Origin: Planctomycetota bacterium
Lineage (GTDB): Bacteria > Planctomycetota > Phycisphaerae > Phycisphaerales > UBA5793
NCBI GenBank assembly: GCA_963205185.1
Contig: CAUJHZ010000076.1
Coordinates: 17,157-81,156, forward strand
Reading direction: 5' to 3'
DNA: 64,000 bases
In this document: positions 1-64,000 of the stretch, in pieces
How the letters are laid out: the number at the start of each line of letters is the position of its first letter
How positions within the stretch are numbered: the stretch's first letter is position 1
Made by a program: the position numbers and the translations under genes
Notes under the pieces: generated by a model
Told to the model about the DNA's origin: nothing
Seen by the model: only the letters and a program-made list of their open reading frames with translations
Databases searched by the model: none

Positions 1-356
1 GGCGCACCATCGATTCGGAATCGAATGTCGAACACGAAGGTGCGGTTCGCTTCGAGCCGGCGCCGGGAAACCGAGGAACCATCGTGCGCACCGACTTCCA
101 CTGGAAACCGCCCGGCGGCGTGGTTGGCGCCGCTGCGGCTCGCCTGCTGCCGCAGGATCCGGCGCGGCGCGTGCGCGAAGACCTGCGCCGCTTCCGCCAG
201 TTGCTCGAAGCGGGTGAAATCGCCCGCACCGGCCCCGAGTCGGAGGGAAGCCGCCGTCGACTTCAACGCCAGCGGGATGAAGTGCGCGATGAAGTCGAGG
301 AAGCCGGAGTCGAGTCGTTTCCCGCGAGTGACCCGCCGTCGTTCGCGGCGCCGTGA
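1..356 (+). CDS. SRPBCC (cyclase/dehydrase) family protein, C-terminal part; start lies upstream of the window
   Basis: Frame open from nt 3 (RTIDSESNVEHEGAVRFEPAPGNRGTIV) into the 84..356 ORF. 'G.VRF..APG.RGT.V ... EDLRRF+QLLEAGEI' is typical of SRPBCC proteins found upstream of Zn-dependent dehydrogenases. Ends in an ESFPASDPP motif. Confidence 0.8.
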   Translation, partial: RTIDSESNVEHEGAVRFEPAPGNRGTIVRTDFHWKPPGGVVGAAAARLLPQDPARRVREDLRRFRQLLEAGEIARTGPESEGSRRRLQRQRDEVRDEVEEAGVESFPASDPPSFAAP

Positions 357-406
357 AACCGCGGCAACAAAGCTGAACCACCACCCCAGGACCGAGAGGC
401 CGTCTC

Positions 407-1597
407 ATGCGCGCCGTCTGCTGGAAGAAGAAGTACCACGTCGAGGTCGAGCAGGTTCCTGATCCCGAAATCCTCAACCCGCGCGATGCGATCGTCCGCG
501 TCACGCTGACGGCCATTTGCGGCTCGGACCTGCATCTCTACGACGGCTTCATCCCCACGATGAAGTCCGGCGATGTGCTCGGCCACGAGTTCATGGGCGA
601 AGTGGTCGAGGTCGGTTCGGAAGTAACGAACCTCTCGCCTGGCGATCGCGTGGTCGTGCCGTTCAACATCGCGTGCGGCCGGTGCTTCTTTTGCTCGCGC
701 CACATGTGGTCGTGCTGCGATAACTCGAACCCGAACGCATGGATTGCCGAAGCCGCCTATGGCCACTCCCCCGCCGGCCTCTTTGGCTACTCGCACATGC
801 TCGGCGGCTACGCTGGCGGTCAGGCCGAGTATGTTCGCGTGCCGTTCGCCGACACCGGGCCGATCAAAGTGCCCGAGGGCGTGCCGGATGAAGCGGTGCT
901 GTTCCTTTCGGATATCTTCCCAACCGGTTACCAGGCGGCCGAGAACTGCGACATTCAACAGGGAGATGTGGTCGCCGTGTGGGGCTGCGGGCCGGTCGGC
1001 CAGTTCGCCATTCGCAGCGCGCTCATGCTGGGCGCGGAGAAGGTCTACGCCATTGATGAACACCCCCGTCGCCTCGCCCTGGCGCGAGCAGCGGGCAATG
1101 GAAACGGTCACGCCGGCCGCGTGGCGACGATCGACTTTGACGATGAAGGCGTCTACGAGCACCTCATGGAGGCCACAGGCGGCCGCGGCCCGGATGCCTG
1201 CATCGACGCAGTCGGCCTCGAGGCGCACGGAACCACCATCGACGCCGTCTACGACCGCGTCAAAGTTGCCACGCGACTGGCGACGGACCGGATTCATGTG
1301 CTGCGGCAGGCGGCCCGGGCCATCCGCAAAGCCGGAACGCTTTCCATTCCCGGCGTGTACGGCGGATTCGCGGATAAGTTCCCCATTGGCGCCATCTTCG
1401 GCAAGGGGATCAAGATCCGTTGCGGCCAGACACACGTGCATGACTACATGAAGCCGCTTCTGGAGCGCATCGAGAACGACGAGATCGACCCTTCGTTCAT
1501 CATTTCGCATCGTTATTCGCTTGACGAAGCGCCAGAGGCGTATCACCAGTTCCGCTACATGCCCAATGAATGCACAAAAGTGGTGCTGACGCCCTGA
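407..1597 (+). CDS. Zn-dependent alcohol dehydrogenase (MDR family, formaldehyde dehydrogenase-like)
   Basis: [15 protein letters not shown], structural Zn CGRCFFC..C, GCGPVG nucleotide-binding motif; SD GAGG upstream. Confidence 0.93.
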
Positions 1598-1752
1598 TGC
1601 TCTTTGAGCTTGCATCCTTCGCCACTTGCATTCGTCGCCATGAACTCGTTTCTTGAACGACCGCGACGATCATCCGCGCGTAGACCAGCGGGGCGTCGAA
1701 CGCGCCCAGCACTGCACCTGCTGCGGCGAAGCCCTGCGGCGAGATCGGCTCC

Positions 1753-1784
1753 CCACCCGGCGCCGACGAGTCGGCGCCGGGTGG
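1753..1784. repeat. Perfect 14-bp inverted repeat (ccacccggcgccga-cgag-tcggcgccgggtgg) between convergent genes; possible terminator or REP-like hairpin
   Basis: Arms at 1753-1766 and 1771-1784 are exact reverse complements; no clear U-tract. Confidence 0.6.
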
Positions 1785-1836
1785 TTCATCTCCGCCACGA
1801 GTGCGTCAGGGTCTCTCAATCCTTCGCTGTGAATGC

Positions 1837-2352
1837 CTACATCACGGCACGGGCCGCACTCGGGTTGACCGCGGATTCCGCGATCTCTGTCAGCTTTCTG
1901 TCGGTCTGTTTCTCTTCGGTGAGCGTCTGCTGGAGCAGGTCGGCCACGTCGTCACGGCCGATGCGCTGTGCAAAGTTTCGTGCCGTGCCATACCCTGCTA
2001 TTTCATAGTGCTCGACGCGCTGCGCCGCGGCGATCAGCGCTGCATCGCGCACCGAGGGATCACCCTTGGCCTTGATCATGTGCTCGCCTTCCTTGATCAG
2101 GCCCTTCATCGCATCGCAGGTCTCGCGCTCGGCCTCGCGGCCGAGCATCTGGAACACCTGTTCGAGCCGCCTGACGTGGCCCTGAGTCTCCTGCAGGTGG
2201 CTGCGAAACGCGGACGCCAGAGCGGGCGACTGGGCCGCGTCGGCCATCTGCGGGAGCGTGTCGACCAGCCGCTTCTCCGCATCGTACAGGTCTTCCACCT
2301 GGTTGATCAGCAGGTCCTGCAGGTTGTGAAATTCGTCGTTGAATAGGTTCAT
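1837..2352 (-). CDS. Ferritin-like DUF892 (YciE/YciF) stress protein
   Basis: EDLYDAEK, HLQET.GHV.RLE.VF, C.AMKGLIKEG, AAQRVEHYEIAGYGT. Start moved to MNLFN at 2352. Confidence 0.92.
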   Translation of the reverse strand: MNLFNDEFHNLQDLLINQVEDLYDAEKRLVDTLPQMADAAQSPALASAFRSHLQETQGHVRRLEQVFQMLGREAERETCDAMKGLIKEGEHMIKAKGDPSVRDAALIAAAQRVEHYEIAGYGTARNFAQRIGRDDVADLLQQTLTEEKQTDRKLTEIAESAVNPSAARAVM

Positions 2353-2676
2353 TTCACTGCGTCCTTTGCTTCTCGGAAACGAACAGCGCGCCACTCAACA
2401 CCGATCAGAAGCGCACGGTTGCGTTGGTCACAGGGGATACGTGGAGATTGTACCGAGGGCCCAATCCGCCGCTGACCGGCAAATTGCCTGTCCACCCCGC
2501 CGCAACGTGCTTAACGAGGGCGCCCCGCGTCGATAGCCGGGCCGCTCTGCATGTCCTCATTGCATGCGTTTGGGACCTGTACTGCCGAACCGGCTCCGGA
2601 ATAATGAACATGGAGGAGTGGCCGCTGAGCCGCCCGCCGACAGGTTCGAGAGCAAACGCGAAGAGAGGGTGTCGCC

Positions 2677-4263
2677 ATGACCATGATCCTGCTTGCACTA
2701 GGCTTCATTTCCGCCGCCGCCATCGTTGTGGGCGCCATCCGCCTGCAGAACGCGCTCTTCCGCACGGCAGCGCTTCTCTTTGCGCTGATGGTGTTTTTCG
2801 TCTTCTTCGCGTTCAGTTCGATCCGCTACGTCGGCGAAAACGAAGTCGGCGTGGTTATCCGCAACTTCGGCTCCGATCTGCCGCAGGGCTCGATCATCGC
2901 CACCAAAGGAGAGAAGGGGCCGCAGGCGTCGATCCTCGGTCCGGGCTGGCACTTCTGGCTCTGGCCGGTGATCTTCGACATTGAGACCTCGCCCATTCTC
3001 GAGATCGACAACGACGAAGTCGGCCTGATCACCACCGCCGACGGGCAACCGTTGCCGACCGGAGTCGCGTTCGCGGAGGAATGGCAAGAGGCGAGTTTCC
3101 GCCAGATGCTCGACGCCGAGTATTTCCTAACGAAAGGCAGCGGGTTCAAGGGTCCGCAAGCCTCGGTGCTCAAGCCGGGCAAGTACCGCTTCAATCCCAA
3201 ACTCTACCGCATCGAGAAAGTCGCCGTGACGAACATCGAGAAGGCCACCGTCGGCGTCGTCAAGTCCAACGTCGGCGACCTGGCCACCCAAGGCGACCGC
3301 ACCCTGGTCAACGAGGGCCAGCGCGGCATCTGGACGGCGCCGCTTATGCCCGACAAACTCTACCTCAACACCAAGGCCTACGAGGTGACCGTCATCTCCA
3401 CCAAGGAGCGCATTCTCCGCTACACCAAGGGCCATGCCGCCGGCGAGGAAACCGAAATCATCGTGCGCACGAGCGACGGCTTCACCTTCCCGGTGGACGT
3501 GCGCATCAAGTACGCGATCCTCCCCGAGGATGCGCCGCTCGTCGTGTCGAAGGTCGGCGATGATCAGGAAGGCCTGCGTGACGTTCTGAATTCGGCGGTT
3601 CGCGCCATCTTCCGCAACAACGCCGAAAGCGTCAAGGCGCTCGACTATGTGCAGCAGCGCAGCCACCAGGAGCAGCAGTCGATGACGATGCTCCAGGAGG
3701 AGATGCGCAAGATCGGCGTCACCGTTTCCTCCGTGGCCATCGGCGACGTCGGCGACGAAGCCTCGCTGGGCAACCTGCTCAAGACCCAGACCGATCGCGA
3801 GATCGCGGTGCAGGAACAGGAAACCTACCGCGAACAGCAGAAGGCCGCCGAGCAGAAGAAGGAACTGACGCGCACCGAGCAGGAAGCCGAGGAAGAGCGC
3901 CGCCTCGCGACGGCCAGTTACGAAGTGCAGATCGCCGAGCAGGAAAAGGAGCGCCGCATCATCGAAGCCAACGCTGAAGCCGAGGCGATCAAGATCAAGG
4001 CCGGGGCTCAAGCAGACGCATACAAACTCGTGGCGGCCCAGATCGGCCAAGGCAACGCGGCGCTGGTCGAACTGCTCCGCATCATCGGCGAGAGCGGCAT
4101 CAACATTACGCCGCGCGTCATGGTCGTGGGGAACACGGGCATGGGCGCGGGCGGATCGACGGAAACGACCGCGCTCATCGGCACGATGCTCGATTCCATG
4201 CTCGACAAGGCGCCCGAAGCGCCCGCCGTCCGCCAGGTGCGCAACGTGGAGGGCGGCAACTGA
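2677..4263 (+). CDS. SPFH/band-7 (flotillin-like) membrane protein with repeated N-terminal module
   Basis: Two N-terminal hydrophobic segments; 'VRTSDGFTFPVDVRIKY' SPFH core; long E/Q/A-rich coiled coil; three EVG(V/L)...(I/V)L.PG repeats. Confidence 0.88.
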   Translation: MTMILLALGFISAAAIVVGAIRLQNALFRTAALLFALMVFFVFFAFSSIRYVGENEVGVVIRNFGSDLPQGSIIATKGEKGPQASILGPGWHFWLWPVIFDIETSPILEIDNDEVGLITTADGQPLPTGVAFAEEWQEASFRQMLDAEYFLTKGSGFKGPQASVLKPGKYRFNPKLYRIEKVAVTNIEKATVGVVKSNVGDLATQGDRTLVNEGQRGIWTAPLMPDKLYLNTKAYEVTVISTKERILRYTKGHAAGEETEIIVRTSDGFTFPVDVRIKYAILPEDAPLVVSKVGDDQEGLRDVLNSAVRAIFRNNAESVKALDYVQQRSHQEQQSMTMLQEEMRKIGVTVSSVAIGDVGDEASLGNLLKTQTDREIAVQEQETYREQQKAAEQKKELTRTEQEAEEERRLATASYEVQIAEQEKERRIIEANAEAEAIKIKAGAQADAYKLVAAQIGQGNAALVELLRIIGESGINITPRVMVVGNTGMGAGGSTETTALIGTMLDSMLDKAPEAPAVRQVRNVEGGN

Positions 4264-4285
4264 CGCGCATGCCGCGCGTTACTCC

Positions 4286-4615
4286 TTACTCCGACTCGAC
4301 TGTCGATGTCCCGCCGCATTCGAGGCACTGCTCAATCGCGGCGTCGCGGTCCTGGGCCGTGGCAAAGGTGCGGCTTCGCGCGATTGGCACGCGGCCGCGC
4401 GCATTGAGAATGAAGAAGAACTGGCCGCCCGGCGCCGCGTGTCGCGTGTACTGGGCCCGGATGACCGCATTTGTACAGCACAGGTCGATCCCCTGCCGCA
4501 CCGAATCCAACGAGCCGTGTTCGACAATGCTCACCAGGAGCACCTCGCGGTCATCCGACAGCAGATTGAAGTGGAACCGACCATCATCCGTACGATTGAC
4601 TGTGTACTTTCTCAT
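4286..4615 (-). CDS. YegP/DUF1508 family small protein
   Basis: Two repeats resembling 'DG+FHFNL....EVLL.S' and 'GQFFFIL.A....IARS..FAT...RD.AI'. Confidence 0.7.
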   Translation of the reverse strand: MRKYTVNRTDDGRFHFNLLSDDREVLLVSIVEHGSLDSVRQGIDLCCTNAVIRAQYTRHAAPGGQFFFILNARGRVPIARSRTFATAQDRDAAIEQCLECGGTSTVESE

Positions 4616-4990
4616 GGTGGAGCGCCCGCTGCCGCGGACACATGACCCGGCTTTCGTTCAAACGTGGATGTCCGCCGGAGGCTAGATCGGGGCCTTCCCG
4701 CAACCACGCCGCAATTGGCCTTAACCGATGAAGGCGTTTTGCGAGACGGAGCATGCGAAAAAACCGCGCGCTTCAAGATGTTTGCGATGCGCGGTTTGCA
4801 CGTGTCTCGACGCGGCCGTGAACAACGGCCAGCGCGAATCGGGGGGTACGATTGCTCCACGTGCCGCGACCACGCGGCCGACTCGCACCGTGCCTGTCCG
4901 CGCTAGGATTATGTTCCGGTGCCTCGGCGAGGCGGCAGGCACCTGCGACGACGGCTCGATGCTCTTTCTCTGACGGAGAACCCGATCGGC

Positions 4991-6637
4991 ATGCTCACAC
5001 GCACGAAGGACACGCGGGCCGCAGACGATGCGCTTCGACAAGCTACGCAAGAGTTCGAACGCCGCGCCGCCGAGATTCGCCTCGGCGGCGGCCCCAGGGC
5101 CATCGAACGCCAGCACGAGCGCGGCCGCCTGACTGCTCGCGAGCGCGTCGAACTGCTCGTCGATCGGCCCGGCCGCGGCAACGGCCGCTTCGTCGAACTC
5201 GGCCTGTTTGCCGCGTGGAACATGTACCGCGAATACGGCGGCGCGCCGGCGGCTGGTGTGGTGACGGGGGTTGGCCCCGTGGACGGCCGGCTGTGCATGA
5301 TCATCGCCAATGACGCCACGGTCAAAGCCGGCGCGTTCTTCCCGATGACCTGCAAGAAGATCATCCGCGCCCAGATGATCGCCCGGCAGGCGCGCTTGCC
5401 GCTCATCTATCTCGTGGACTCTGCCGGCGTGTTTCTGCCGCTGCAGGAAGATGTGTTTCCCGATACCGACGACTTCGGCCGCATCTTCCGAAACAACGCG
5501 GTCATCAGCGCTGAAGGCATCGTGCAGATGGCCGCGATCATGGGCAACTGCGTCGCCGGAGGCGGTTACCTGCCCGTGCTCTGCGATACGCTGCTCATGA
5601 CCGACGGCAGCGGCCTCTATCTTGCCGGCCCCGCGCTCGTTAAGGCTGCGATCGGCCAGAACGTTGATCATGAATCGCTCGGCGGCGCCGAGATGCATGC
5701 GGCCATCAGCGGCACGATCGACTACCACGAGAAGACGGATGAAGACTGCCTGCGCCGCCTGCGCTCGCTCATGGAGGCGGTGCAGAGCGTGAGCCCGGCG
5801 GCCGATCCGCCCAACACGCCGGTTCCCCCGGCGCGCCGCGGCGAGGATGTCTACGCCATCTATCGCGAGAGCCCTGCCGAGCAGTACGACATGAACGACC
5901 TGCTCGAGTGCATTGTCGATGCCGGCACGAGCAACGAGTACAAGGCCGAGTACGGGCCGTCGATCATCTGCACCTACACCCGCATCGGCGGCTGGCCCTG
6001 CGGGATCGTGGCCAATCAGCGCAAACTCACCAAGAGCGCCAACGTCGGCGCCCAGATGCCCGCTGTGATCTATCACGAGAGCGCCGATAAAGCCGCACGC
6101 TTCATCATGGACTGCAACCAGAAGCGGCTGCCGATCATCTTTGTCAACGACACCACAGGCTTCATGGTGGGGCGCGACAGCGAGCAGAGTGGGATCATCC
6201 GCAGCGGCGCCAAGATGGTCAATGCGATGAGCAACTGCGTCGTGCCCAAGATCGCCCTGATCGTGGGCAATTCATACGGCGCGGGCAACTACGCGATGTG
6301 CGGCCGCGCGTTCGACCCATTCCTCACCTACGGCTGGCCCGGCTCGAAGTTCGCCGTCATGGGCGCCAATCAGGCAGCCGGCGTGTTGGCCCAGATCCAA
6401 CTGGCGGCTCTGGAGCGCCGCGGCGAAATCGTCGATGAGAAGGAGCGCCAGGAGGTGCTCGCCGCCGTCAAGGCCAGTTACTCCGAACAGGCGGACATCC
6501 AGTACGGCGCCGCCCGCGGCTGGGTGGACCGCCTCATCGCCCCGCATGAAACGCGCCAGGAGATGATCGACGCGCTGCGCATGGCCGGCAAGTGCCCGAT
6601 CAATCGCGAATTCAAGACCGGTGTGCTCCAGGTATGA
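4991..6637 (+). CDS. Acyl-CoA carboxylase carboxyltransferase subunit (methylcrotonyl/propionyl-CoA carboxylase beta-like)
   Basis: GRLTARER..LL.D, ANDATVKAGA, YLVDSAG, GNCVAGGGY, LGGA.MH..ISG, GNSYGAGNYAMCGR. Start set at MLTRT with upstream GGAGA. Confidence 0.93.
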   Translation: MLTRTKDTRAADDALRQATQEFERRAAEIRLGGGPRAIERQHERGRLTARERVELLVDRPGRGNGRFVELGLFAAWNMYREYGGAPAAGVVTGVGPVDGRLCMIIANDATVKAGAFFPMTCKKIIRAQMIARQARLPLIYLVDSAGVFLPLQEDVFPDTDDFGRIFRNNAVISAEGIVQMAAIMGNCVAGGGYLPVLCDTLLMTDGSGLYLAGPALVKAAIGQNVDHESLGGAEMHAAISGTIDYHEKTDEDCLRRLRSLMEAVQSVSPAADPPNTPVPPARRGEDVYAIYRESPAEQYDMNDLLECIVDAGTSNEYKAEYGPSIICTYTRIGGWPCGIVANQRKLTKSANVGAQMPAVIYHESADKAARFIMDCNQKRLPIIFVNDTTGFMVGRDSEQSGIIRSGAKMVNAMSNCVVPKIALIVGNSYGAGNYAMCGRAFDPFLTYGWPGSKFAVMGANQAAGVLAQIQLAALERRGEIVDEKERQEVLAAVKASYSEQADIQYGAARGWVDRLIAPHETRQEMIDALRMAGKCPINREFKTGVLQV

Positions 6638-9600
6638 CTGACAAGCGCGCGCAGACCGCACGTCCCGCAAAGCCCCCGCGACGCCTGCGGCGCTGGCTCA
6701 AGCGGCTTGTGATCGTTCTGCTCTCGCTTGGAGTGCTCGCGCTCATCGCCTGGCAGGCGCTGACCAGTTCCTGGTTCCTCGCGCCCCGCATCGAGTCGAT
6801 GCTCTCCTCGCTCATCGGGGGAAAGGTGACCATCGGCACGGCCGAACTCGACCTCCACGGCCATCTCCACCTGACGGATGTGCGACTGCTGGTTCCGTCA
6901 ATCAAGGGGCCCGCCGGCGAACTCGTGCACGTCCCCGACGTCTCCATGAACCTGGACCGCGATGAACTGCTCGCCGGGCGCTTTACCGTTCAGGGACTCA
7001 CGATCGACGATGCGCTGCTCAGGCTCAGCGAAGACCTCGACTCCGGGCGCTTCAACGTCGGCGGCCTGAGCATGCCCGCGCCAACAGGCGCGTCGCCGAC
7101 CATGGTCTGGCCGCGCGTCGAGCTGCGATCCGGCGTCGTTCAGATCGGCGAGCATCGCGACGGCAGGTTTTATCCGTCCGGCGAGCTGCGCGTGAACGGC
7201 TCGCTCAAGCCGGAGAAGGCACCGCGGGGCTCGACCTTGCCCGAATGGTGCAGTTTCGATCTGGAGGAGATTCCGGTCGAAGGCTTGTCGTCCCGCAGTG
7301 CGATGCAGATTGCCGGCCGCTTCAACATCGCCACGACCGAGGGCTCGTGCATTCTCAGCGGCGTGACGTTTGAACCCGAACGGGCCAAACTGCTCCCGCG
7401 CGTCGCGCGCCAGTGGTGGAATGCGATCGATCCGAGCGGCTCTCTCGAGCCCATCGCGTTTCAACTCGACGCCGACGGCCGCTACGAAGTCGAAATCGCC
7501 ATGGACGGCATCGACTGGTCCCTTCCCGTGCCCAGTTTCGACCCGCAGCGCGACACCAATGCGCCGCGAATGACCGACGTCCACGGCAGCGTCGTCATTC
7601 ACGATGGCATCGTCGACCTCATCGGACTCTCGGGCGCGATCGACGGCGTCCGCTACGGCCTGGCGGGCTCGTTCGCCTCGGTGGACCGCTCACCCGGATT
7701 TGATCTCACCTTCGAAGTCGAGCGGTTCGACCTCTCGCGCAACATGAATCTGCTCACCGCGCTGCCGATCTCGGTGCGCCGGCTCGTGGACAACCAGCTC
7801 ATTCAACTCGGAGGTCCCACCGGATTGCTCGACGCCCACGTCACGCTCACGCGCGCGCCTGCGGGCGAAGCAGACGCCAGCGGCGCCGAGGCGGCCCGAC
7901 CGGTGCGTGCTTCCGGTCGCGTCGAACTCCTCAACGCCGAGGGCAGTTACAGCGCCTTTCCCTATCCGCTCACCGGCCTCAACGGCGCCGTCGAATTCGA
8001 CGACGACGAGATCCGCGTGGTCGCGCTGGCCGGTCGAGGGCCGTCGGGCGGGCAGATCTTCGTCTCAGGGACGATCGCGCCGCCACTCAACGATCCGCTC
8101 GTCAACGTCGAACTCTACGCCATCAATGTGCCCGTCGATGACCATCTGCGCAGTGCACTCGGCGAACGGCGCGGCGGCGCGCTCGACGAATTCTTCAACG
8201 AAGAATGGGCCCGCCGCCTGCACGACGATGAGTTATTTCTTCAGACAGATGATGTCCAGCAACTGAGCGATGAAGTCATGACGCTCATGCGCGAGTTCCG
8301 AGAGCTCAGCGGACCCGAAGGGCAGCCCCTCAATGCCGCATCGAGCCAGAGGCAGGATGAGATTCGCGCGCGGATGGCGACAATTGAACAGGTGCTCAAA
8401 CGCCCCACCTTCGAACTCGGCGGGCGCATCAACATTCGATCGACGGTGCGGCGTGATCGCGGCCCGGGCGAGCCGACGCGCGTGTCGAATCTCATCAGCC
8501 TGAGCGACCCTTCGGCGCCTCTCGGAATCGTGTACGACGAGTTCCCCTATCCGGTGCATCTCATCTCCGGCGAAATTCTCATCGGGTACGATCGCATCGA
8601 GGTGATCAAGGACCTGGTCGTTGAAGGCCTGTCAGGCGCCCGGGGCGTGATCAGCGGCTACGTCGATCGTGTCCGCGTTCCCGAGCGCCGCCAGGAGCCG
8701 CACCTCTCGATTCGCGCTGAGCACCTGCCCATCGACGCCTACCTGCTTCGCGCCATCCCCGATGCGGACTGGAACAACGTCGATCCAGCCTCCACTGCTC
8801 TGCTCTCGAAAGGCGCGCGCGTGGTTGCCGGTCTGCGGCTGGCGGGCCACCTGAGCGCCGAGGGCACGATCACCACCGACGAGCGCGGCAAGGCGGCGTT
8901 TGACATCAAAGTGTCAGCCGCCGACACCGCTTCACTGGGTGCGGATGAGCGCATGCCTTACGAATCTGAACTTGAATGGACGTGGCCCACGTCGCTGCCG
9001 CTCTCGCAGGTGCACGCGAACCTGACCGTTCACCGCCGAAGCGTGGAGATCAACGAATTCAGCGGCGTCAGCGACGCGCAGCGGTTCAGCGCCGACGGAA
9101 CGGTTGACTGGTCGAGCGGCCAGGCGGCGATCAAACTGCACGTCGATGCCGAGAACATCGATCTCAAGCCGCACCTCATCGACCTGGCTTCGGCCATCGG
9201 GCGCCGCGGCGGCGTACAGGAGATGCAGCAGTTCTGGGATCGCTTTCAGCCGCGAGGAACTGCTGACGCGGCCCTCACCTACACCCAGGCGAGCGATGGC
9301 GCCACCGGATTCGACCTCCGCCTGGTGCCGCGAACCGGTTCGGTCCTGATCAGCGAGCACCGCGTCGAAATCGACAATCCCATCGGCTCGCTGCACTTCG
9401 TGCCCGGCTCGGTCACGTTTGATGCGCTGCGCGCCGACGCGACGAGCGGCGGTGTGAATGCGGGCCACATCGCGCTCGATGGCTCCCTGGCCTGGGGTCC
9501 GAAACTTGCCACGGATCTCGATGCGCAAATCGAAGGCGGAAGGCTCGAAGCGCCGGTGTACGGCATGATTTCAGAGGGCGTATCGCGGCTTTTCGCCGGC

Positions 9601-11001
9601 GCCAAGCCGGATGCCGTCTCCGCGAGCGGCGTCTTCGATGCGTCGCTCAAGTACACCCGGCCCGCCGGCGCGGAACAGCCGGACTACGTCGTCAATCTCC
9701 GGCCACGCACGCTCGATCTGTCGCTCAGCGGCGAGCGCTTCGAAGTTCGACGGATCGAAGGCGGCGCGATCGTCTCACCCGAAGCCGTGCAGCTGAGCAA
9801 TCTCTTCGGCGCCTACCAGGACGGCCTGATTCATCTCGACGGCGTGGTCAAGCGCGGCAGCGGCATCGATGCATCGCTGCGCCTGAGTGTGTCGTCGCAG
9901 ACGATTACGAACCGCGTGCGCGTGCTCCTGCCGCGCGCCGCCAATCAGCTCATCGACGCTATCGATCTGCAGGTCGGCCAGAGCGTCGAACTCAGCGACG
10001 CCGAAATCCGCTACACGCGCCAGCCGCAACAGGATGCCCAGCAGGCTCCTCTTGAGTCGCTCTCTTTCGACGGGCTGCTCAACGTGCGCGACGCTTCGGC
10101 AAACCTCTCGATTCCGATCACCGAACTTGACGGCTCGCTTCATCTGAAGGTGCAGCGCCGTTCGGATGAACCCTGGCTGCACGGCGAAGTGTCGATGACT
10201 GTGCCGCGCATGCTCGTGCTCGGGCGGCTCGTCACCGGCGTCCGCGCTGATCTGCTTGCGGGCGCCGAGCCGGGCGTCATCGAGATGCCGCGGCTGACTG
10301 GCGACTGCTACGGCGGGCGCCTCTCGGCGGAGGGCTGGCTGCGCGTGCCGTGGAAGGGCGAGCCCGGCCAGTATGAACTGAACCTGGCCCTGGCGCAGGT
10401 CGCCGTAGCGCCGGTGTTGCGCCGGTACCCGACCGCCTCGGTTGAGGCCAGTGGCGACGGCAGCCCACCGCGCCCGCCGTCGGCGCGCCCCGGCCGGCTC
10501 GAGGCCAGCCTCTCCATCGCGGGCCAGTTCGGCGAGGCGCGGTCGCGCATCGGCCGCGGCGTCATCCGCGTGCGGGATGCGGAGCTGTACGATGTGCCGC
10601 TGGCCATGTGGGCCCTGCAACTCAGCGCGCTGACGCTGCCGGTGTCCACGAGCTTTCGCGAGGCTGAAATCAACTGCTTCGTCGAAGGAGATGAGGTGAT
10701 CTTCGAGCGTCTCGTGCTCGATTCGCCTTCCATGTCGCTCGTGGGGCGCGGCGTTCTGAATTACGAAACCAAAGCCCTGGACATGCGATTCAACACGTCG
10801 TCCAAACTGCGCGCCCCACTGCTCACGCCGCTGTGGGAAGCCCTGCGCGATCTGTTCATGAGCATCCACGTCACCGGCACGCTCGAACGCCCTCACGCCC
10901 GGCTTGAAGCGCACGCCGACCGGGCCGTTTCCGTGGCCCGGCCCGCCGGCGCCGCCTCCGCGCGGGAGGGCACGGCGATCATCAGGCCCCGGCCGGAGTG
11001 A
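6634..11001 (+). CDS. AsmA-like (TamB/YhdP superfamily) large envelope protein, 1455 aa
   Basis: N-terminal basic stretch plus TM anchor; long beta-rich amphipathic body; AsmA-type C-terminus (EGDEVIFERLVLDSPSMSLVGRG). ATGA overlap with the upstream stop. Confidence 0.75.
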   Translation: MTDKRAQTARPAKPPRRLRRWLKRLVIVLLSLGVLALIAWQALTSSWFLAPRIESMLSSLIGGKVTIGTAELDLHGHLHLTDVRLLVPSIKGPAGELVHVPDVSMNLDRDELLAGRFTVQGLTIDDALLRLSEDLDSGRFNVGGLSMPAPTGASPTMVWPRVELRSGVVQIGEHRDGRFYPSGELRVNGSLKPEKAPRGSTLPEWCSFDLEEIPVEGLSSRSAMQIAGRFNIATTEGSCILSGVTFEPERAKLLPRVARQWWNAIDPSGSLEPIAFQLDADGRYEVEIAMDGIDWSLPVPSFDPQRDTNAPRMTDVHGSVVIHDGIVDLIGLSGAIDGVRYGLAGSFASVDRSPGFDLTFEVERFDLSRNMNLLTALPISVRRLVDNQLIQLGGPTGLLDAHVTLTRAPAGEADASGAEAARPVRASGRVELLNAEGSYSAFPYPLTGLNGAVEFDDDEIRVVALAGRGPSGGQIFVSGTIAPPLNDPLVNVELYAINVPVDDHLRSALGERRGGALDEFFNEEWARRLHDDELFLQTDDVQQLSDEVMTLMREFRELSGPEGQPLNAASSQRQDEIRARMATIEQVLKRPTFELGGRINIRSTVRRDRGPGEPTRVSNLISLSDPSAPLGIVYDEFPYPVHLISGEILIGYDRIEVIKDLVVEGLSGARGVISGYVDRVRVPERRQEPHLSIRAEHLPIDAYLLRAIPDADWNNVDPASTALLSKGARVVAGLRLAGHLSAEGTITTDERGKAAFDIKVSAADTASLGADERMPYESELEWTWPTSLPLSQVHANLTVHRRSVEINEFSGVSDAQRFSADGTVDWSSGQAAIKLHVDAENIDLKPHLIDLASAIGRRGGVQEMQQFWDRFQPRGTADAALTYTQASDGATGFDLRLVPRTGSVLISEHRVEIDNPIGSLHFVPGSVTFDALRADATSGGVNAGHIALDGSLAWGPKLATDLDAQIEGGRLEAPVYGMISEGVSRLFAGAKPDAVSASGVFDASLKYTRPAGAEQPDYVVNLRPRTLDLSLSGERFEVRRIEGGAIVSPEAVQLSNLFGAYQDGLIHLDGVVKRGSGIDASLRLSVSSQTITNRVRVLLPRAANQLIDAIDLQVGQSVELSDAEIRYTRQPQQDAQQAPLESLSFDGLLNVRDASANLSIPITELDGSLHLKVQRRSDEPWLHGEVSMTVPRMLVLGRLVTGVRADLLAGAEPGVIEMPRLTGDCYGGRLSAEGWLRVPWKGEPGQYELNLALAQVAVAPVLRRYPTASVEASGDGSPPRPPSARPGRLEASLSIAGQFGEARSRIGRGVIRVRDAELYDVPLAMWALQLSALTLPVSTSFREAEINCFVEGDEVIFERLVLDSPSMSLVGRGVLNYETKALDMRFNTSSKLRAPLLTPLWEALRDLFMSIHVTGTLERPHARLEAHADRAVSVARPAGAASAREGTAIIRPRPE

Positions 11002-11011
11002 AGACGCTCAG

Positions 11012-11060
11012 AAAAGGACGAACCGCGCCGACGTCCGGATGAGCGAGCGGCGCGGTCGTC
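11012..11060 (-). terminator. Candidate intrinsic terminator of the pilin operon (possibly bidirectional)
   Basis: Inverted repeat gacgaaccgcgccg (11017-11030) / cggcgcggtcgtc (11048-11060), followed by CTTTT on the minus strand, between convergent genes. Confidence 0.5.
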
Positions 11061-11088
11061 TGAAATGTTCAGTGATTCAGCGCTGCGA

Positions 11089-14000
11089 TTAGCGCGAAGG
11101 CACCTCCTGGGCGGCGAAGAGCACGCGCGGCCGATCCGACGGACTCTTCACACTCGACCGGTCGAACACCACGACGTAGCGCTGCTCCATCGACGCCTGC
11201 AGACGCGTCAACTTCTGGACCGTGCTGCCGCCGGGTGCATCCGCCCGCTGAATGTCATCAGGCGTGAAGCCCACGAGCGTGATGTAGGCGATGAACACGT
11301 CGCTGCGCGTCGAGACGCTGTTGCGAATCGCACGAATCAACGCGAGGTGCTCGGTCGGGTCGTCGGTGGGGTCGAAATCAGTTTCCCAGTTCGTATCTAC
11401 ACTTAGTCCATTAGGATTGAGTGGAGCGTAGGTGAGATTGGCAGAGTCAAACCCGGTGAGGTGTGGAGACTCGTACCCGTTGGCGCCAAAGAAGCCGCTG
11501 TCAACATCGAACGATGGCCCTCCATTGGTTGGCAACCACTTCGATGCAGTAACCAACTCGCCAAGCGACGTAAAGCCCGGAACATGACCAGCAACGTTTC
11601 GTGATGCCGCGTCATCGCGAAGTCCCGAACTACCTCCAATTGTCAGGCCGCTGACGGAGGATCTCGGGCCACCGCTCCAGTCCAGCACGAGGTTTGCGTT
11701 GAAGGTTCTGTCACGATATGCGATCAAAGATTCCGCCATTCGAACGCGCGGATCATCTCCGGGAACGGGCCCCGCGTTGAACCGCGGATCAAGATACGGC
11801 AGGGCCTCGAGTACGCGCAGCGGGGCCGTGTTGATGTTGATGCGCCCCTGCGCCAGCGGCACGTTGGGATCGACCGAAACGGTGTCGAACGCATCGACGA
11901 TGCGCGTCGCCAGCGGCACCGCGCTGGTGGGCATGGCGAAGTTGCCGCTGCGGGGAATGAATCGCGTGAAGTCGAGACGGCCGACAAAGCGGTTTGCGGC
12001 GCCGTTGGAATGCTGGCGGAAGTCGGCGGGATAGCCGATCGCCCCGCCCGTCGGCGTGGCCGGACGAATGATGTCCGCCAGCACCGCCGCGTTGGCTACG
12101 CCGGCGTTGCTCAGTTCCTGCACCATGCGGCCGCGCAGCGATTCATCGCCGAGCAGTTCGCTCGCGGTGATGTAGAAGTGCTTGTCGGCAAAGTTGGGAT
12201 CGCTGCCGGGCACCTGCTGGCAGTGAATCGTGCCGACCGAGGAGAGCAGAAGCAGATCGACCGAAGAGCGGAAGTTCTCGTCGGTCTCATCGGTGTTGCC
12301 TTGCAGATCGCCGACGATGAGTTCAAAGGGCGCGAACGTGGGAGCTGCCGCATAGCCCTTTGCATCGCTTGAGTCGTTGATGAACTCACCAGGGCTGCCA
12401 AGTCCCGCGCCGATCAACCCGGCCGGAATCGTGCTTCCGCCGAACGGATCATCTTGGCGCGCATCCTTGGACCCTCTGCCGTTGGTGGCGATTCCTACGG
12501 GAGACTGGAAGACGTATCCGGGCATGCTGTTGCCGCTGGCGCCCTTGTCGCTGTAGCGCCGGATCGAGCCAACACGAACCGTGAATTCAGACTCGCCGGG
12601 AATGTGAGCAGGGTTGGAGACGAGTTCGCCGCTCAGCGGAATGATGTTTGGAAAATCGTCGTTCGACGTCGCCGGACGAATGCGGTCAATCAGCACATCC
12701 ACCGGCGTTCCCGGCGAGCCGTAGGAGGATGTCCGCCAGAGCGTCACATCATCAAAAGTCGTGGCGCCATTCGAGAATTCGAGGTGCGTACTGTCGTTGC
12801 CAATTCGCTGTACCGGCCAGCCGCGCCGACCATTGACTGCGGCGACCCAATCGCCCACGCCGTTTGACTGTCCCGCCGGGTTATCCTGGGCGATATACAG
12901 GATGACGCCTTCACCGGGCTGGATGTCGGGCGTGCCTGCGGGAATGGTCCAGACGTTGAGCGGATCGTCCCCGTACTTGATCTTGAATCCGCTTGAAATG
13001 CTGATGGGCTGCGGCCAGGGGTTGCCGAGTTCGATCGCGAGCAGCCGCACCATCCATTCGCCCGCGTTCCCCTCGGTCGGATCGTAATTCCAGAACTCGT
13101 TGTTATCGATATTGCCGTAGACGTTCACCGACGACACTTCGCGAATAAACGGCTGGCGCTCGATGCCCATCATGGTGATGGTGGCGCCGCGCTGGTTGCC
13201 GCTGGGGCCGGGCAGTGAAGTCGGAATCTTGCCGTGCTCGAACGTGCCGATGATCTCCTTGCCCTGGCGATCGGTGCCCTGGATCGAGTAGTCGCGATCC
13301 ATGACCAGCGTGCGTACGGTCGGCGCGCTGTTCTGGTCGTAGGTGTCCATGGCGTTGAGCGCGAGTTGCACCGACTTGAAGAAGGCGTAGCCGGCGTCGC
13401 CGTCGCCGTAGTGCAGTTGCTCGTTGGGATTGGCGGGCGCCCAGACGACGGGCGAGTTGAAGAGGTTGTAGCCGCTGTCATTGCCGCTGCCATCGCGCAT
13501 GCCGACATCCACGGCGTAGGGCGCCAGGGCCCACATGAATGCGCCGGTGAGCGACTGCGCCGTCGAGACGCTGTTGGATTCGAGCAGCGCGTTGAGATTG
13601 ATCGCCGATGAAGGCGAATCGGACTCGGCATAGCCGCGGTTCCACGGCCGCACCGGCCTGCTGCCGTTGTAGGTCGTCAGCAGATGGCGGTAGTCTCGTT
13701 GAATCGTCGGTAGAGTCGGGCTGCCTGCCGAATAATCCACCTTCTCCAGTAGATCGACGTTACTGTTCGGTCCCAGGTACATCCTGCTGCGGAGCGGGCT
13801 GAACCAGCTTCGATAGTCATTTGGATCAAAATTCAGACCGTCGAAAGCGCTCTCCAAGCGTGAAACCGCGCGATCGTTCCCGATGAACATAAAGGTGCGC
13901 AGTTCCATCTCATCGGCCACGCCATAGGGCGAAAAACTGCCGCCCGGCCGGTACGGGTTTCGCGCGTAGGACGTCCAGAACGCCTCGCGCTGCTCGCGTG

Positions 14001-15084
14001 TGGATCGCTTGAGCGCCGAATACGTCTGCGTGCCGAGAATGCCCGACTGGATCCCCGTGTCGAAGAGGTGCTTCTTGAATCCGGGCCGGCCGCTCGTAGC
14101 GCCGCCGATAAACGCGTCGTCATTGTTCGGTCCGTTCCAGTCCTGGAAGGCGTCGAACAGCAGCGTGTAGAGGTCAACGTCAGCAGGCGTACGGCCGAGG
14201 CTGACGGCGTCGGTGAATTCATCGGGGCTGGTCGCGCCCATTTCAAAGTTGGCGTTGAGATTGAGCATCGCCGACGCATCGACGATCCGGAACGCGCCGA
14301 AGATGCGCATTTCCTTGGGCAGGCCCCACACATCTGGCAGTTCGGTCCAGCGGGCGTCGATGCGGCCGTCGCCGTCGGTGTCGGTCCCGAGCATGCGGTC
14401 GGCCCAGGTGACGATCGAATCATCCGCTTCGCCGAGGTACTGGCGGCCCATCTGCACGGAATAGTCGAAGGGGTCGGCGCGATTCGCGTTGGTGTAGGTG
14501 TCGAGGCTGTAGGGAGTGGAGTTGCTGCCGCCGATGTAGAGATCGGCGTAGAAGCCGCTGTTGTTCCCCAGGCCTCGCGCGCCGTCGAAGAATCCGGCGA
14601 GTGACACGAAGCGCCCCTGAGGATGCACGTTGGAAATATGCCGCCAGATGTCCCAGATCCCATCGCCGTCGATATCGACAGGTTCAAGATCAGCCAGCCA
14701 CGGATCGGCGAGCACGTTGAACTGCGAGGAATTGCCCGGGCGGGTGTAGGGATAGTCCCAGAGTTCACCAAGGTACAGCTTCTGGAAACCGAGGTTGTCC
14801 GTCAGATCTTCAAAGGGGCGCTTCGCTGCGGGATCGTTACCAAACGGGTCGTACGCGAGAATCTGGCCGACGTAATCGACGGCCTTGGCCGCGACGGCGT
14901 CGCGATGGCTCTTCATCTCGCTCGCCGAGGCCGCGAGTCGCTCCTGCTGGCCGACGCCGACGTACACCGCGGCCGAGATGGCCAGGAGCACGAGTACGCC
15001 GACCACGAGGATGAGCACGCTGCCGCGCCGACTCGAAGCCGGCCTGGCGCGATGCCTGCTGCTGTTGTTGAATCGCCCGTGCAT
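11089..15084 (-). CDS. Giant GspK/PilX-like minor (pseudo)pilin, 1331 aa
   Basis: Leader ...SSRRG|SVLILVVGVLVLL without Glu5; GspK-like motifs RIVDASAMLNLN, GRININTAPLRVLEALP, FTSLGEL, STRSDVF; AGGAGA SD before ATG 15084; last gene of the pilin run. Confidence 0.78.
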   Translation of the reverse strand: MHGRFNNSSRHRARPASSRRGSVLILVVGVLVLLAISAAVYVGVGQQERLAASASEMKSHRDAVAAKAVDYVGQILAYDPFGNDPAAKRPFEDLTDNLGFQKLYLGELWDYPYTRPGNSSQFNVLADPWLADLEPVDIDGDGIWDIWRHISNVHPQGRFVSLAGFFDGARGLGNNSGFYADLYIGGSNSTPYSLDTYTNANRADPFDYSVQMGRQYLGEADDSIVTWADRMLGTDTDGDGRIDARWTELPDVWGLPKEMRIFGAFRIVDASAMLNLNANFEMGATSPDEFTDAVSLGRTPADVDLYTLLFDAFQDWNGPNNDDAFIGGATSGRPGFKKHLFDTGIQSGILGTQTYSALKRSTREQREAFWTSYARNPYRPGGSFSPYGVADEMELRTFMFIGNDRAVSRLESAFDGLNFDPNDYRSWFSPLRSRMYLGPNSNVDLLEKVDYSAGSPTLPTIQRDYRHLLTTYNGSRPVRPWNRGYAESDSPSSAINLNALLESNSVSTAQSLTGAFMWALAPYAVDVGMRDGSGNDSGYNLFNSPVVWAPANPNEQLHYGDGDAGYAFFKSVQLALNAMDTYDQNSAPTVRTLVMDRDYSIQGTDRQGKEIIGTFEHGKIPTSLPGPSGNQRGATITMMGIERQPFIREVSSVNVYGNIDNNEFWNYDPTEGNAGEWMVRLLAIELGNPWPQPISISSGFKIKYGDDPLNVWTIPAGTPDIQPGEGVILYIAQDNPAGQSNGVGDWVAAVNGRRGWPVQRIGNDSTHLEFSNGATTFDDVTLWRTSSYGSPGTPVDVLIDRIRPATSNDDFPNIIPLSGELVSNPAHIPGESEFTVRVGSIRRYSDKGASGNSMPGYVFQSPVGIATNGRGSKDARQDDPFGGSTIPAGLIGAGLGSPGEFINDSSDAKGYAAAPTFAPFELIVGDLQGNTDETDENFRSSVDLLLLSSVGTIHCQQVPGSDPNFADKHFYITASELLGDESLRGRMVQELSNAGVANAAVLADIIRPATPTGGAIGYPADFRQHSNGAANRFVGRLDFTRFIPRSGNFAMPTSAVPLATRIVDAFDTVSVDPNVPLAQGRININTAPLRVLEALPYLDPRFNAGPVPGDDPRVRMAESLIAYRDRTFNANLVLDWSGGPRSSVSGLTIGGSSGLRDDAASRNVAGHVPGFTSLGELVTASKWLPTNGGPSFDVDSGFFGANGYESPHLTGFDSANLTYAPLNPNGLSVDTNWETDFDPTDDPTEHLALIRAIRNSVSTRSDVFIAYITLVGFTPDDIQRADAPGGSTVQKLTRLQASMEQRYVVVFDRSSVKSPSDRPRVLFAAQEVPSR

Positions 15085-15140
15085 GATCAATCTCCTGTGC
15101 TGCTCAGGTCCTGGCGCGTTGCCGCGCGGTGTGCGTCGCC

Positions 15141-16769
15141 TCAACTGCCCAGGGAATCGGGCGAACCGGGCAGGTTGAAGACGAATTCAAACTGGCGACC
15201 ACCCTGGATGCGGCCCTGCGGATCGTGGAGTGTGGCGCGAATGCGGATGAGCTTGGGCCACGGCCAGGCGGCGCTGCGGCTCTCATCGTTGTCGCGCGGC
15301 ACGAACGCACCAAAGACCGCGTAATACAGGTCATCGTTCTGCGCTTCCACGTTCGGCACCGTCGTAAACGAATCGGAGATGCCCGAACTCGGAGGCAGCG
15401 CTTCGGTCATGAACCACGTCCGCGCATCGGCAGGCGTCTGCTCGGCTACGTCCTGGTTCGTCTTGCCGGGGTGGAACGCGTACGGGTTGGCCGGATTGGT
15501 AATGTCGTACCAGACAAGTTCGCCCTCGGGGTAGTTCACCTGCCCCGTGCTCCAGGCCACTTCGAAGTTGCTGCAGCCCTGCATCAGCGTCGCGTGCGTG
15601 AGCATCTGGTCCGACCTGCTCGTCGAAGGCACGGCGGACTCGACGCGGATGCGACCGGTCGAGTACATCATCCGGTAGCGCTGCTGGCGCGCCCAGCGCT
15701 CGTTGACTGCGTCCAGTTGGGTGCGATCGAGCTGGTCGGAGATGTAGTTCGGCGGGGCGTCAACGATGGCCATGTCCTGCCGCCAGTCCAGCCCGCCCAG
15801 CGAGCCCGTGAGCCCCGGCAGAACGATGTCGAGCGGATCGGGCACTTGCTCGAGCAGGCCGGTCTGCCGATCGCGCAGCCAGCCGTACTCCGTCACGCCG
15901 GACATGACGTCCTGCAGCGACATGTCGATGATGTCCACGTAGCCGGCCGAGAGGCGCCGCCTGGGGTCGCCGGCGTTGAGCGGACAGGGGTAGAAGTACT
16001 GGTTGTCGAACCAGTACGGATCGACTTCGTTGTAAATCTCGATGGGGCTGAGCGCGAAGTTGAGTTCCAGTTCGTCCGTGGGATTGTCACATCCGGCCTG
16101 GGCGCGGGTGTAGAGCAGGGCCGGCTGGCGGGCGAGGATCCAGTCCTTGACGTACCGGTTGGCGGTGTCGGCCCCGCCCACGCCGCCGGCTGTGCGGTCC
16201 TGGCCGAAGTAGGCGTTGTAACCGTTGAGCCCGGTGCCGATCTTGATGCCGTCTACGCTGTCATTGACATTGGGATCGCGCAGTCCGTGCCCCCACCACA
16301 CGCGGGCGACGGCGGAGGCTTCGTTGCGCGCGATGATGTTCTGCTGGCCGAAAGTGGGATTCCGATATTGATAACTCGCCTCGTTGCCGCCGGTGAAGAA
16401 GACGATCTGATCCAGCCGGCGCGTGCCCAGGTCGTGCCCGGCCTGCTCTTCATCCTGGTCGAAGTAGATGCCGCGCCGCCTGTTGAAACGCGTGCGCACG
16501 TCGTTGCCGCTGCCGAGCCGCTCGTTGCGGATGACCATGTACGCCTGGCCGTTGCGGATGATCGAGCCGAAGTCGTTGCGCAAAAGTCGCTCGAGCGTGC
16601 GACCGTATTGCGTCAACTGGGCCGACGCCTCGCCGGTGGAAATGGTGGTGCGCGTCGTGGTGAAGATGCGCCCGACGCCCACGATGAGCAGCAGCGCCAC
16701 GCCGACGGCCACGATGAGTTCGGCGATGGTGAAACCGCGACGCAATCGCGGCGCGAATGGATGATGCAT
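15141..16769 (-). CDS. Prepilin-type minor pilin (GspJ/PilW position), 542 aa
   Basis: RRG|FTIAELIVAV class III signal; 'QLTQYGRTLERLLRNDF' J-like helix; C-terminal WPKLIRIRATLHD. Confidence 0.8.
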   Translation of the reverse strand: MHHPFAPRLRRGFTIAELIVAVGVALLLIVGVGRIFTTTRTTISTGEASAQLTQYGRTLERLLRNDFGSIIRNGQAYMVIRNERLGSGNDVRTRFNRRRGIYFDQDEEQAGHDLGTRRLDQIVFFTGGNEASYQYRNPTFGQQNIIARNEASAVARVWWGHGLRDPNVNDSVDGIKIGTGLNGYNAYFGQDRTAGGVGGADTANRYVKDWILARQPALLYTRAQAGCDNPTDELELNFALSPIEIYNEVDPYWFDNQYFYPCPLNAGDPRRRLSAGYVDIIDMSLQDVMSGVTEYGWLRDRQTGLLEQVPDPLDIVLPGLTGSLGGLDWRQDMAIVDAPPNYISDQLDRTQLDAVNERWARQQRYRMMYSTGRIRVESAVPSTSRSDQMLTHATLMQGCSNFEVAWSTGQVNYPEGELVWYDITNPANPYAFHPGKTNQDVAEQTPADARTWFMTEALPPSSGISDSFTTVPNVEAQNDDLYYAVFGAFVPRDNDESRSAAWPWPKLIRIRATLHDPQGRIQGGRQFEFVFNLPGSPDSLGS

Positions 16770-16780
16770 GGCGGCCCTTC

Positions 16781-18058
16781 TCACAATTGCACCTGCCGGG
16801 TCGTGGCCAGCAGCGGACGGATGCGCCACACGCCGATCTCCTGCCCCTGCGTGCTGAAGGCCTTGATCGTCGTGGGCATGTACCAGAACTCCACGTTGCC
16901 GGTCATCGGTTCGGCCACGCCGTCCGGACGCACGCGCATCGGCGGGCCTTCGAGTTCAAACCAGGGCGACCCACCCGTACTCGGTATCGACCGGCGCACG
17001 CGCAGCACGCTGGTGCCGTCGATGGGCAGCAGCCACGAGCCGGCTTCGAGTTGCTGGGCCATCCCGGTGCCGCGCGTCTGCAGTTCATACCTGCCTTCGC
17101 GGCTGTTGTAGACCACCGACGCAAAATCCCGCCGCAGCATGCCCGACTGTTCGTTGTTGGAGATGCTCCACCGGCCGGGAATCTCCGGCTCAAACGGTGC
17201 GTTCAGGCCGTCGAAGCGATAGACAAACGTGGTGTACTGCATCTGCCCGTCCGCGCTGCGGCGAAACGCCATGTCCCATGCATAGCGCGGCGAGGCGGTC
17301 GGATAGGTGCGATCCGGGTGCGAGACGATGCGGTCGTTGAGCCACCGGTACTCGACCGTTACCTGCTTCACGACTTCGTTCACGCCGAGATTGAAGTAAA
17401 ACTGGATGCGTCCGGTGAGGAAGTTGATCCGGTTGGGCCCCTGCTGGCCCTGCAGCCAGCCGCGCGCATTCTCGCCTTCGATGAACTGCGGATTGGTCGG
17501 CGCAGACGGGTCGGGAACGAGTGTGAAGTACTGGTCAATCGGCACGCCGGATCGCTGATAAATGACCCGCACGAGAAGGTCGCCCGGCTCGCCGTCGTTG
17601 GCGATGGGCCGATACGGCAACTGCACGTCATGCTCGTGATGCACGCCCGGGCTGCCCGTTCCGATCTCGAACGTCGCGTCCTCGCGCAGCCGCAGATCCG
17701 GGAACGGAGGCCGCCACGGGGTCTGGAGATAGAAGTTGTCATCGCGTCCTTCGGCGGCGTTGATGCGGTACCACGACGAGCCGAGTTGCCCGATGATCGC
17801 CTCGTCGTTGAGCCGCTCGCGCAGCGCCGGCAGGCGCGTCGCCAGCACGCTGTCCGCCGTCGCGCTGATCGAGACCGCCGTGGTGAGATCGTTGGCCGAC
17901 TGCTGCTGGCTGATGACGGCGGGAAACACCGCGGCCAGGCCAATCAGCCCGATGGCGAGAATGATCGCGGAGATCAGTACTTCGACGAGCGTGAAGCCGC
18001 GAGCGCTGCGCCGGCGAAAACCGGATGATTCAGAATGTCGATTCGGATCCCTGTGCAT
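16781..18058 (-). CDS. Prepilin-type minor pilin (GspI/PilV position), 425 aa
   Basis: ARG|FTLVEVLISAIILAIGLIGL, a PilV-like N-terminus. Confidence 0.8.
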   Translation of the reverse strand: MHRDPNRHSESSGFRRRSARGFTLVEVLISAIILAIGLIGLAAVFPAVISQQQSANDLTTAVSISATADSVLATRLPALRERLNDEAIIGQLGSSWYRINAAEGRDDNFYLQTPWRPPFPDLRLREDATFEIGTGSPGVHHEHDVQLPYRPIANDGEPGDLLVRVIYQRSGVPIDQYFTLVPDPSAPTNPQFIEGENARGWLQGQQGPNRINFLTGRIQFYFNLGVNEVVKQVTVEYRWLNDRIVSHPDRTYPTASPRYAWDMAFRRSADGQMQYTTFVYRFDGLNAPFEPEIPGRWSISNNEQSGMLRRDFASVVYNSREGRYELQTRGTGMAQQLEAGSWLLPIDGTSVLRVRRSIPSTGGSPWFELEGPPMRVRPDGVAEPMTGNVEFWYMPTTIKAFSTQGQEIGVWRIRPLLATTRQVQL

Positions 18059-18061
18059 GGA

Positions 18062-19087
18062 TCACCTCTTGATGTCGCGCATGAGTTCGCCGGTGAACCG
18101 GTTGAACGAGATCGGGCTGGCGTTGAGTTCGATCCAGTCGTTGATTTCAAACTGGTCGTCAGTCTGATTTTCGTTCGCGTCCTTGAAGTCGCCACTGGTC
18201 GGCATATTCGCGCCAACAACCATCCACGGCTCGCGAAGCCCGATCGCATCCCCCATTTCGAAGAGATCGACTACTGCGAGCATCGGCACGCAGCGCAGCT
18301 GGTATTCCGCGTGCACCGACTTCTCGCGCGCGTTGTTGAAGTTGCCCGTCGTCACCTTGGGCTTCCAGATGCGGTATTCGGTGCTGTCGGGTTCATCGAG
18401 GTCGAGGAACGAATTACCGCCGTTGGCCAGGCTGCCGAGTTCTTCAGCGTTGGACACTACCGAACCGTCGGGACTGAAGCGGATGATGAACGTGTCGAGC
18501 AGTTGAACGTCGCCGTCGCTCGGCTCGTCAGACCCGGCCATGACGCGCACGTCGGTGCGCGGGAAGAGCCAGGGATCCTTATCCGTGCCGCCGGAATAGG
18601 GAAACATGGTCCCGAGGTCTTCATACCAGTTCCAGTAATCGACGTTGTTATTCTGATCTCGCGATGCGCCGTAGCCGTAGCCGAAGACGCCGGCGCCGCG
18701 CGGCAGGTCCACGGGCGCCTGGCCCTTGATCGCCACGAACACGGTCGCGGCGTCCATGCGGTTGCTCAGGCGATCGGCGTCGTACACCGTCGCCTCCGCC
18801 CGCAGCACTTCCATCGAGCACACCTGGCGCACCGTGTCGAAGCGGAACATCACCGCCACGTCGCGGCCTTCGCGTACCGCCTGCGAACGCGCGTTGTTGA
18901 GCGTCGTGGTCACGGCGTTGATGGCGCCCGAGAGGCGGCCGGACTTCTGGATCGATCGGAACGCCGGCAGCGTCGTCACCACCAGCACCAGCATCACGCC
19001 CATCACCACGAGCAATTCGACGAGCGTGAACGCCCGCCGCACTGAGGCGGCGCGCTTCGTTTCGTGGTTGTGGGTCGTGATCTGCAT
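18062..19087 (-). CDS. Prepilin-type minor pilin (GspH/FimT position), 341 aa
   Basis: RRA|FTLVELLVVM; 'TTTLNNARSQAV...RDVAVMF' and C-terminal 'ISFNRFTG' are FimT/GspH-like. Confidence 0.82.
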   Translation of the reverse strand: MQITTHNHETKRAASVRRAFTLVELLVVMGVMLVLVVTTLPAFRSIQKSGRLSGAINAVTTTLNNARSQAVREGRDVAVMFRFDTVRQVCSMEVLRAEATVYDADRLSNRMDAATVFVAIKGQAPVDLPRGAGVFGYGYGASRDQNNNVDYWNWYEDLGTMFPYSGGTDKDPWLFPRTDVRVMAGSDEPSDGDVQLLDTFIIRFSPDGSVVSNAEELGSLANGGNSFLDLDEPDSTEYRIWKPKVTTGNFNNAREKSVHAEYQLRCVPMLAVVDLFEMGDAIGLREPWMVVGANMPTSGDFKDANENQTDDQFEINDWIELNASPISFNRFTGELMRDIKR

Positions 19088-19132
19088 ATCCCAATCCTCA
19101 CTGGCCTTGCGGGCGCCGATGTCCTGCTGCGC

Positions 19133-19777
19133 TCAACCCCGCCCCTCCCGAGGCTTGTCCACCTCGTAGGAGTAGATGTTGTCGTCCAGCGTTTCGTATT
19201 CGCCGTCCGGACCGGCGGACATGAAGTACGGCCGCTCGTTGAGCGGCTTGCCGAAGGCCTCAAACGCTTTTTCATTTTCGTCCGACGGGTGGATGTAGAG
19301 AATCTCCATCCCCCAGGGGTCGCGCACGGAGGCTCGATCGTCACTGCTCACCTGCCCGGCGTACGGGTAGCCGGCCAGGTCGGTGTAGATCTGTTGCCGC
19401 TTGACGAGGAAGGACGAGTCGATCGTGCCCAGCTGCTTGTCGATGCCGGTGAAGCCCTGCACCTGCGCAAGGTAGACCGCGATCTCGCGCCGCACTCTCG
19501 CCTCGCTAGCGCCGATTCCCGACGGCGGCATGTAGTCCCGAACCCGGAACGGGGGAATGCCTCCCCGCTCTGCCTGATACTCCGTCAGGGTCGCATCGAG
19601 CGTCTGCAGCACCTGCCGGCACTGATCGATCTTCGCCTTGCCGACCACGCTGCGCCCGACCACCACGGTGATCACCGCCAGCAGAACCACCAGTCCGATG
19701 ACGATCATCATCTCGATGAGCGAGAATGCCGGCCGGGATCCAGCCCGGGACAATGGGCGTGCGTTGGCCGCCGTCAT
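19133..19777 (-). CDS. Prepilin-type protein (GspG-like), 214 aa
   Basis: RPA|FSLIEMMIVI; 'DPWG..ILY' and 'SAGPDG.Y.T.DD' GspG-like motifs; ATGA overlap with the upstream gene. Confidence 0.82.
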   Translation of the reverse strand: MTAANARPLSRAGSRPAFSLIEMMIVIGLVVLLAVITVVVGRSVVGKAKIDQCRQVLQTLDATLTEYQAERGGIPPFRVRDYMPPSGIGASEARVRREIAVYLAQVQGFTGIDKQLGTIDSSFLVKRQQIYTDLAGYPYAGQVSSDDRASVRDPWGMEILYIHPSDENEKAFEAFGKPLNERPYFMSAGPDGEYETLDDNIYSYEVDKPREGRG

Positions 19778-20664
19778 GACTGCGCCCTCACGATGTTGTC
19801 GCGGTTCTCTGCCGCGTCGATGTCGTTGTTCTTGGCCTTCGTGTCGGGGCCCTCGGACATGAGCACGTACTCGACGCTGCGCGCCTGCATGCGGAAACTC
19901 TCGACCTGGTCCGCCGCCAGAGAGCCGAACCACACCGGCACGTGGTCCTCGAGTCGCTCGCCCTGGGGCAGGACCTTGGGCCAGTTGCGGTAGTAACGGA
20001 TCGAGCCGCCCCAGAAATCATTGATCACGAACAGCGGCCGCACGTCGCGGTCGAAGGGCACGCCGGCGCGGTTCTTGCCGATGGCCACCTGCCGATCGCC
20101 GCTGACCTGCACGTAAGGGCCGTAGGTCTTGCCGGGGATCTGCCGCTGTTGATTGACCAGTTTTTCCTTGCTCGTCCAATAGGCCGCGCGGCCGTTGCCG
20201 TTCGTGCCTCTGTACGCGTAGCCCCAGGCGCGATCCGGGCCCGGATCGCGGAAGCCGGCGCCTTCGAGTCCATCGTCGTACTGATCGACGTCGCCGTCGC
20301 CGTTGAGATCGCCCACGCCCATGAGATACGGCGCAAGCGTGAGCACGCTGTAGTAATCGACATCGTCGGAGCGATCGACGGGATACGGCTGCAACTCACC
20401 TCCGCCGCCCGTGCCGATGGTGTCATCGAGCAGCGGCGGAAAGAAGCCGTGGTCGGCGTTGAACTGCGAGAGCCCGGCGTCGATCGACTGCATGAGCTTC
20501 TCCGTCGAAGCCCTTTCGCCGGTGCCGCGGACCTTGTTCAGCGCGACGATGAGCAGGCCGACGAGGACCGCGATGATGGCCACCACCATGAGCACTTCGA
20601 TGAGGGTGAATCCCCGCCGAATGCGTCTGTTGGCGACGTGCTTGCGCGTTTCGCTTTGCGTCAT
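19774..20664 (-). CDS. Prepilin-type protein (GspG-like), 296 aa
   Basis: RRG|FTLIEVLMVVAIIAVL; 'DFWGGSIRYY', 'SEGPD'; internal DLNGDGDVD motif; GAAAGGAAG SD. Confidence 0.82.
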   Translation of the reverse strand: MTQSETRKHVANRRIRRGFTLIEVLMVVAIIAVLVGLLIVALNKVRGTGERASTEKLMQSIDAGLSQFNADHGFFPPLLDDTIGTGGGGELQPYPVDRSDDVDYYSVLTLAPYLMGVGDLNGDGDVDQYDDGLEGAGFRDPGPDRAWGYAYRGTNGNGRAAYWTSKEKLVNQQRQIPGKTYGPYVQVSGDRQVAIGKNRAGVPFDRDVRPLFVINDFWGGSIRYYRNWPKVLPQGERLEDHVPVWFGSLAADQVESFRMQARSVEYVLMSEGPDTKAKNNDIDAAENRDNIVRAQS

Positions 20665-20716
20665 CGCGGCCTTCCTTTCATCCCGGCGCCGCACCGGTGT
20701 CGGCTGGCGAGCCGCA

Positions 20717-22000
20717 TCATTGGTTGCCCACCGACTCGATCATCTTGACCAGCGGCATGAACAGCGCCACGACGATCGTGCCGACGATCACGCCGAGAAT
20801 CACGACCATGAGCGGTTCGAGCAGCGAGATGAGCGAGCCGACGGCGACTTCGACCTCTTCGTCGTAGTTGTCAGCGACTTTGAGCAGCATCGCGTCGAGG
20901 TCGCCGGTCTCTTCGCCGACGTCCACCATGTTTACGACGATCGCATCCACGACCTTGGTTTCGCGCAGCGGGTTGGCGAAGGACTCGCCCTCGCGGATCG
21001 AGTCGTGCACCTTCGTCAGCGCCTTCTCATACACGTAGTTGCCCGACGTGTCGCGCGTGATCATGATTGCTTCGAGAATCGGCACGCCGGCCGAAATGAG
21101 GGTTCCCAGCGTTCGCGTGAATCGGGCGACCGTCGCCTTCTTGATCAGCGGACCGACCAGCGGCAGGTACAGCTTGATTCGATCGACTACGGCCCGCCCC
21201 GGCTCGGTCTTGCGCACCAGTTTGATGAACAGGAACGCAATGAACGGCGAGAAAATAACCCACACGGCTCCAGGGATCGTCTGCCCCGGATCGGCCGCGG
21301 CCATCCATCGGCTCGTGTCAATGAGCCACACGGTCAGGCCGGGCAGCTCGATCTCGAAGTCGATGAAGATCTCCTGGAACTTGGGAATGACGAACACCAT
21401 GATGCCCGAGACGATGAGCACCGCGATGCTGATGACCGCCGCCGGGTAGATCATGGCGCCGCGAATCTTCGCCCGCAGCCGCTGGGCCTTTTCGAGAAAG
21501 TCCGCCAGGCGCTGCAGAATGAGGTCAAGCACGCCGCCGACCTCGCCGGCCGCCACCATCTTGACGTACAACCGGTCGAACGCCTTGGGCTGTTTGGCCA
21601 TCGCGTCTGAAAGCGTGCTGCCGCCTTCGACGTCTTCGGCGATCTCGCCGATGATGTTCTTCATCATGCCCGGCTTCTGCTGCTGTTCGAGCACCTGCAG
21701 CGAACGCAGCAGCGAGAGGCCGGCGTCCTGCAGGGTGGACAACTGCCGCGTGAACTGCGTGAGCGTCTTGACCTTCACGCGACCGATGTTGATCGAGATC
21801 TCGCCCTTCTTCTTCTTTCGCTTGGTCGTTTTGGCGGCTTCGGTCTTGGGCCCGCCCTTGCTCTTGCGCTCGCGCACCGACGTTGGGAAGAATCCCTGGC
21901 TTTTGATCTTGGTGATCGCCTCGTCGCTGGTGCCGGCGTCAATCTCGCCCTTGCGAGGCTTGCCGGACGCGTCGAGCGCTTCATACGCGAATGTGGGCAT
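20717..22000 (-). CDS. pilC: Type IV pilus / T2SS inner-membrane platform protein PilC/GspF
   Basis: FTRQLSTLQDAGL.L, GEVGG.LD..L.RLA, AMIYP, GEETGDLD.ML.KVAD.Y, LLEP. Confidence 0.95.
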   Translation of the reverse strand: MPTFAYEALDASGKPRKGEIDAGTSDEAITKIKSQGFFPTSVRERKSKGGPKTEAAKTTKRKKKKGEISINIGRVKVKTLTQFTRQLSTLQDAGLSLLRSLQVLEQQQKPGMMKNIIGEIAEDVEGGSTLSDAMAKQPKAFDRLYVKMVAAGEVGGVLDLILQRLADFLEKAQRLRAKIRGAMIYPAAVISIAVLIVSGIMVFVIPKFQEIFIDFEIELPGLTVWLIDTSRWMAAADPGQTIPGAVWVIFSPFIAFLFIKLVRKTEPGRAVVDRIKLYLPLVGPLIKKATVARFTRTLGTLISAGVPILEAIMITRDTSGNYVYEKALTKVHDSIREGESFANPLRETKVVDAIVVNMVDVGEETGDLDAMLLKVADNYDEEVEVAVGSLISLLEPLMVVILGVIVGTIVVALFMPLVKMIESVGNQ

Positions 22001-22102
22001 GGTGGCTGCTCCGAATGCCGATGCGGCGATGCTCGCCGCCTGTCTGATCTTCGTTCAACCGACCGTCGCCCGCGGCGACGCGCCGATCACTCCCCGCCTG
22101 GG

Positions 22103-23836
22103 CTAATCCTCTTCGCTGATCGTCTCGCGAATCACTTCGTCGATCGTCGTCTGTCCTTCGTAGATCGCGTTCAGACCCGACTCGCGCAGGCTCCGCATGC
22201 CGCGCTTGCGGGACTCGGCCCGAAGCACGCCCACGCTCGCCTGTTTCATGATCATCTCGCGGATGTCGTCGTCGATCGTCATGATCTCGAAGATGGCCAT
22301 GCGACCCTTGAAGCCCGAGTTGTTGCACGCGTCGCAGCCCTTGCCGCGGAAGAACGTGCGGCCGCGCACGTCTTCGGGCCGCAGGTCGAGTTCCATCAAC
22401 TCAGCCTCCGTCGGGTTGTACTGCTCCTTGCACTTGACGCAGATGCGCCGCACCAGGCGCTGAGCCACGATCGCTTCGATCGTCGCCGTCAGAAGGAACG
22501 CCTCGAGGCCGAGGTCCAGCAGTCGCACAATCGAACTGGGCGCGTCGTTGGTGTGCAGCGTGGTGAACACAAGGTGGCCGGTGAGCGACGCCTGGACGGC
22601 GATCTCCGCCGTCTCCTTGTCGCGGATTTCGCCCACAAGGATGATGTCCGGATCCTGACGCAGAAAGCTGCGCAGCGTCCGCGCGAAGGTCAGGCCGATT
22701 TCCGCGTTCATCTGCACCTGGCAGAGGCCGTCGATGTCGTATTCGACCGGGTCCTCGGCCGTGAGGATTTTGACTTCCGGCGTGTTCAGGGTGTTGAGCG
22801 CCGCGTAGAGCGTCGTCGTCTTGCCGCTGCCGGTCGGCCCCGTCACGATGATGATGCCGTTGGGCTTGTTGATGAGCTGGCGGAACTTCTGGAACTCGTC
22901 CTGCCGCAGCCCGATCTTGTCGAGGCTCAACTGCACGTTGGAGCGGTCGAGCACGCGCATGACCACCGACTCGCCGAAGATCGTCGGGAGCACCGAGACG
23001 CGCAAGTCCACTGGATTGCCGCCGACCTGCAGTTCGATGCGGCCGTCCTGAGGCAGGCGGCGCTCGGCGATGTCGAGGTTCGACATGACCTTGATGCGCG
23101 AGGCAATCGGCATCGCCAGATACGTCGGCGGGGGGATCATCTCGTAGAGAACGCCGTCGATGCGGTAGCGCATCTTGAATTCATCTTCGAACGGCTCGAA
23201 GTGGATGTCCGACGCCCGGTCGCGGATCGCCTGGAGCAGAACGAGGTTGATGAGTTTGATGACCTGGTTATCCTGCGCCGCCGCCGCGATCTCGCTCAGG
23301 TCGATCGAATCGCCGCGACCCTGGAACTGGGCCAGATCCTCGCGACCGGCGAGTTCGTCGTACATCGACGTCAGGCCGGTGTCGGCGGTGGAATAGTGCT
23401 TCTTGATGAACTCGGTGACCTGCTTCTCGGGCGCCAGCACGGCCGTGACCTTGAAGCCCATGAGCAGGCGGAGGTCATCGACCGCCGAAAAGTTGTCGGG
23501 CGACTTGATGGCGACGGTGATGTGGCGGCCCTTGGCCTCGAAGTCGATCGGCGCGACCTGGTAGGCATTGGCCGACACGGCGGGCAGCGCCGCGATCGCC
23601 TCTTCGTTCACCGGAAGCGACTCCAGATCCACCAGCTCCATACCCGCCTGGTACGCCAGCGCTTTGAGGATGTCCTCTTCCTTGATATAGCCGAGTTCGC
23701 AAAGCGCCTCGCCGAGGCGACACTTGCGCTTCTTCTGGAGGGCGAGGCCCTCGTAGACCTGCTCGCGGGACACCTTGCCCATCTTGGTCAGGACGCGTCC
23801 GAACTTCCGTCCTTTGTATTCTGAAAGATCTGCCAT
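22103..23836 (-). CDS. pilB: Pilus assembly ATPase PilB/GspE (copy 1) with MshEN-like N-terminus
   Basis: ASDIHFEP, GPTGSGKTTT, LRQDPDIILVGEIRD, TGHLV..TLHTN, tetra-Cys motif. Start set at MADLS. Confidence 0.95.
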   Translation of the reverse strand: MADLSEYKGRKFGRVLTKMGKVSREQVYEGLALQKKRKCRLGEALCELGYIKEEDILKALAYQAGMELVDLESLPVNEEAIAALPAVSANAYQVAPIDFEAKGRHITVAIKSPDNFSAVDDLRLLMGFKVTAVLAPEKQVTEFIKKHYSTADTGLTSMYDELAGREDLAQFQGRGDSIDLSEIAAAAQDNQVIKLINLVLLQAIRDRASDIHFEPFEDEFKMRYRIDGVLYEMIPPPTYLAMPIASRIKVMSNLDIAERRLPQDGRIELQVGGNPVDLRVSVLPTIFGESVVMRVLDRSNVQLSLDKIGLRQDEFQKFRQLINKPNGIIIVTGPTGSGKTTTLYAALNTLNTPEVKILTAEDPVEYDIDGLCQVQMNAEIGLTFARTLRSFLRQDPDIILVGEIRDKETAEIAVQASLTGHLVFTTLHTNDAPSSIVRLLDLGLEAFLLTATIEAIVAQRLVRRICVKCKEQYNPTEAELMELDLRPEDVRGRTFFRGKGCDACNNSGFKGRMAIFEIMTIDDDIREMIMKQASVGVLRAESRKRGMRSLRESGLNAIYEGQTTIDEVIRETISEED

Positions 23837-24213
23837 GAGCCCGCTTTCACAGTTGGGCAACTCGGGAGTGGTCCGGCACGCTGTGCCTCGCACCGGGCCA
23901 CCCCCGGCTACCTGATTCCATTATTGCCGCAAACCCAAAGTCCAACAACCCACAAAAACGAATTGAAACGTTATTTCTCGTAGATTTCAGTGCTCTTTGG
24001 CGATTTCTGAGCCGTGTTGCTCGGCCGAAGGTCCTCGCCCCGTGAATTGTCCGACGCGACAGAGGAAGCCCGAACCGGCGCTGAACCTGTCGGGGCACGC
24101 CTTCTTCGCACGACCATGCGCATCGGGGACCGCTGAGGTTCCATCACCCGAAAGAGTGAGTCCACCAGAGTTATGTACAAGAGAGTTGATCCGCTCTGGA
24201 CCGATCGTCCGGC

Positions 24214-25323
24214 TCACTCTTCCGACTCGTCGAGTTCCGTGCGTCCCACCACTCCGCCGGAGCGGTGCACTTTTTCCGTAAGATCGCTCGGATTCTTGCC
24301 CTTGTCGATCATCTCGTCGGCCGAGATCATGCCGCGCTCGTACAGCGACCAGAGGTGGTCGTCGAGCAGCTGCATGCCGAACTTCTTGCCGGTCTGGATC
24401 GCGGAGTCGATGCGGAAGACCTTGTTCTCGCGGATGAGGTTGGCAATCGCGGGGGTGACCACAAGAAACTCGTAGGCGGCCACGCGGCCGGGCTTGTCCA
24501 CCCGGGCCAGCAGCGCCTGGCTGAGGATGCAGATCAGCGTCACCGACAACTGCACTCGCACCTGCTCCTGCTGATTCGTCGGGAAGGCGTCGATGACGCG
24601 GTTGATCGTGCCCGCGGCACCGGTGGTGTGGAGGGTGGCAAAGACCAAGTGGCCTGTTTCGGCGGCGGTAATGGCCGCTTCGATCGTTTCGAGGTCGCGC
24701 ATTTCGCCGACGAGGATCACATCCGGGTCCTGACGCAGCACGCGGCGGAGCGACTCCGAGAACGAGGGCACATCCACCCCCACTTCGCGCTGATTCACGA
24801 TCGACTTCTTGTGCGGGTGGTAGTATTCGATAGGGTCTTCGATCGTCACAATGTGGTGGTCCATGTTGACGTTGATGTAGTCAATCATGGTCGCCAGCGA
24901 GGTCGTCTTGCCCGAGCCGGTCGGCCCGGTCACGAGAAACAGGCCGCGCGGCCGGCGGATCAGTTCCTTGCAGATCGGAGGCAGGCCGATCTGCTCGAAT
25001 GACATGATTCGGTTGGGGATTTGGCGGAGCACCAGCGAAAGCGAGCCCTTCTGGCGGAAGACGGACACGCGAAAGCGGGCCTCTTCGCCGTAGGCAAAGC
25101 CGAAGTCGCAGGTGCCCTCTTCCTGGAGTTCCTGCTGGCTGCGCTCCGAGGTGATCGACTTCATGAGCGCCATCGTGTCGTCGGGGCCGAGGGTCTTGGT
25201 ATTCAGCTCGCGCAGGCGGCCGTGAAGGCGGATGGTCGGCTTTCGCCCGACGGCCAGGTGGAGGTCCGAAGCGCCCTGGCGGATGACGGTTTCGAGCAGT
25301 CGGTCAATCTGAAGCGTGGACAT
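24214..25323 (-). CDS. pilT: Type IV pilus retraction ATPase PilT
   Basis: GASDLHL, GPTGSGKTTSLATMID, TIEDPIEY, LRQDPDVILVGEMRD, AETGHLVFATLHT, AIANLIRE. Confidence 0.96.
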   Translation of the reverse strand: MSTLQIDRLLETVIRQGASDLHLAVGRKPTIRLHGRLRELNTKTLGPDDTMALMKSITSERSQQELQEEGTCDFGFAYGEEARFRVSVFRQKGSLSLVLRQIPNRIMSFEQIGLPPICKELIRRPRGLFLVTGPTGSGKTTSLATMIDYINVNMDHHIVTIEDPIEYYHPHKKSIVNQREVGVDVPSFSESLRRVLRQDPDVILVGEMRDLETIEAAITAAETGHLVFATLHTTGAAGTINRVIDAFPTNQQEQVRVQLSVTLICILSQALLARVDKPGRVAAYEFLVVTPAIANLIRENKVFRIDSAIQTGKKFGMQLLDDHLWSLYERGMISADEMIDKGKNPSDLTEKVHRSGGVVGRTELDESEE

Positions 25324-25403
25324 CGGTGGTTGCTTTCTTCAGGAAGTCCTGGGCTCGACCCGCCGAGCCGATATGCGTGTTTCAACACCCGGGCGCGAAT
25401 CCC

Positions 25404-27131
25404 TTATTCCTCGACAATGCCCGCCACCTGCGCCACGCGGGCGATCTCAGCCGGCGTGGTCACGCCGTTGAGAATCTTGATGCGCCCGTCGCCGAGCAGC
25501 GGCCGCATGCCCGCTGCGAGCGCTTCGGCTCGAATGCCCGCCAGCGACTCGCGCCGGAACGCCATGTCGCGCAGCGTGGAGTTCATCAGCATCAGTTCAA
25601 AGATGGCCTTTCGGCCGCGGTAGCCGGTGCCGCCGCAGTTGGTGCAGCCGACCGCCTTGTAGATGGTCTTCGTCTGGCGATCCTGGGCGGTGATGCCGCA
25701 CAGATTGAGGAACTTCGGATCGGGCTTGTCATCGGCCGCGCGGCACTTGGGGCACAGCACGCGGATGAGCCGCTGGGCCATGACCGCCTGGATCGAACTG
25801 GCTACCAGGAACGGCGGCACGCCCATGTCGATCAGACGCGTGATCGCGGAAGGTGCGTCATTGGTGTGCAGCGTGCTGAAGACGAGGTGGCCCGTGAGCG
25901 CGGCCTGGATGGCGACTTCGGCCACTTCGCGGTCGCGGATTTCGCCCACGAGCACGATGTTGGGCGCCTGGCGCAGCATCGATCGGAGAATCGACGCGAA
26001 CGTGAGGCCGATCTTCTCACGCACCTGGCACTGATTGATGCCGGTGAAGTTGTATTCGACGGGGTCTTCCGCCGTGATGATCTTCTTGTCCGGGCGGTTG
26101 AGCACCGACAGCGCCGAATAGAGCGTGGTCGTCTTGCCCGAGCCGGTGGGCCCGGTGACGAGGAAGATGCCGTTGGGCCGGCGGATGATGCGATTGAAGA
26201 TTTCGAGATTGTCTCGTTCGAAACCGAGGTTTTCGAGGCCGATGCGCACCGAATCGGGGCGCAGAATACGCAGCACGATCGACTCGCCGTGGTACGCCGG
26301 ACAGGAACTCACGCGGAAGTCGATCATCGCGTTGTCCACGTTCATCTTGATGCGGCCGTCCTGCGGCAGCCGCTTCTCGGCAATGTTGACGCCCGCCATG
26401 AGTTTGATGCGGGCCAGCACCGCGTTCTGCATGCGCTTCGGGAGATCATCGCGGATGTGGCACACGCCGTCGATGCGATAGCGCAAGCGCACGCGATCGA
26501 CGAAGGGCTCGACGTGAATATCCGAGGCCCGGCTTCGCACGGCTTCGGTGATGATGCGGCTGACCAGTTTGATGACCGGCGCATCTTCGCCCGCCGCAAT
26601 GTCGATCGACGAGTCGACCGACTTGTCCATGGTGACGTCGATGGACTCGGTGACGAACGAGCCGGCCTCTTCGAACATCGACTTGCCTCCGGCAGGCGAG
26701 CCGAGGCGATTGTCGATGTAGGCCTTGATGTCGCTGCGCGGCGAGACCTTGGTGTCGATCTCGCAGTTCAGGCGGAAGCGCAGCATGTCGAGCAACTGCA
26801 GATCCATCGGATCGTGAATCAGCAGTTTCAGCCGGCCGTTGGTCTTGTTGAGCGGCAGGACAAAGTGCTTCTTGATGAGATCTTCCGGCAGCAGATCGAA
26901 CTGAACTCTTTCAGTGGCGCCCGGCGCGTTGAGATCAAAGTACTCAAGGCCGAACTGCTGGGCGATCGCCTTGGCGCAGTCCGATTCCTTGACGAAACCG
27001 AGATCCACGAGGGTGTCGCCGAGCCGCTTGCCCTGGCCCTTGGCCACTTCGAGGGCTTGGGCGAGTTGTTTGTCGTCGAGTTTGCCCTCTTGAACGAGGA
27101 GTTCCCCGAGTTTGAGGCGCTTTCTAGCCAT
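25404..27131 (-). CDS. pilB: Pilus assembly ATPase PilB/GspE (copy 2) with MshEN-like N-terminus
   Basis: KLGELLV..G/RLGDTLVDLG repeats, ASDIHVEP, GPTGSGKTTT, LRQAPNIVLVGEIRD, CPKC..CTNC. Confidence 0.93.
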   Translation of the reverse strand: MARKRLKLGELLVQEGKLDDKQLAQALEVAKGQGKRLGDTLVDLGFVKESDCAKAIAQQFGLEYFDLNAPGATERVQFDLLPEDLIKKHFVLPLNKTNGRLKLLIHDPMDLQLLDMLRFRLNCEIDTKVSPRSDIKAYIDNRLGSPAGGKSMFEEAGSFVTESIDVTMDKSVDSSIDIAAGEDAPVIKLVSRIITEAVRSRASDIHVEPFVDRVRLRYRIDGVCHIRDDLPKRMQNAVLARIKLMAGVNIAEKRLPQDGRIKMNVDNAMIDFRVSSCPAYHGESIVLRILRPDSVRIGLENLGFERDNLEIFNRIIRRPNGIFLVTGPTGSGKTTTLYSALSVLNRPDKKIITAEDPVEYNFTGINQCQVREKIGLTFASILRSMLRQAPNIVLVGEIRDREVAEVAIQAALTGHLVFSTLHTNDAPSAITRLIDMGVPPFLVASSIQAVMAQRLIRVLCPKCRAADDKPDPKFLNLCGITAQDRQTKTIYKAVGCTNCGGTGYRGRKAIFELMLMNSTLRDMAFRRESLAGIRAEALAAGMRPLLGDGRIKILNGVTTPAEIARVAQVAGIVEE

Positions 27132-27392
27132 GAGGCTCCGTTCCAGTCCGTCAGTGTTCGCCCGGTCCCATCGAAAGAATTACAGCGCCCGGCCCGAAAA
27201 CGGGTCGACTGGACGCCGCGATCGCATCACTGACATTATCCTCAAGTGGCGTGAATCGCCACCGATGTCCCCGATGTGAGTTCGCAAATTACCACGATCA
27301 GGCCGCGAACGTGTCTTCGTCGCGCGATCATCCAGCCTGTTCCGATTCGCGTGATGGCCCTGTCCGGTTCCATGCCATCCGCCGAGCCTGTG

Positions 27393-28319
27393 CTACGGCT
27401 CAACCCCTTGCGAACCCGCGTCGAGGCTGATGCTCGGCTCCCAGGTCATCCATTCATCCTCCGCTTTAGCGGCCAATTCAAAGACGTGCCCGTTGTGGAC
27501 CGGCTCGCCTGTCTTTTTGTCCGGCGTGGCGAAGGCAACGCCGCCGGTGAGGATCGATTCGAGCGAGTCAGCCCGGAGCGTGAGCCCGCCGAACAGGCCG
27601 AAGTCCACTCCGACTCCGCTCGCATTCCAGAATCGCGAATTATCGCGAACGAGAGGCACATACGCCGGCTCGATGCCCGCGAGCACCTCAACCCGCGTCG
27701 AATCCGGACTCAGCCGAACGTCAATCACGCGGCCGACTCGCATGTCGCGATAGGTGACAGGCGCGCCGATGGTGACCGAGCCTCGGCGCGTCGCTCGCAG
27801 CACGATTTCAAGTGTTCCAGGCAGCAACTTGCCAATTGGCAGCGGCGATTCGAGCCCCTCGAAGCGCGTCTTTCGAGGCGAGCCGACTTCGGCAGGCGCC
27901 ACCTCGATGTAGCGAGGGCCGAGCAGCGCATCCAGACCCGTCACGCCCTTGAGGCTGACTTCCGGCCGCACGATCCAATACTGCGTGCCTTCGGCCGCGA
28001 GCGGCTCGGAATCTGGAAAGAGGCGCACGCTCACGATGACGCCCTGCAAATCTCCGTCGAGCCGTACTCGCTCAACGACGCCGACCTGCACGCCGCGGCA
28101 GTTCACTGGATCGTTGGCGGAGATGCCGCGCCCGTTCGCGAAGGAGATTTCGATCGGCAATCCTCGCTCGCGGATCGCCTGGTACGCCAGCGCTGCAACG
28201 GCGACGAGAGCGATCGCCGGCGCCAGCCAGGCCCACGATCCCCACGCGCGGCGTGGCACGATGCGCGCTTCAGGCAGGGCGCCGGGCGCCACCGGATCCG
28301 GGTTCGCTGCTTCACTCAC
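27393..28319 (-). CDS. pqiB: PqiB/MlaD family MCE protein with two MCE domains, 308 aa
   Basis: 'W.WLAP.IAL' TM; MCE1 (RGVQVGVV..YWIVRP..S..GVTGLD.LL); MCE2 (GSV.IGAPV.YR...VG.V..FWNASGV). GTG start overlaps the pqiA stop (GTGA). Confidence 0.88.
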   Translation of the reverse strand: MSEAANPDPVAPGALPEARIVPRRAWGSWAWLAPAIALVAVAALAYQAIRERGLPIEISFANGRGISANDPVNCRGVQVGVVERVRLDGDLQGVIVSVRLFPDSEPLAAEGTQYWIVRPEVSLKGVTGLDALLGPRYIEVAPAEVGSPRKTRFEGLESPLPIGKLLPGTLEIVLRATRRGSVTIGAPVTYRDMRVGRVIDVRLSPDSTRVEVLAGIEPAYVPLVRDNSRFWNASGVGVDFGLFGGLTLRADSLESILTGGVAFATPDKKTGEPVHNGHVFELAAKAEDEWMTWEPSISLDAGSQGVEP

Positions 28320-28933
28320 CGCGATTCCTCTTCCTGCCAGATGTCTTCCGGGTCGAAGACGGCTGAGGCGAGCAGACTGAGCACGACCACTCCCGCGAAG
28401 GCCGCCGCGCCCGGCCCGGGGTGGACGCGCAGCCAGCTGCCGAGTTTCACCACGGCCACGAGCAGTGCGACCAGCAGCACATCCACCATTCCCCAGCGGC
28501 CGATCCACTCGAGTATGCGATAGGTCATGGCGCGGTGCCGACCGTGCAGAAAAAGTTCGCCCGAACAGATCAGGAAAGTGGCCAGAATCTTGACCAGCGG
28601 AATGACGATCGAACACAGCAGCACGATCAATGCGACGAGGATGGAGCCTTCGGCAAGCAGATCGACCACGCCGGACCAGATCGTCGCGCCGTGCGTGTGT
28701 CCCATCTGCTCGATCTCAATGACGGGCAGGAGCATCGCGGCGGGATAGAGAATGAGCGCCGCCAGCGCGAATGCGGCAGATCGGGCCATCGACTTTGGCG
28801 CAGCGGGCCATCGCAGGCGCGCATCGCATCGATAGCACCGGGCCTCAAAGCCCTCAGCCGGCGACGCGACGCGCTGAATCAGCCCGCAGCATCGACACGA
28901 ACGCAATGCGCTCAGGCAGGACATCTCACTCAC
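28316..28933 (-). CDS. pqiA: Paraquat-inducible protein A (single-repeat PqiA), ~205 aa
   Basis: N-terminal CxxC pairs (CRCC, CYRC); 'ILYPAAMLLP', 'TIWSGV', 'IGRWGMVDV..VA.LVA.VKL', 'PGPGAAAF'. Alternative start ATG 28924. Confidence 0.9.
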   Translation of the reverse strand: MSEMSCLSALRSCRCCGLIQRVASPAEGFEARCYRCDARLRWPAAPKSMARSAAFALAALILYPAAMLLPVIEIEQMGHTHGATIWSGVVDLLAEGSILVALIVLLCSIVIPLVKILATFLICSGELFLHGRHRAMTYRILEWIGRWGMVDVLLVALLVAVVKLGSWLRVHPGPGAAAFAGVVVLSLLASAVFDPEDIWQEEESR

Positions 28934-28938
28934 GCCAG

Positions 28939-28944
28939 AGTGTA
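28939..28944 (-). promoter_or_regulatory. Candidate -10 box TACACT, 5 nt before the pqiA GTG (leaderless-type)
   Basis: TANNNT hexamer at leaderless spacing; no SD visible. Confidence 0.4.
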
Positions 28945-29002
28945 GATCGAGCCGGGGTCGCCGTCGGCCTCGCGCCATCGCCCGCCGCGCCGGCGAAACC
29001 TC

Positions 29003-29008
29003 TAGAAT
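29003..29008 (+). promoter_or_regulatory. Candidate -10 box TAGAAT, 6 nt before GTG 29015 (leaderless-type)
   Basis: TANNNT hexamer at leaderless spacing; no SD. Confidence 0.45.
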
Positions 29009-29014
29009 CGCCCC

Positions 29015-31600
29015 GTGAACCGTCTCACAGGCGCATCTGCCGGCGTGGCCCTGGCGCTTGCGCTCAGCGGCCTGTGGCTTCTGGGCGTGGCGGCGCCCCT
29101 GTGCGCGCTGGCGGGGACGTTCGCCCTGTCGGGCGCGGCGGCACTCGATCGGCTGGCGACGAGCCCGCTGTGGTCGTGGGGGACGGTGCCGGCGCTGCTG
29201 GGCGTGACCTTGGGCTGGTCGCTGGCGATCACAGTCGCGGCCACGCTCATCGGCGTTCCCGTGGCGCTGTGCCTGGCGAAGACCGGGCCGCGCGGCTCGA
29301 CCTGGTGGACGGCGCTTGCGGCGGCCGTGCTCTGCATCCCACCCTATCTGCTGTACTGGGTCTGGGGGCTCGTGCAGTCGCCGGATTCGCTGCTGACCCG
29401 CTGGGCGAGCAATCATCCTCAGCGAGCGTCGGCCATTCAAATCTGGCAACTCTGGTGGGGACTGACGTGGTGGACCTGGCCGCTGGTCGCGCTGGTCGTC
29501 GCGACAGCGCTGCGCCGCCGCCCGCGCGAGCGCGATGAGATGCTCGTCATCGATGGCGCGGGGTTCTGGGCACGACAATGCTCCGCACTGATGGATGTGC
29601 GGCCGGCGCTGGCGCTGGGCGCCGGCCTGGCGCTGCTCTCGACGCTGCTCGGTTTCGCTGCGTTCGATCTTGCATCGGCGAGTCTGCCGATCGCTGAGAC
29701 CTATGCGAGCGTGCTGAGGCGGATCCGATTCGAAGTGGGCGCCGATGCGGCGATCATTGCGGCCGGCCCGCTCATCGTGGTCAGTCTGCTGCTCGCCGGG
29801 CTGGTGGCTCTGGGAGCGCGAACCGCTTTCGCAGCCGAATCGGAGGATCCGCGGCCCGGCCGGGCCGGAGCGCACGTCGGAGCGGGAGTGGCGTTGTCTA
29901 TCTCGATCGCCGCGCCGGTGGCGATCATGGCCCTGCAACTTAGTGGAGTCGAGCCGCTGATGCGACTCGGGCCGCTTGAAGGACGGGCGATCGGCGAGAG
30001 CCTCGCGTGGGCTGCGTCGGCGGGGCTGCTCTTGGCGTTGATGACCCTCGGCCATTGCTACGGCTGGTCGCACAGCGCCCCGGCTGTTCGCCGCCTCACG
30101 ACCCTCTCGGCCGCCGGCTGGGCGCTGATGGGGATTCTGCCGGCCGCAACTCGAGGAGCCGCGCTGTTGCAATCGCGCTCAATGATCGCCAGCCACCTTT
30201 CAGCGTCGATCTATCCGGAAACGCTTTGGATTCCCCTGCCGGGCGCGAGGTACATCGCCTGGCCCGTCGTCGTGATCGTGGCCTATCTCGCCACATATGG
30301 GCTGCTGAGCGTTCTGATCGGCCGGTGGATGGCGGCAAGCGAGGATGAATCGCTCCGCGCTGCGAGGCTCATCGACGGCGCGACGGGCCTGTGGAACTGG
30401 CTCGCCGCGCGTGGCTGGAGCGTTGGCGCTGCTGCGGCGGTGGCCGGGCTTCTGGGAATGGCCTTGTCTCTGGGCGAGGTTTCGACGACAATGATCGTTC
30501 TGCCGCCCGGTCCGCACAGTCTGACGCAGAGTCTGCTCAACAAGATGCACTACGCGCGCGAAGATTCCGCTGTGGCCACCTGCCTGATGCTGCTGGCGAT
30601 TGTCGTGCCGGCCGGCGTCGCGGCGACGATGATCCTCGCTGCGTTGCGCCGCCGCGTTGCCCGCGCGGCACCGGTGCTTCTGGCGCTGATCAGCGCTGCG
30701 TCGATGATGAGCATCAGCGGTTGCGAGAAGCCGGCCAGCCTCGTTGAGGCGCCCTTCGAGCCGGCGATGATCATCGGCTCCACCGGCCGCAGTCCCGGGC
30801 AGTTCGTCTATCCGCGCGGCATGGCGCTGGACGTGGCGCGGCAGCTGCTTTGCGTCGTGGACAAGACCGGCCGCATCCAGCGCTTCGACGCCGCAGGCAG
30901 ACTCGTCGACGCAATCGTGCTGCCCAGGTTCGATCGCGGGTTCCCTACCGGCATGAGCATCGAGCCGGACACGGGGCGGCTCTTCGTCGCCGACACACAC
31001 GAGCATCGCGTGCTCGTTTACGACGCCGAGGGCCGGCTGGAGCGCACGTTCGGGTCCGAGGGCCAAGAGGCGGGTCAGATGCTCTACCCGACGGACATTG
31101 CCTTCGGCCCCGACGGCGTGTACTTCGTTTCGGAATACGGCGGCAACGATCGCATTCAGGCGTTCGACGCCGAGGGAAACCCGCTCTACAAGTTCGGGGA
31201 GTTCGGCTTTGGAGACGGCCAGCTCAATCGGCCCCAATCCCTCGAATACGACGCCCAGCGCGATGAGCTGGTCATCCTTGACGCCTGCAATCATCGGGTG
31301 GTCATCACAGACCGCCAGGGCCGCTGGAAGTTCGCCGTCGGGCGGCCGGGCAGCGGGCCGGGCGAGTTGAACTACCCCTACGGGCTCGTGCTGCAATCGG
31401 ACGGATCGTTTCTGATCAGCGAATTCGGCAACAGCCGCATCCAGCACCTCGCCCGGGACGGTCGCTGCCTGGGGATCTACGGTACACTCGGGAATGACCC
31501 CGGCTGCCTGCAGACGCCCTGGGGGCTCGCGGCGGACTCGCAGCGCCTTTATGTCGTGGACAGTCGTAACGACCGCGTCCAGGTGCTCGAGCGCCCTTGA
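29015..31600 (+). CDS. Fusion: FbpB/ThiP-like ABC transporter permease plus C-terminal NHL-repeat beta-propeller, 861 aa
   Basis: About 12 TM segments with two EAA-like loops (EMLVIDGAGFW, RAARLIDGATG); C-terminal NHL repeats (GQFVYPRGMALD, GQMLYPTDIAF, GQLNRPQSL, GELNYPYGL, LQTPWGLA); internal lipobox ISG-C. Confidence 0.8.
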   Translation: MNRLTGASAGVALALALSGLWLLGVAAPLCALAGTFALSGAAALDRLATSPLWSWGTVPALLGVTLGWSLAITVAATLIGVPVALCLAKTGPRGSTWWTALAAAVLCIPPYLLYWVWGLVQSPDSLLTRWASNHPQRASAIQIWQLWWGLTWWTWPLVALVVATALRRRPRERDEMLVIDGAGFWARQCSALMDVRPALALGAGLALLSTLLGFAAFDLASASLPIAETYASVLRRIRFEVGADAAIIAAGPLIVVSLLLAGLVALGARTAFAAESEDPRPGRAGAHVGAGVALSISIAAPVAIMALQLSGVEPLMRLGPLEGRAIGESLAWAASAGLLLALMTLGHCYGWSHSAPAVRRLTTLSAAGWALMGILPAATRGAALLQSRSMIASHLSASIYPETLWIPLPGARYIAWPVVVIVAYLATYGLLSVLIGRWMAASEDESLRAARLIDGATGLWNWLAARGWSVGAAAAVAGLLGMALSLGEVSTTMIVLPPGPHSLTQSLLNKMHYAREDSAVATCLMLLAIVVPAGVAATMILAALRRRVARAAPVLLALISAASMMSISGCEKPASLVEAPFEPAMIIGSTGRSPGQFVYPRGMALDVARQLLCVVDKTGRIQRFDAAGRLVDAIVLPRFDRGFPTGMSIEPDTGRLFVADTHEHRVLVYDAEGRLERTFGSEGQEAGQMLYPTDIAFGPDGVYFVSEYGGNDRIQAFDAEGNPLYKFGEFGFGDGQLNRPQSLEYDAQRDELVILDACNHRVVITDRQGRWKFAVGRPGSGPGELNYPYGLVLQSDGSFLISEFGNSRIQHLARDGRCLGIYGTLGNDPGCLQTPWGLAADSQRLYVVDSRNDRVQVLERP

Positions 31601-31731
31601 AAGCGGGGTGCGAGATGCGCCGAATTGGAAGCTCGTCGTGCAATAGTTGCAGCCGGCCGGGCGTTGGAGACATGACGGCCGGCCCGACTCGCCGGTGCCG
31701 GAGTACCCAAACCCCGCCAGGAGAGACTGAC

Positions 31732-32058
31732 ATGACTCGAAATCTGCTGACGATCGTGCTGACCGTTCTCGCGCTGCTCGCGTTCGTCCCCACCCAGACG
31801 GCCAATGCCGCCGAGCCTGTTCGACTGAGCGGCGTGATTTCCGCCGTCGGCGATCACGGCATCGCGCTGCACACCGATCGCGGGGACGTTCGGATTCACG
31901 TGACCGAGCGGACCCGCATTTCGCTCAACGGCGAGCCCGCCCGACTCCACGCTCTGCAGCGCGGCGATCGCGCCCGCGTCGTCGCCCAATGGCATCGCAG
32001 CCGGCAGGGCCCGGTGCTCGTGGCGCTTTCGATCGAAGCGACGCGACGCCGCCGCTGA
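31732..32058 (+). CDS. Small secreted OB-fold protein (DUF5666-like), 108 aa
   Basis: Signal peptide; 'G.ISAV....I.L......V.IHVT..TRI...G....L..L..GDR..V'; AGGAG SD. Confidence 0.6.
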   Translation: MTRNLLTIVLTVLALLAFVPTQTANAAEPVRLSGVISAVGDHGIALHTDRGDVRIHVTERTRISLNGEPARLHALQRGDRARVVAQWHRSRQGPVLVALSIEATRRRR

Positions 32059-32095
32059 ACGGACCATCAGCCGAACTTCAATCGTTGTGAAGGAG

Positions 32096-32134
32096 CGCTC
32101 CTTTCGTGCCCAAGGGCCGAGGGGAGCGTTTTTT
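32096..32134 (+). terminator. Intrinsic terminator hairpin followed by a T-run
   Basis: cgctcctttcg...cgaggggagcg stem followed by TTTTTT; lies between convergent genes. Confidence 0.6.
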
Positions 32135-33308
32135 ATCTCAACTGCGCCCAGTCGAAGGTGCTCAGCGCGAACACAAGGCGTTCAACCTGTTCGTCGGTGA
32201 GTTCGCAGTGCAGGCTGAGCCGGACCCGGGCTGTATTGGGCGCGACGGTCGGCGGACGGATGGCGGGCGCGATGATGCCATGCGCATCGAGGTGCGCGGC
32301 GAGCGCCAGCGCGCATTCGGCCGATCCCACGTCGATTGGAATGATGGGCGTAGGGTCCATTCGCACCGGCAAGCCGAGGCGCCTGAGTCTGCGGCGGATG
32401 GCGAGGGAGAGTTGGGCGAGGCGTTCGCGCCGCTTGGGCTCGCGTTCGATCACGTCCAGCGCTGCATCGATCGCGGCGACCTGGGTGGGCGGCGCCGCGG
32501 TGGTGTAGATGAATGACCGGCCGGCGTTGATGAGCCAGTCGATCACCGCGCGCGGCCCGGACACGAGCCCGCCCAGCGAGCCGAGCGCTTTGCTCGCCGT
32601 CGAGATGGTCACGTCGGCAAGCCCCCTGCTGTCGAGACCCTGGCCGCACGGCCCGAGCACCCCGGTTGCATGGGCTTCATCGACGATCAGGCAGGCGTCA
32701 TGGGCGTCACGCAAGGCCGCGAGCATCCGCAGATCCGCCAGGTCGCCATCCATCGAGAAGACGGTGTCGGTGACGATGAAGCAGGCGGCGTCGGGGTGCG
32801 CGCGCCGGTGAGCGGTCAGCAGTGCGTCAAGCCGCTCGTAACGCAGATGCGCAAAGGTGCGAACGACGGCGCCGCGCTCGGCGGCCAGGCGGGCGCCGTC
32901 GAGCAGGCTCGCGTGCGAGAGTTTGTCGAGCACGATCAGATCGTCACCCAGGGCGAGGCTTGAGAGCACGGCGAGATTGGCCATGTAGCCGGTCGGAAAG
33001 AGCAGCGCCGCCTCGGCTTTCTTGAACTCAGCGAAGCGCGCTTCGAGAGCGGCGTGCGCCTCAGTCGTTCCGCGGACGAGCCGGCTCGAGCCGCTTCCCA
33101 CGCCGCGGCGAAGCGCCGCCTGCCGGACGCGCTCGATGAGCAGAGGGTGGCTGGTGAGCCGGAGGTAGTCGTTGCTCGCCAGATCGATTTCAAAGGGTCT
33201 CGATTCGTCGCGTCGAATGTTCAGGAACCGCCACACGGCGCCTGTCCGCCGCGCCTCGAGACGTTCATTCAAGCGATCGAACCATGGTCTGGAGCGTTTG
33301 GCGGACAT
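32133..33308 (-). CDS. bioF: 8-amino-7-oxononanoate synthase
   Basis: LASNDYLRL, GSGSSRLVRG, FPTGYMAN, D.LSHASL.DG, FSMDGD, VDEAHATGV, SKALG (PLP Lys), AIRPPTV. Confidence 0.95.
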   Translation of the reverse strand: MSAKRSRPWFDRLNERLEARRTGAVWRFLNIRRDESRPFEIDLASNDYLRLTSHPLLIERVRQAALRRGVGSGSSRLVRGTTEAHAALEARFAEFKKAEAALLFPTGYMANLAVLSSLALGDDLIVLDKLSHASLLDGARLAAERGAVVRTFAHLRYERLDALLTAHRRAHPDAACFIVTDTVFSMDGDLADLRMLAALRDAHDACLIVDEAHATGVLGPCGQGLDSRGLADVTISTASKALGSLGGLVSGPRAVIDWLINAGRSFIYTTAAPPTQVAAIDAALDVIEREPKRRERLAQLSLAIRRRLRRLGLPVRMDPTPIIPIDVGSAECALALAAHLDAHGIIAPAIRPPTVAPNTARVRLSLHCELTDEQVERLVFALSTFDWAQLR

Positions 33309-33396
33309 GAACGAGTGATGGCGCATCCCCGGGCGGCACCAGCGGATGCGGCTCGCTTCACCTGGCCACTGGACCGGCGCGGAAGTGAGTGGAGAT

Positions 33397-33783
33397 CTAG
33401 AGCCGTGCGGGACTTCGGGCGCCTGCGGTGTGAACGATGGGCGCGCCGGGCCCGGAAACGCGCCCATCGCGGCCGTCGCGATCCGGCGACGGCGCATCGC
33501 CGAAGTCGACCTTCTCTTTCATGAGGCGGCCGGGCTTGAACTTGACGGAGCATTTCGCCGGAACGTCGACCTTGGCGAGTGTCTTGGGGTTCTGCGCGAC
33601 GCGCGGGGCGCGGTGCTTGACTTCGAAAACGCCGAAGTCGCGCAGTTCGATGCGGTTCCCGTTGCCGAGTTCTTCGACAATGAGGTTGAGAAACTCCTGA
33701 ATGATGCTTTTCACGGCGACTCGCTTCTCTTTGGTTACCTCAACGATGCCATCGATGAGATCCTTCTTGGTCACGTTCGGCAT
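33397..33783 (-). CDS. HU/IHF family DNA-binding protein with C-terminal tail
   Basis: VTKKDLI, IELRDFGVFEV+.R, AQNPKT, KFKPG. Start set at MPNVT. Confidence 0.93.
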   Translation of the reverse strand: MPNVTKKDLIDGIVEVTKEKRVAVKSIIQEFLNLIVEELGNGNRIELRDFGVFEVKHRAPRVAQNPKTLAKVDVPAKCSVKFKPGRLMKEKVDFGDAPSPDRDGRDGRVSGPGAPIVHTAGARSPARL

Positions 33784-34106
33784 GTGATGCGCCCCCTTCC
33801 AGGGATCCGAGCCGGCAGCCACCCCGACTCTGATACGGGCTCGCACTTCCCTCTCCTCGGTGCGGAAGAGTGACGTGCTCATCCACCTAGGAGAAACACC
33901 TGAATGATCGCGCCCGTGTCTGCCGCACCTGGGACACTCCAGTCGGTGCGACAGCATCGGCCCCGATCACAACTCCAGTCAGTATGGCGTGTTGGATCGA
34001 ATCCGTCAAGGGGCAAAGCGGAGAGAAAACAGGTAATCTGCAGATTTGTCTGCTGAGAAAAATTCAAGAATTTTTCTGCGGCCGCGGCCGTACCGGTCGA
34101 GGCGAC

Positions 34107-34496
34107 TCAGCGCGTGGCCCCGCCCTGGATCGATCGGATGGTCGTTCTCGTGCTGCTGCGGGGACGGCCGGAGTAGTCATACAGCCGGTCGTACTGCGTG
34201 ATCTCGAAGGCCCCAAATGCCGAGCGAGAAGGGGGCGCCCCGACGGACAGTTGCGCGTCGTTGCGGCTGTACTCCCAGTCCTCCCAGGTGAAGCCCGGAG
34301 CGAGGCCGCGCGCCGCGAGCATCTGGCGCATCTCCGGCGTGGCAAAGGCGAGTGCGGGATCGCGATGGGCCCGCTCCGCCGGCATCGCGGCAGAACGTTC
34401 GGGCCCGCTCGATCGCGAGAGCTCGTGCGGCTGGGTGGAGGCGCACCCGGACAGCAGCGCGGCGACCGCGCAGGCAATGACTGCTCTTGAATTCAT
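34107..34496 (-). CDS. Hypothetical lipoprotein, 129 aa
   Basis: Lipobox LSG-C; AGGAG SD; TACAAT -10 box at 34517-34522. Confidence 0.7.
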   Translation of the reverse strand: MNSRAVIACAVAALLSGCASTQPHELSRSSGPERSAAMPAERAHRDPALAFATPEMRQMLAARGLAPGFTWEDWEYSRNDAQLSVGAPPSRSAFGAFEITQYDRLYDYSGRPRSSTRTTIRSIQGGATR

Positions 34497-34656
34497 GATC
34501 AACTTCTCCTGCCGCAATTGTACAACCGGCGCGCCAGCCTCACCGCAGTGGTTTTGCCGATGATTTCGCGGGTTGACGCCTCGATGCGATTGCAGGATGT
34601 TGCCGGGTGAGCACACCGCTGAGGCGGCGGCGCAGCATGGCAGGCTATTGTTGGGC

Positions 34657-35487
34657 ATGGAACTGCCGGTTATCGGAGGGCGAGGTGCGGCCACGATCGA
34701 GGCCCTCGTGCGCGCCGTGCGCAAGGGCAATCTCGAATTGAGCCGCGCCATCGCCCCGCACGAATCGGCGCTCGACGGGGCGCTGGCGCTGTGCAATCCG
34801 AATCTCAGCTCCTGCCCGGCGGCGAATTGCGCCCGTGACGTGCACGTTCCGGAAGGCAGTGACCCCGAAGCCGTGCTCAGCCGAATTGAGGAGCACTTTT
34901 ATGCCAACCACGCCACCTGCCATCTACTCGCCCCCACCGCCGCGGTCCTCGATGACGCCTGGCACGAGCCGCTGACGCGGCGGGACTACGGCACACGCCT
35001 CCAGGCGCTGCTGATGCTGGGGACCTCGGTTCGTTCGCCAAAGCGCCCGGAGGGTTACCAGGCCGTGTCCGCTCGCGCGGTCGTACCCGGGTACTGCGCT
35101 TTTCTGGATCGCTGGGCGGCGGCCCGCTCGTGCGCTGCCGATTCATGTCTGGCCGTGTGCGAGGCCGGGCTGCTCGACTCGGATGCGCTGGATGTACTGG
35201 TCGTCAGGAAGGATGGCCAGGTGGTCGGCTGCGTCGGCGCGCTGGCGGTTTCGGAAGTCGGGATCCTGCGCGGCTTGCGCGTGGACCACCAGGTCGAACA
35301 TGACGCCACCGTTGACGCCCTGCTCTGGCACGTTCTCGATCTCGCCAAGCGCTCGCAGTTCCGGCAGATCATCGCCGCCATAGACGAATCGGACGAAACT
35401 TCAATGGAAGCACTGAGCCGCATCGGCATGACGCGCGTGGAGGTCATGGAGCACTACGTGCGCGATGCGGGTGAGGCGACGGGGTGA
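34657..35487 (+). CDS. Hypothetical protein with C-terminal GNAT-like domain
   Basis: C-terminal 'VVRKDGQVVG..G.L..SEVG.LRGL.V' and final 'L.RIG' resemble an acetyltransferase fold. Stop overlaps the trpF start. Start uncertain (34573-34657). Confidence 0.55.
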   Translation: MELPVIGGRGAATIEALVRAVRKGNLELSRAIAPHESALDGALALCNPNLSSCPAANCARDVHVPEGSDPEAVLSRIEEHFYANHATCHLLAPTAAVLDDAWHEPLTRRDYGTRLQALLMLGTSVRSPKRPEGYQAVSARAVVPGYCAFLDRWAAARSCAADSCLAVCEAGLLDSDALDVLVVRKDGQVVGCVGALAVSEVGILRGLRVDHQVEHDATVDALLWHVLDLAKRSQFRQIIAAIDESDETSMEALSRIGMTRVEVMEHYVRDAGEATG

Positions 35488-36122
35488 CGGATCGCACGAG
35501 AGTCAAGATCTGCGGCCTGCGGTCGGAAGCGGATGTGCTCGCAGCCATCGACGCCGGCGCCGACGCGGTGGGATTTGTCTTCGTGCGCTCTTCGCCAAGA
35601 TACGTCGAACCGGAAGCCGCTGCGGACCTGGTGTGCATGCTGCCGCCGCTCATCGACGCCGTGGGCGTCTTCGCCGATGAGAAGGCCGCCGTCGTCTGCG
35701 AAATCGCCGGCGAAGCGTGCATCAATCTCGTGCAGTTGCACGGCTCGGAAGACGCCGCGTGCGTCGAGATGGTGCGCGAAGCCTATCCGGTCATCAAGGG
35801 CATCCGCTACGGCGACGACGCGATGCGCTGCTGGGCGGGCGAGATGAATATTGACATGCTGCTCGTGGATGGATCCGAAGGCGGGCGCGGCGCCGCTCTG
35901 GACTGGCAGGCCCTGGCGGCCCAGCGCGGATCGATCCGCGCGCCGCTCATGCTCGCCGGCGGGCTGACGCCCGACAACGTGGGCGAGGCCATCGCGGCCG
36001 TCCGCCCATACGCCGTGGACGTCTCAAGCGGCGTGGAGCGCGAGCGCGGGGTGAAAGATCCGGCGCTGATCCGTCGGTTTTGCCGGGCCGTGCGCGGTGC
36101 CGATCAGCGCTTCGAAGAGTGA
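35484..36122 (+). CDS. trpF: Phosphoribosylanthranilate isomerase
   Basis: RVKICGL, GADAVGFVF...SPRYV, VGVF, VQLHGSE, LAGGLTPDNV, VDVSSGVE, KD. Confidence 0.96.
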   Translation: MTDRTRVKICGLRSEADVLAAIDAGADAVGFVFVRSSPRYVEPEAAADLVCMLPPLIDAVGVFADEKAAVVCEIAGEACINLVQLHGSEDAACVEMVREAYPVIKGIRYGDDAMRCWAGEMNIDMLLVDGSEGGRGAALDWQALAAQRGSIRAPLMLAGGLTPDNVGEAIAAVRPYAVDVSSGVERERGVKDPALIRRFCRAVRGADQRFEE

Positions 36123-36814
36123 GGGTCGCGACGGCGACGGCCGGCGGCGCCGAAGATGCCGCCCGTCAGCAGCAGAGCCGCGGTGGAGGCGTTGGGCACG
36201 GCAAAGATCTGATCCTGGGCCGTCGAGTGCGTCATGGCGAGCAGGTCCATGCGCGGCCCGCCGCCATCAAGGGCGTCCAGCCATTCCTGCGCTGTGCCGT
36301 ACCACGCGCCGTTGTCAACGACACGAATGGAGCCGGCGGCGAGGTTGAGGCCGTCGTCGTGACTGAGTTCCCAGACGGCAACCTGGAACGCGGCCGCGGC
36401 GTCGTTGGTCAGAAACTGCGGGCTGTAGAAGCGCCCGAAGAGTTCAGACAGCAGCGCGGCGCGGCCGGCGCCCATTCCACCGCCGGGCACGGGCGAGGCC
36501 TCAGGATCGCGCACCGTGTAGTCGTAGGTGCGACCAAAGGAGATGTGCTGCGAGAGTTCGATGCAGTACGTCGTGAACGATCCGAACGCGCCGGCGCCCG
36601 CGTAGTCGCCACCCGTGCGCGACCATTCGAAACTGCCCGCGTACGTGTTCATGTACGACTGGCCGGCGTCGCTCGAAATGCTGACCGTACGACGCGGCGA
36701 CACATCGTTGAACCGACCCTGGATGACGTCGGCACTGCAGAGACTGGCACCGCCAACCACAGCGGCGACGGCGACGAAGTGCAACGCCCGACGCGAAGTG
36801 TTCGCACGATTCAT
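36104..36814 (-). CDS. PEP-CTERM-like sorted surface protein with thioester-domain-like motifs, 236 aa
   Basis: Signal peptide; C-terminal VPNAS + TM + RRRR; YCIE, AFQVAVWE and QDQI motifs; AGGAGA SD. Confidence 0.75.
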   Translation of the reverse strand: MNRANTSRRALHFVAVAAVVGGASLCSADVIQGRFNDVSPRRTVSISSDAGQSYMNTYAGSFEWSRTGGDYAGAGAFGSFTTYCIELSQHISFGRTYDYTVRDPEASPVPGGGMGAGRAALLSELFGRFYSPQFLTNDAAAAFQVAVWELSHDDGLNLAAGSIRVVDNGAWYGTAQEWLDALDGGGPRMDLLAMTHSTAQDQIFAVPNASTAALLLTGGIFGAAGRRRRDPHSSKR

Positions 36815-37046
36815 TTCTCTTCTCCTTGGTGACATAATCGGACTCCATCCACGTGCGGCCGAATCGAGCCGCGTGCGGGCCAAACGTACGATTCGGGTGA
36901 GGCCGACGCCAGAGAAGCGCCGGTGCGATCGCCCGGTGTGGTGCGTCCTGTGCGGGCTGGAGAAGGTGGACGGCGGATCCGGCGGGATCCCGGACCCGCA
37001 GCGCGGCGGCCATTCGGTTATGGGGCGGGGAGGGCGGCGCGCGGCT

Positions 37047-38279
37047 CTACTGCACAATGCGCTGAAAGGTCTCTTCGAGCTGGCGCTGATTGGCCTTCCA
37101 GGAGAATTCGCCGAGACTGGCTTCGAAGCCGGTGCGCGCTTCACGCTCGATGTCTTCGGGATGCTCGAGGTAGTGCGTCATCGCGTCGACGATCGTGTCG
37201 ATGCGTTCGGGGTCGATGGTGCGGCCGCAATGCACGCGGGCCAGAATCTCACCCATGTCGCCGATTGGCGTCATCACGACGACGCAGGCATTGGCGATGG
37301 AGTCGTAGAACTTGCTCGGATTGATGTAGCGGAAGTTGGCATCGTTGAGGTACGGCAGCACCGAGACGTGCATCTGCGCATACAGCTCCGGCATATCCGT
37401 GGTCGAGTAGGCGCCGCTGAGGATGATGCCGTCGCGGTACGGTTCGATGGTGCGGGCGAATTCATCCTCGTAGTACTCGGCGACCTTGCCGGCCAGGCGC
37501 AGCCGGGCGCGGTCGGGGAATCTGGCAAACACGGCGGCAAATGCTTCGAGCAGCTCGTGCAGGCCGGTGCCTTTGTACACCGTGCCGAGCCGGCCGAACA
37601 TCACCGGCCCGCCGGCCTTGACGGCGTCGAACTTGCCTTCGGGCCACGCGTCGATGCGCTCGTCCCAGAGCGGCTGGTTGCCGACGACCGTGACGTCGCG
37701 GCAGCCCCACTGCTCGTACTTGTTCTTCTGCCAGTTGCTGGTGATCTGCACCGCCTGGGCCATGCGGCTGTAGCGGCGCTCGAGGCCGTAGATGATGGGC
37801 AGCAGCAGGCGGCGCGGTCCGGTCCAGAAGCCGTAAATCTCCGGCTCGTGCGCATCAAAGATGACGGGCAGATTGAGTCGGCGCTGTATCATGGGGATCA
37901 TCGGGCTCAGGTCCTGGCCGATGATCTTGACCGCGTCGAACCGGCCGCTGGCGACGCAGTCGAAAATCGCGCGATGCATCTTCCGGAAGTTGAGAAAGTT
38001 CTTCGGCCCGCCCCAGCTTTGCGAGCGGACGGGCACGCGATGCACTCGAACGCCGAAATGGATCTCGTCGGTCGGGAGTTTCATCTCGCGATTGACGGCA
38101 AAGACGGTAACGTCGTGGCCGGCGTCGCGCAGCAGCCGCGCCTGGCCACAGTAGCGGCCGTAGGTTCCCTGGAAGCGTTCGAAGGTGCGGCTGATGCAGT
38201 AGGCGATGCGCAGCGGACGCGGGGTGCGCAGGGCTCCCAGGCCGGGCTCTGGCGCTGGGCCAATGCTGGGAATCGTCAT
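37047..38279 (-). CDS. Glycosyltransferase family 4 (GT-B)
   Basis: 'VIFDAHE', 'FGRLG...KG...LLEAF', 'P.KFYDSIA.ACVVV'. Confidence 0.85.
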   Translation of the reverse strand: MTIPSIGPAPEPGLGALRTPRPLRIAYCISRTFERFQGTYGRYCGQARLLRDAGHDVTVFAVNREMKLPTDEIHFGVRVHRVPVRSQSWGGPKNFLNFRKMHRAIFDCVASGRFDAVKIIGQDLSPMIPMIQRRLNLPVIFDAHEPEIYGFWTGPRRLLLPIIYGLERRYSRMAQAVQITSNWQKNKYEQWGCRDVTVVGNQPLWDERIDAWPEGKFDAVKAGGPVMFGRLGTVYKGTGLHELLEAFAAVFARFPDRARLRLAGKVAEYYEDEFARTIEPYRDGIILSGAYSTTDMPELYAQMHVSVLPYLNDANFRYINPSKFYDSIANACVVVMTPIGDMGEILARVHCGRTIDPERIDTIVDAMTHYLEHPEDIEREARTGFEASLGEFSWKANQRQLEETFQRIVQ

Positions 38280-38299
38280 GGAAGTCGATCCGCCCGAAG

Positions 38300-39142
38300 T
38301 CAGCGAACGATCACCGTGGTCCGCGCCGAACTGTCGCCGGTCTTGATGATGTCGCGAACGTCCGGATAGAGCACGATGCCGCGCTCCACGTCAACCGCAG
38401 CACCGAACATGGTGCTGATGAACTCGAACGCCGACTGCCACTGGGCCCGCTCGTTGGTCGGAACGAAGATGATGTCGCCGCGCTCGAGCGGAATGTTGGC
38501 AGAGAGCGATTCGATCGACGGGTTGAGCATCATCTCGCGGTAGTCGAACAGGCCGGCCGCGACGAAATCATCAGACATGCGGCGGATGAGGACCATCTTG
38601 CGCAGCGAGGCGTCGCGGGTCGGACCGCCGGCGTCAGCCACGGCATCGAGGATCGTCATGCCGCGCTGATACGCGATGCGTCCCTGCTTGGGCACCTGGC
38701 CCATGACGCGCACGTACTGCTGCATCTGGCTGATGAGGTTCACCGTCACCGAAGGATCGACGTAGTTGCCCTGCAGGCCGCTGGCGATCTTCCGCCGCGC
38801 ATCGGCAGTCGTCAGCCCTTCAAGCCGCATGGGGCCGACAAGCGGGTACTGAATGCCGCCGTCAGAGTCGATGGTGTATTCGCCGTCGAGATTGGGATCC
38901 TGATAGACCCTGATCGAGATGCGATCTCCGGGCACGAGCGTGTAGGGAAGCGAACTGGCGCTGATTGGACGCTGAGGCTCGGCTCCCTCCTCCACGGGCG
39001 GGGCGCCGAAATCCGGGCCGGTGGGCTGCATGTCGGTAGGCATGTTGCAGCCGCCGATCATCACGCACCACGCGACCATCGCCGCCAGGGACGGCAGACG
39101 AACGATTCCACTCCGGAAGTATCCATCCACGCGTGAGTTCAC
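38300..39142 (-). CDS. Polysaccharide export lipoprotein (Wza-like; Poly_export + SLBB)
   Basis: Y.L.PGD.I.I.VY, 'IDSDG.I.YPLVG', 'VRVMGQV', 'L.DAVADAGG', 'L.RGDIIFVP'; lipobox IGG-C. Start uncertain (39142 or 39079). Confidence 0.85.
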   Translation of the reverse strand: MNSRVDGYFRSGIVRLPSLAAMVAWCVMIGGCNMPTDMQPTGPDFGAPPVEEGAEPQRPISASSLPYTLVPGDRISIRVYQDPNLDGEYTIDSDGGIQYPLVGPMRLEGLTTADARRKIASGLQGNYVDPSVTVNLISQMQQYVRVMGQVPKQGRIAYQRGMTILDAVADAGGPTRDASLRKMVLIRRMSDDFVAAGLFDYREMMLNPSIESLSANIPLERGDIIFVPTNERAQWQSAFEFISTMFGAAVDVERGIVLYPDVRDIIKTGDSSARTTVIVR

Positions 39143-39352
39143 TCTCGTCTCTCCGGTTGCGAGCCGCCGATCGAACCGACGGCGGTCCAGCATTATTGCA
39201 GTCCGCAGGCCCCGTGCAAGCCAGCCGCCAGGGCCGGGGAATCATGGTCACCCGCTCGACGACCGATCATCAGGCTGCGTCCAAGCGGCCATACAGAGTA
39301 TCATCCCGCCCACGCGCGGCAAACTCAATCCACGCATCCGAATGAGCGACTC

Positions 39353-40165
39353 GTGCAGTCCGCACAGACCCTGCCCATCCTCGCCTATCACAGTATCGAC
39401 GAATTCGGCACGTCGATCTCAGTCTCGCCCGAGGTTTTCCGGCGGCAAATGCAGTGGTTTGCCGCGCATGGCTGGAAGACCCTGGCGCTGAGCGACGCGG
39501 CCTCCCGCGTCAGGGCCGGCCGCCCTGTCGAATCCCGCAGTTTCGTCCTGACGTTCGACGACGGCATGCAGTCGCTGCTCACCCACGCTGCTCCCGTGCT
39601 CGCCGAGCACGGCTTTTGCGCCGCCACGTTTGTCGTGACCGGCCTGGTCGGCCGACCGCCAGAGTGGTACCGGATGCCGGATCCGTATCGGACGATTCCG
39701 CTGCTCGACCGGGCCGGCCTCGAAAAACTTGCCGATCTCGGCTGGGAACTCCATCCGCATACCCATGACCACCCCGTGCTGGCTCACCTTCCCTTTGAGG
39801 TGCAGGCGGACCAGATCGGCCGCAGCCAGTCGCTCATTCAGGAGTGGTTCGGCCAGCGGGGTGGCGTGCTCGCGTATCCATTCGGACAGTTCAATGCCGA
39901 CACGATGCGGGCGATGGAGCAGTGCGGCCTCGTGGCCGGCGTCACGCTCGCCTTCGGCAGCCGGCTGGATCCGGCCCACCCCTACGCCTGGCCCCGCGTT
40001 GGCTCCGCTTGGCTGAAAGGCTCGAACCTGCGCCAGCGGCTCGCCGTGACGGGCTGGCTCGAGCGCTACGTCGCGCTACGTTCGCTGGTAAAGAAGGGCC
40101 GGGAGCGCCACTTTCAGCAGCCGACGGCCGAGACCACGCGAGGCTTGGTTCCGCTGGGCGGTTGA
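39353..40165 (+). CDS. Polysaccharide deacetylase (CE4/NodB)
   Basis: ILAYHSI, LTFDDG, ATFVVTG, HPHT.DHP.L, AYPFG, PRV. Confidence 0.92.
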   Translation: MQSAQTLPILAYHSIDEFGTSISVSPEVFRRQMQWFAAHGWKTLALSDAASRVRAGRPVESRSFVLTFDDGMQSLLTHAAPVLAEHGFCAATFVVTGLVGRPPEWYRMPDPYRTIPLLDRAGLEKLADLGWELHPHTHDHPVLAHLPFEVQADQIGRSQSLIQEWFGQRGGVLAYPFGQFNADTMRAMEQCGLVAGVTLAFGSRLDPAHPYAWPRVGSAWLKGSNLRQRLAVTGWLERYVALRSLVKKGRERHFQQPTAETTRGLVPLGG

Positions 40166-40885
40166 TCACTTCTTTTCGCCGGGCGCCGGTTCGCCGATTC
40201 GCGTCTCCGTGCCCGCGCGGATGCGGGCGATGTTGCTGCGGTGCTTCCACAGCACAAGCAGCGTCAGCAGCGCCGTGACCAGCAGGAAGGGCCAGCGCTC
40301 GGATACACGCTCGGCCAAGTCGCCGGCGGCGCCCCCGGTTGTTGAAGCGATGCTCAGCAGGTACCACAGCGGCAGGCTCAGCGCCGCAAGCATCGAGGCC
40401 ACGCTGATCATCCGCCAGAGCTTGACGGCCGCCAGCCACACGACGAGGGCGCCGAGAATCGGCCACGTCAGGTGCGGGTAGATGCCCAGCAGCGAGCCAA
40501 AGCCGGTCGCCACTCCTTTGCCGCCCTTGAAGCCGAGGAAGATCGAGTTGGTATGGCCGATGATTGCGGCAAACGCCACGCCGATCCACAGCAGCATCTG
40601 TGCCTGGGTGATTTCCTTTTCGACGTCGCGCATGTCCGCGGCAAACAGGCCACACCACACGCCGGCCGCGACCGTCGGGCCAAGACCCTTGCACACATCC
40701 AGGGCGAAGCAGACCATGCCGTACTTGCGGCCGAGCGTACGACCGACGTTGGAGGCGCCGACGTTGCCCGATCCGTGCAGGCGGATGTCGATCCCGCGGG
40801 CGCGGCCGATGATCAGCGCAAATGGAATCGAACCGACGAGGTAGGCGACGATGATCAGAATGGACCACTTGACGGGATCGGTCAC
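40166..40885 (-). CDS. plsY: Glycerol-3-phosphate acyltransferase PlsY
   Basis: YLVGSIPF, DIR.HGSGNVGASNV.R, D..KG, GH...IFLGFKGGKGVATG, KHRSNI.RI..GTE. GTG start with GGGAG SD. Confidence 0.95.
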   Translation of the reverse strand: MTDPVKWSILIIVAYLVGSIPFALIIGRARGIDIRLHGSGNVGASNVGRTLGRKYGMVCFALDVCKGLGPTVAAGVWCGLFAADMRDVEKEITQAQMLLWIGVAFAAIIGHTNSIFLGFKGGKGVATGFGSLLGIYPHLTWPILGALVVWLAAVKLWRMISVASMLAALSLPLWYLLSIASTTGGAAGDLAERVSERWPFLLVTALLTLLVLWKHRSNIARIRAGTETRIGEPAPGEKK

Positions 40886-40937
40886 GCGGCTGCTCCCATG
40901 CGAGGCGCGATCATAGCGCGGCGGCTGCGGCGGCCGA

Positions 40938-42080
40938 TCAGCAGGCGAACTCCCGCGCCAGCGCTTCCATTCGATCGACAAACAGTTCGAAGCGCATGCT
41001 CGGCGCGATCGCCTGCGCCGTGCGCTGAGCCGCCTCGCGCTGCGGCTGCTCAAGAAGGCCGACCATCGCGTCGCGCAGGGCCTCGGCGCGCGCCGTCGAG
41101 ACGATGCGGCCGGCGAGGCGCTGGTCCGGGCCGCGCATCCGCTCGGCGCCCGCCGTAGCCGTCGTGGTGATCCCCGGCGCGCCGAAGGCAAGACACTCCC
41201 AGATGAACCGGCCAAACATGGATCGTACCGCGGGGATGATCCCCACGTCGGCGGCGGAGAGCAGGTGCTCCATCTCGCGGGTGCGCGAGACCAGTCGGAT
41301 CTGCTCGTCGCAGCGGAGATCGACGGCCAGATCGTGCAGAGGCCAGGGATCTTCGCACGCCATGACGAGCCGCGCCTGCGGGTGGCCCGACTCAACCGTC
41401 TCGGCGAACGCCCGCAGCGCGGTCCTGCCGCCCTTGAGCGCCGGCGACTTGGCGGCCCAGAGGAAGACGACCTGTCCGGGATCGATATCGAGAATCTCTC
41501 GTACTTCCTGGCGCTGCTGCAGCGCCTTGCCATCTTCCAGGGGCGGCTCGACGGGCGAAGCGCCGGGGATCCGCCGCAACATGCGCTCGATTCCCGGCGC
41601 CTCGTCGAGCAAAGCGTCGGCCATGGCGTCGCTCAGCGCCACCACGCATCCCAGCCGCCGGTCGCGCCTGGTGTGCAGTCCGACGAGAAGGGAGACGAGT
41701 CGCCGGGGATCGACGATGTTGAGCAGCCGCCGCGCACCGCGTCCGGGCCGGCGGTCTGGACCGGGAGCAAAACCGAAAGTGGGAATCAGGATGTCCGCCG
41801 GAATCGCTGCGTGAAATGAGATCGATGCATCACACGGCAAATCGCGCATCACCGGTCCGGCCCAGCGATGCAGCATCAGCGGCCGGTGCGAGGCGCCTGA
41901 TTGAAAGGTCCGGCGGGCGATAATGCGGAGATCGGGATACAGATCGGGATCGGTCACCGTGTCGCAGACGATCGTGACCTCATGCCCGCGCTGAACGAAT
42001 CGACGGCCGAGTTCGGTCACCAGCTGCGCGTGCGCTCCGACGAAGCGCCGCACATGTTCGTAGGCAATCACGATGCGCAT
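40938..42080 (-). CDS. Glycosyltransferase family 4 (RfaG/WaaG-like)
   Basis: N-terminal 'G.H..LV.EL...F..RGHEV'; 'KG...ALRAF'; 'AADV...PA...FG..IWE.LA.G.P.IT'. Confidence 0.8.
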   Translation of the reverse strand: MRIVIAYEHVRRFVGAHAQLVTELGRRFVQRGHEVTIVCDTVTDPDLYPDLRIIARRTFQSGASHRPLMLHRWAGPVMRDLPCDASISFHAAIPADILIPTFGFAPGPDRRPGRGARRLLNIVDPRRLVSLLVGLHTRRDRRLGCVVALSDAMADALLDEAPGIERMLRRIPGASPVEPPLEDGKALQQRQEVREILDIDPGQVVFLWAAKSPALKGGRTALRAFAETVESGHPQARLVMACEDPWPLHDLAVDLRCDEQIRLVSRTREMEHLLSAADVGIIPAVRSMFGRFIWECLAFGAPGITTTATAGAERMRGPDQRLAGRIVSTARAEALRDAMVGLLEQPQREAAQRTAQAIAPSMRFELFVDRMEALAREFAC

Positions 42081-42098
42081 GGAGATCCCGCCGGTCGC

Positions 42099-43517
42099 TC
42101 AATTGGTATCCGTCGCGGCCTTCGCATTGTTGGGGCGCTGCGCCGCCGTGTCGCCGGATGGCCGCCAACGCGAGTCGGGCCGCGTCTCGTAGTAAATGAC
42201 GGCAATTGCAAAGATGAGTGCGATCGTACCGGGCGCGCTCATGTTGTGACTGTCAAACAGGAACGCGACGAACAGCCCCGCCACGAGCGGCAGGCGATTG
42301 AGCTTCACGCCGCGGCGGCGATCGCGAGCGGCTTCCACCGCGAGCAGAACCCACATCGCCAGATACAGCGCGAGCCCCGGCCAGCCGAGCAGCGCCAGGT
42401 GGTAGAGCAGCGCGCTGTGCGGGTGGGTAAGCAGGCCGGTGGTTCGGCGCGGCGGCTGGGCCGATTCGCCTTCCCCGGGCGCCGGTGCGGGATGAGCCAT
42501 CACGCAGGCTCGCGCTGCGTCCAGATAGCCCCCGACCCCGACGCCAGTCAGGGGATGCGCACGTGCCAGCGTGAAAGAGATGTCGAATTGGCGCCAGCGC
42601 GCAGCGACGTCGCCGGAGTAGTCGCCCTGCTCCACCGCGGCCCGGAACTGCACAACGCCATCCCGTACGCGCATCATCACCTGCGGACCAACCGCCACCG
42701 CGAACACCAGCGCGACCGCCGCCAGCACGCCGACGATCACCCACTCGCTGCGCCAGGACCGGCCGGTGCGATGGGCTCGGCGCAAGGCGGCCCAGGCGCG
42801 CCAACCGCGTGGAACAGATGCCAGCACACCGGCGCCAACCGCGAGCCACGCGCCGCGACTGCCGGTGAGCAGCAGCCCGACCCACGCCAGAACCCACAGG
42901 GCCAGCAGCGTCGGCCACTGTCGGCGCTGCTCGATCATCAGCCGGGGCAGCAGCAGAATGGAGGTCGCGGCAACGACGGCTGTCGAGTTCGGATGATCGA
43001 GCCCTGGGAATCGGCCGGGAATGCGCTCCGCGTGCCACCAGAAGAACAGCGGCCATGACTCGCCAAAGACCCATTGCCCGATCTGAACCAGTGCCGCAAT
43101 CGCGGCGCCCGCGGCCAGAGCCCACGTCAACAGACGCCAGCGATCGATGACGGGCCAGAGCGCGATCAGCACCGGAATCTGAAATCGCAGGATCGACGCC
43201 TCGTCCCAGCCGTCAGGTCGATTCGTGGACCAGGTAAGCGAGAGGAGCGTCCACGCCAGCAGGGCGAGCAGGACGCAGACGATCGGCAGGCGGATGAGAT
43301 AGCCGACCGCCGGCCCCGTTGCCCAGAGGCGCAGTAGTGAATAGCCGATGGCGATCCCGGTCATGATCGCCAACGGCGCCGTGCCCAGCGGCAGCAGCAG
43401 CAGCATCGCCATGACGAGCCCCGTGTGCACACGATCGCCGATCGGATCGCGCTGACGGGCGCGCTGCATCATGCCCAGCGCATCATCCGGCGCCGGCCTG
43501 ACGGAATGAACAATCAC
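42099..43517 (-). CDS. O-antigen ligase family (Wzy_C) membrane protein
   Basis: Multiple TMs; 'LLTGSRGAWL'; 'HPLTGVG.G.Y'; 'HPHS'. GTG start overlaps the GT2 stop (GTGA). Confidence 0.88.
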   Translation of the reverse strand: MIVHSVRPAPDDALGMMQRARQRDPIGDRVHTGLVMAMLLLLPLGTAPLAIMTGIAIGYSLLRLWATGPAVGYLIRLPIVCVLLALLAWTLLSLTWSTNRPDGWDEASILRFQIPVLIALWPVIDRWRLLTWALAAGAAIAALVQIGQWVFGESWPLFFWWHAERIPGRFPGLDHPNSTAVVAATSILLLPRLMIEQRRQWPTLLALWVLAWVGLLLTGSRGAWLAVGAGVLASVPRGWRAWAALRRAHRTGRSWRSEWVIVGVLAAVALVFAVAVGPQVMMRVRDGVVQFRAAVEQGDYSGDVAARWRQFDISFTLARAHPLTGVGVGGYLDAARACVMAHPAPAPGEGESAQPPRRTTGLLTHPHSALLYHLALLGWPGLALYLAMWVLLAVEAARDRRRGVKLNRLPLVAGLFVAFLFDSHNMSAPGTIALIFAIAVIYYETRPDSRWRPSGDTAAQRPNNAKAATDTN

Positions 43518-44305
43518 GGCTGTCGGTCCGCGGGTGCGGCGCCCGAGGCCAGTTCGAGCAGGCGCATGTGCTTGGCGGCGGCGCTGATGCCGGCGCCCAT
43601 CGCGCATGCCCAGCCGGGCCAGCCGTCGAGCCACGCGGATTTGAGGACGATCTGCTTGAGGATCGCCGCCGTCGGCGAGATCGCAAGTTTGAGCACCGAC
43701 GCGCGGCGGCCGAGTTTGTGGTAACTCTCGCCGGCGTGCACGCCGTGGCTGATCTGCTTGCGGAGCAGCTCAGCGACAGTGGCAAACGCATCGTGCCGCA
43801 AAACGCCGCGCAGCCGCCGCGACGGCCCCGAGACGTCGAGCCGGTCGTGCGGGTCGTAGCCCGCCCAGCGCGCCGCCTGCGGCCGCACCAGGCGCATGCG
43901 CCACTCCGGCTGCCAGGTGTAGCGCAGTTCGCGACCCGCGAACCACACGCGGCGGTTCACTTCGCACCCGGCGATGTGCGGATCGTCGCTGCTCACTACC
44001 GCGCCGATTTCTCCGGCCAGTTGGGAATCCACGGACTCATCACTATCGAGGCTGAGCACCCACGGCGTGTCGCACTGATCCAGCGCGAACTGCTTCTGGC
44101 GCACGTGCCCTTCCCAGTCGTGATGGATCACCTCCGCACCGAGGCTGCTCGCCAGTTCGACCGTGCGGTCTTTCGAACCGGAATCGACGACGACCACGCG
44201 GCCGGCGAGCGAGCGGACGCTCTCGATGGTGCGGCCGATCGTCGCTTCATTGTTGCAGGCGATGATGGCCACGCTGAGCACGGAGGGGTCGTATCGCTTG
44301 AACAT
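43514..44305 (-). CDS. Glycosyltransferase family 2 (KdtX/WaaE-like)
   Basis: LSVAIIACNNE, VVDSGSKDRT, QKQFAL, WVLSLDSDE, LDGWPG. Confidence 0.9.
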   Translation of the reverse strand: MFKRYDPSVLSVAIIACNNEATIGRTIESVRSLAGRVVVVDSGSKDRTVELASSLGAEVIHHDWEGHVRQKQFALDQCDTPWVLSLDSDESVDSQLAGEIGAVVSSDDPHIAGCEVNRRVWFAGRELRYTWQPEWRMRLVRPQAARWAGYDPHDRLDVSGPSRRLRGVLRHDAFATVAELLRKQISHGVHAGESYHKLGRRASVLKLAISPTAAILKQIVLKSAWLDGWPGWACAMGAGISAAAKHMRLLELASGAAPADRQP

Positions 44306-44379
44306 GTCCGATCATCATGGCGGCGGGGAACGCCCCGTCAATCCCCGGGCGGCCCGAGATTCGACGAAGGGCGCCGGAC

Positions 44380-45396
44380 TCAGACGCGATCTTCAGGTCG
44401 GATCGGCCGGACAATCTTGAGAGCCCGGTTGCCGCGATGCTGGCCGATGTGCGCGAGCATCTTCTTCTCGCCCTCCACGGTGAGCACCACCGGCCGCGTC
44501 GCGGGCTTGTCGGTGACGATCAGATCACCCACGGAGAGGTTCATCAGGTCGTCGAGGGTGAGCGTGGTCTCGGCCAGGGTTCCGCCCACGCTCAGGACCG
44601 CGCCCGCGAGCGAATGCGTGATGCGCTTGGCGAACTCGATGTCATCATCATCGCGCTGCACGTTGAACCACGACTGGGCGCTGAGTTCGGGCATGAGCGG
44701 CTCGATGACGTTGAACGGAATGCACAGATTCATCGTGCCGGCCCGCGCGCCCATCTTGATCTCAAAGCCGATGACGACGACGACTTCATTGGGAGGCACG
44801 ATCTGCACAAGGTGCGGGTTGCTCTCGGTTTCGACCAGGGTGAAGTCCAGCCGCCGAATGCCTTCCCACGCCTCGCTCAGCGCCTTAAGCGCGCGGCCGA
44901 GCACGACGCTGAGGAGTTTGATCTCGATGACCGTCAGCGCACGCTGGGGGATGAACAGTTCGTTGCTCGCTCCGCCGAGCATCCGATCGACGAGCGGGTA
45001 GACGATCAGCGGACTCAGTTCGAGGCAGATCATGCCCTCGAGCTGTTCGGCGCGAATGAGATTGAACGCCGTCGGATTGGGCAGGCTGGAAATGAACTCC
45101 GAATAGGTCATCTGCTCGGTCGTCGCGACTTTGACTTCGACGATGGTGCGGATGAACCCGGAGATCGAAGCGCCGAAGATGCGGCCGAACGATTCGTGCA
45201 GCGTCTCGAGGGAGCGCATCTGCTCCTTGGACACGCGCTCGGGGCGCTTGAAGTCGTACGCCCGGATCTCGACCTGGTCGAGGTCGCGGCGGTGTCGCGA
45301 GAAGAGTTGCCCGGCGGTGGTTTCCTCCTCGATGGCGCCGGAGTCGACCGCCGCGAGCAGGGCGTCAATATCGGATTGGTCGAGGATGTCGTTCAT
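44380..45396 (-). CDS. fliM: Flagellar motor switch protein FliM
   Basis: ILDQSDIDALL (CheY-binding), YDFKRP.R, GG, ETESNP..VQIV, C-terminal SpoA/FliN-like domain. Confidence 0.95.
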   Translation of the reverse strand: MNDILDQSDIDALLAAVDSGAIEEETTAGQLFSRHRRDLDQVEIRAYDFKRPERVSKEQMRSLETLHESFGRIFGASISGFIRTIVEVKVATTEQMTYSEFISSLPNPTAFNLIRAEQLEGMICLELSPLIVYPLVDRMLGGASNELFIPQRALTVIEIKLLSVVLGRALKALSEAWEGIRRLDFTLVETESNPHLVQIVPPNEVVVVIGFEIKMGARAGTMNLCIPFNVIEPLMPELSAQSWFNVQRDDDDIEFAKRITHSLAGAVLSVGGTLAETTLTLDDLMNLSVGDLIVTDKPATRPVVLTVEGEKKMLAHIGQHRGNRALKIVRPIRPEDRV

Positions 45397-45525
45397 GCAC
45401 TGACCGCCGGCCCTTCGCGCGCAGCCCAACCGGAACGGCACGCGGCCCTACTCGCTTTATCGGACACCGCTGCGGGGCCACTTGAACCCGGGCCGCCGCG
45501 GCTCGTAGAAGATAAGCCGCGTCGC

Positions 45526-45531
45526 TATACT
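45526..45531 (+). promoter_or_regulatory. Candidate -10 box TATACT for dsbD
   Basis: TANNNT hexamer 40 nt upstream of ATG 45571; SD GGAGA downstream; -35 weak. Confidence 0.35.
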
Positions 45532-45570
45532 CGCCTGAATCGGCTGGCTGCTTTCCCGGGAGAATCCGTA

Positions 45571-47949
45571 ATGCTTCGATGGCGGTTGCTGCCCCTGCTG
45601 CTCGTGCTGCTCACCGCATTTCAGTCGGCCGCCGCCCAACCGCCCGGCACCGAGCCGCGCGTCCGCGCAACCGTCGAGTGGTCGCACAACGGGTACCTGC
45701 CCGGCTCGCAAGGGGCGCTCGCCGTCATCCTGCAGATCGAGCCCGGCTGGCATGTCTATCCCGGGATCGGCTCACCCGATGCGCCCGAGTTGTACATCCC
45801 CACATCCATCGAACTCGCGCTGCCGGAGGGCTGGATGCGGGGCGAGATCCAATGGCCCGCCGCTCACGAAGTAACTTTTGGACCGGAGGGCGCGCAGGAA
45901 CAGGTGAAGGTCTACGAGGGCCGCTCGGTCGTCTACATCCCATTCCTTGTGTCATCCGATGCAGCCGAGGGACCGGCGAGCGGCAGCGCCACGGTCGCGT
46001 ACCAGGCGTGCGACGACCAGACCTGCGAGCCTCCCACGGATACGCGCGTGGCGCTTTCGACGCGCGTGGTGACCGATGCTGGAGCGGTCGAAGCCAATGA
46101 CGATGCCGCTCTGGCCGAGACGTTTGCGGAGTTACTGGCCAAACCCGTGGTTGCCGCAACCGAGCCCGGCCCGGCCGAATCAGCGCCGCCCTCGATCGCA
46201 GCCGATCCATCGACTGAGAAACCGACGGCGCTTCCCAGTAGCGGGCACACCTTCTTTGGCATCGAAGTTCCCAGGCAGGACGGCGTCGTGGGGCTGCTGC
46301 TGCTCATCGGTATTTCGGCGCTCGGCGGGTTCCTGCTCAACCTCACGCCGTGCGTGCTGCCCGTCATCCCGATCAAGATCATGACGATCATGCAGCACGC
46401 CAACCACCCCGGCCGCGGGCTGGTGCTGGGCCTGTGGATGGCGCTGGGCGTCGTCGCGTTCTGGGCCGCGATCGGCGTGCCTGTAGCGCTGGTGAGCGTG
46501 ACGGGCATCAGCGATCCGTCACGACTCTTTGGCATCTGGTGGCTCACGCTGGGCATCGGCGCTGTCATCGCGCTGATGGGTGTGGGCATCATGGGACTGT
46601 TCACAATTCAACTTCCTCAGGCGGTCTACGCGGTCAATCCCAAGGCCGACTCGGCGTGGGGTTCGTTCGTGTTCGGGATCATGACGGCGGTGCTCGGCCT
46701 GCCATGCTTCGGCTTCGTAGCGGGGGCGCTGCTGGCGGGCGTGGCGGCGATGCCACCGCTGAAGATTATGGTGATCTTCATCTCGCTGGGTGTCGGCATG
46801 GGCGGGCCGTACATCGTCCTGTCGGCCAATCCGAAGTGGCTCGACCGCCTGCCGCGCACCGGACCGGCGAGTGAACTGGTCAAGCAGGTCATGGGGCTGC
46901 TGCTGCTGGCGGCGGCGGCGTTCTTCATCGGCGCGGGCCTCATCGCGCTGGTGCGCGAGAAGCCGTACCTTTCACACCAGTTGCACTGGTGGGCCGTGGC
47001 GCTGTTCGCGGCTCTGGCCGGGCTTTGGCTCATCGTTCGCACGTTCCAGATTTCCTCGCGTCTCAAGCCGCGCGCGGTGTTCACGATTGCCGGGCTGCTC
47101 CTGGGCTCGATTGCGGTGCTCTACGCCGCCAGCCAGACCGCCAAGGCCCGGGCCGACTGGCTCGTGCACCAGGAAGCGCTGGCCAACGCGGGCGACGGCG
47201 CTGCCTACATCCACGGCGCCTGGAACGAGTACACCCCCGCCGCGTTTGAGCGGGCCCGCGCCGACGGGCACATTGTCGTGGCCGACTTCACCGCCGAGTG
47301 GTGCCTGAACTGCAAGATCATCAAAGCGGCGGTGCTCAATAAAGAGCCCGTCCTGAGCGCGCTCAACAGCGACGACGTGGTCAAGTTCACCGTCGATCTC
47401 ACGAGCAACAGCGCGCCGGGCTGGGCGTTTATCAAGGAACTCGGCCAGACCGGCATCCCCTTACTGGCGATCTACACGCCCGGCAGCGATGATCCCTGGC
47501 TGAGCAACGCCTACACATCCCAGCAGGTGCTCGATGCGATCGCGGCGGCGCGCTCAAGTCGAGACCAGGCTGCGCGCACTCCAGTGATGCGTGAATACTC
47601 CGCAGGAGCACTCGAGGAGGCGCTCGGCTCTGGTGCAGTTGTTGTCCTCGTTTTCTACGCGGAGTGGGACCTGAACAACGTGTTGTTCCACCGTCGAATC
47701 ATTGAAAGTGAGGCCGTGCGCAGCGAACTGTTGAAGCCCGGAACGATCGGATTCAACGTCGACGTAACGTCGGACCAGTCGCCAGGATGGGACCTGCTCA
47801 ATCAGCTGGACTCGCCTGGCCCTCCCAGCGTCGCGATCTATGGGCCAGAACGTGACTCGCCGCGCATCGACACTTTGGGTCCGCTGGCGCTGGCTGAAGC
47901 AATTGCGGCGGCCCGATCATCGGATGGAACGGCGAAGGCTGGACCATAA
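45571..47949 (+). CDS. dsbD: Thiol:disulfide interchange protein DsbD-like, with an extra degenerate thioredoxin domain, 792 aa
   Basis: Signal peptide; DsbD-N 'YQACDDQTC.PP'; TM domain LNLTPCVLP and LPC; thioredoxin FTAEWCLNC; second Cys-less thioredoxin FYAEWDLNN. Confidence 0.88.
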   Translation: MLRWRLLPLLLVLLTAFQSAAAQPPGTEPRVRATVEWSHNGYLPGSQGALAVILQIEPGWHVYPGIGSPDAPELYIPTSIELALPEGWMRGEIQWPAAHEVTFGPEGAQEQVKVYEGRSVVYIPFLVSSDAAEGPASGSATVAYQACDDQTCEPPTDTRVALSTRVVTDAGAVEANDDAALAETFAELLAKPVVAATEPGPAESAPPSIAADPSTEKPTALPSSGHTFFGIEVPRQDGVVGLLLLIGISALGGFLLNLTPCVLPVIPIKIMTIMQHANHPGRGLVLGLWMALGVVAFWAAIGVPVALVSVTGISDPSRLFGIWWLTLGIGAVIALMGVGIMGLFTIQLPQAVYAVNPKADSAWGSFVFGIMTAVLGLPCFGFVAGALLAGVAAMPPLKIMVIFISLGVGMGGPYIVLSANPKWLDRLPRTGPASELVKQVMGLLLLAAAAFFIGAGLIALVREKPYLSHQLHWWAVALFAALAGLWLIVRTFQISSRLKPRAVFTIAGLLLGSIAVLYAASQTAKARADWLVHQEALANAGDGAAYIHGAWNEYTPAAFERARADGHIVVADFTAEWCLNCKIIKAAVLNKEPVLSALNSDDVVKFTVDLTSNSAPGWAFIKELGQTGIPLLAIYTPGSDDPWLSNAYTSQQVLDAIAAARSSRDQAARTPVMREYSAGALEEALGSGAVVVLVFYAEWDLNNVLFHRRIIESEAVRSELLKPGTIGFNVDVTSDQSPGWDLLNQLDSPGPPSVAIYGPERDSPRIDTLGPLALAEAIAAARSSDGTAKAGP

Positions 47950-47958
47950 AGGGTTCGC

Positions 47959-48531
47959 TCACGCCGATGCTCGCTGCCCCCACTCCTGCCGCAGCAGGCC
48001 GTAGACCCACTGGTCCACGAACCGCCCTTCGATGAGGTGATGTCCGCGAAGCGTGCCTTCGTGCACGAAGCCGACGCGCTCGATCAACCGACGCGAAGCC
48101 TCATTGCCGACGCTGATGGTTGCAAAGAGCCGAACGAGATCGGACGCGGTGAACGCGAGTTCGACCAGCGATTTCACCGCGGCGAGCCCGATCCCCCGGC
48201 CCTGCCAGGCTCGATCGATCTGGTAGCCGAGTTCGGCGTGGAGCATGCGCCAATTCGCGCGGAGGCTGACCGTTCCTACGAGGCCGGCCTCATTCACCTG
48301 CACCATCCAGCGATAGGTCTTGAACGCCTTGTTGCGCAGATCGCCGCCGACGGCGCCGAAGCGCGTGGTCATTTCCTCAAGCGTCAGATCGTCGTAGGGA
48401 TTGAACTGCCGGGCCGCCGCGTCATGGCGCCATTTCCAGCACAGTTCGGCATGTTCGGGCCGGGCGGGTACGAGGCGCACATGACCGCGCTGTGACTCTT
48501 CGTTGCCGGGAAGTGCTGTCCCTGAATCCAT
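47959..48531 (-). CDS. GNAT acetyltransferase, RimJ/RimL family
   Basis: AELGY.I...WQGRGIG, N.ASRRL.E+VGF..EG.LR, YGLL..EW. Confidence 0.9.
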   Translation of the reverse strand: MDSGTALPGNEESQRGHVRLVPARPEHAELCWKWRHDAAARQFNPYDDLTLEEMTTRFGAVGGDLRNKAFKTYRWMVQVNEAGLVGTVSLRANWRMLHAELGYQIDRAWQGRGIGLAAVKSLVELAFTASDLVRLFATISVGNEASRRLIERVGFVHEGTLRGHHLIEGRFVDQWVYGLLRQEWGQRASA

Positions 48532-48532
48532 C

Positions 48533-51010
48533 TCAACCTCCGCGCAGCGATGCAATGCGCTCGCGCACGTCATCGAGTTGCTGCGGATTCAACTGCTTGA
48601 GCGGGTCGAGGCGCATGTGCTCGTTGATTTCAAGCGTGCGCTCATAAGCCTGCAGCGCAGCGCGGCTCTGACCGGCTTCATCGAGCATCCGCGCCAGCGC
48701 GCGCTGCGCTTCGAGCCCGTTTGGATCGAGTTGGACGACCTTGTTCTGCCACTCGATGGCTCGATTCAATGCCTCAGCATCGTCTGCGAACTGATGCTGC
48801 TCGTACCATCGCCGCGCGGCCATGGCGGCGGCATTGGGGTCATGCGGCCGTCGGTTCGCCAGTTCCTCGGCCAGGCGGGTCGCCACTTGGGCGGCCTCAT
48901 CGCGCATGACCGGCTCACCGCGCTGCTCGTGCAGCGTCGCCAGGTGCATCCACAGGCGCGATGATTCCCGCCAGGCGATGGCGTCGAGCGGCCGCAACTG
49001 CCGGGCTGCTTCAAGTTCGCTCAGTGCAGCCGTCATGCTCTCGACTTCAAGTCGCCGCAGCGCATCGCTGAGAGTCGCGCCTCCGGTCGCCACCAGGCGC
49101 TGCACGCGCGGCCCGTCGTTGAGTTGTATGGCCGAGCGGATTTCGCGCCATGCACCGGCCAGATCGATTTCGATCCCCTGTCGCTGCAGTTGCGATTCCG
49201 CGTCCTGAAGCAGCGCGATGCGCTCGTCGACGCTGCGCGTGCGGCCGGCCCGGTCGAGCGTTGATCGAACCTGCCCGATGCTCTCAAGCGGTGCGTGGGC
49301 CGAGCGCAAGTGATTCTGGATGCGCCAGATCGGCACGACCGCCAGCGCGATGTGCGCCGCGATCAGAGTCGCAAGCGACGCAAGCGCAATCAGCGATGCG
49401 CCCCGGCGCGCCGACCGAGGCGCAGCCTCCTGCGGCGATCGCGCGGCTGCGGCGCCGAGCAGCAGCATAAAGATGGCCGCCGAGCCGGGCTGGGTGAGCG
49501 TCATTTCGATCTGCGAGTGCAGCAGCACGACCGTCAGCGCCGCCCACACCGCCCAGCGCAACATGCCAAGCGAAACCGAGCGCACGAGCAGCGCCACGAG
49601 CGGCAGCGTTGCCGCCAGGCCAACCAGCGACAGCGGCATGAGCAGCAGGTGGTAGTCGATGAGCAGCGCCCGTCGATTCAAGGCCCACGCGCTGACGCCG
49701 GCCGTCAGGGCGATCGCAACGCCGCAGAGCCACGCTCGCTTCATCCACAATTCGCGTGGCGACGGCAACGGCTCGGCGCCTGCAGCCTCCTGCGCTGAAA
49801 CCTCGGCCGCAGCCGGCGGCGCGGCACCGGATGGCGCCGAGCGCCCGACCAGGATCAGCACCAGCGCCATCCACGCCGCCGCGAAGACACCCATCCCCGA
49901 AAGCCAGTCGATGAACACACTGTGCGGGCTCATGACTTCTTCCGGACTCAGCGCCGGTCGGAAAAAGAGATATGCATCCTGAAAGCCGGCCGGGCCGACG
50001 CCCGCAAGCGGATGGGCGGCAAAGATGCGCGCAGCGCCGGTCCAGTAGTGCCAGCGGAACAGCAGGCTGTAGCCATCGACCTGCTGGAGACTTTCAGGAA
50101 AGAGCATGCCGCGAAGGGCGGTCACGATCAGCGCCGTGGCGAGCAGCGCGAAAGTGATCGTCGCCGCATGCGGCCGCACGCGCTGCTTCCAGCGCCTCGG
50201 CAACAGGCACATGGCGGCGAGGATGAGGCCGACCGCCCCAGCGCCAGCCGCACCCTTCGAGAATGAAGCCGTGAGACCCGCGAGCGCGGCCGCGGCCATG
50301 AGGATCGCCACGCCGAGCCAGCCGCTGGGCAGTTTCGAGCGCGCGACGGCAAGAGCGGCGCCGACCCAGAACGCGGCGAGCATCGCCATCAGCGAGCCGT
50401 AGACGTTCGAAAGCGAGAGCCAGCCTGTCGCTTCGCGCTGCGTCAGGCGGCGCAGGTAGATTTCCGCCGCGCTCGACCCCGGCTCCCAGCCCTGCGATTC
50501 GAGCAGCGCTGCCTTGTTGTTCTCGAAAGAGGCGATCGTATCGTGGAATTCGATGATGACCTGATAGAGGCCCTTGATGGCCAGCGGAATGGTGATGGCC
50601 ACGGCCGCGCCGAGCAGTACGATGCGCCAGCGCACCTCGCGCGCCAGGTGCATGGCGCCTACGGCGGTGCTCATCGCCGCAAGCCACTGCGATCCGGCCC
50701 ACCACTGCTCGGCGTCGCCCCAGCCGTGCCACGCCAGCACCGGCGTCGGCGCGAGCAGCAGCGCGAACAGTTTCACGTCGATGCCTCGACCATCGAGCGT
50801 CTCAGCCAGCAGCGCACACAGGCAGCCGAGCAGCGCCAGCAGATCAAGTGTCACGGAGCCGGCCGGCCCGAGTCCCTCCAGTGGCACGGGCAGCACGCGC
50901 GGATCGATCGCAAAGAACGGATCGCTCGCGATGACCAGCAGCGTGCGCAGCACCGCCGGCGCGGCGAGCAGCAGAAAAGCGATCCAGCGCAGCGGGCCGG
51001 CCGCTCTCAC
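48533..51010 (-). CDS. O-antigen ligase family (Wzy_C) membrane protein with C-terminal TPR-like region, 825 aa
   Basis: Many TMs; 'SFSKGA', 'R.HYW..A..IF..HPL.GVGP.GF...Y', 'PHS'; helical TPR-like C-terminus. GTG start overlaps the upstream stop. Confidence 0.82.
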   Translation of the reverse strand: MRAAGPLRWIAFLLLAAPAVLRTLLVIASDPFFAIDPRVLPVPLEGLGPAGSVTLDLLALLGCLCALLAETLDGRGIDVKLFALLLAPTPVLAWHGWGDAEQWWAGSQWLAAMSTAVGAMHLAREVRWRIVLLGAAVAITIPLAIKGLYQVIIEFHDTIASFENNKAALLESQGWEPGSSAAEIYLRRLTQREATGWLSLSNVYGSLMAMLAAFWVGAALAVARSKLPSGWLGVAILMAAAALAGLTASFSKGAAGAGAVGLILAAMCLLPRRWKQRVRPHAATITFALLATALIVTALRGMLFPESLQQVDGYSLLFRWHYWTGAARIFAAHPLAGVGPAGFQDAYLFFRPALSPEEVMSPHSVFIDWLSGMGVFAAAWMALVLILVGRSAPSGAAPPAAAEVSAQEAAGAEPLPSPRELWMKRAWLCGVAIALTAGVSAWALNRRALLIDYHLLLMPLSLVGLAATLPLVALLVRSVSLGMLRWAVWAALTVVLLHSQIEMTLTQPGSAAIFMLLLGAAAARSPQEAAPRSARRGASLIALASLATLIAAHIALAVVPIWRIQNHLRSAHAPLESIGQVRSTLDRAGRTRSVDERIALLQDAESQLQRQGIEIDLAGAWREIRSAIQLNDGPRVQRLVATGGATLSDALRRLEVESMTAALSELEAARQLRPLDAIAWRESSRLWMHLATLHEQRGEPVMRDEAAQVATRLAEELANRRPHDPNAAAMAARRWYEQHQFADDAEALNRAIEWQNKVVQLDPNGLEAQRALARMLDEAGQSRAALQAYERTLEINEHMRLDPLKQLNPQQLDDVRERIASLRGG

Positions 51011-52173
51011 GATCGGGCTCCACCGGCGGCAGCGGCGATCGACCGCTCGTACACCGCCAGCACGATGAGCAGGATGACCACCTGCGCGCCGGCGAGCGCT
51101 GCGACCCAGCCATGCTCGAGGTGCCCGAGATAAATGCCCGTCAAACCGGTTGTCAGCGTGACGCCGTAGATGACCGCGAGCATGCGCCGCACGCTCAAGC
51201 CGCGTTTGACCAATCGGTGAGAGAAGTGCTGCTGATCGCCGACGAACGGGCTGCGCCGCTGGCTGAGCCGAATGGTGACAACGGCGAGCAGGTCGTAGAG
51301 CGGCACGGCGAGGACGATGAGGGGCATGAAGACGCCGTACCACGCCGTCGCGGCATCGCTCTCAAAGTACGTCGTGCGAACGGTCAGGAAACCCAGCAGG
51401 AAGCCGACGACGAGCGAGCCGCCGTCTCCCATGAAGATGCTCGCGGGCGGAAAATTGAAGCACAGAAAGCCCAGCAGCGCGCCCACGAGCAGCGCCAGCA
51501 TAGCGGCGATGAACCACTGGCCGTTGATCAGCGCCGCGGCCAGAAACAGCGCCGCCGCGATGCACGACACGCCTCCAGCCAGGCCGTCCATGTTGTCCAT
51601 GAAGTTGATCGCGTTGGTCACCACCACGAGCCACAGCACGGTGAGCAGAATTGACGGCCATGGCGCCAGACCCGCCAGGCCCGGCGTCGTGTCGAGCAGG
51701 GTGAGCAGCCGGCTCGAACCGGCGAGACCTTCGGCAAAGTCAAAGGGAAAGAGCACGATGAACACCGCCAGCGCGCACTGCGCGGTGAGTTTCGCCCACG
51801 GCCCCAGCGGCCGGCGATCATCAATGAGGCCCAGAGCGTGCATGCCAAGCAGGGCCAGCGCCAGGGCAATGGCCATGGGCGTGCGCTCGACGATGCCCGG
51901 AAGGTGCGGCTGAAGCGAGGGCGCCAGATCGACAATCGCAGACTCGGGCACGAGTCGCAGCGCGATCAGGCCAAGGATCAACGGCGCCAGAATCGCAAAC
52001 GTGATCGCCACGCCGCCGATGTTGGGCACGGGCCGGATCTCCGCCTTGTGATGCCCCGCAGCGCCGTGCGAATCGAGTCGGCCCAGGCGCACGCCGACGC
52101 GCCTCAACCACCACGTAAGCGGCCAGGACAGCGCGAGTGCGGCGGGAATCAGGCAGAGGACCGCGGCGATCAC
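51007..52173 (-). CDS. wecA: Polyprenyl-phosphate HexNAc-1-phosphate transferase (WecA/MraY-like)
   Basis: P.IGG, GLIDD, TNAINFMDNMDGLAGG, FNFPPA.IFMGD.GS, PF.GDQQH.SHRL. Confidence 0.9.
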   Translation of the reverse strand: MIAAVLCLIPAALALSWPLTWWLRRVGVRLGRLDSHGAAGHHKAEIRPVPNIGGVAITFAILAPLILGLIALRLVPESAIVDLAPSLQPHLPGIVERTPMAIALALALLGMHALGLIDDRRPLGPWAKLTAQCALAVFIVLFPFDFAEGLAGSSRLLTLLDTTPGLAGLAPWPSILLTVLWLVVVTNAINFMDNMDGLAGGVSCIAAALFLAAALINGQWFIAAMLALLVGALLGFLCFNFPPASIFMGDGGSLVVGFLLGFLTVRTTYFESDAATAWYGVFMPLIVLAVPLYDLLAVVTIRLSQRRSPFVGDQQHFSHRLVKRGLSVRRMLAVIYGVTLTTGLTGIYLGHLEHGWVAALAGAQVVILLIVLAVYERSIAAAAGGARS

Positions 52174-52179
52174 GGCCGC

Positions 52180-52185
52180 ATTGTA
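52180..52185 (-). promoter_or_regulatory. Candidate -10 box TACAAT, 6 nt before the wecA GTG (leaderless-type)
   Basis: TANNNT hexamer at leaderless spacing; no SD. Confidence 0.45.
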
Positions 52186-52216
52186 GCCGCATCGCCCTTT
52201 GCACCGGGTCAGCGGT

Positions 52217-53956
52217 TCACCACCCTGCCGGCGCCCCGCCCTTGCGCGGATCGCTCGCCGCGTCCCAGCCGTCGCCGCGGCGCCGAATCAGCTGCACAAC
52301 ACCGACATCGCCGCGGCGGCCGACGTCATGGCCGAATTCGCGCATGGCTTCCATCGTCGCCGCATCGGTCCAGGAGTCTTCGAACTGCAGCACATCGGGC
52401 ATCCACTGGTGGTGGAATCTCGGTGCGGCGACTGCCTCGCCCGCCGACGAGTCATGCAGGACCACATCCAGCAGCGTCTGCAGCGTCGCGGAGATGATGC
52501 GCGGCCCGCCCGAACCGCCCACGACCACCTCGACCAAGCCGTCTTCGCCGAGCACGATCGTCGGTGACATGCTCGAGAGGGGCCACTTGCCGCCTTCGGG
52601 TAGATTGCGCTGCGACTGCTGCAGGCCGAAGGCATTTCGCTCGCCGGGCACGGTGAGGAAGTCGTCCATCTCGTTGTTGAGCATGAAGCCGTATTCCGGC
52701 ACTGGCAGCAGCGAGCCAAACGAGAGGTTGATCGTTTCGGTGCACGCCACGGCGTTGCCCCATTCATCCACCACGCCGAAGTGGCTGGTGCCCGCGTCGA
52801 TGGGCAGACCCTCTCTGCTGCCGTAACTCTCGGGCGGCTGCGTGCGGAGCGGATCGATTCGGCGTGCGAGAATGTCGAGATAGGTTTCGCTGAGCAGACT
52901 CGTAGCCGGGACGTTGGCGAAGCGCTCGTCGCCGAGCCACTCGGCGCGGTCGGCGAATGCGTGCTTCATTGCTTCGACGACAAGATGGATGTAAGCAGGA
53001 GACTGCGGCGCCGCCTGTTCGACATCCATCCAGCGCCTCTCGACAAGGCCAAGCGTCTCAAGCGTCGCGATTCCGCCGCTCGAGGGCAGCGGCATCGCCA
53101 GCACGGTACGGCCGCGGAACGTGCCGCGCAACGGCTGCGACAGGCGCGGCTGATACTGCGCGAGATCTTCTGCCGACATCTGCGGGCACGCCGCTGCGAC
53201 GGCCTGGCCGATCTCCCCGGCGTAGAAAGCCGGCGCCCCGTCGCGCGCGATCAGCCGCAGCGTTCGCGCCAATTCCGGCTGGCGCAGCGTCTGGCCGACT
53301 TTCGGCTCGCCGTCGAAGAGAAAGCGGTGGTAAAACCACTCAAACCGATCCGCCCCTACGAGGTCGATCCACTCCGGGTGCGCGCGAATGTCATCGAGCA
53401 CTTCCCCAGCGCTGGCGACGTAATCGGCGTCGATGGCGAAGCCCTGCTCGGCGGCTTCGATGGCCGGCTTGAGCACGGTGGCGCGATCGAGCGTGCCGTA
53501 GTTCTCGAGCGCGGTCATCAACCCGGCGACGGTGCCCGGCACACCCACGGCGTGCGGCCCGTAGCGCGAAGCGCCGGGTGTATCGAGTTGCACGTAGTAA
53601 TCGGGCCCAACGGCGGCCGGTGCGGTCTCGCGGTAGGTGATCGCCACGCTCTGCGTCGGCATGGGCGCATCGGAGGCGATGTGCACGAGCATGAACCCGC
53701 CGCCGCCAAGGCCGCAACTGTACGGCCGCACGACGGCGAGGCAGAAGCTCGTGGCGACGGCGGCATCCACGGCGTTGCCCCCGCGCATCAGCATGTCGAG
53801 CCCCGCCTGCGAAGCAATCGCATGATCGGCAGCGACGACGGCGCGGGGGTAGGTTCCATCCGCCACGCTGAGGTTCGTTGCCACTGCACCGCAGCCGGCG
53901 GCGACAAGGACGAAAGCGGCGCAGACGACTGTTGCACTTCGAAGAAACTTAGGCAT
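52217..53956 (-). CDS. ggt: Gamma-glutamyltransferase
   Basis: GGNAVDAAVA, GLGGGGF, GVPGTVAG, catalytic Thr in GTSHF, LNNEMDDF, P.SSMSPT, GGSGGPRI, D.R+.G. Confidence 0.96.
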   Translation of the reverse strand: MPKFLRSATVVCAAFVLVAAGCGAVATNLSVADGTYPRAVVAADHAIASQAGLDMLMRGGNAVDAAVATSFCLAVVRPYSCGLGGGGFMLVHIASDAPMPTQSVAITYRETAPAAVGPDYYVQLDTPGASRYGPHAVGVPGTVAGLMTALENYGTLDRATVLKPAIEAAEQGFAIDADYVASAGEVLDDIRAHPEWIDLVGADRFEWFYHRFLFDGEPKVGQTLRQPELARTLRLIARDGAPAFYAGEIGQAVAAACPQMSAEDLAQYQPRLSQPLRGTFRGRTVLAMPLPSSGGIATLETLGLVERRWMDVEQAAPQSPAYIHLVVEAMKHAFADRAEWLGDERFANVPATSLLSETYLDILARRIDPLRTQPPESYGSREGLPIDAGTSHFGVVDEWGNAVACTETINLSFGSLLPVPEYGFMLNNEMDDFLTVPGERNAFGLQQSQRNLPEGGKWPLSSMSPTIVLGEDGLVEVVVGGSGGPRIISATLQTLLDVVLHDSSAGEAVAAPRFHHQWMPDVLQFEDSWTDAATMEAMREFGHDVGRRGDVGVVQLIRRRGDGWDAASDPRKGGAPAGW

Positions 53957-54107
53957 GGCAACTCCTCAGCAATCTCTGGCGCACCGAATGCTTGGTACGG
54001 TAGCAGGGTGCCCTTCATCGCACCTGCACGAGTTCGCTTATGGTGCGTGGCCAAGCGGCTCGCCACTTGGGGCGATTCAATGCACGCTGGAGTTGAACAA
54101 CCGCTAG

Positions 54108-55451
54108 CTACTTCCGCAACAGCCGCTCAAGATAATGAATGTCCAAATCGGCTTTGATGAAGCCTGAAAAGGCCATGAGGCGGCGGTGCAGGTCGATCGT
54201 CGTCGCGATGCCCTCGACGCGGAACTCGCGCAGGGCACGGCTCATGCGCGCCAGCGCCGCCTTGCGGTCGTCGGCGTGCACGATGAGTTTGGCGATCAGC
54301 GAGTCATAGTTCGGCGGAACGCGATACCCGGCTACGCAATGCGTATCCACGCGCACGCCGGGCCCGCCGGGAAGATCGAAGCGATGAATGTCGCCCGGGC
54401 TGGGCGCGAAGTTCCGATCGGGATCCTCGGCGTTGATGCGGCACTCGATCGCGTGGCCATTGATGGAGATGTGCTTCTGCTGGTACGGAAGCTTCTCGCC
54501 GGCGGCGACGAGAATACCCGTCTTGACGATGTCCACGCCGGTGATCATCTCGCTGATGGGATGTTCGACCTGCACGCGGGTGTTCACTTCGAGCATGTAG
54601 AAGTTCTGCTGCTCATCCATGAGGAATTCGACCGTGGCCGCGCCGGCGTACCGGGCCGACTGGATGAGCCGCGCCGCCGATTTGCACAGGGCTTCACGCT
54701 TCGAGCTGTCCACGCCGGGCGCGGGCGCTTCCTCGATCAGCTTCTGATGGCGGCGCTGGGTCGAGCAGTCGCGGTCGTAGAGATGAATCGCGTTGCCGTG
54801 CTTGTCGCCGATGACCTGGACTTCGACGTGGCGGGCTTTCTCGAGGAATTTCTCGATGTAGACGGTGCCGTCGCCGAACGCCGCCTGGGCTTCCTGCTGC
54901 GCGGCGTCGATGCCGGACTCAAGCGCCACGCGGTTGTGGGCGATGCGCATGCCGCGCCCGCCGCCGCCCGCGGAGGCCTTGATGATGACGGGGTAGCCGA
55001 TCTCCTCGGCGAGTTTGACTGCTTCTTCCTTGTTCTCGATGCCGCCGGGCGAGCCGGGGAAGATGGGCACCTTGTTCGCCTTGGCGAGCTTCTTGCAGTT
55101 GATCTTGTCGCCCAACTGGTTCATGGCCTCGGGCGAGGGCCCGATGAACTCGATCTGGCACGAACGGCAGACCTCGGCGAAATGCGAGTTCTCCGCCAGA
55201 AACCCGTAGCCGGGGTGGATCGCATCCACGTTCGCGACCTCGGCCGCGGAGATGATGCGCGGGATGTTGAGGTAACTCTGCTTGGATGGCGGCGGGCCGA
55301 TGCACACCGCGTCGTCGGCGAGATCGAGATACGGCGCGCCGCGATCCGCCTCCGAGAACACGCACACCGACTGGATCCCCAGTTCGCGCGCGGCGCGGAT
55401 GATGCGGACGGCAATCTCACCTCGGTTGGCAATCAATATGCGACTGAACAT
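54108..55451 (-). CDS. accC: Acetyl-CoA carboxylase, biotin carboxylase subunit
   Basis: ILIANRGEIA, AIHPGYGFLAEN, KASAGGGGRGM, CSTQRRHQK, EVNTRVQVEHP, YDSLIAKL. Confidence 0.97.
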   Translation of the reverse strand: MFSRILIANRGEIAVRIIRAARELGIQSVCVFSEADRGAPYLDLADDAVCIGPPPSKQSYLNIPRIISAAEVANVDAIHPGYGFLAENSHFAEVCRSCQIEFIGPSPEAMNQLGDKINCKKLAKANKVPIFPGSPGGIENKEEAVKLAEEIGYPVIIKASAGGGGRGMRIAHNRVALESGIDAAQQEAQAAFGDGTVYIEKFLEKARHVEVQVIGDKHGNAIHLYDRDCSTQRRHQKLIEEAPAPGVDSSKREALCKSAARLIQSARYAGAATVEFLMDEQQNFYMLEVNTRVQVEHPISEMITGVDIVKTGILVAAGEKLPYQQKHISINGHAIECRINAEDPDRNFAPSPGDIHRFDLPGGPGVRVDTHCVAGYRVPPNYDSLIAKLIVHADDRKAALARMSRALREFRVEGIATTIDLHRRLMAFSGFIKADLDIHYLERLLRK

Positions 55452-55524
55452 GTGACTCGGCACTTGGGGCTTGAGGCTTGGAAACCGGCGGCTCGCCGCG
55501 GGGCGGCATCAATGGCGATGCAAC

Positions 55525-55995
55525 TCACTTCATCCGGAACAGCGGCTGACCGTATTCGACCGCATCGCCGTCGTTCACTAGCACTTCGGCAATCGTGCCC
55601 CTGCACTCGGCCTTGATCTCGTTGAACACCTTCATCGCTTCGATGAGGCACACGACCGTCGAGTCGGAGACCTTGGCGCCGGCGCTGACAAACGGCTCGG
55701 CGTCGGGATTGGGCCTCGAATAGAACGTGCCCACCATCGGGCTCTTGATGACGTGTCCCTCGCCGCCACCGGCGGCGTGTCGTGCAGACTCGGCTGCCGG
55801 CGCGGCGGGCGCGCCCTGCGGCTGGAGCGGCGCCGGCGCGGCTGCGGGCGGCGCGCTCGTCGTCACCTGCGGCGCGGCGAAGGCGCCGGCGCGGCGGATC
55901 GTCACGCTCTGGTCGCCGTCGGCGACGTCGAGTTCGACGATCTCGTGGTCCACCATCATCTTGATCAGGTCTTCGATGGTCTTTCGGTCGATCAT
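55525..55995 (-). CDS. accB: Acetyl-CoA carboxylase biotin carboxyl carrier protein
   Basis: A/P-rich linker, [12 protein letters not shown] biotinylation site, VEYGQPLF. Confidence 0.97.
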
Positions 55996-56064
55996 GGCTC
56001 TCGTTTACACCCCTGGTTCCAGTATTCTCGTGCAGGCAACCATCCACCGATGTCCGCCGACGTG

Positions 56065-57192
56065 CTAAAGAACTGTTGCACTCTCTGGTGACTTGGGCCA
56101 GTTGGACAGAACGCGGCAGCCCTTGTCCGTCACCAGCACGTCATCTTCGATGCGCACGCCGCCGACGCCAGGCAGGTAGATGCCCGGTTCGACGGTGACG
56201 ACCATGCCGGGCTTGAGTCGATCATTGTCGCCGCTGCGAGGCGACATGCTGGGCGCTTCGTGAATGTCCAGTCCGATGCCGTGTCCGAGGCCGTGGCCGT
56301 AGTACTCGCCACAGCCGGCGCCGTCGATGATCCGCCTTGCCGCGGCATCGACTTCCCGGCAGAGCGCGCCGCCGCATATGGCGTCGATCGCTGCCAGCTG
56401 GGCTTCAAGCACAATCGGATAGATTGCCTGAATCTTTTTCGGCATCGCGCCCACGCCCCAGGCCCGGGTCATGTCCGAACAGTAGCCCTCCACCTTGGCG
56501 CCCCAGTCGATCAGCAGCGTGCCGCCGCGCGTAAGTTTGGCCCGGCGGGATGGGCGGTAGTGCGGCTTGGAACTGTTCGCCCTGGCCGAGACGTTGGTGC
56601 CAAACGCCGAGCCCTCGGCCCCGCGCTGCTTCATCTCGTATTCGAGCCGCGCGGCGATTTCGGCCTCGCTCTGGCCGATCTTCAGATCGGCCAGCGTCGC
56701 TTCAAGCGCCTGCTGCTGGCATCGAATGGCCTTGCGGATCAGACCCAGTTCGACCTCATCCTTGATGACGCGCAGTTGACTGAGCAGCCCGCTGGTCTCG
56801 ACGATCTTGCGGGCCCCCACCGCTTTGGCCAGCGCGCGGCGGGTGGCGAGTGTGACGTACTCGGCCTGCACGCCGAGGCGAGCGATCTTCAGATCGCCCT
56901 CAACTTCGCCCACCTTGTCCGCGATGGGCCCCCTGCGCAGCGCGATGTCCAACCAGGCGCCGAGCGGCTCGATCTCCTCGGCGAAGCGGCTGTCGCTGAT
57001 GAGTACGAACTGGCGAGAGGTGACGATCGCGTAACTGTCCTCGCCGCTGAACGGCGTGAGGTAGCGGATGTCGTTGGCGTTGGTGATGAGCAGCGCCTCG
57101 ACGCCCGCCTCTTTGATGGCCCGCCGCAGCCGGGTGAGCCGGTCGGCGTAGTGGCGCGGCATGGAGGTTGGGCGGCTCGAGCGGGACTTCAT
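56065..57192 (-). CDS. Xaa-Pro aminopeptidase (M24B)
   Basis: Creatinase-like N-domain; DWG...GYCSD.TR, HGLGHGIGL.IHE, TVEPGIY.PG.GGVRIEDD. Alternative start 57162. Confidence 0.93.
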   Translation of the reverse strand: MKSRSSRPTSMPRHYADRLTRLRRAIKEAGVEALLITNANDIRYLTPFSGEDSYAIVTSRQFVLISDSRFAEEIEPLGAWLDIALRRGPIADKVGEVEGDLKIARLGVQAEYVTLATRRALAKAVGARKIVETSGLLSQLRVIKDEVELGLIRKAIRCQQQALEATLADLKIGQSEAEIAARLEYEMKQRGAEGSAFGTNVSARANSSKPHYRPSRRAKLTRGGTLLIDWGAKVEGYCSDMTRAWGVGAMPKKIQAIYPIVLEAQLAAIDAICGGALCREVDAAARRIIDGAGCGEYYGHGLGHGIGLDIHEAPSMSPRSGDNDRLKPGMVVTVEPGIYLPGVGGVRIEDDVLVTDKGCRVLSNWPKSPESATVL

Positions 57193-57201
57193 TGAAGGGC
57201 G

Positions 57202-57230
57202 AGTATATCGAACGCCTTCCCCCGAGCCAA
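57202..57230 (-). promoter_or_regulatory. Candidate sigma70 promoter TTGGCT-N17-TATACT for peptidase-accB-accC
   Basis: -35 at 57230-57225 and -10 at 57207-57202 with a 17-nt spacer; ATG 57192 lies 9 nt downstream. Confidence 0.55.
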
Positions 57231-57306
57231 CGCGACATCCTGCACGAGCCGCTACCACAACCGGGCGGGAGCACCGATTCCGGCGCCCTGATTCCGCCGC
57301 CCGACA

Positions 57307-60300
57307 CTACTGATCACCGGGCCGCACATCGCGGCCGCCAAACAGTGAGTAGAGCGCCGGCAGAACGAACAGCGTCAGGAGGTTGTCCGAGAGGATGCCG
57401 CCGATGACGACCGTGGCCAGCGGCCGCTGCACCTCGGCCCCGACTCCGGTGTTGAGGGCCATGGGCACAAACCCCAGCGCGGCGACGAGGCCGGTCATGA
57501 GAATCGGCCGCAGACGGATCAGGCGCGTCTGCTCGATCGCCTCGCTGATGGGCGCACCGGCCGCGATACGCTGGCGAATGGTGGATACGAGCACGAGGCC
57601 CGAGAGCATCGACACGCCCGAGACGGCGATGAACCCGACGGCTGCGGAAATCGTGAAGTCGAGATCGCGCAGGAGCAGTGCCGCCACCCCGCCGAACGCC
57701 GCGAAAGGCGCGCCGGTTAGCACCAGCAGCGAATCGACGATGCTGCCGATGCTGAGATAGAGCAGCAGCGCGATCGACGCAATGACGAGCGGGATAATGA
57801 AGAACAAGCGGCGGGTCGCGCGGTCGTAGTGCTCGAACTGCCCGCCAAAGGCAACGTAGTAGCCCGGCGGCATCGGCACGTCGGCGGTGATGCGCTGGCG
57901 CGCTTCGGCGACAAATCCGCCCAGGTCGCGGCCGCGCACATTGGCCTGGACGACGATGCGGCGCTTGCCCCACTCGCGGTTGACCACGGTCGGGCCGTCC
58001 ACGAAGGACACCCGCGCCAGGCGGGCAAGCGGAAGCCGCCCGCCGTCGGCTGTAGGCACGAGAATCTCGCCCACGGCGTCGGGATCATTGCGATATCGAT
58101 CCGGCAGTTCGAGGGTGAGATCAAAGCGGCGCTGGCCGTCACGGACATGACCGATGCGCACCTCGCCGAGCGCTTCGACGATCTCAAGCACGTGGCGCGC
58201 CGGGACGCCGTATCGGGCGATAGCGTCCTGATCGACGCGGATTTCGAGCACCGGCGCGCCCGTCACCTGCTCGACGGTGACCGAATCGGCGCCTGGAATG
58301 GAATCGACGATCGACTGCACCTGCGCTGCGATCGTCGCCAGTTGTTCGATCTCGTCGCCAAAAATCATGAGTCCGACGTCGGCGCGAACGCCGGCGACCA
58401 TTTCATTCATCCGCATCTCGATGGGCTGCGTCATAATGGCCTTGATTCCCGGCAGCGACTGGAGATCGGTCGAGATCATCGCCGACAGCTCGGCCTGCGA
58501 CGCGGCACGTGTCCAGTTCGCGCGAGGATTGAGCGTGATGTACACGTCGTTCTGCTCCAAGCCCATCGGATCGGTGGCTACGGCCGGCGTGCCCAGGCGC
58601 GTCCAGATGCGATCGATTTCGTCTGGATACCGGTCAAGCAGAAACTGCTCAATGCGAGTGTTGTATTCAACGGACTGGTCGATCGAGACGCCGGCGAGCC
58701 GCACGACGTTCGCCGCGATGGCTTCTTCGTAGAGGCGCGGAATGAACGCCGTGCCGAGCCGCCCGGCCAGCACAACGCACAGGCCCACGACGAGCACACC
58801 GAAGGCGGCGACGAGCAAGCGAAACCTGAGCGCGACGTGGATGAACGGCCGGTACACCCACTGCATGGAGCGGACGAGCCAGTTCTCGCGCTCGTGCATG
58901 CGCCGGCTGATGAGGAGGCTGCAGAGGACTGGCGTCAGCGTGAGCGAGAAGATGAGCGAACTGAGAAGCGCGAACACGACGGTGAGCGCCATCGGGCGAA
59001 ACATCTTGCCCTCGACGCCTTCGAGAAGCAGGATCGGCAGGAACACCACCATGATGATCAGTTCGCCGTACATCGTCGGCTTGCGCACTTCAACCGAAGC
59101 GTCGCGCACGATGTCGAGTATCGGGGTCTTCGCGCCCGCGTCATTGTCGTGGCCGATGCGGCGGACGCAGTTCTCGACGATGATGACCGAACTGTCCACG
59201 ACGAGCCCGAAATCGATGGCGCCGAGGCTGAGCAGGCTGGCGGCGATGCCGAATTGCATCATCATCGAAAACGAGAACAGCATCGCCAGCGGGATCGCCA
59301 GCGCCACGATCAATCCCGCCCGGAGATTGCCCAGGAAAACAAACAGCACCGCCACGACGAAAAGCGCGCCCAGCAGCAGGTTCTCCGACACGGTGTGAAT
59401 GACGTGATCGACAAGGTACGTGCGCTGGTAGACCACCTCCACATCGATGTTGTCGGGCAGCGACGGGCGGATCTGCTCGAGCCGCTTGGCGAGGAGGTTG
59501 GTCACCTCGTGGCTGTTCTCACCCATGAGCATGAACCCGAGCCCGAGCACCGCCTCGCCGTCACCCTGGGCCGTGACGGCGCCGCGCCGGATCTCATGGC
59601 CTTCGCGCACCTCGGCCACGTCGCGCACGCGCACCGGCGTGCCGCCTACAGCCTTGATGACCGCGTTGGCGATCTGATCGAGCGTCGTGGTCAGCGCCAG
59701 CCCGTGCACCATCATCGACTCGCCGCCGCGCGTCACCTGCCCGCCGCCGACGCTGGCGTTGTTCTTCTCGAGGGCCGCGGCGATCTCATCGAGCGTGAGG
59801 CTGAACTTGATCAGTTGCGTCGGCTCGACGACGACCTCGAACTGCTTGACCAGTCCGCCCCACGTGTTGACCTCCGCCACGCCGGGCACCTGGCGCAGCT
59901 GCGGCGCGATGATCCAATCCTGTGCCGTGGTAAGTTCGGTCAGGCTTGCCGGGCTGTCGCCCTTGCCGACGACAAGGTAGTGGAAGACCTCGCCCAGGCC
60001 GGTCGCCACCGGACCCATTTCCGGCCGTTCGATTCCTTCAGGCAATTGAATTCCGCCGAGCCGCTCGTTGATCAACTGGCGCGCGAAGTAGATGTCGGTG
60101 CCATCTTCGAACGTAACGGTGACCTGCGACAGGCCGAATTTGGATACCGATCGAACCCCGGAGAGGCCGGGAAGGCCGGAGATGGCGACTTCGACCGGAA
60201 ACGTGATCTGCTGCTCGATCTCCTCGGGCGAGAGCGCCGGCGCCACGGTGTTGATCTGCACCTGCACCGGCGTCGTGTCGGGGAAGGCGTCGATGGGCAG

Positions 60301-60399
60301 ATGCGCCATCGAGTACACCCCCCATGCAACGAACACCAGCGTGCCAAGGATGACGAGCAGCCGGTGGCGAAGCGACCAGTTGATGATCCAGTTCAACAT
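57307..60399 (-). CDS. czcA: Heavy-metal efflux RND permease (CzcA/CusA family), 1030 aa
   Basis: L.IDAFPD.T..QV, SKFGLSQV, GAIDFG..VD.S...VEN, EG+MF.PMA.T, RLRPILMT, GAEVQRPLA.VVIGG. Start set at MLNWI. Confidence 0.93.
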   Translation of the reverse strand: MLNWIINWSLRHRLLVILGTLVFVAWGVYSMAHLPIDAFPDTTPVQVQINTVAPALSPEEIEQQITFPVEVAISGLPGLSGVRSVSKFGLSQVTVTFEDGTDIYFARQLINERLGGIQLPEGIERPEMGPVATGLGEVFHYLVVGKGDSPASLTELTTAQDWIIAPQLRQVPGVAEVNTWGGLVKQFEVVVEPTQLIKFSLTLDEIAAALEKNNASVGGGQVTRGGESMMVHGLALTTTLDQIANAVIKAVGGTPVRVRDVAEVREGHEIRRGAVTAQGDGEAVLGLGFMLMGENSHEVTNLLAKRLEQIRPSLPDNIDVEVVYQRTYLVDHVIHTVSENLLLGALFVVAVLFVFLGNLRAGLIVALAIPLAMLFSFSMMMQFGIAASLLSLGAIDFGLVVDSSVIIVENCVRRIGHDNDAGAKTPILDIVRDASVEVRKPTMYGELIIMVVFLPILLLEGVEGKMFRPMALTVVFALLSSLIFSLTLTPVLCSLLISRRMHERENWLVRSMQWVYRPFIHVALRFRLLVAAFGVLVVGLCVVLAGRLGTAFIPRLYEEAIAANVVRLAGVSIDQSVEYNTRIEQFLLDRYPDEIDRIWTRLGTPAVATDPMGLEQNDVYITLNPRANWTRAASQAELSAMISTDLQSLPGIKAIMTQPIEMRMNEMVAGVRADVGLMIFGDEIEQLATIAAQVQSIVDSIPGADSVTVEQVTGAPVLEIRVDQDAIARYGVPARHVLEIVEALGEVRIGHVRDGQRRFDLTLELPDRYRNDPDAVGEILVPTADGGRLPLARLARVSFVDGPTVVNREWGKRRIVVQANVRGRDLGGFVAEARQRITADVPMPPGYYVAFGGQFEHYDRATRRLFFIIPLVIASIALLLYLSIGSIVDSLLVLTGAPFAAFGGVAALLLRDLDFTISAAVGFIAVSGVSMLSGLVLVSTIRQRIAAGAPISEAIEQTRLIRLRPILMTGLVAALGFVPMALNTGVGAEVQRPLATVVIGGILSDNLLTLFVLPALYSLFGGRDVRPGDQ

Positions 60400-60450
60400 C
60401 AGCAGACTCCGGAGGCGTCGGCGCCCGGGCCGGCCCGTGCGCAAGCGCAT

Positions 60451-61953
60451 CTACTTCTTGAGGTGATCCACTTCGCAGCAGCCGGCGCCGACCGAGTTCT
60501 TGAGGATCTCGTTCTTGAGAATGAAACTGCCTCGCGAAACGACGATGTCGCCGGCTTCGAGCCCCTGGAGCACCTCGTAGTGATCGCCTGCGTCAAAGCC
60601 GAGTACGAGCCGGGCCGGCTGAAAAGTGAGCGGATCGGATTCCGACCGGCGGAACGCCACGTTGCAGCAGCCTTCCCACTGCACGGCTTGCTTGGGCAGC
60701 ATGAGCGCGGCCCGCGCCTCGCCCACATCAATCCGGGCCCGCCCGAACATGTGGGCTCGCAGCAGGCCGTCTGAGTTGTCAAACTCGACGCGAGCGCGCA
60801 AGGTGCGCGTCGCCGGATCGAGAGCGGTGCTGATCCACGTGACTCGCCCGGGGAAGACGATGCCCCTGAGCCCGTCGAGCAGGAGCGTCGCCGGCTGGCC
60901 GATCCGCACCGTGGCCAGATCGGCTTCGGCCAGATCGACCATCGCCCACATGGTGCGCGTGTCGCCGATTGTCATGATCGACTGCCCCGGCGCGATGACC
61001 TCGCCCACGACCGCCGAGCGTTCAATCACCGTGCCGTCGAACGCCGCGAGCACCTCCAGCAGCGAAGACGTGTCGCCATCGGACTCGACGGCTGTGATCT
61101 GTTCACTGGTCAAGCCAAGATTGGCCAGCCGCTGACGGGCCCTACTGACGGTGATGCGGGCTTCGGCGAGACGCGTGTTGGCTTCGAGCGCCTCGCGTTC
61201 GATGCCGATGCCCTTTTCGACGAGGTCGCGCTCGCGCTGCGCGTTGGCCTGCCAGAGTTTCATCATCTCGATCGCCTGGAGCAGGTCCGACTTCGCTGAG
61301 CCGAGTTCGGTGGACTCCACAACGGCGATGGCTTCGCCGGCGCGAACGTGCTCGCCGAGGTCTTTGAGAACCGCGGTCACCACGCCCGCCGCCCTTGAGG
61401 AAACGCGCGCATAGCGGTTTGTGTTGTACGTGACCTGCGCGTTGCGCTCGATGATGCGCACCAGCGGTCGGGGCGAGACCTCGAAGTACTCGAATCCTGC
61501 CGCAGTCAACGCCTCGGGCGTACTGAGGGTAACCGGTGTCGATGACGTAACGCAGCCCATCGAAGGCTCGCGCTGCCAGCGCAATTCAGCTCCGGCGGCC
61601 GCGGCGCGGCGCGAGAGTTCTTCGCCTGCTCGCGGGTTGCACACCTTGCACTGGGATTCGGGCACTGCATGCTCTTCGCACCAGTCGCCCGCCGCGATGA
61701 ACGCCGCTTTCAGCAGCGGCCTGCACGGCACGCAGAGCGCCTCAGGCACGCCGTGTTCATTGCACATCCCGAGGCGATCGATCCTCGTCGGGTCGCAGAA
61801 CGGGCACTTTGCCTGGTCGATGTCGTGAGGGCAGGTCTGTCCGCTGATCACGGGCTGCTGCCCTGACGCTTCGGGCGTGACGCCGAGCAGGACTGCCCAA
61901 GTCAACGCACAACCGAGCGCGATGAGTGCGGATTGACGGAGCATCGCCATCAT
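60451..61953 (-). CDS. RND periplasmic adaptor (CzcB-like) with N-terminal 9-Cys/3-His module
   Basis: Lipoyl/barrel MFP core (RVSSRAAGVV..V...G..V..G, A.FDGTV.ER, G.VT.I...LD..TRT...R); Cys/His module at 61633-61833; two CC pairs. Confidence 0.88.
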   Translation of the reverse strand: MMAMLRQSALIALGCALTWAVLLGVTPEASGQQPVISGQTCPHDIDQAKCPFCDPTRIDRLGMCNEHGVPEALCVPCRPLLKAAFIAAGDWCEEHAVPESQCKVCNPRAGEELSRRAAAAGAELRWQREPSMGCVTSSTPVTLSTPEALTAAGFEYFEVSPRPLVRIIERNAQVTYNTNRYARVSSRAAGVVTAVLKDLGEHVRAGEAIAVVESTELGSAKSDLLQAIEMMKLWQANAQRERDLVEKGIGIEREALEANTRLAEARITVSRARQRLANLGLTSEQITAVESDGDTSSLLEVLAAFDGTVIERSAVVGEVIAPGQSIMTIGDTRTMWAMVDLAEADLATVRIGQPATLLLDGLRGIVFPGRVTWISTALDPATRTLRARVEFDNSDGLLRAHMFGRARIDVGEARAALMLPKQAVQWEGCCNVAFRRSESDPLTFQPARLVLGFDAGDHYEVLQGLEAGDIVVSRGSFILKNEILKNSVGAGCCEVDHLKK

Positions 61954-62576
61954 CCACCTCCTTGTTTCGAGGAGTGATCAAGATCGGGATTGCATTGCAG
62001 GCACTGCGACTCGGGCGTCTCGTGCTCGGCGCACCAGTCGCCCTTGGCCACGAACGCTGTCTTGAGATAAGGCCGGCACTGCACGCACAGCGCCTCGGCG
62101 ATCTCGTGTTCCTTGCAGAAGCCCGCCGACTCGATGAGGCTCGGCGTGCAGAACGGACACTTGGCAGATGCGATACCGTGTTCGCAATTGGCCGGGTCCG
62201 ATCCACTCGGTGCGTCGGCGGGCATGGCGCCGCCGTGCTCGCCCGGCCTGATCTTCGCCGCGAGTTCGGGGTTGCAGGCCATGCACTGCGACTCCGGCGT
62301 GTTGTGCTCGGCGCACCAGTCATCGTTGGCGCGGAACGCAGCATTGAGGTACGGCCGGCACTTGGCACAGAGCGCCTCGGCGACGCCGTGTTCGCCGCAG
62401 AAGCCGTCCGCCGCGACCATTTCGGGGTTGCAGAACGGGCACTTCTCCTGCTTGATCTCGTGCGGGCAGCGACCGTCGGCTGACTGGTCGCTGGAGTTCC
62501 CTGATTCGCCGCAGCCAGCCAACGCGATGCACACGCCGGTCACAAACACGAAAGCAACATGAGCAAGTCTTTGCAT
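61950..62576 (-). CDS. Cys/His-rich lipoprotein made of two tandem 65-aa modules (putative metal-binding protein)
   Basis: Lipobox LAG-C; two copies of CxH-x6-CPFC-x10-CxEH-x6-Cx2C-x13-WCxEH-x6-Cx2C; coupled to neighbours (2-nt gap upstream, ATGA overlap downstream). Confidence 0.85.
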   Translation of the reverse strand: MQRLAHVAFVFVTGVCIALAGCGESGNSSDQSADGRCPHEIKQEKCPFCNPEMVAADGFCGEHGVAEALCAKCRPYLNAAFRANDDWCAEHNTPESQCMACNPELAAKIRPGEHGGAMPADAPSGSDPANCEHGIASAKCPFCTPSLIESAGFCKEHEIAEALCVQCRPYLKTAFVAKGDWCAEHETPESQCLQCNPDLDHSSKQGGG

Positions 62577-62578
62577 GA

Positions 62579-64000
62579 TTAATCCTCCGCCCTGTATTGG
62601 GGCTCCGTGGGTAATGAGTCTTGTCGTTTGAGCGGCGGCGCGCCGGCTGCGGGAATCAGCAGTTCGTCATCGCCGACAATCTGAAACAGGCGCGCCCGGG
62701 CCGCGGCCACCTCGCCGCTGAACTCGATCGCCGTAGTGCGCGCCTCAGTAAGCGTTCGCTGAGCGTCGATGACATCGAGAAATGACGCATGTCCGCCGCC
62801 GTACGCCTCGGTGGTCTGCTCGAACGCCTGTTCGGCCGCGGGCAGGATCTGCGTTCGCACCGCCTCCAGTTGGACGCGCGATGCTTCGTACTCGCCGTGC
62901 GCCGCCGCCAGCCGGCTGAGCAAATCAGTCTCCAGCGCCTCACGGTGCTGCCTGGCCTGCATGAGCGCGTAGCGAGCTGCGAGAATCTCGCCGCGCCGAT
63001 CATCCCAGATCGGCAGCGTCATGCCGATGCCCAGTTCGTAGATTGGCTCATTGCTCTCGCCGCGATAGCCCACGCCGGCATGCAACTCCAGATCGGGTGT
63101 GCGCTCCGCTTTGATCGCCTGCAGGCGCGCCTCGGCCGCATCGATTTCGCGATCGGCCGCGCGGAGCGCGGGATGGTCCCGCCGCAGATGCGATTGGAAC
63201 GCCACCAGATCGAGCCCTGGCGGCGAAGTGTCGAGGGATCCTTCGAGCCGCGTCACATCCACTGCCGCTCCACCGATCGCCAGCGAAAGCTGCGCCGCTG
63301 TGGCGACTTGCTCCTTGTCCAGCCGGGTGCGAAGCAGCCGAATGCGGTACACCTCGATCCCCGCCTTCGTCGCTTCCGTGCGCGGCGCTGCGCGCGCTTC
63401 AAAGCGCGCCTGCGCCGACGCAAGCGTCTGCTCGGCCAGGTCGGCGAGGCTCGCATACAAGCGGCTTGTTTCGCGGATCGTCACCAGACGATTGTGCAGC
63501 AGCGCCACTTCGCTCAGCACCTCTCGCTCGACGACTTGCACTCGCGCCTCGCTCACGGCCTGTTCGGCGCGCGCCGCGTCACGCCCTTCGTCGAGCCGAC
63601 TGCCGATCACGATCGGCTGCGTGATGCTCAGGACGGTGGAGCCCTCATTGAGCACGCCTGGCCCGAACGGAACTTCTTCCGATGAAACTCCGACTGTGGG
63701 GTTGGGGTAAAGCGAAGATTGCAGCGCTCGACCCGCCGCAACTCCGACACCGCTTCGAGCGGCGGCGATGCGCGGATTGAACCGCCGGGCCAGTTCCCAA
63801 AGATCAGCCAGACCAACAGGCCCATCGACGGGAAGTGCAGACGAGGCGACGTCGGCCGTCTGCGAGGCGTCCTGAAGGTCCAGCGGCGCCGGCACCCCGC
63901 GGCCCACGAGTTCCGCGATCGCTGCGCGCTCCGACGGCGGCGAATGCAGGCCGCGCGATGCGCACGACGCCGCGCACATCGCCAGGATGACTGCCGCACC
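62579..64000 (-). CDS. TolC/CzcC family outer-membrane efflux protein; start lies beyond the window end
   Basis: Two OEP repeats (YPNP.V, Q.I.IG..L, P.L.L..G, G.TLPIWD..RG.I, AY..G...FLDVIDAQR). Frame open to nt 64000 within the signal peptide (GAAVILAMCAASC). Confidence 0.9.
   Translation of the reverse strand, partial: GAAVILAMCAASCASRGLHSPPSERAAIAELVGRGVPAPLDLQDASQTADVASSALPVDGPVGLADLWELARRFNPRIAAARSGVGVAAGRALQSSLYPNPTVGVSSEEVPFGPGVLNEGSTVLSITQPIVIGSRLDEGRDAARAEQAVSEARVQVVEREVLSEVALLHNRLVTIRETSRLYASLADLAEQTLASAQARFEARAAPRTEATKAGIEVYRIRLLRTRLDKEQVATAAQLSLAIGGAAVDVTRLEGSLDTSPPGLDLVAFQSHLRRDHPALRAADREIDAAEARLQAIKAERTPDLELHAGVGYRGESNEPIYELGIGMTLPIWDDRRGEILAARYALMQARQHREALETDLLSRLAAAHGEYEASRVQLEAVRTQILPAAEQAFEQTTEAYGGGHASFLDVIDAQRTLTEARTTAIEFSGEVAAARARLFQIVGDDELLIPAAGAPPLKRQDSLPTEPQYRAED

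Follow-up and report, generated by a model that had tools for sequence, protein, structure and literature searches.

The way in which HME-RND pumps locate and choose their substrates is set by accessory metal-binding domains. To our knowledge, only the Met/His-based Cu/Ag set (CusF, the N-terminus of CusB and the C-terminus of SilB) is understood so far. HME adaptors carry extra metal-binding domains at their N- or C-termini, and such domains also exist in stand-alone form, CusF and the C-terminal domain of SilB being examples; metal passes from CusF to the N-terminus of CusB, and this N-terminus activates CusA (PMC4446572, PMC8277102). We analyzed a 64-kb stretch of planctomycete DNA, referred to as the window, in which a Cys-rich lipoprotein is encoded within an operon that, judged by its sequence, is a CzcCBA/ZneCAB-type divalent-cation HME-RND tripartite efflux system, with metal efflux as its predicted function. 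The operon runs in the order outer-membrane factor (OMF), lipoprotein, CzcB/ZneB-like adaptor and CzcA/ZneA-like RND pump:

62579..63979, minus strand: outer-membrane factor, TolC/CzcC-like (Pfam OEP, 165 bits in two stretches; weak NCBIfam IhpA and TolC matches)
61950..62576, minus strand: lipoprotein of 208 aa, two modules of three Cys3His knuckle units each (six units)
60451..61953, minus strand: CzcB/ZneB-like periplasmic adaptor (MFP) of 500 aa (Pfam HlyD_D23, 171 bits; NCBIfam TIGR01730, 144 bits, cut-off 94.9)
57307..60450, minus strand: HME-RND permease, CzcA/ZneA-like (TIGR00914, 1154.5 bits)

Within the window the operon starts at the OMF gene, and the window itself ends just upstream of it. 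A gap of 2 nt separates the OMF stop from the lipoprotein ATG, with GGAGG upstream, and the start of the adaptor overlaps the lipoprotein stop (ATGA), with AAGGAGG upstream. The adaptor and OMF genes are adjacent, co-directional with the pump gene and coupled, as is the case for HME-RND tripartite systems. The pump score exceeds the TIGR00914 cut-off of 701 bits, which places the protein in the CusA/CzcA family of RND permeases. Its best match in the PDB was ZneA (632 bits), with CusA at 557 bits, and the PDB chain closest to the adaptor was ZneB (3lnn, 122 bits). The TM4 segment of the pump, DFGLVVDSSVIIVEN, aligns to DFGIIVDGAIVVMEN of ZneA, and both carry the divalent-cation charge-relay motif DFG-x3-D-x6-EN, whereas CusA has AVGAMVDAAIVMIEN, with A-x-G-x3-D instead. 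The pump positions equivalent to Met573, Met623 and Met672 of CusA are not Met. The true start of the pump is probably Met18, at 60399, which is conserved in 61 of 65. The downstream genes for an M24 peptidase, AccB, AccC and a GGT lipoprotein were rejected as parts of the system, as they are not conserved beside the operon in the closest relative.

The lipoprotein divides into the following segments:

62511..62576, minus strand: signal peptide with lipobox L-A-G-C (Cys22), the lipobox Cys being invariant in the alignment
62274..62468, minus strand: module 1 (residues 37-101), units CPHEIKQEKCPFC, CGEHGVAEALCAKC and CAEHNTPESQCMAC
62187..62273, minus strand: inter-module linker (residues 102-130) with an invariant His-Gly (PGEHG)
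61992..62186, minus strand: module 2 (residues 131-195), units CEHGIASAKCPFC, CKEHEIAEALCVQC and CAEHETPESQCLQC

Its N-terminus, MQRLAHVAFVFVTGVCIALAG followed by Cys, reads ...CIALAG-C22 and contains the canonical lipobox LAG-C. A Sec-type signal peptide that ends in a lipobox of the form [LVI][ASTVI][GAS]C is what defines a bacterial lipoprotein; the 208-aa protein has both, with the Cys kept in 41 of 41 homologues, and is predicted to be lipid-anchored, acylation being predicted from the lipobox. The signal peptide, as read from the sequence, lacks a twin-arginine motif, hence export would follow the Sec route. The original prediction of a coupled 208-aa LAG-C lipoprotein between TolC and the adaptor is thus borne out by the open reading frame, the lipobox, the 2-nt gap and the ATGA overlap. 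The motif C-x(1-2)-H-x6-C-x2-C begins at residues 37, 60, 88, 131, 154 and 182. Counted from its first Cys to its last, each module is exactly 65 aa long, and the two are offset by 94 aa (282 bp); together they hold 18 Cys and 6 His, out of 20 Cys and 9 His in the whole protein. Identity between them is 72% at the DNA level and 63% at the protein level, so that the two similar modules described at the outset, with their offset and their Cys and His content, were found as described. Among 41 homologues (52–78% identity), 18/18 Cys, 6/6 His and the lipobox Cys are all invariant, as are H113 and G114 of the linker (numbered without Met1). The AF2 model gave block-mean pLDDT values of 89–97 in both modules, which fell to 58–68 over model residues 111–130, corresponding to the inter-module linker. 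The elements of the module in the model are a beta-bridge, a short helix, the CxxC and a helix. By this model, the knuckle module is predicted to be a rigid, confidently folded unit.

The adaptor begins with a hydrophobic anchor, followed by one knuckle module and then the core, and contributes the following features:

61639..61833, minus strand: module 3 (adaptor residues 41-105), units CPHDIDQAKCPFC, CNEHGVPEALCVPC and CEEHAVPESQCKVC
61552..61554, minus strand: Cys134, between the module and the adaptor core, conserved in 79/79 module-linked adaptors
60664..60669, minus strand: Cys429-Cys430 doublet, C-terminal part of the core, conserved in 66/79 and 74/79
60475..60480, minus strand: Cys492-Cys493 doublet near the C-terminus, conserved in 78/79 and 73/79

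Module 3 shows 63% protein identity to each of the lipoprotein modules. When all 64 kb of the window were scanned in six frames, the unit motif was found nine times in the lipoprotein and adaptor genes and once elsewhere, a distribution that is not due to chance. The 9-Cys/3-His module had been taken for the basic repeat. The sequences point instead to a smaller basic and evolutionary unit, a single knuckle of ~28 aa, DWC-x-E-H-x2-PES-x-C-x2-C. The relatives have 2–9 units per protein; every unit has three Cys and one His, and hardly any cysteine lies outside the units. Relative P0181 has all 12 of its Cys in four units, P0124 is a single adaptor bearing nine units, and P0264 repeats the third-unit type only. 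The ligand columns are 96–100% conserved over 97 module instances (from representatives of 50%-identity clusters), and the His of the unit is 98–100% conserved across the family. The residue that follows CxxC is Asn in the window and, family-wide, N in 48% and K in 15%. The knuckle units are autonomous mini-domains; that each combines an odd number of cysteines with an invariant His is compatible with a Cys3His metal site but not with a disulfide-only design.

No named family in Pfam-A, NCBIfam or the PDB covers the knuckle module, in agreement with the expectation at the outset. The best Pfam-A (2025 copy) score over the Cys module was 13.7 bits against a cut-off of 27, with none above threshold, and NCBIfam 20.0 likewise gave nothing above threshold; the matches of the lipoprotein to zf-C6H2 (E = 0.15) and Acc5b_avian_CoV (E = 0.057) were set aside as sub-threshold noise. 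Precomputed Pfam assignments for the module-bearing adaptors list adaptor-core domains only. A sequence search of the PDB with the lipoprotein gave one chance match (E = 0.83), and a search with the module profile gave 0 matches at E <= 10. Foldseek with the AF2 model against the PDB, a method that is weak on small metal-held domains, returned a best E of 5.3 with a TM of 0.10. Several known identities were considered and rejected: CusF/CusF_Ec (no Pfam match at E <= 1; the model has short helices and beta-bridges, and the ligands are Cys/His), the small cytosolic bacterial metallothioneins SmtA/BmtA with their metal-thiolate cluster (no Pfam match; the protein has a signal peptide, a lipobox and discrete Cys3His units, not the cluster motif), HMA/MerP (beta-alpha-beta-beta-alpha-beta fold, GMxCxxC, PF00403; no match and another motif) and c-type cytochromes (Asn follows CxxC in the window, with His at this position in a minority of relatives only). 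A full-text literature search for Cys-rich, CxxC or zinc-finger domains with HME-RND adaptors, lipoproteins or Planctomycetes yielded general reviews only, in which the domain is undescribed; the mention of "CxxC" in a Geobacter cobalt paper concerns cytochromes.

The knuckle family comprises 637 clusters at 50% identity, with at least 533 matches in GTDB species genomes from about nine phyla, mostly uncultured. In all 80 of the GTDB loci examined, a CzcB-type adaptor either carries the unit itself or is encoded immediately after it; 72 of these loci have a CzcA-type RND gene downstream, and some of the others, several in number, run off their contig. Among 150 representatives, 68 have the unit at the N-terminus of an HlyD/CusB-type adaptor and three have it inserted in the adaptor core, while the remaining 79, none longer than 359 aa, are stand-alone proteins or fragments without a match to the adaptor core. 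All 71 fusions are thus to adaptors, and every long domain-bearing protein tested is an HlyD/CusB-type adaptor. The linkage of the unit to CzcB-type adaptors and CzcA-type pumps is obligatory, both genomic and physical. This is the link to metal transport, in czc-type neighborhoods, that had been anticipated; two of the outcomes set beforehand as refuting, a characterised Pfam domain and homologues without a link to metal transport, did not occur. The order OMF, lipoprotein, CzcB, CzcA recurs on independent contigs. Fourteen loci have the six-unit lipoprotein with a plain adaptor, 23 have units on the adaptor only, and eight are of the window type, with units on both the lipoprotein and the adaptor. 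In most lineages the unit is an N-terminal domain of the adaptor, not a separate lipoprotein; the lipoprotein form is specific to Phycisphaerae, where it has split off or arisen by duplication. All stand-alone forms are tethered to the membrane, by a lipobox in Phycisphaerae or by an N-terminal TM helix in other phyla, and they are annotated as "hypothetical" or, wrongly, as "membrane fusion protein."

The relatives display further thiophilic features. The five extra cysteines listed above (C134, CC429/430 and CC492/493) are conserved in the unit-linked adaptor cores and are absent from ZneB and four neighboring unlinked adaptors, a small set of controls. The Cys429-Cys430 doublet, whose counterpart in ZneB is F-Y, would be located in the membrane-proximal domain. 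Met629, Met679 and Met684, on the periplasmic side, are invariant in the linked pumps. An ArsR/SmtB metalloregulator with an N-terminal Cys and an "ELCVCDL" segment is encoded upstream in 16 of the 80 loci; in the closest of these regulators the N-terminal Cys is a CxxxC pair. Some stand-alone forms have His-rich runs.

We favor, with moderate confidence, the 208-aa protein as a lipid-anchored periplasmic accessory of the CzcCBA/ZneCAB-type pump, in which the Cys3His array captures metal or gates the pump. The three thiolates and one imidazole of each knuckle (C-x1-2-H-x6-C-x2-C) would coordinate a thiophilic divalent metal tetrahedrally, Zn(II) or Cd(II) being the likeliest candidates and Pb or Co possible ones. 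We infer that the units bind metal and which metal it is, that the thiols are reduced, and that metal is transferred and in which direction; the specificity is suggested by the motif-level likeness to ZneA and by regulators seen in the relatives only. The adaptor would add three units on a flexible N-terminal tether beside the inner membrane and, with ~6 adaptors per pump, the pump entrance would be ringed by a dense, membrane-tethered Cys3His array. This array could operate in one of two ways. It might take periplasmic metal and pass it by ligand exchange to the adaptor core and on to the periplasmic entry site of the pump, or it might signal metal occupancy to the adaptor and so turn the pump on. 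Cys3His sites usually hold Zn(II) very tightly. Transfer from such a site to a carboxylate-rich entry of the ZneA type would be uphill, and this speaks for sensing/gating or a structural role more than for a simple relay.

A bolder version of the transfer scheme is advanced only tentatively. It holds that the knuckle is a new, autonomous periplasmic metal-binding fold, whose tethered arrays, variable in length, start an all-thiolate relay of Cd/Zn/Pb-type ions to a distinct HME-RND clade and stay reduced without a dedicated reductase. The metal would move from the lipoprotein knuckles to the N-terminal knuckles of the adaptor, then to Cys134 and the CC doublets, and finally to the Met/carboxylate entry site of the pump. 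A point against the favored reading as a whole is that the periplasm is as a rule an oxidising compartment, and a search beside the operon within the window showed no thiol-reducing or Dsb-type partner; in the relay scheme, the thiols would remain reduced because the sites are metal-loaded.

Of the readings that compete with a pump accessory, permanently zinc-loaded structural knuckles survive best, though we judge them unlikely. The array would then be a rigid spacer or a protein–protein module, for pump assembly or for contact with the OMF, the cell wall or the membrane, and would stand outside metal trafficking or sensing. In favor of this reading, Cys3His with CxxC at the N-terminus of a helix is the classic geometry of structural Zn, the fold is compact and confidently predicted, and the ligands are nearly invariant; the tight affinity for Zn, which hinders hand-off to carboxylate sites, points the same way. 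The copy number of 2–9 and the free, N-terminal or internal placement, however, suit a capacity or avidity device better than a docking module. The partners, moreover, are exclusively of the metal type (CzcB/CzcA) and never of other adaptor classes, and His-rich runs, extra adaptor cysteines and thiolate-type ArsR regulators co-occur with the units. The metallothionein-like sponge of the original prediction fits poorly and is, in our assessment, improbable. Such a periplasmic buffer would sequester toxic metal alone and protect the envelope, co-expressed with the pump but without interacting with it. The density of sites (six per lipoprotein, nine per operon pair) and the variable copy number are as expected of a sponge. 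Yet the units are most often covalently fused to the adaptor, an arrangement implying that they act at the pump; the six sites in 208 aa belong to a rigid, folded and tethered unit unlike metallothionein clusters, no metallothionein model in Pfam gives a match, and membrane tethering limits capacity.

A disulfide-rich or redox-responsive domain devoid of metal, serving as a stable knot or as a thiol-redox sensor, is very improbable. The periplasmic location via the Sec-type signal peptide and the lack of a dedicated reductase seen nearby in the window would suit it, but not the odd number of cysteines in units that occur singly or in any number, nor the near-invariant His, which has no role in a disulfide scaffold, nor the exclusive linkage to metal pumps. 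A redox-cofactor site, either a mitoNEET-like 3Cys-1His [2Fe-2S] cluster, for which 3Cys+1His is a known ligand set, or a c-type haem, which the CxxCH of the third unit in a few relatives (QCVQCHP in P0007) recalls, is scarcely credible, since a pre-assembled cluster could not be exported without a twin-arginine motif, the residue after CxxC is mostly not His, and no cytochrome or CDGSH model in Pfam matches.

If the accessory role holds, the array would give divalent-cation pumps an accessory based on thiolates, built from repeats and tethered to the membrane, within a family that occurs in at least nine mostly uncultured phyla and is invisible to current annotation. The knuckle would offer a compact new candidate metal-binding fold for structural and bio-inorganic study and a test case for the survival of Cys sites in an oxidising compartment. 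It could also serve as the marker of a distinct pump clade, together with the CC doublets of the adaptor and Met629/679/684 of the pump, and is a candidate for a new Pfam/InterPro entry.

Among known systems, ZneCAB, the Zn(II) HME-RND system of Cupriavidus metallidurans, provides the closest solved pump and adaptor and shares the D-D-E motif of TM4. ZneB, however, lacks both the Cys module and the CC doublets, and ZneA has acidic or aromatic residues where the linked pumps have the invariant Met629/679/684. That Cys-based metal sites are able to work in the periplasm is known from MerP (GMTCxxC, Hg) and from CueP and CopG (Cu). These proteins differ from the knuckle in fold and motif and are not known to be attached to RND adaptors, and the lipoprotein has no match to the HMA or CopG models in Pfam. 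The zinc knuckle, zinc ribbon and treble-clef resemble the unit in having a short beta-bridge followed by CxxC at the start of a helix, with four ligands within ~14 residues, but they are cytoplasmic, bind nucleic acids or proteins, and have other spacing.

Both CusF and the SilB C-terminal domain are, like the knuckle, small periplasmic domains of an HME-RND operon, stand-alone or adaptor-fused (PMC4446572), and the logic of feeding or activating the pump would presumably be the same. CusF, in contrast, is a soluble OB-fold beta-barrel with a Met2His(Trp) site for Cu(I)/Ag(I), whereas the unit here is a 28-aa Cys3His knuckle present in 2–9 copies, membrane-tethered, paired with a ZneA-like pump and mostly fused to the N-terminus of the adaptor; Pfam and Foldseek gave no likeness between the two in sequence or fold. 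The N-terminus of CzcB is His-rich. As in the knuckle-bearing adaptors, the membrane-proximal N-terminus of the HME adaptor CusB is extended, here by a region that binds metal (Met21/36/38; PMC4446572). The N-termini of CusB and CzcB are short, largely disordered, Met- or His-based and limited to one site, whereas the adaptors described here carry folded and repeated Cys3His domains.

The operon comprises four co-directional genes at 57307-63979 (-), in which the lipoprotein is built of knuckles, the C-x(1-2)-H-x6-C-x2-C units:

62579-63979 (-), outer-membrane factor (OMF; Pfam OEP, 165 bits)
61950-62576 (-), 208-aa knuckle lipoprotein ORF
60451-61953 (-), periplasmic adaptor of 500 aa (HlyD_D23, 171 bits; TIGR01730, 144 bits, above cut-off)
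57307-60450 (-), RND permease (ACR_tran, 894 bits; TIGR00914 CusA/CzcA family, 1154 bits, cut-off 701)

Coupling of the OMF, lipoprotein and adaptor genes is tight. The lipoprotein ATG comes two nucleotides after the OMF stop, the lipoprotein and the adaptor overlap by ATGA, and GGAGG-type ribosome-binding sites precede the starts of both. The mechanical RND ORF begins at 60450, directly against the adaptor stop, with 60399-60450 in question. Met18 (60399), kept in 61 of 65 homologues, appears the likelier start and would leave a 51-nt spacer after the adaptor stop. Only 21 bp of the window remain upstream of the OMF gene, which leaves the operon's own regulator out of view. By every sequence-level feature tested, the operon belongs to the HME-RND class. 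Other genes of the window include a gamma-glutamyltranspeptidase (52217-53956 (-), Pfam 505 bits, lipobox-like N-terminus VAAGCG), located 3.3 kb downstream of the pump past an M24 peptidase, accB and accC. Since this gene does not adjoin the operon in the closest relative, it is probably unrelated. FliM is found at 44380-45441, and a gene run at 15141-27131 (-), with prepilin-like N-termini (GFTLVELLVV/RGFTLIEVL) and large ATPase-sized ORFs, has the look of a cluster for a type IV pilus or a type II secretion-like system.

The 208-aa product has an N-terminal signal peptide that ends in the lipobox L-A-G-C22. Two modules of 65 aa each follow (residues 37-101 and 131-195), each consisting of three units, for a total of 18 Cys and 6 His; the translated ORF matches exactly the layout that had been read from the DNA. 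Residues 41-105 of the adaptor constitute a third module; pairwise identity among the three is 63% at the protein level and 66-72% at the DNA level. When all six frames of the 64-kb window were scanned, nine copies of the unit motif were located in the lipoprotein and adaptor genes and one elsewhere. The AlphaFold2 model, computed with an alignment of 41 lipoprotein relatives, gave block-mean pLDDT of 89-97 in both lipoprotein modules and low confidence in the linker, and predicted for the unit a beta-bridge, a short helix, the CxxC and a helix.

Comparison among relatives indicates that the building block is the single knuckle, not the three-unit module. Its consensus, DWC-x-[EG]-H-x2-PES-x-C-x2-C, leads into a short helix, and the unit recurs every ~28 aa. 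The relative P0181 has four units and a total of 12 Cys, P0183 and P0237 consist of runs of the unit, P0124 carries nine units on one adaptor, and P0264 repeats the third-unit type only. The cysteines of the relatives lie almost all within units, at three Cys and one His per unit, and conservation of the ligand columns is 96-100% over 97 full module instances taken from a diverse set of representatives.

A word-indexed search returned 349 relatives of the lipoprotein. The best 120 are all of 194-221 aa, 116 of them with six units, and the best relatives come from metagenome bins of Phycisphaerae and other Planctomycetota. In the alignment of 41 relatives (52-78% identity) all 18 Cys and 6 His are invariant; the lipobox Cys is too, and so are the Asp-Trp that precedes each third unit and the linker His-Gly. 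No model of Pfam-A or NCBIfam reached threshold for the lipoprotein, PDB sequences gave no match to the protein or to the module profile (for the latter even at E <= 10), a Foldseek search of the PDB with the AlphaFold2 model found nothing (best E = 5.3, TM 0.10), and full-text literature searches yielded no description of the knuckle domain. The absence of a named family, as originally noted, stands, and the knuckle family is conserved and nameless; the lipoprotein is not a member of CusF, metallothionein, HMA/MerP or any curated family. Annotations of the relatives read "hypothetical protein" or, mistakenly, "cobalt-zinc-cadmium efflux system membrane fusion protein". JGI gives the latter label to several stand-alone knuckle lipoproteins (P0003, P0005, P0010, P0018 and others), a probable mis-annotation that presumably arises because the orthology models behind it cover the N-terminal module that fused adaptors carry.

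When 1.84 billion cluster representatives were scored with a module profile of 70 columns, 637 proteins matched at E <= 1e-3, and 330 did so at E <= 1e-10. Among the best 150 representatives, the domain is at the adaptor N-terminus in 68, the units are inside the adaptor core in three (P0150, P0264, P0219), and 79 are short stand-alone proteins or fragments. In P0150 (residues 331-451) and P0264 (residues 347-496) the units are within the span matching the adaptor core, on its C-terminal side and not at the N-terminus. Nine of ten long or unusual matches scanned with Pfam were HlyD/CusB-type adaptors and no other family; the tenth, P0122 (359 aa), had no Pfam match. Scanning a single genome for each GTDB species gave at least 533 coding stretches with the domain, in Phycisphaerae and other Planctomycetota, Acidobacteriota, Verrucomicrobiota/Lentisphaeria, Eisenbacteria, Sumerlaeota, Armatimonadota, Desulfobacterota, Fibrobacterota and Krumholzibacteriota.

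The proposed link to metal efflux was borne out at the 80 fetched loci. At every one the domain is fused to a CzcB-like adaptor or is a small ORF immediately upstream of one, and a CzcA-like RND gene lies downstream in 72, several of the remaining loci running off the contig. The order OMF, lipoprotein, CzcB, CzcA recurs on independent contigs, and the adaptors of L001 and L003 have no module.

Architectures of the 80 loci
23 loci: one module, adaptor-fused only
14 loci: six-unit lipoprotein and module-free adaptor
11 loci: one-module stand-alone protein and fused module
8 loci: window type, six and three units
Remainder: others, up to eight units on one adaptor

Stand-alone knuckle proteins are always membrane-tethered, by a lipobox in Phycisphaerae and by an N-terminal TM helix in other phyla. 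In a few, such as that of L036, His-rich runs precede the module. Such runs, HDTSDGHDHDAPDGHGHHAADGHGH being one example, were seen in some stand-alone one-module proteins from outside Phycisphaerae that are anchored by a TM helix (L036:5315-5863; L043:3781-4263; L049:1271-1753; L033:5477-5866). An ArsR/SmtB metalloregulator is encoded just upstream of the operon in 16 of the 80 loci (L074:187-570; L077:4075-4458; L046:1206-1577; L036:3666-4049; 12 other loci), scoring 73-83 bits with NF033788 against a cut-off of 55. The N-terminus of these regulators carries a Cys, in the closest ones as a CxxxC pair, and an ELCVCDL or ECCVCDL helix is also present; this corresponds to the thiolate alpha3N arrangement known from CadC and other Cd/Pb/Zn sensors. 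Small Cys-rich ORFs (115-170 aa) with hydrophobic N-termini and CC and CxxC pairs occur upstream of the OMF gene in ~29 of the 80 loci (L012:3176-3682; L016:3620-4084; L078:4125-4493; L086:765-1118; L001:7917-8408; L004:200-580). They match no family, that of L004 reaching DUF2946 below threshold (21.1 bits, cut-off 23.7), and may be a further accessory of the knuckle/pump system.

The permease scores higher with ZneA (632 bits) than with CusA (557 bits), and ZneB is the closest match of the adaptor core. TM4 of the RND reads DFGLVVDSSVIIVEN, aligned with DFGIIVDGAIVVMEN in ZneA and AVGAMVDAAIVMIEN in CusA, and the window pump has V, Q and E where CusA has Met573/623/672. Under the motif rules of Nies' HME-RND classification, this TM4 motif would make the pump a divalent-cation exporter. 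Three periplasmic methionines, Met629 (~58564-58566 (-)), Met679 (~58414-58416 (-)) and Met684 (~58399-58401 (-)), in the motifs TDPMG and PIEMRMNEM, are kept in 65/65, 65/65 and 64/65 clade pumps. They adjoin acidic residues aligned with the ZneA periplasmic site and lie near the Met-triad positions of CusA and the acidic site of ZneA without coinciding with either, which suggests a mixed Met/carboxylate entry site. The knuckle-linked adaptor cores carry five extra cysteines, one single and two Cys-Cys doublets: Cys134 (79/79; window 61552-61554), Cys429/430 (66/79 and 74/79; 60664-60669) and Cys492/493 (78/79 and 73/79; 60475-60480), these columns being present also in the adaptors of L007-L086. 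ZneB is without them, having Phe-Tyr in place of the first doublet, and four neighboring unlinked adaptors, with 0-4 Cys each, are also without the five. The five cysteines may give the adaptor a second thiolate site of its own.

The autonomous unit, with its three Cys and one His, is much easier to reconcile with a tetrahedral Cys3His metal site than with a disulfide scaffold or docking surface, because the ligands are near-invariant, the units are repeated in any number, and the proteins are membrane-tethered and attached, covalently or genomically, only to metal-type adaptors. Export would be via the Sec route, as the signal peptide is without a twin-arginine motif, which also favors this fit. 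In Cu/Ag systems a metal-binding domain is found both free (CusF) and adaptor-fused (the SilB C-terminus), and the adaptor N-terminus takes metal and switches the pump on (PMC4446572; PMC8277102). This is the closest functional precedent for the knuckle lipoprotein. On the strength of the unit properties and this precedent, we infer that the lipoprotein binds metal as a lipid-anchored six-site capture array, which would act with the three-site array on each adaptor N-terminus, and that the two together would either supply or gate a pump of the ZneCAB/CzcCBA-like kind for Zn/Cd-type ions, perhaps with hand-off of the metal to it. Thermodynamics is the weak side of this reading: Cys3His sites usually bind tightly, and a gating or sensing role may for this reason be more realistic than a relay, unless the conserved adaptor thiols and the pump methionines give a graded path. 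Among the rivals to the capture array, the most likely is that the knuckles are structural Zn sites with a role in assembly. A stand-alone metal sponge, one of the two roles originally predicted, comes second and is now less likely. A metal-free disulfide or redox domain ranks third, and a haem or Fe-S site is the least likely.

The capture-array lipoprotein would resemble CusF, the CusB N-terminus and the SilB C-terminal domain in its accessory role in an HME-RND system, but it differs from them in fold, ligands, repeat architecture and membrane anchor. The knuckle is a clean, widespread and unannotated domain within an already known functional logic.
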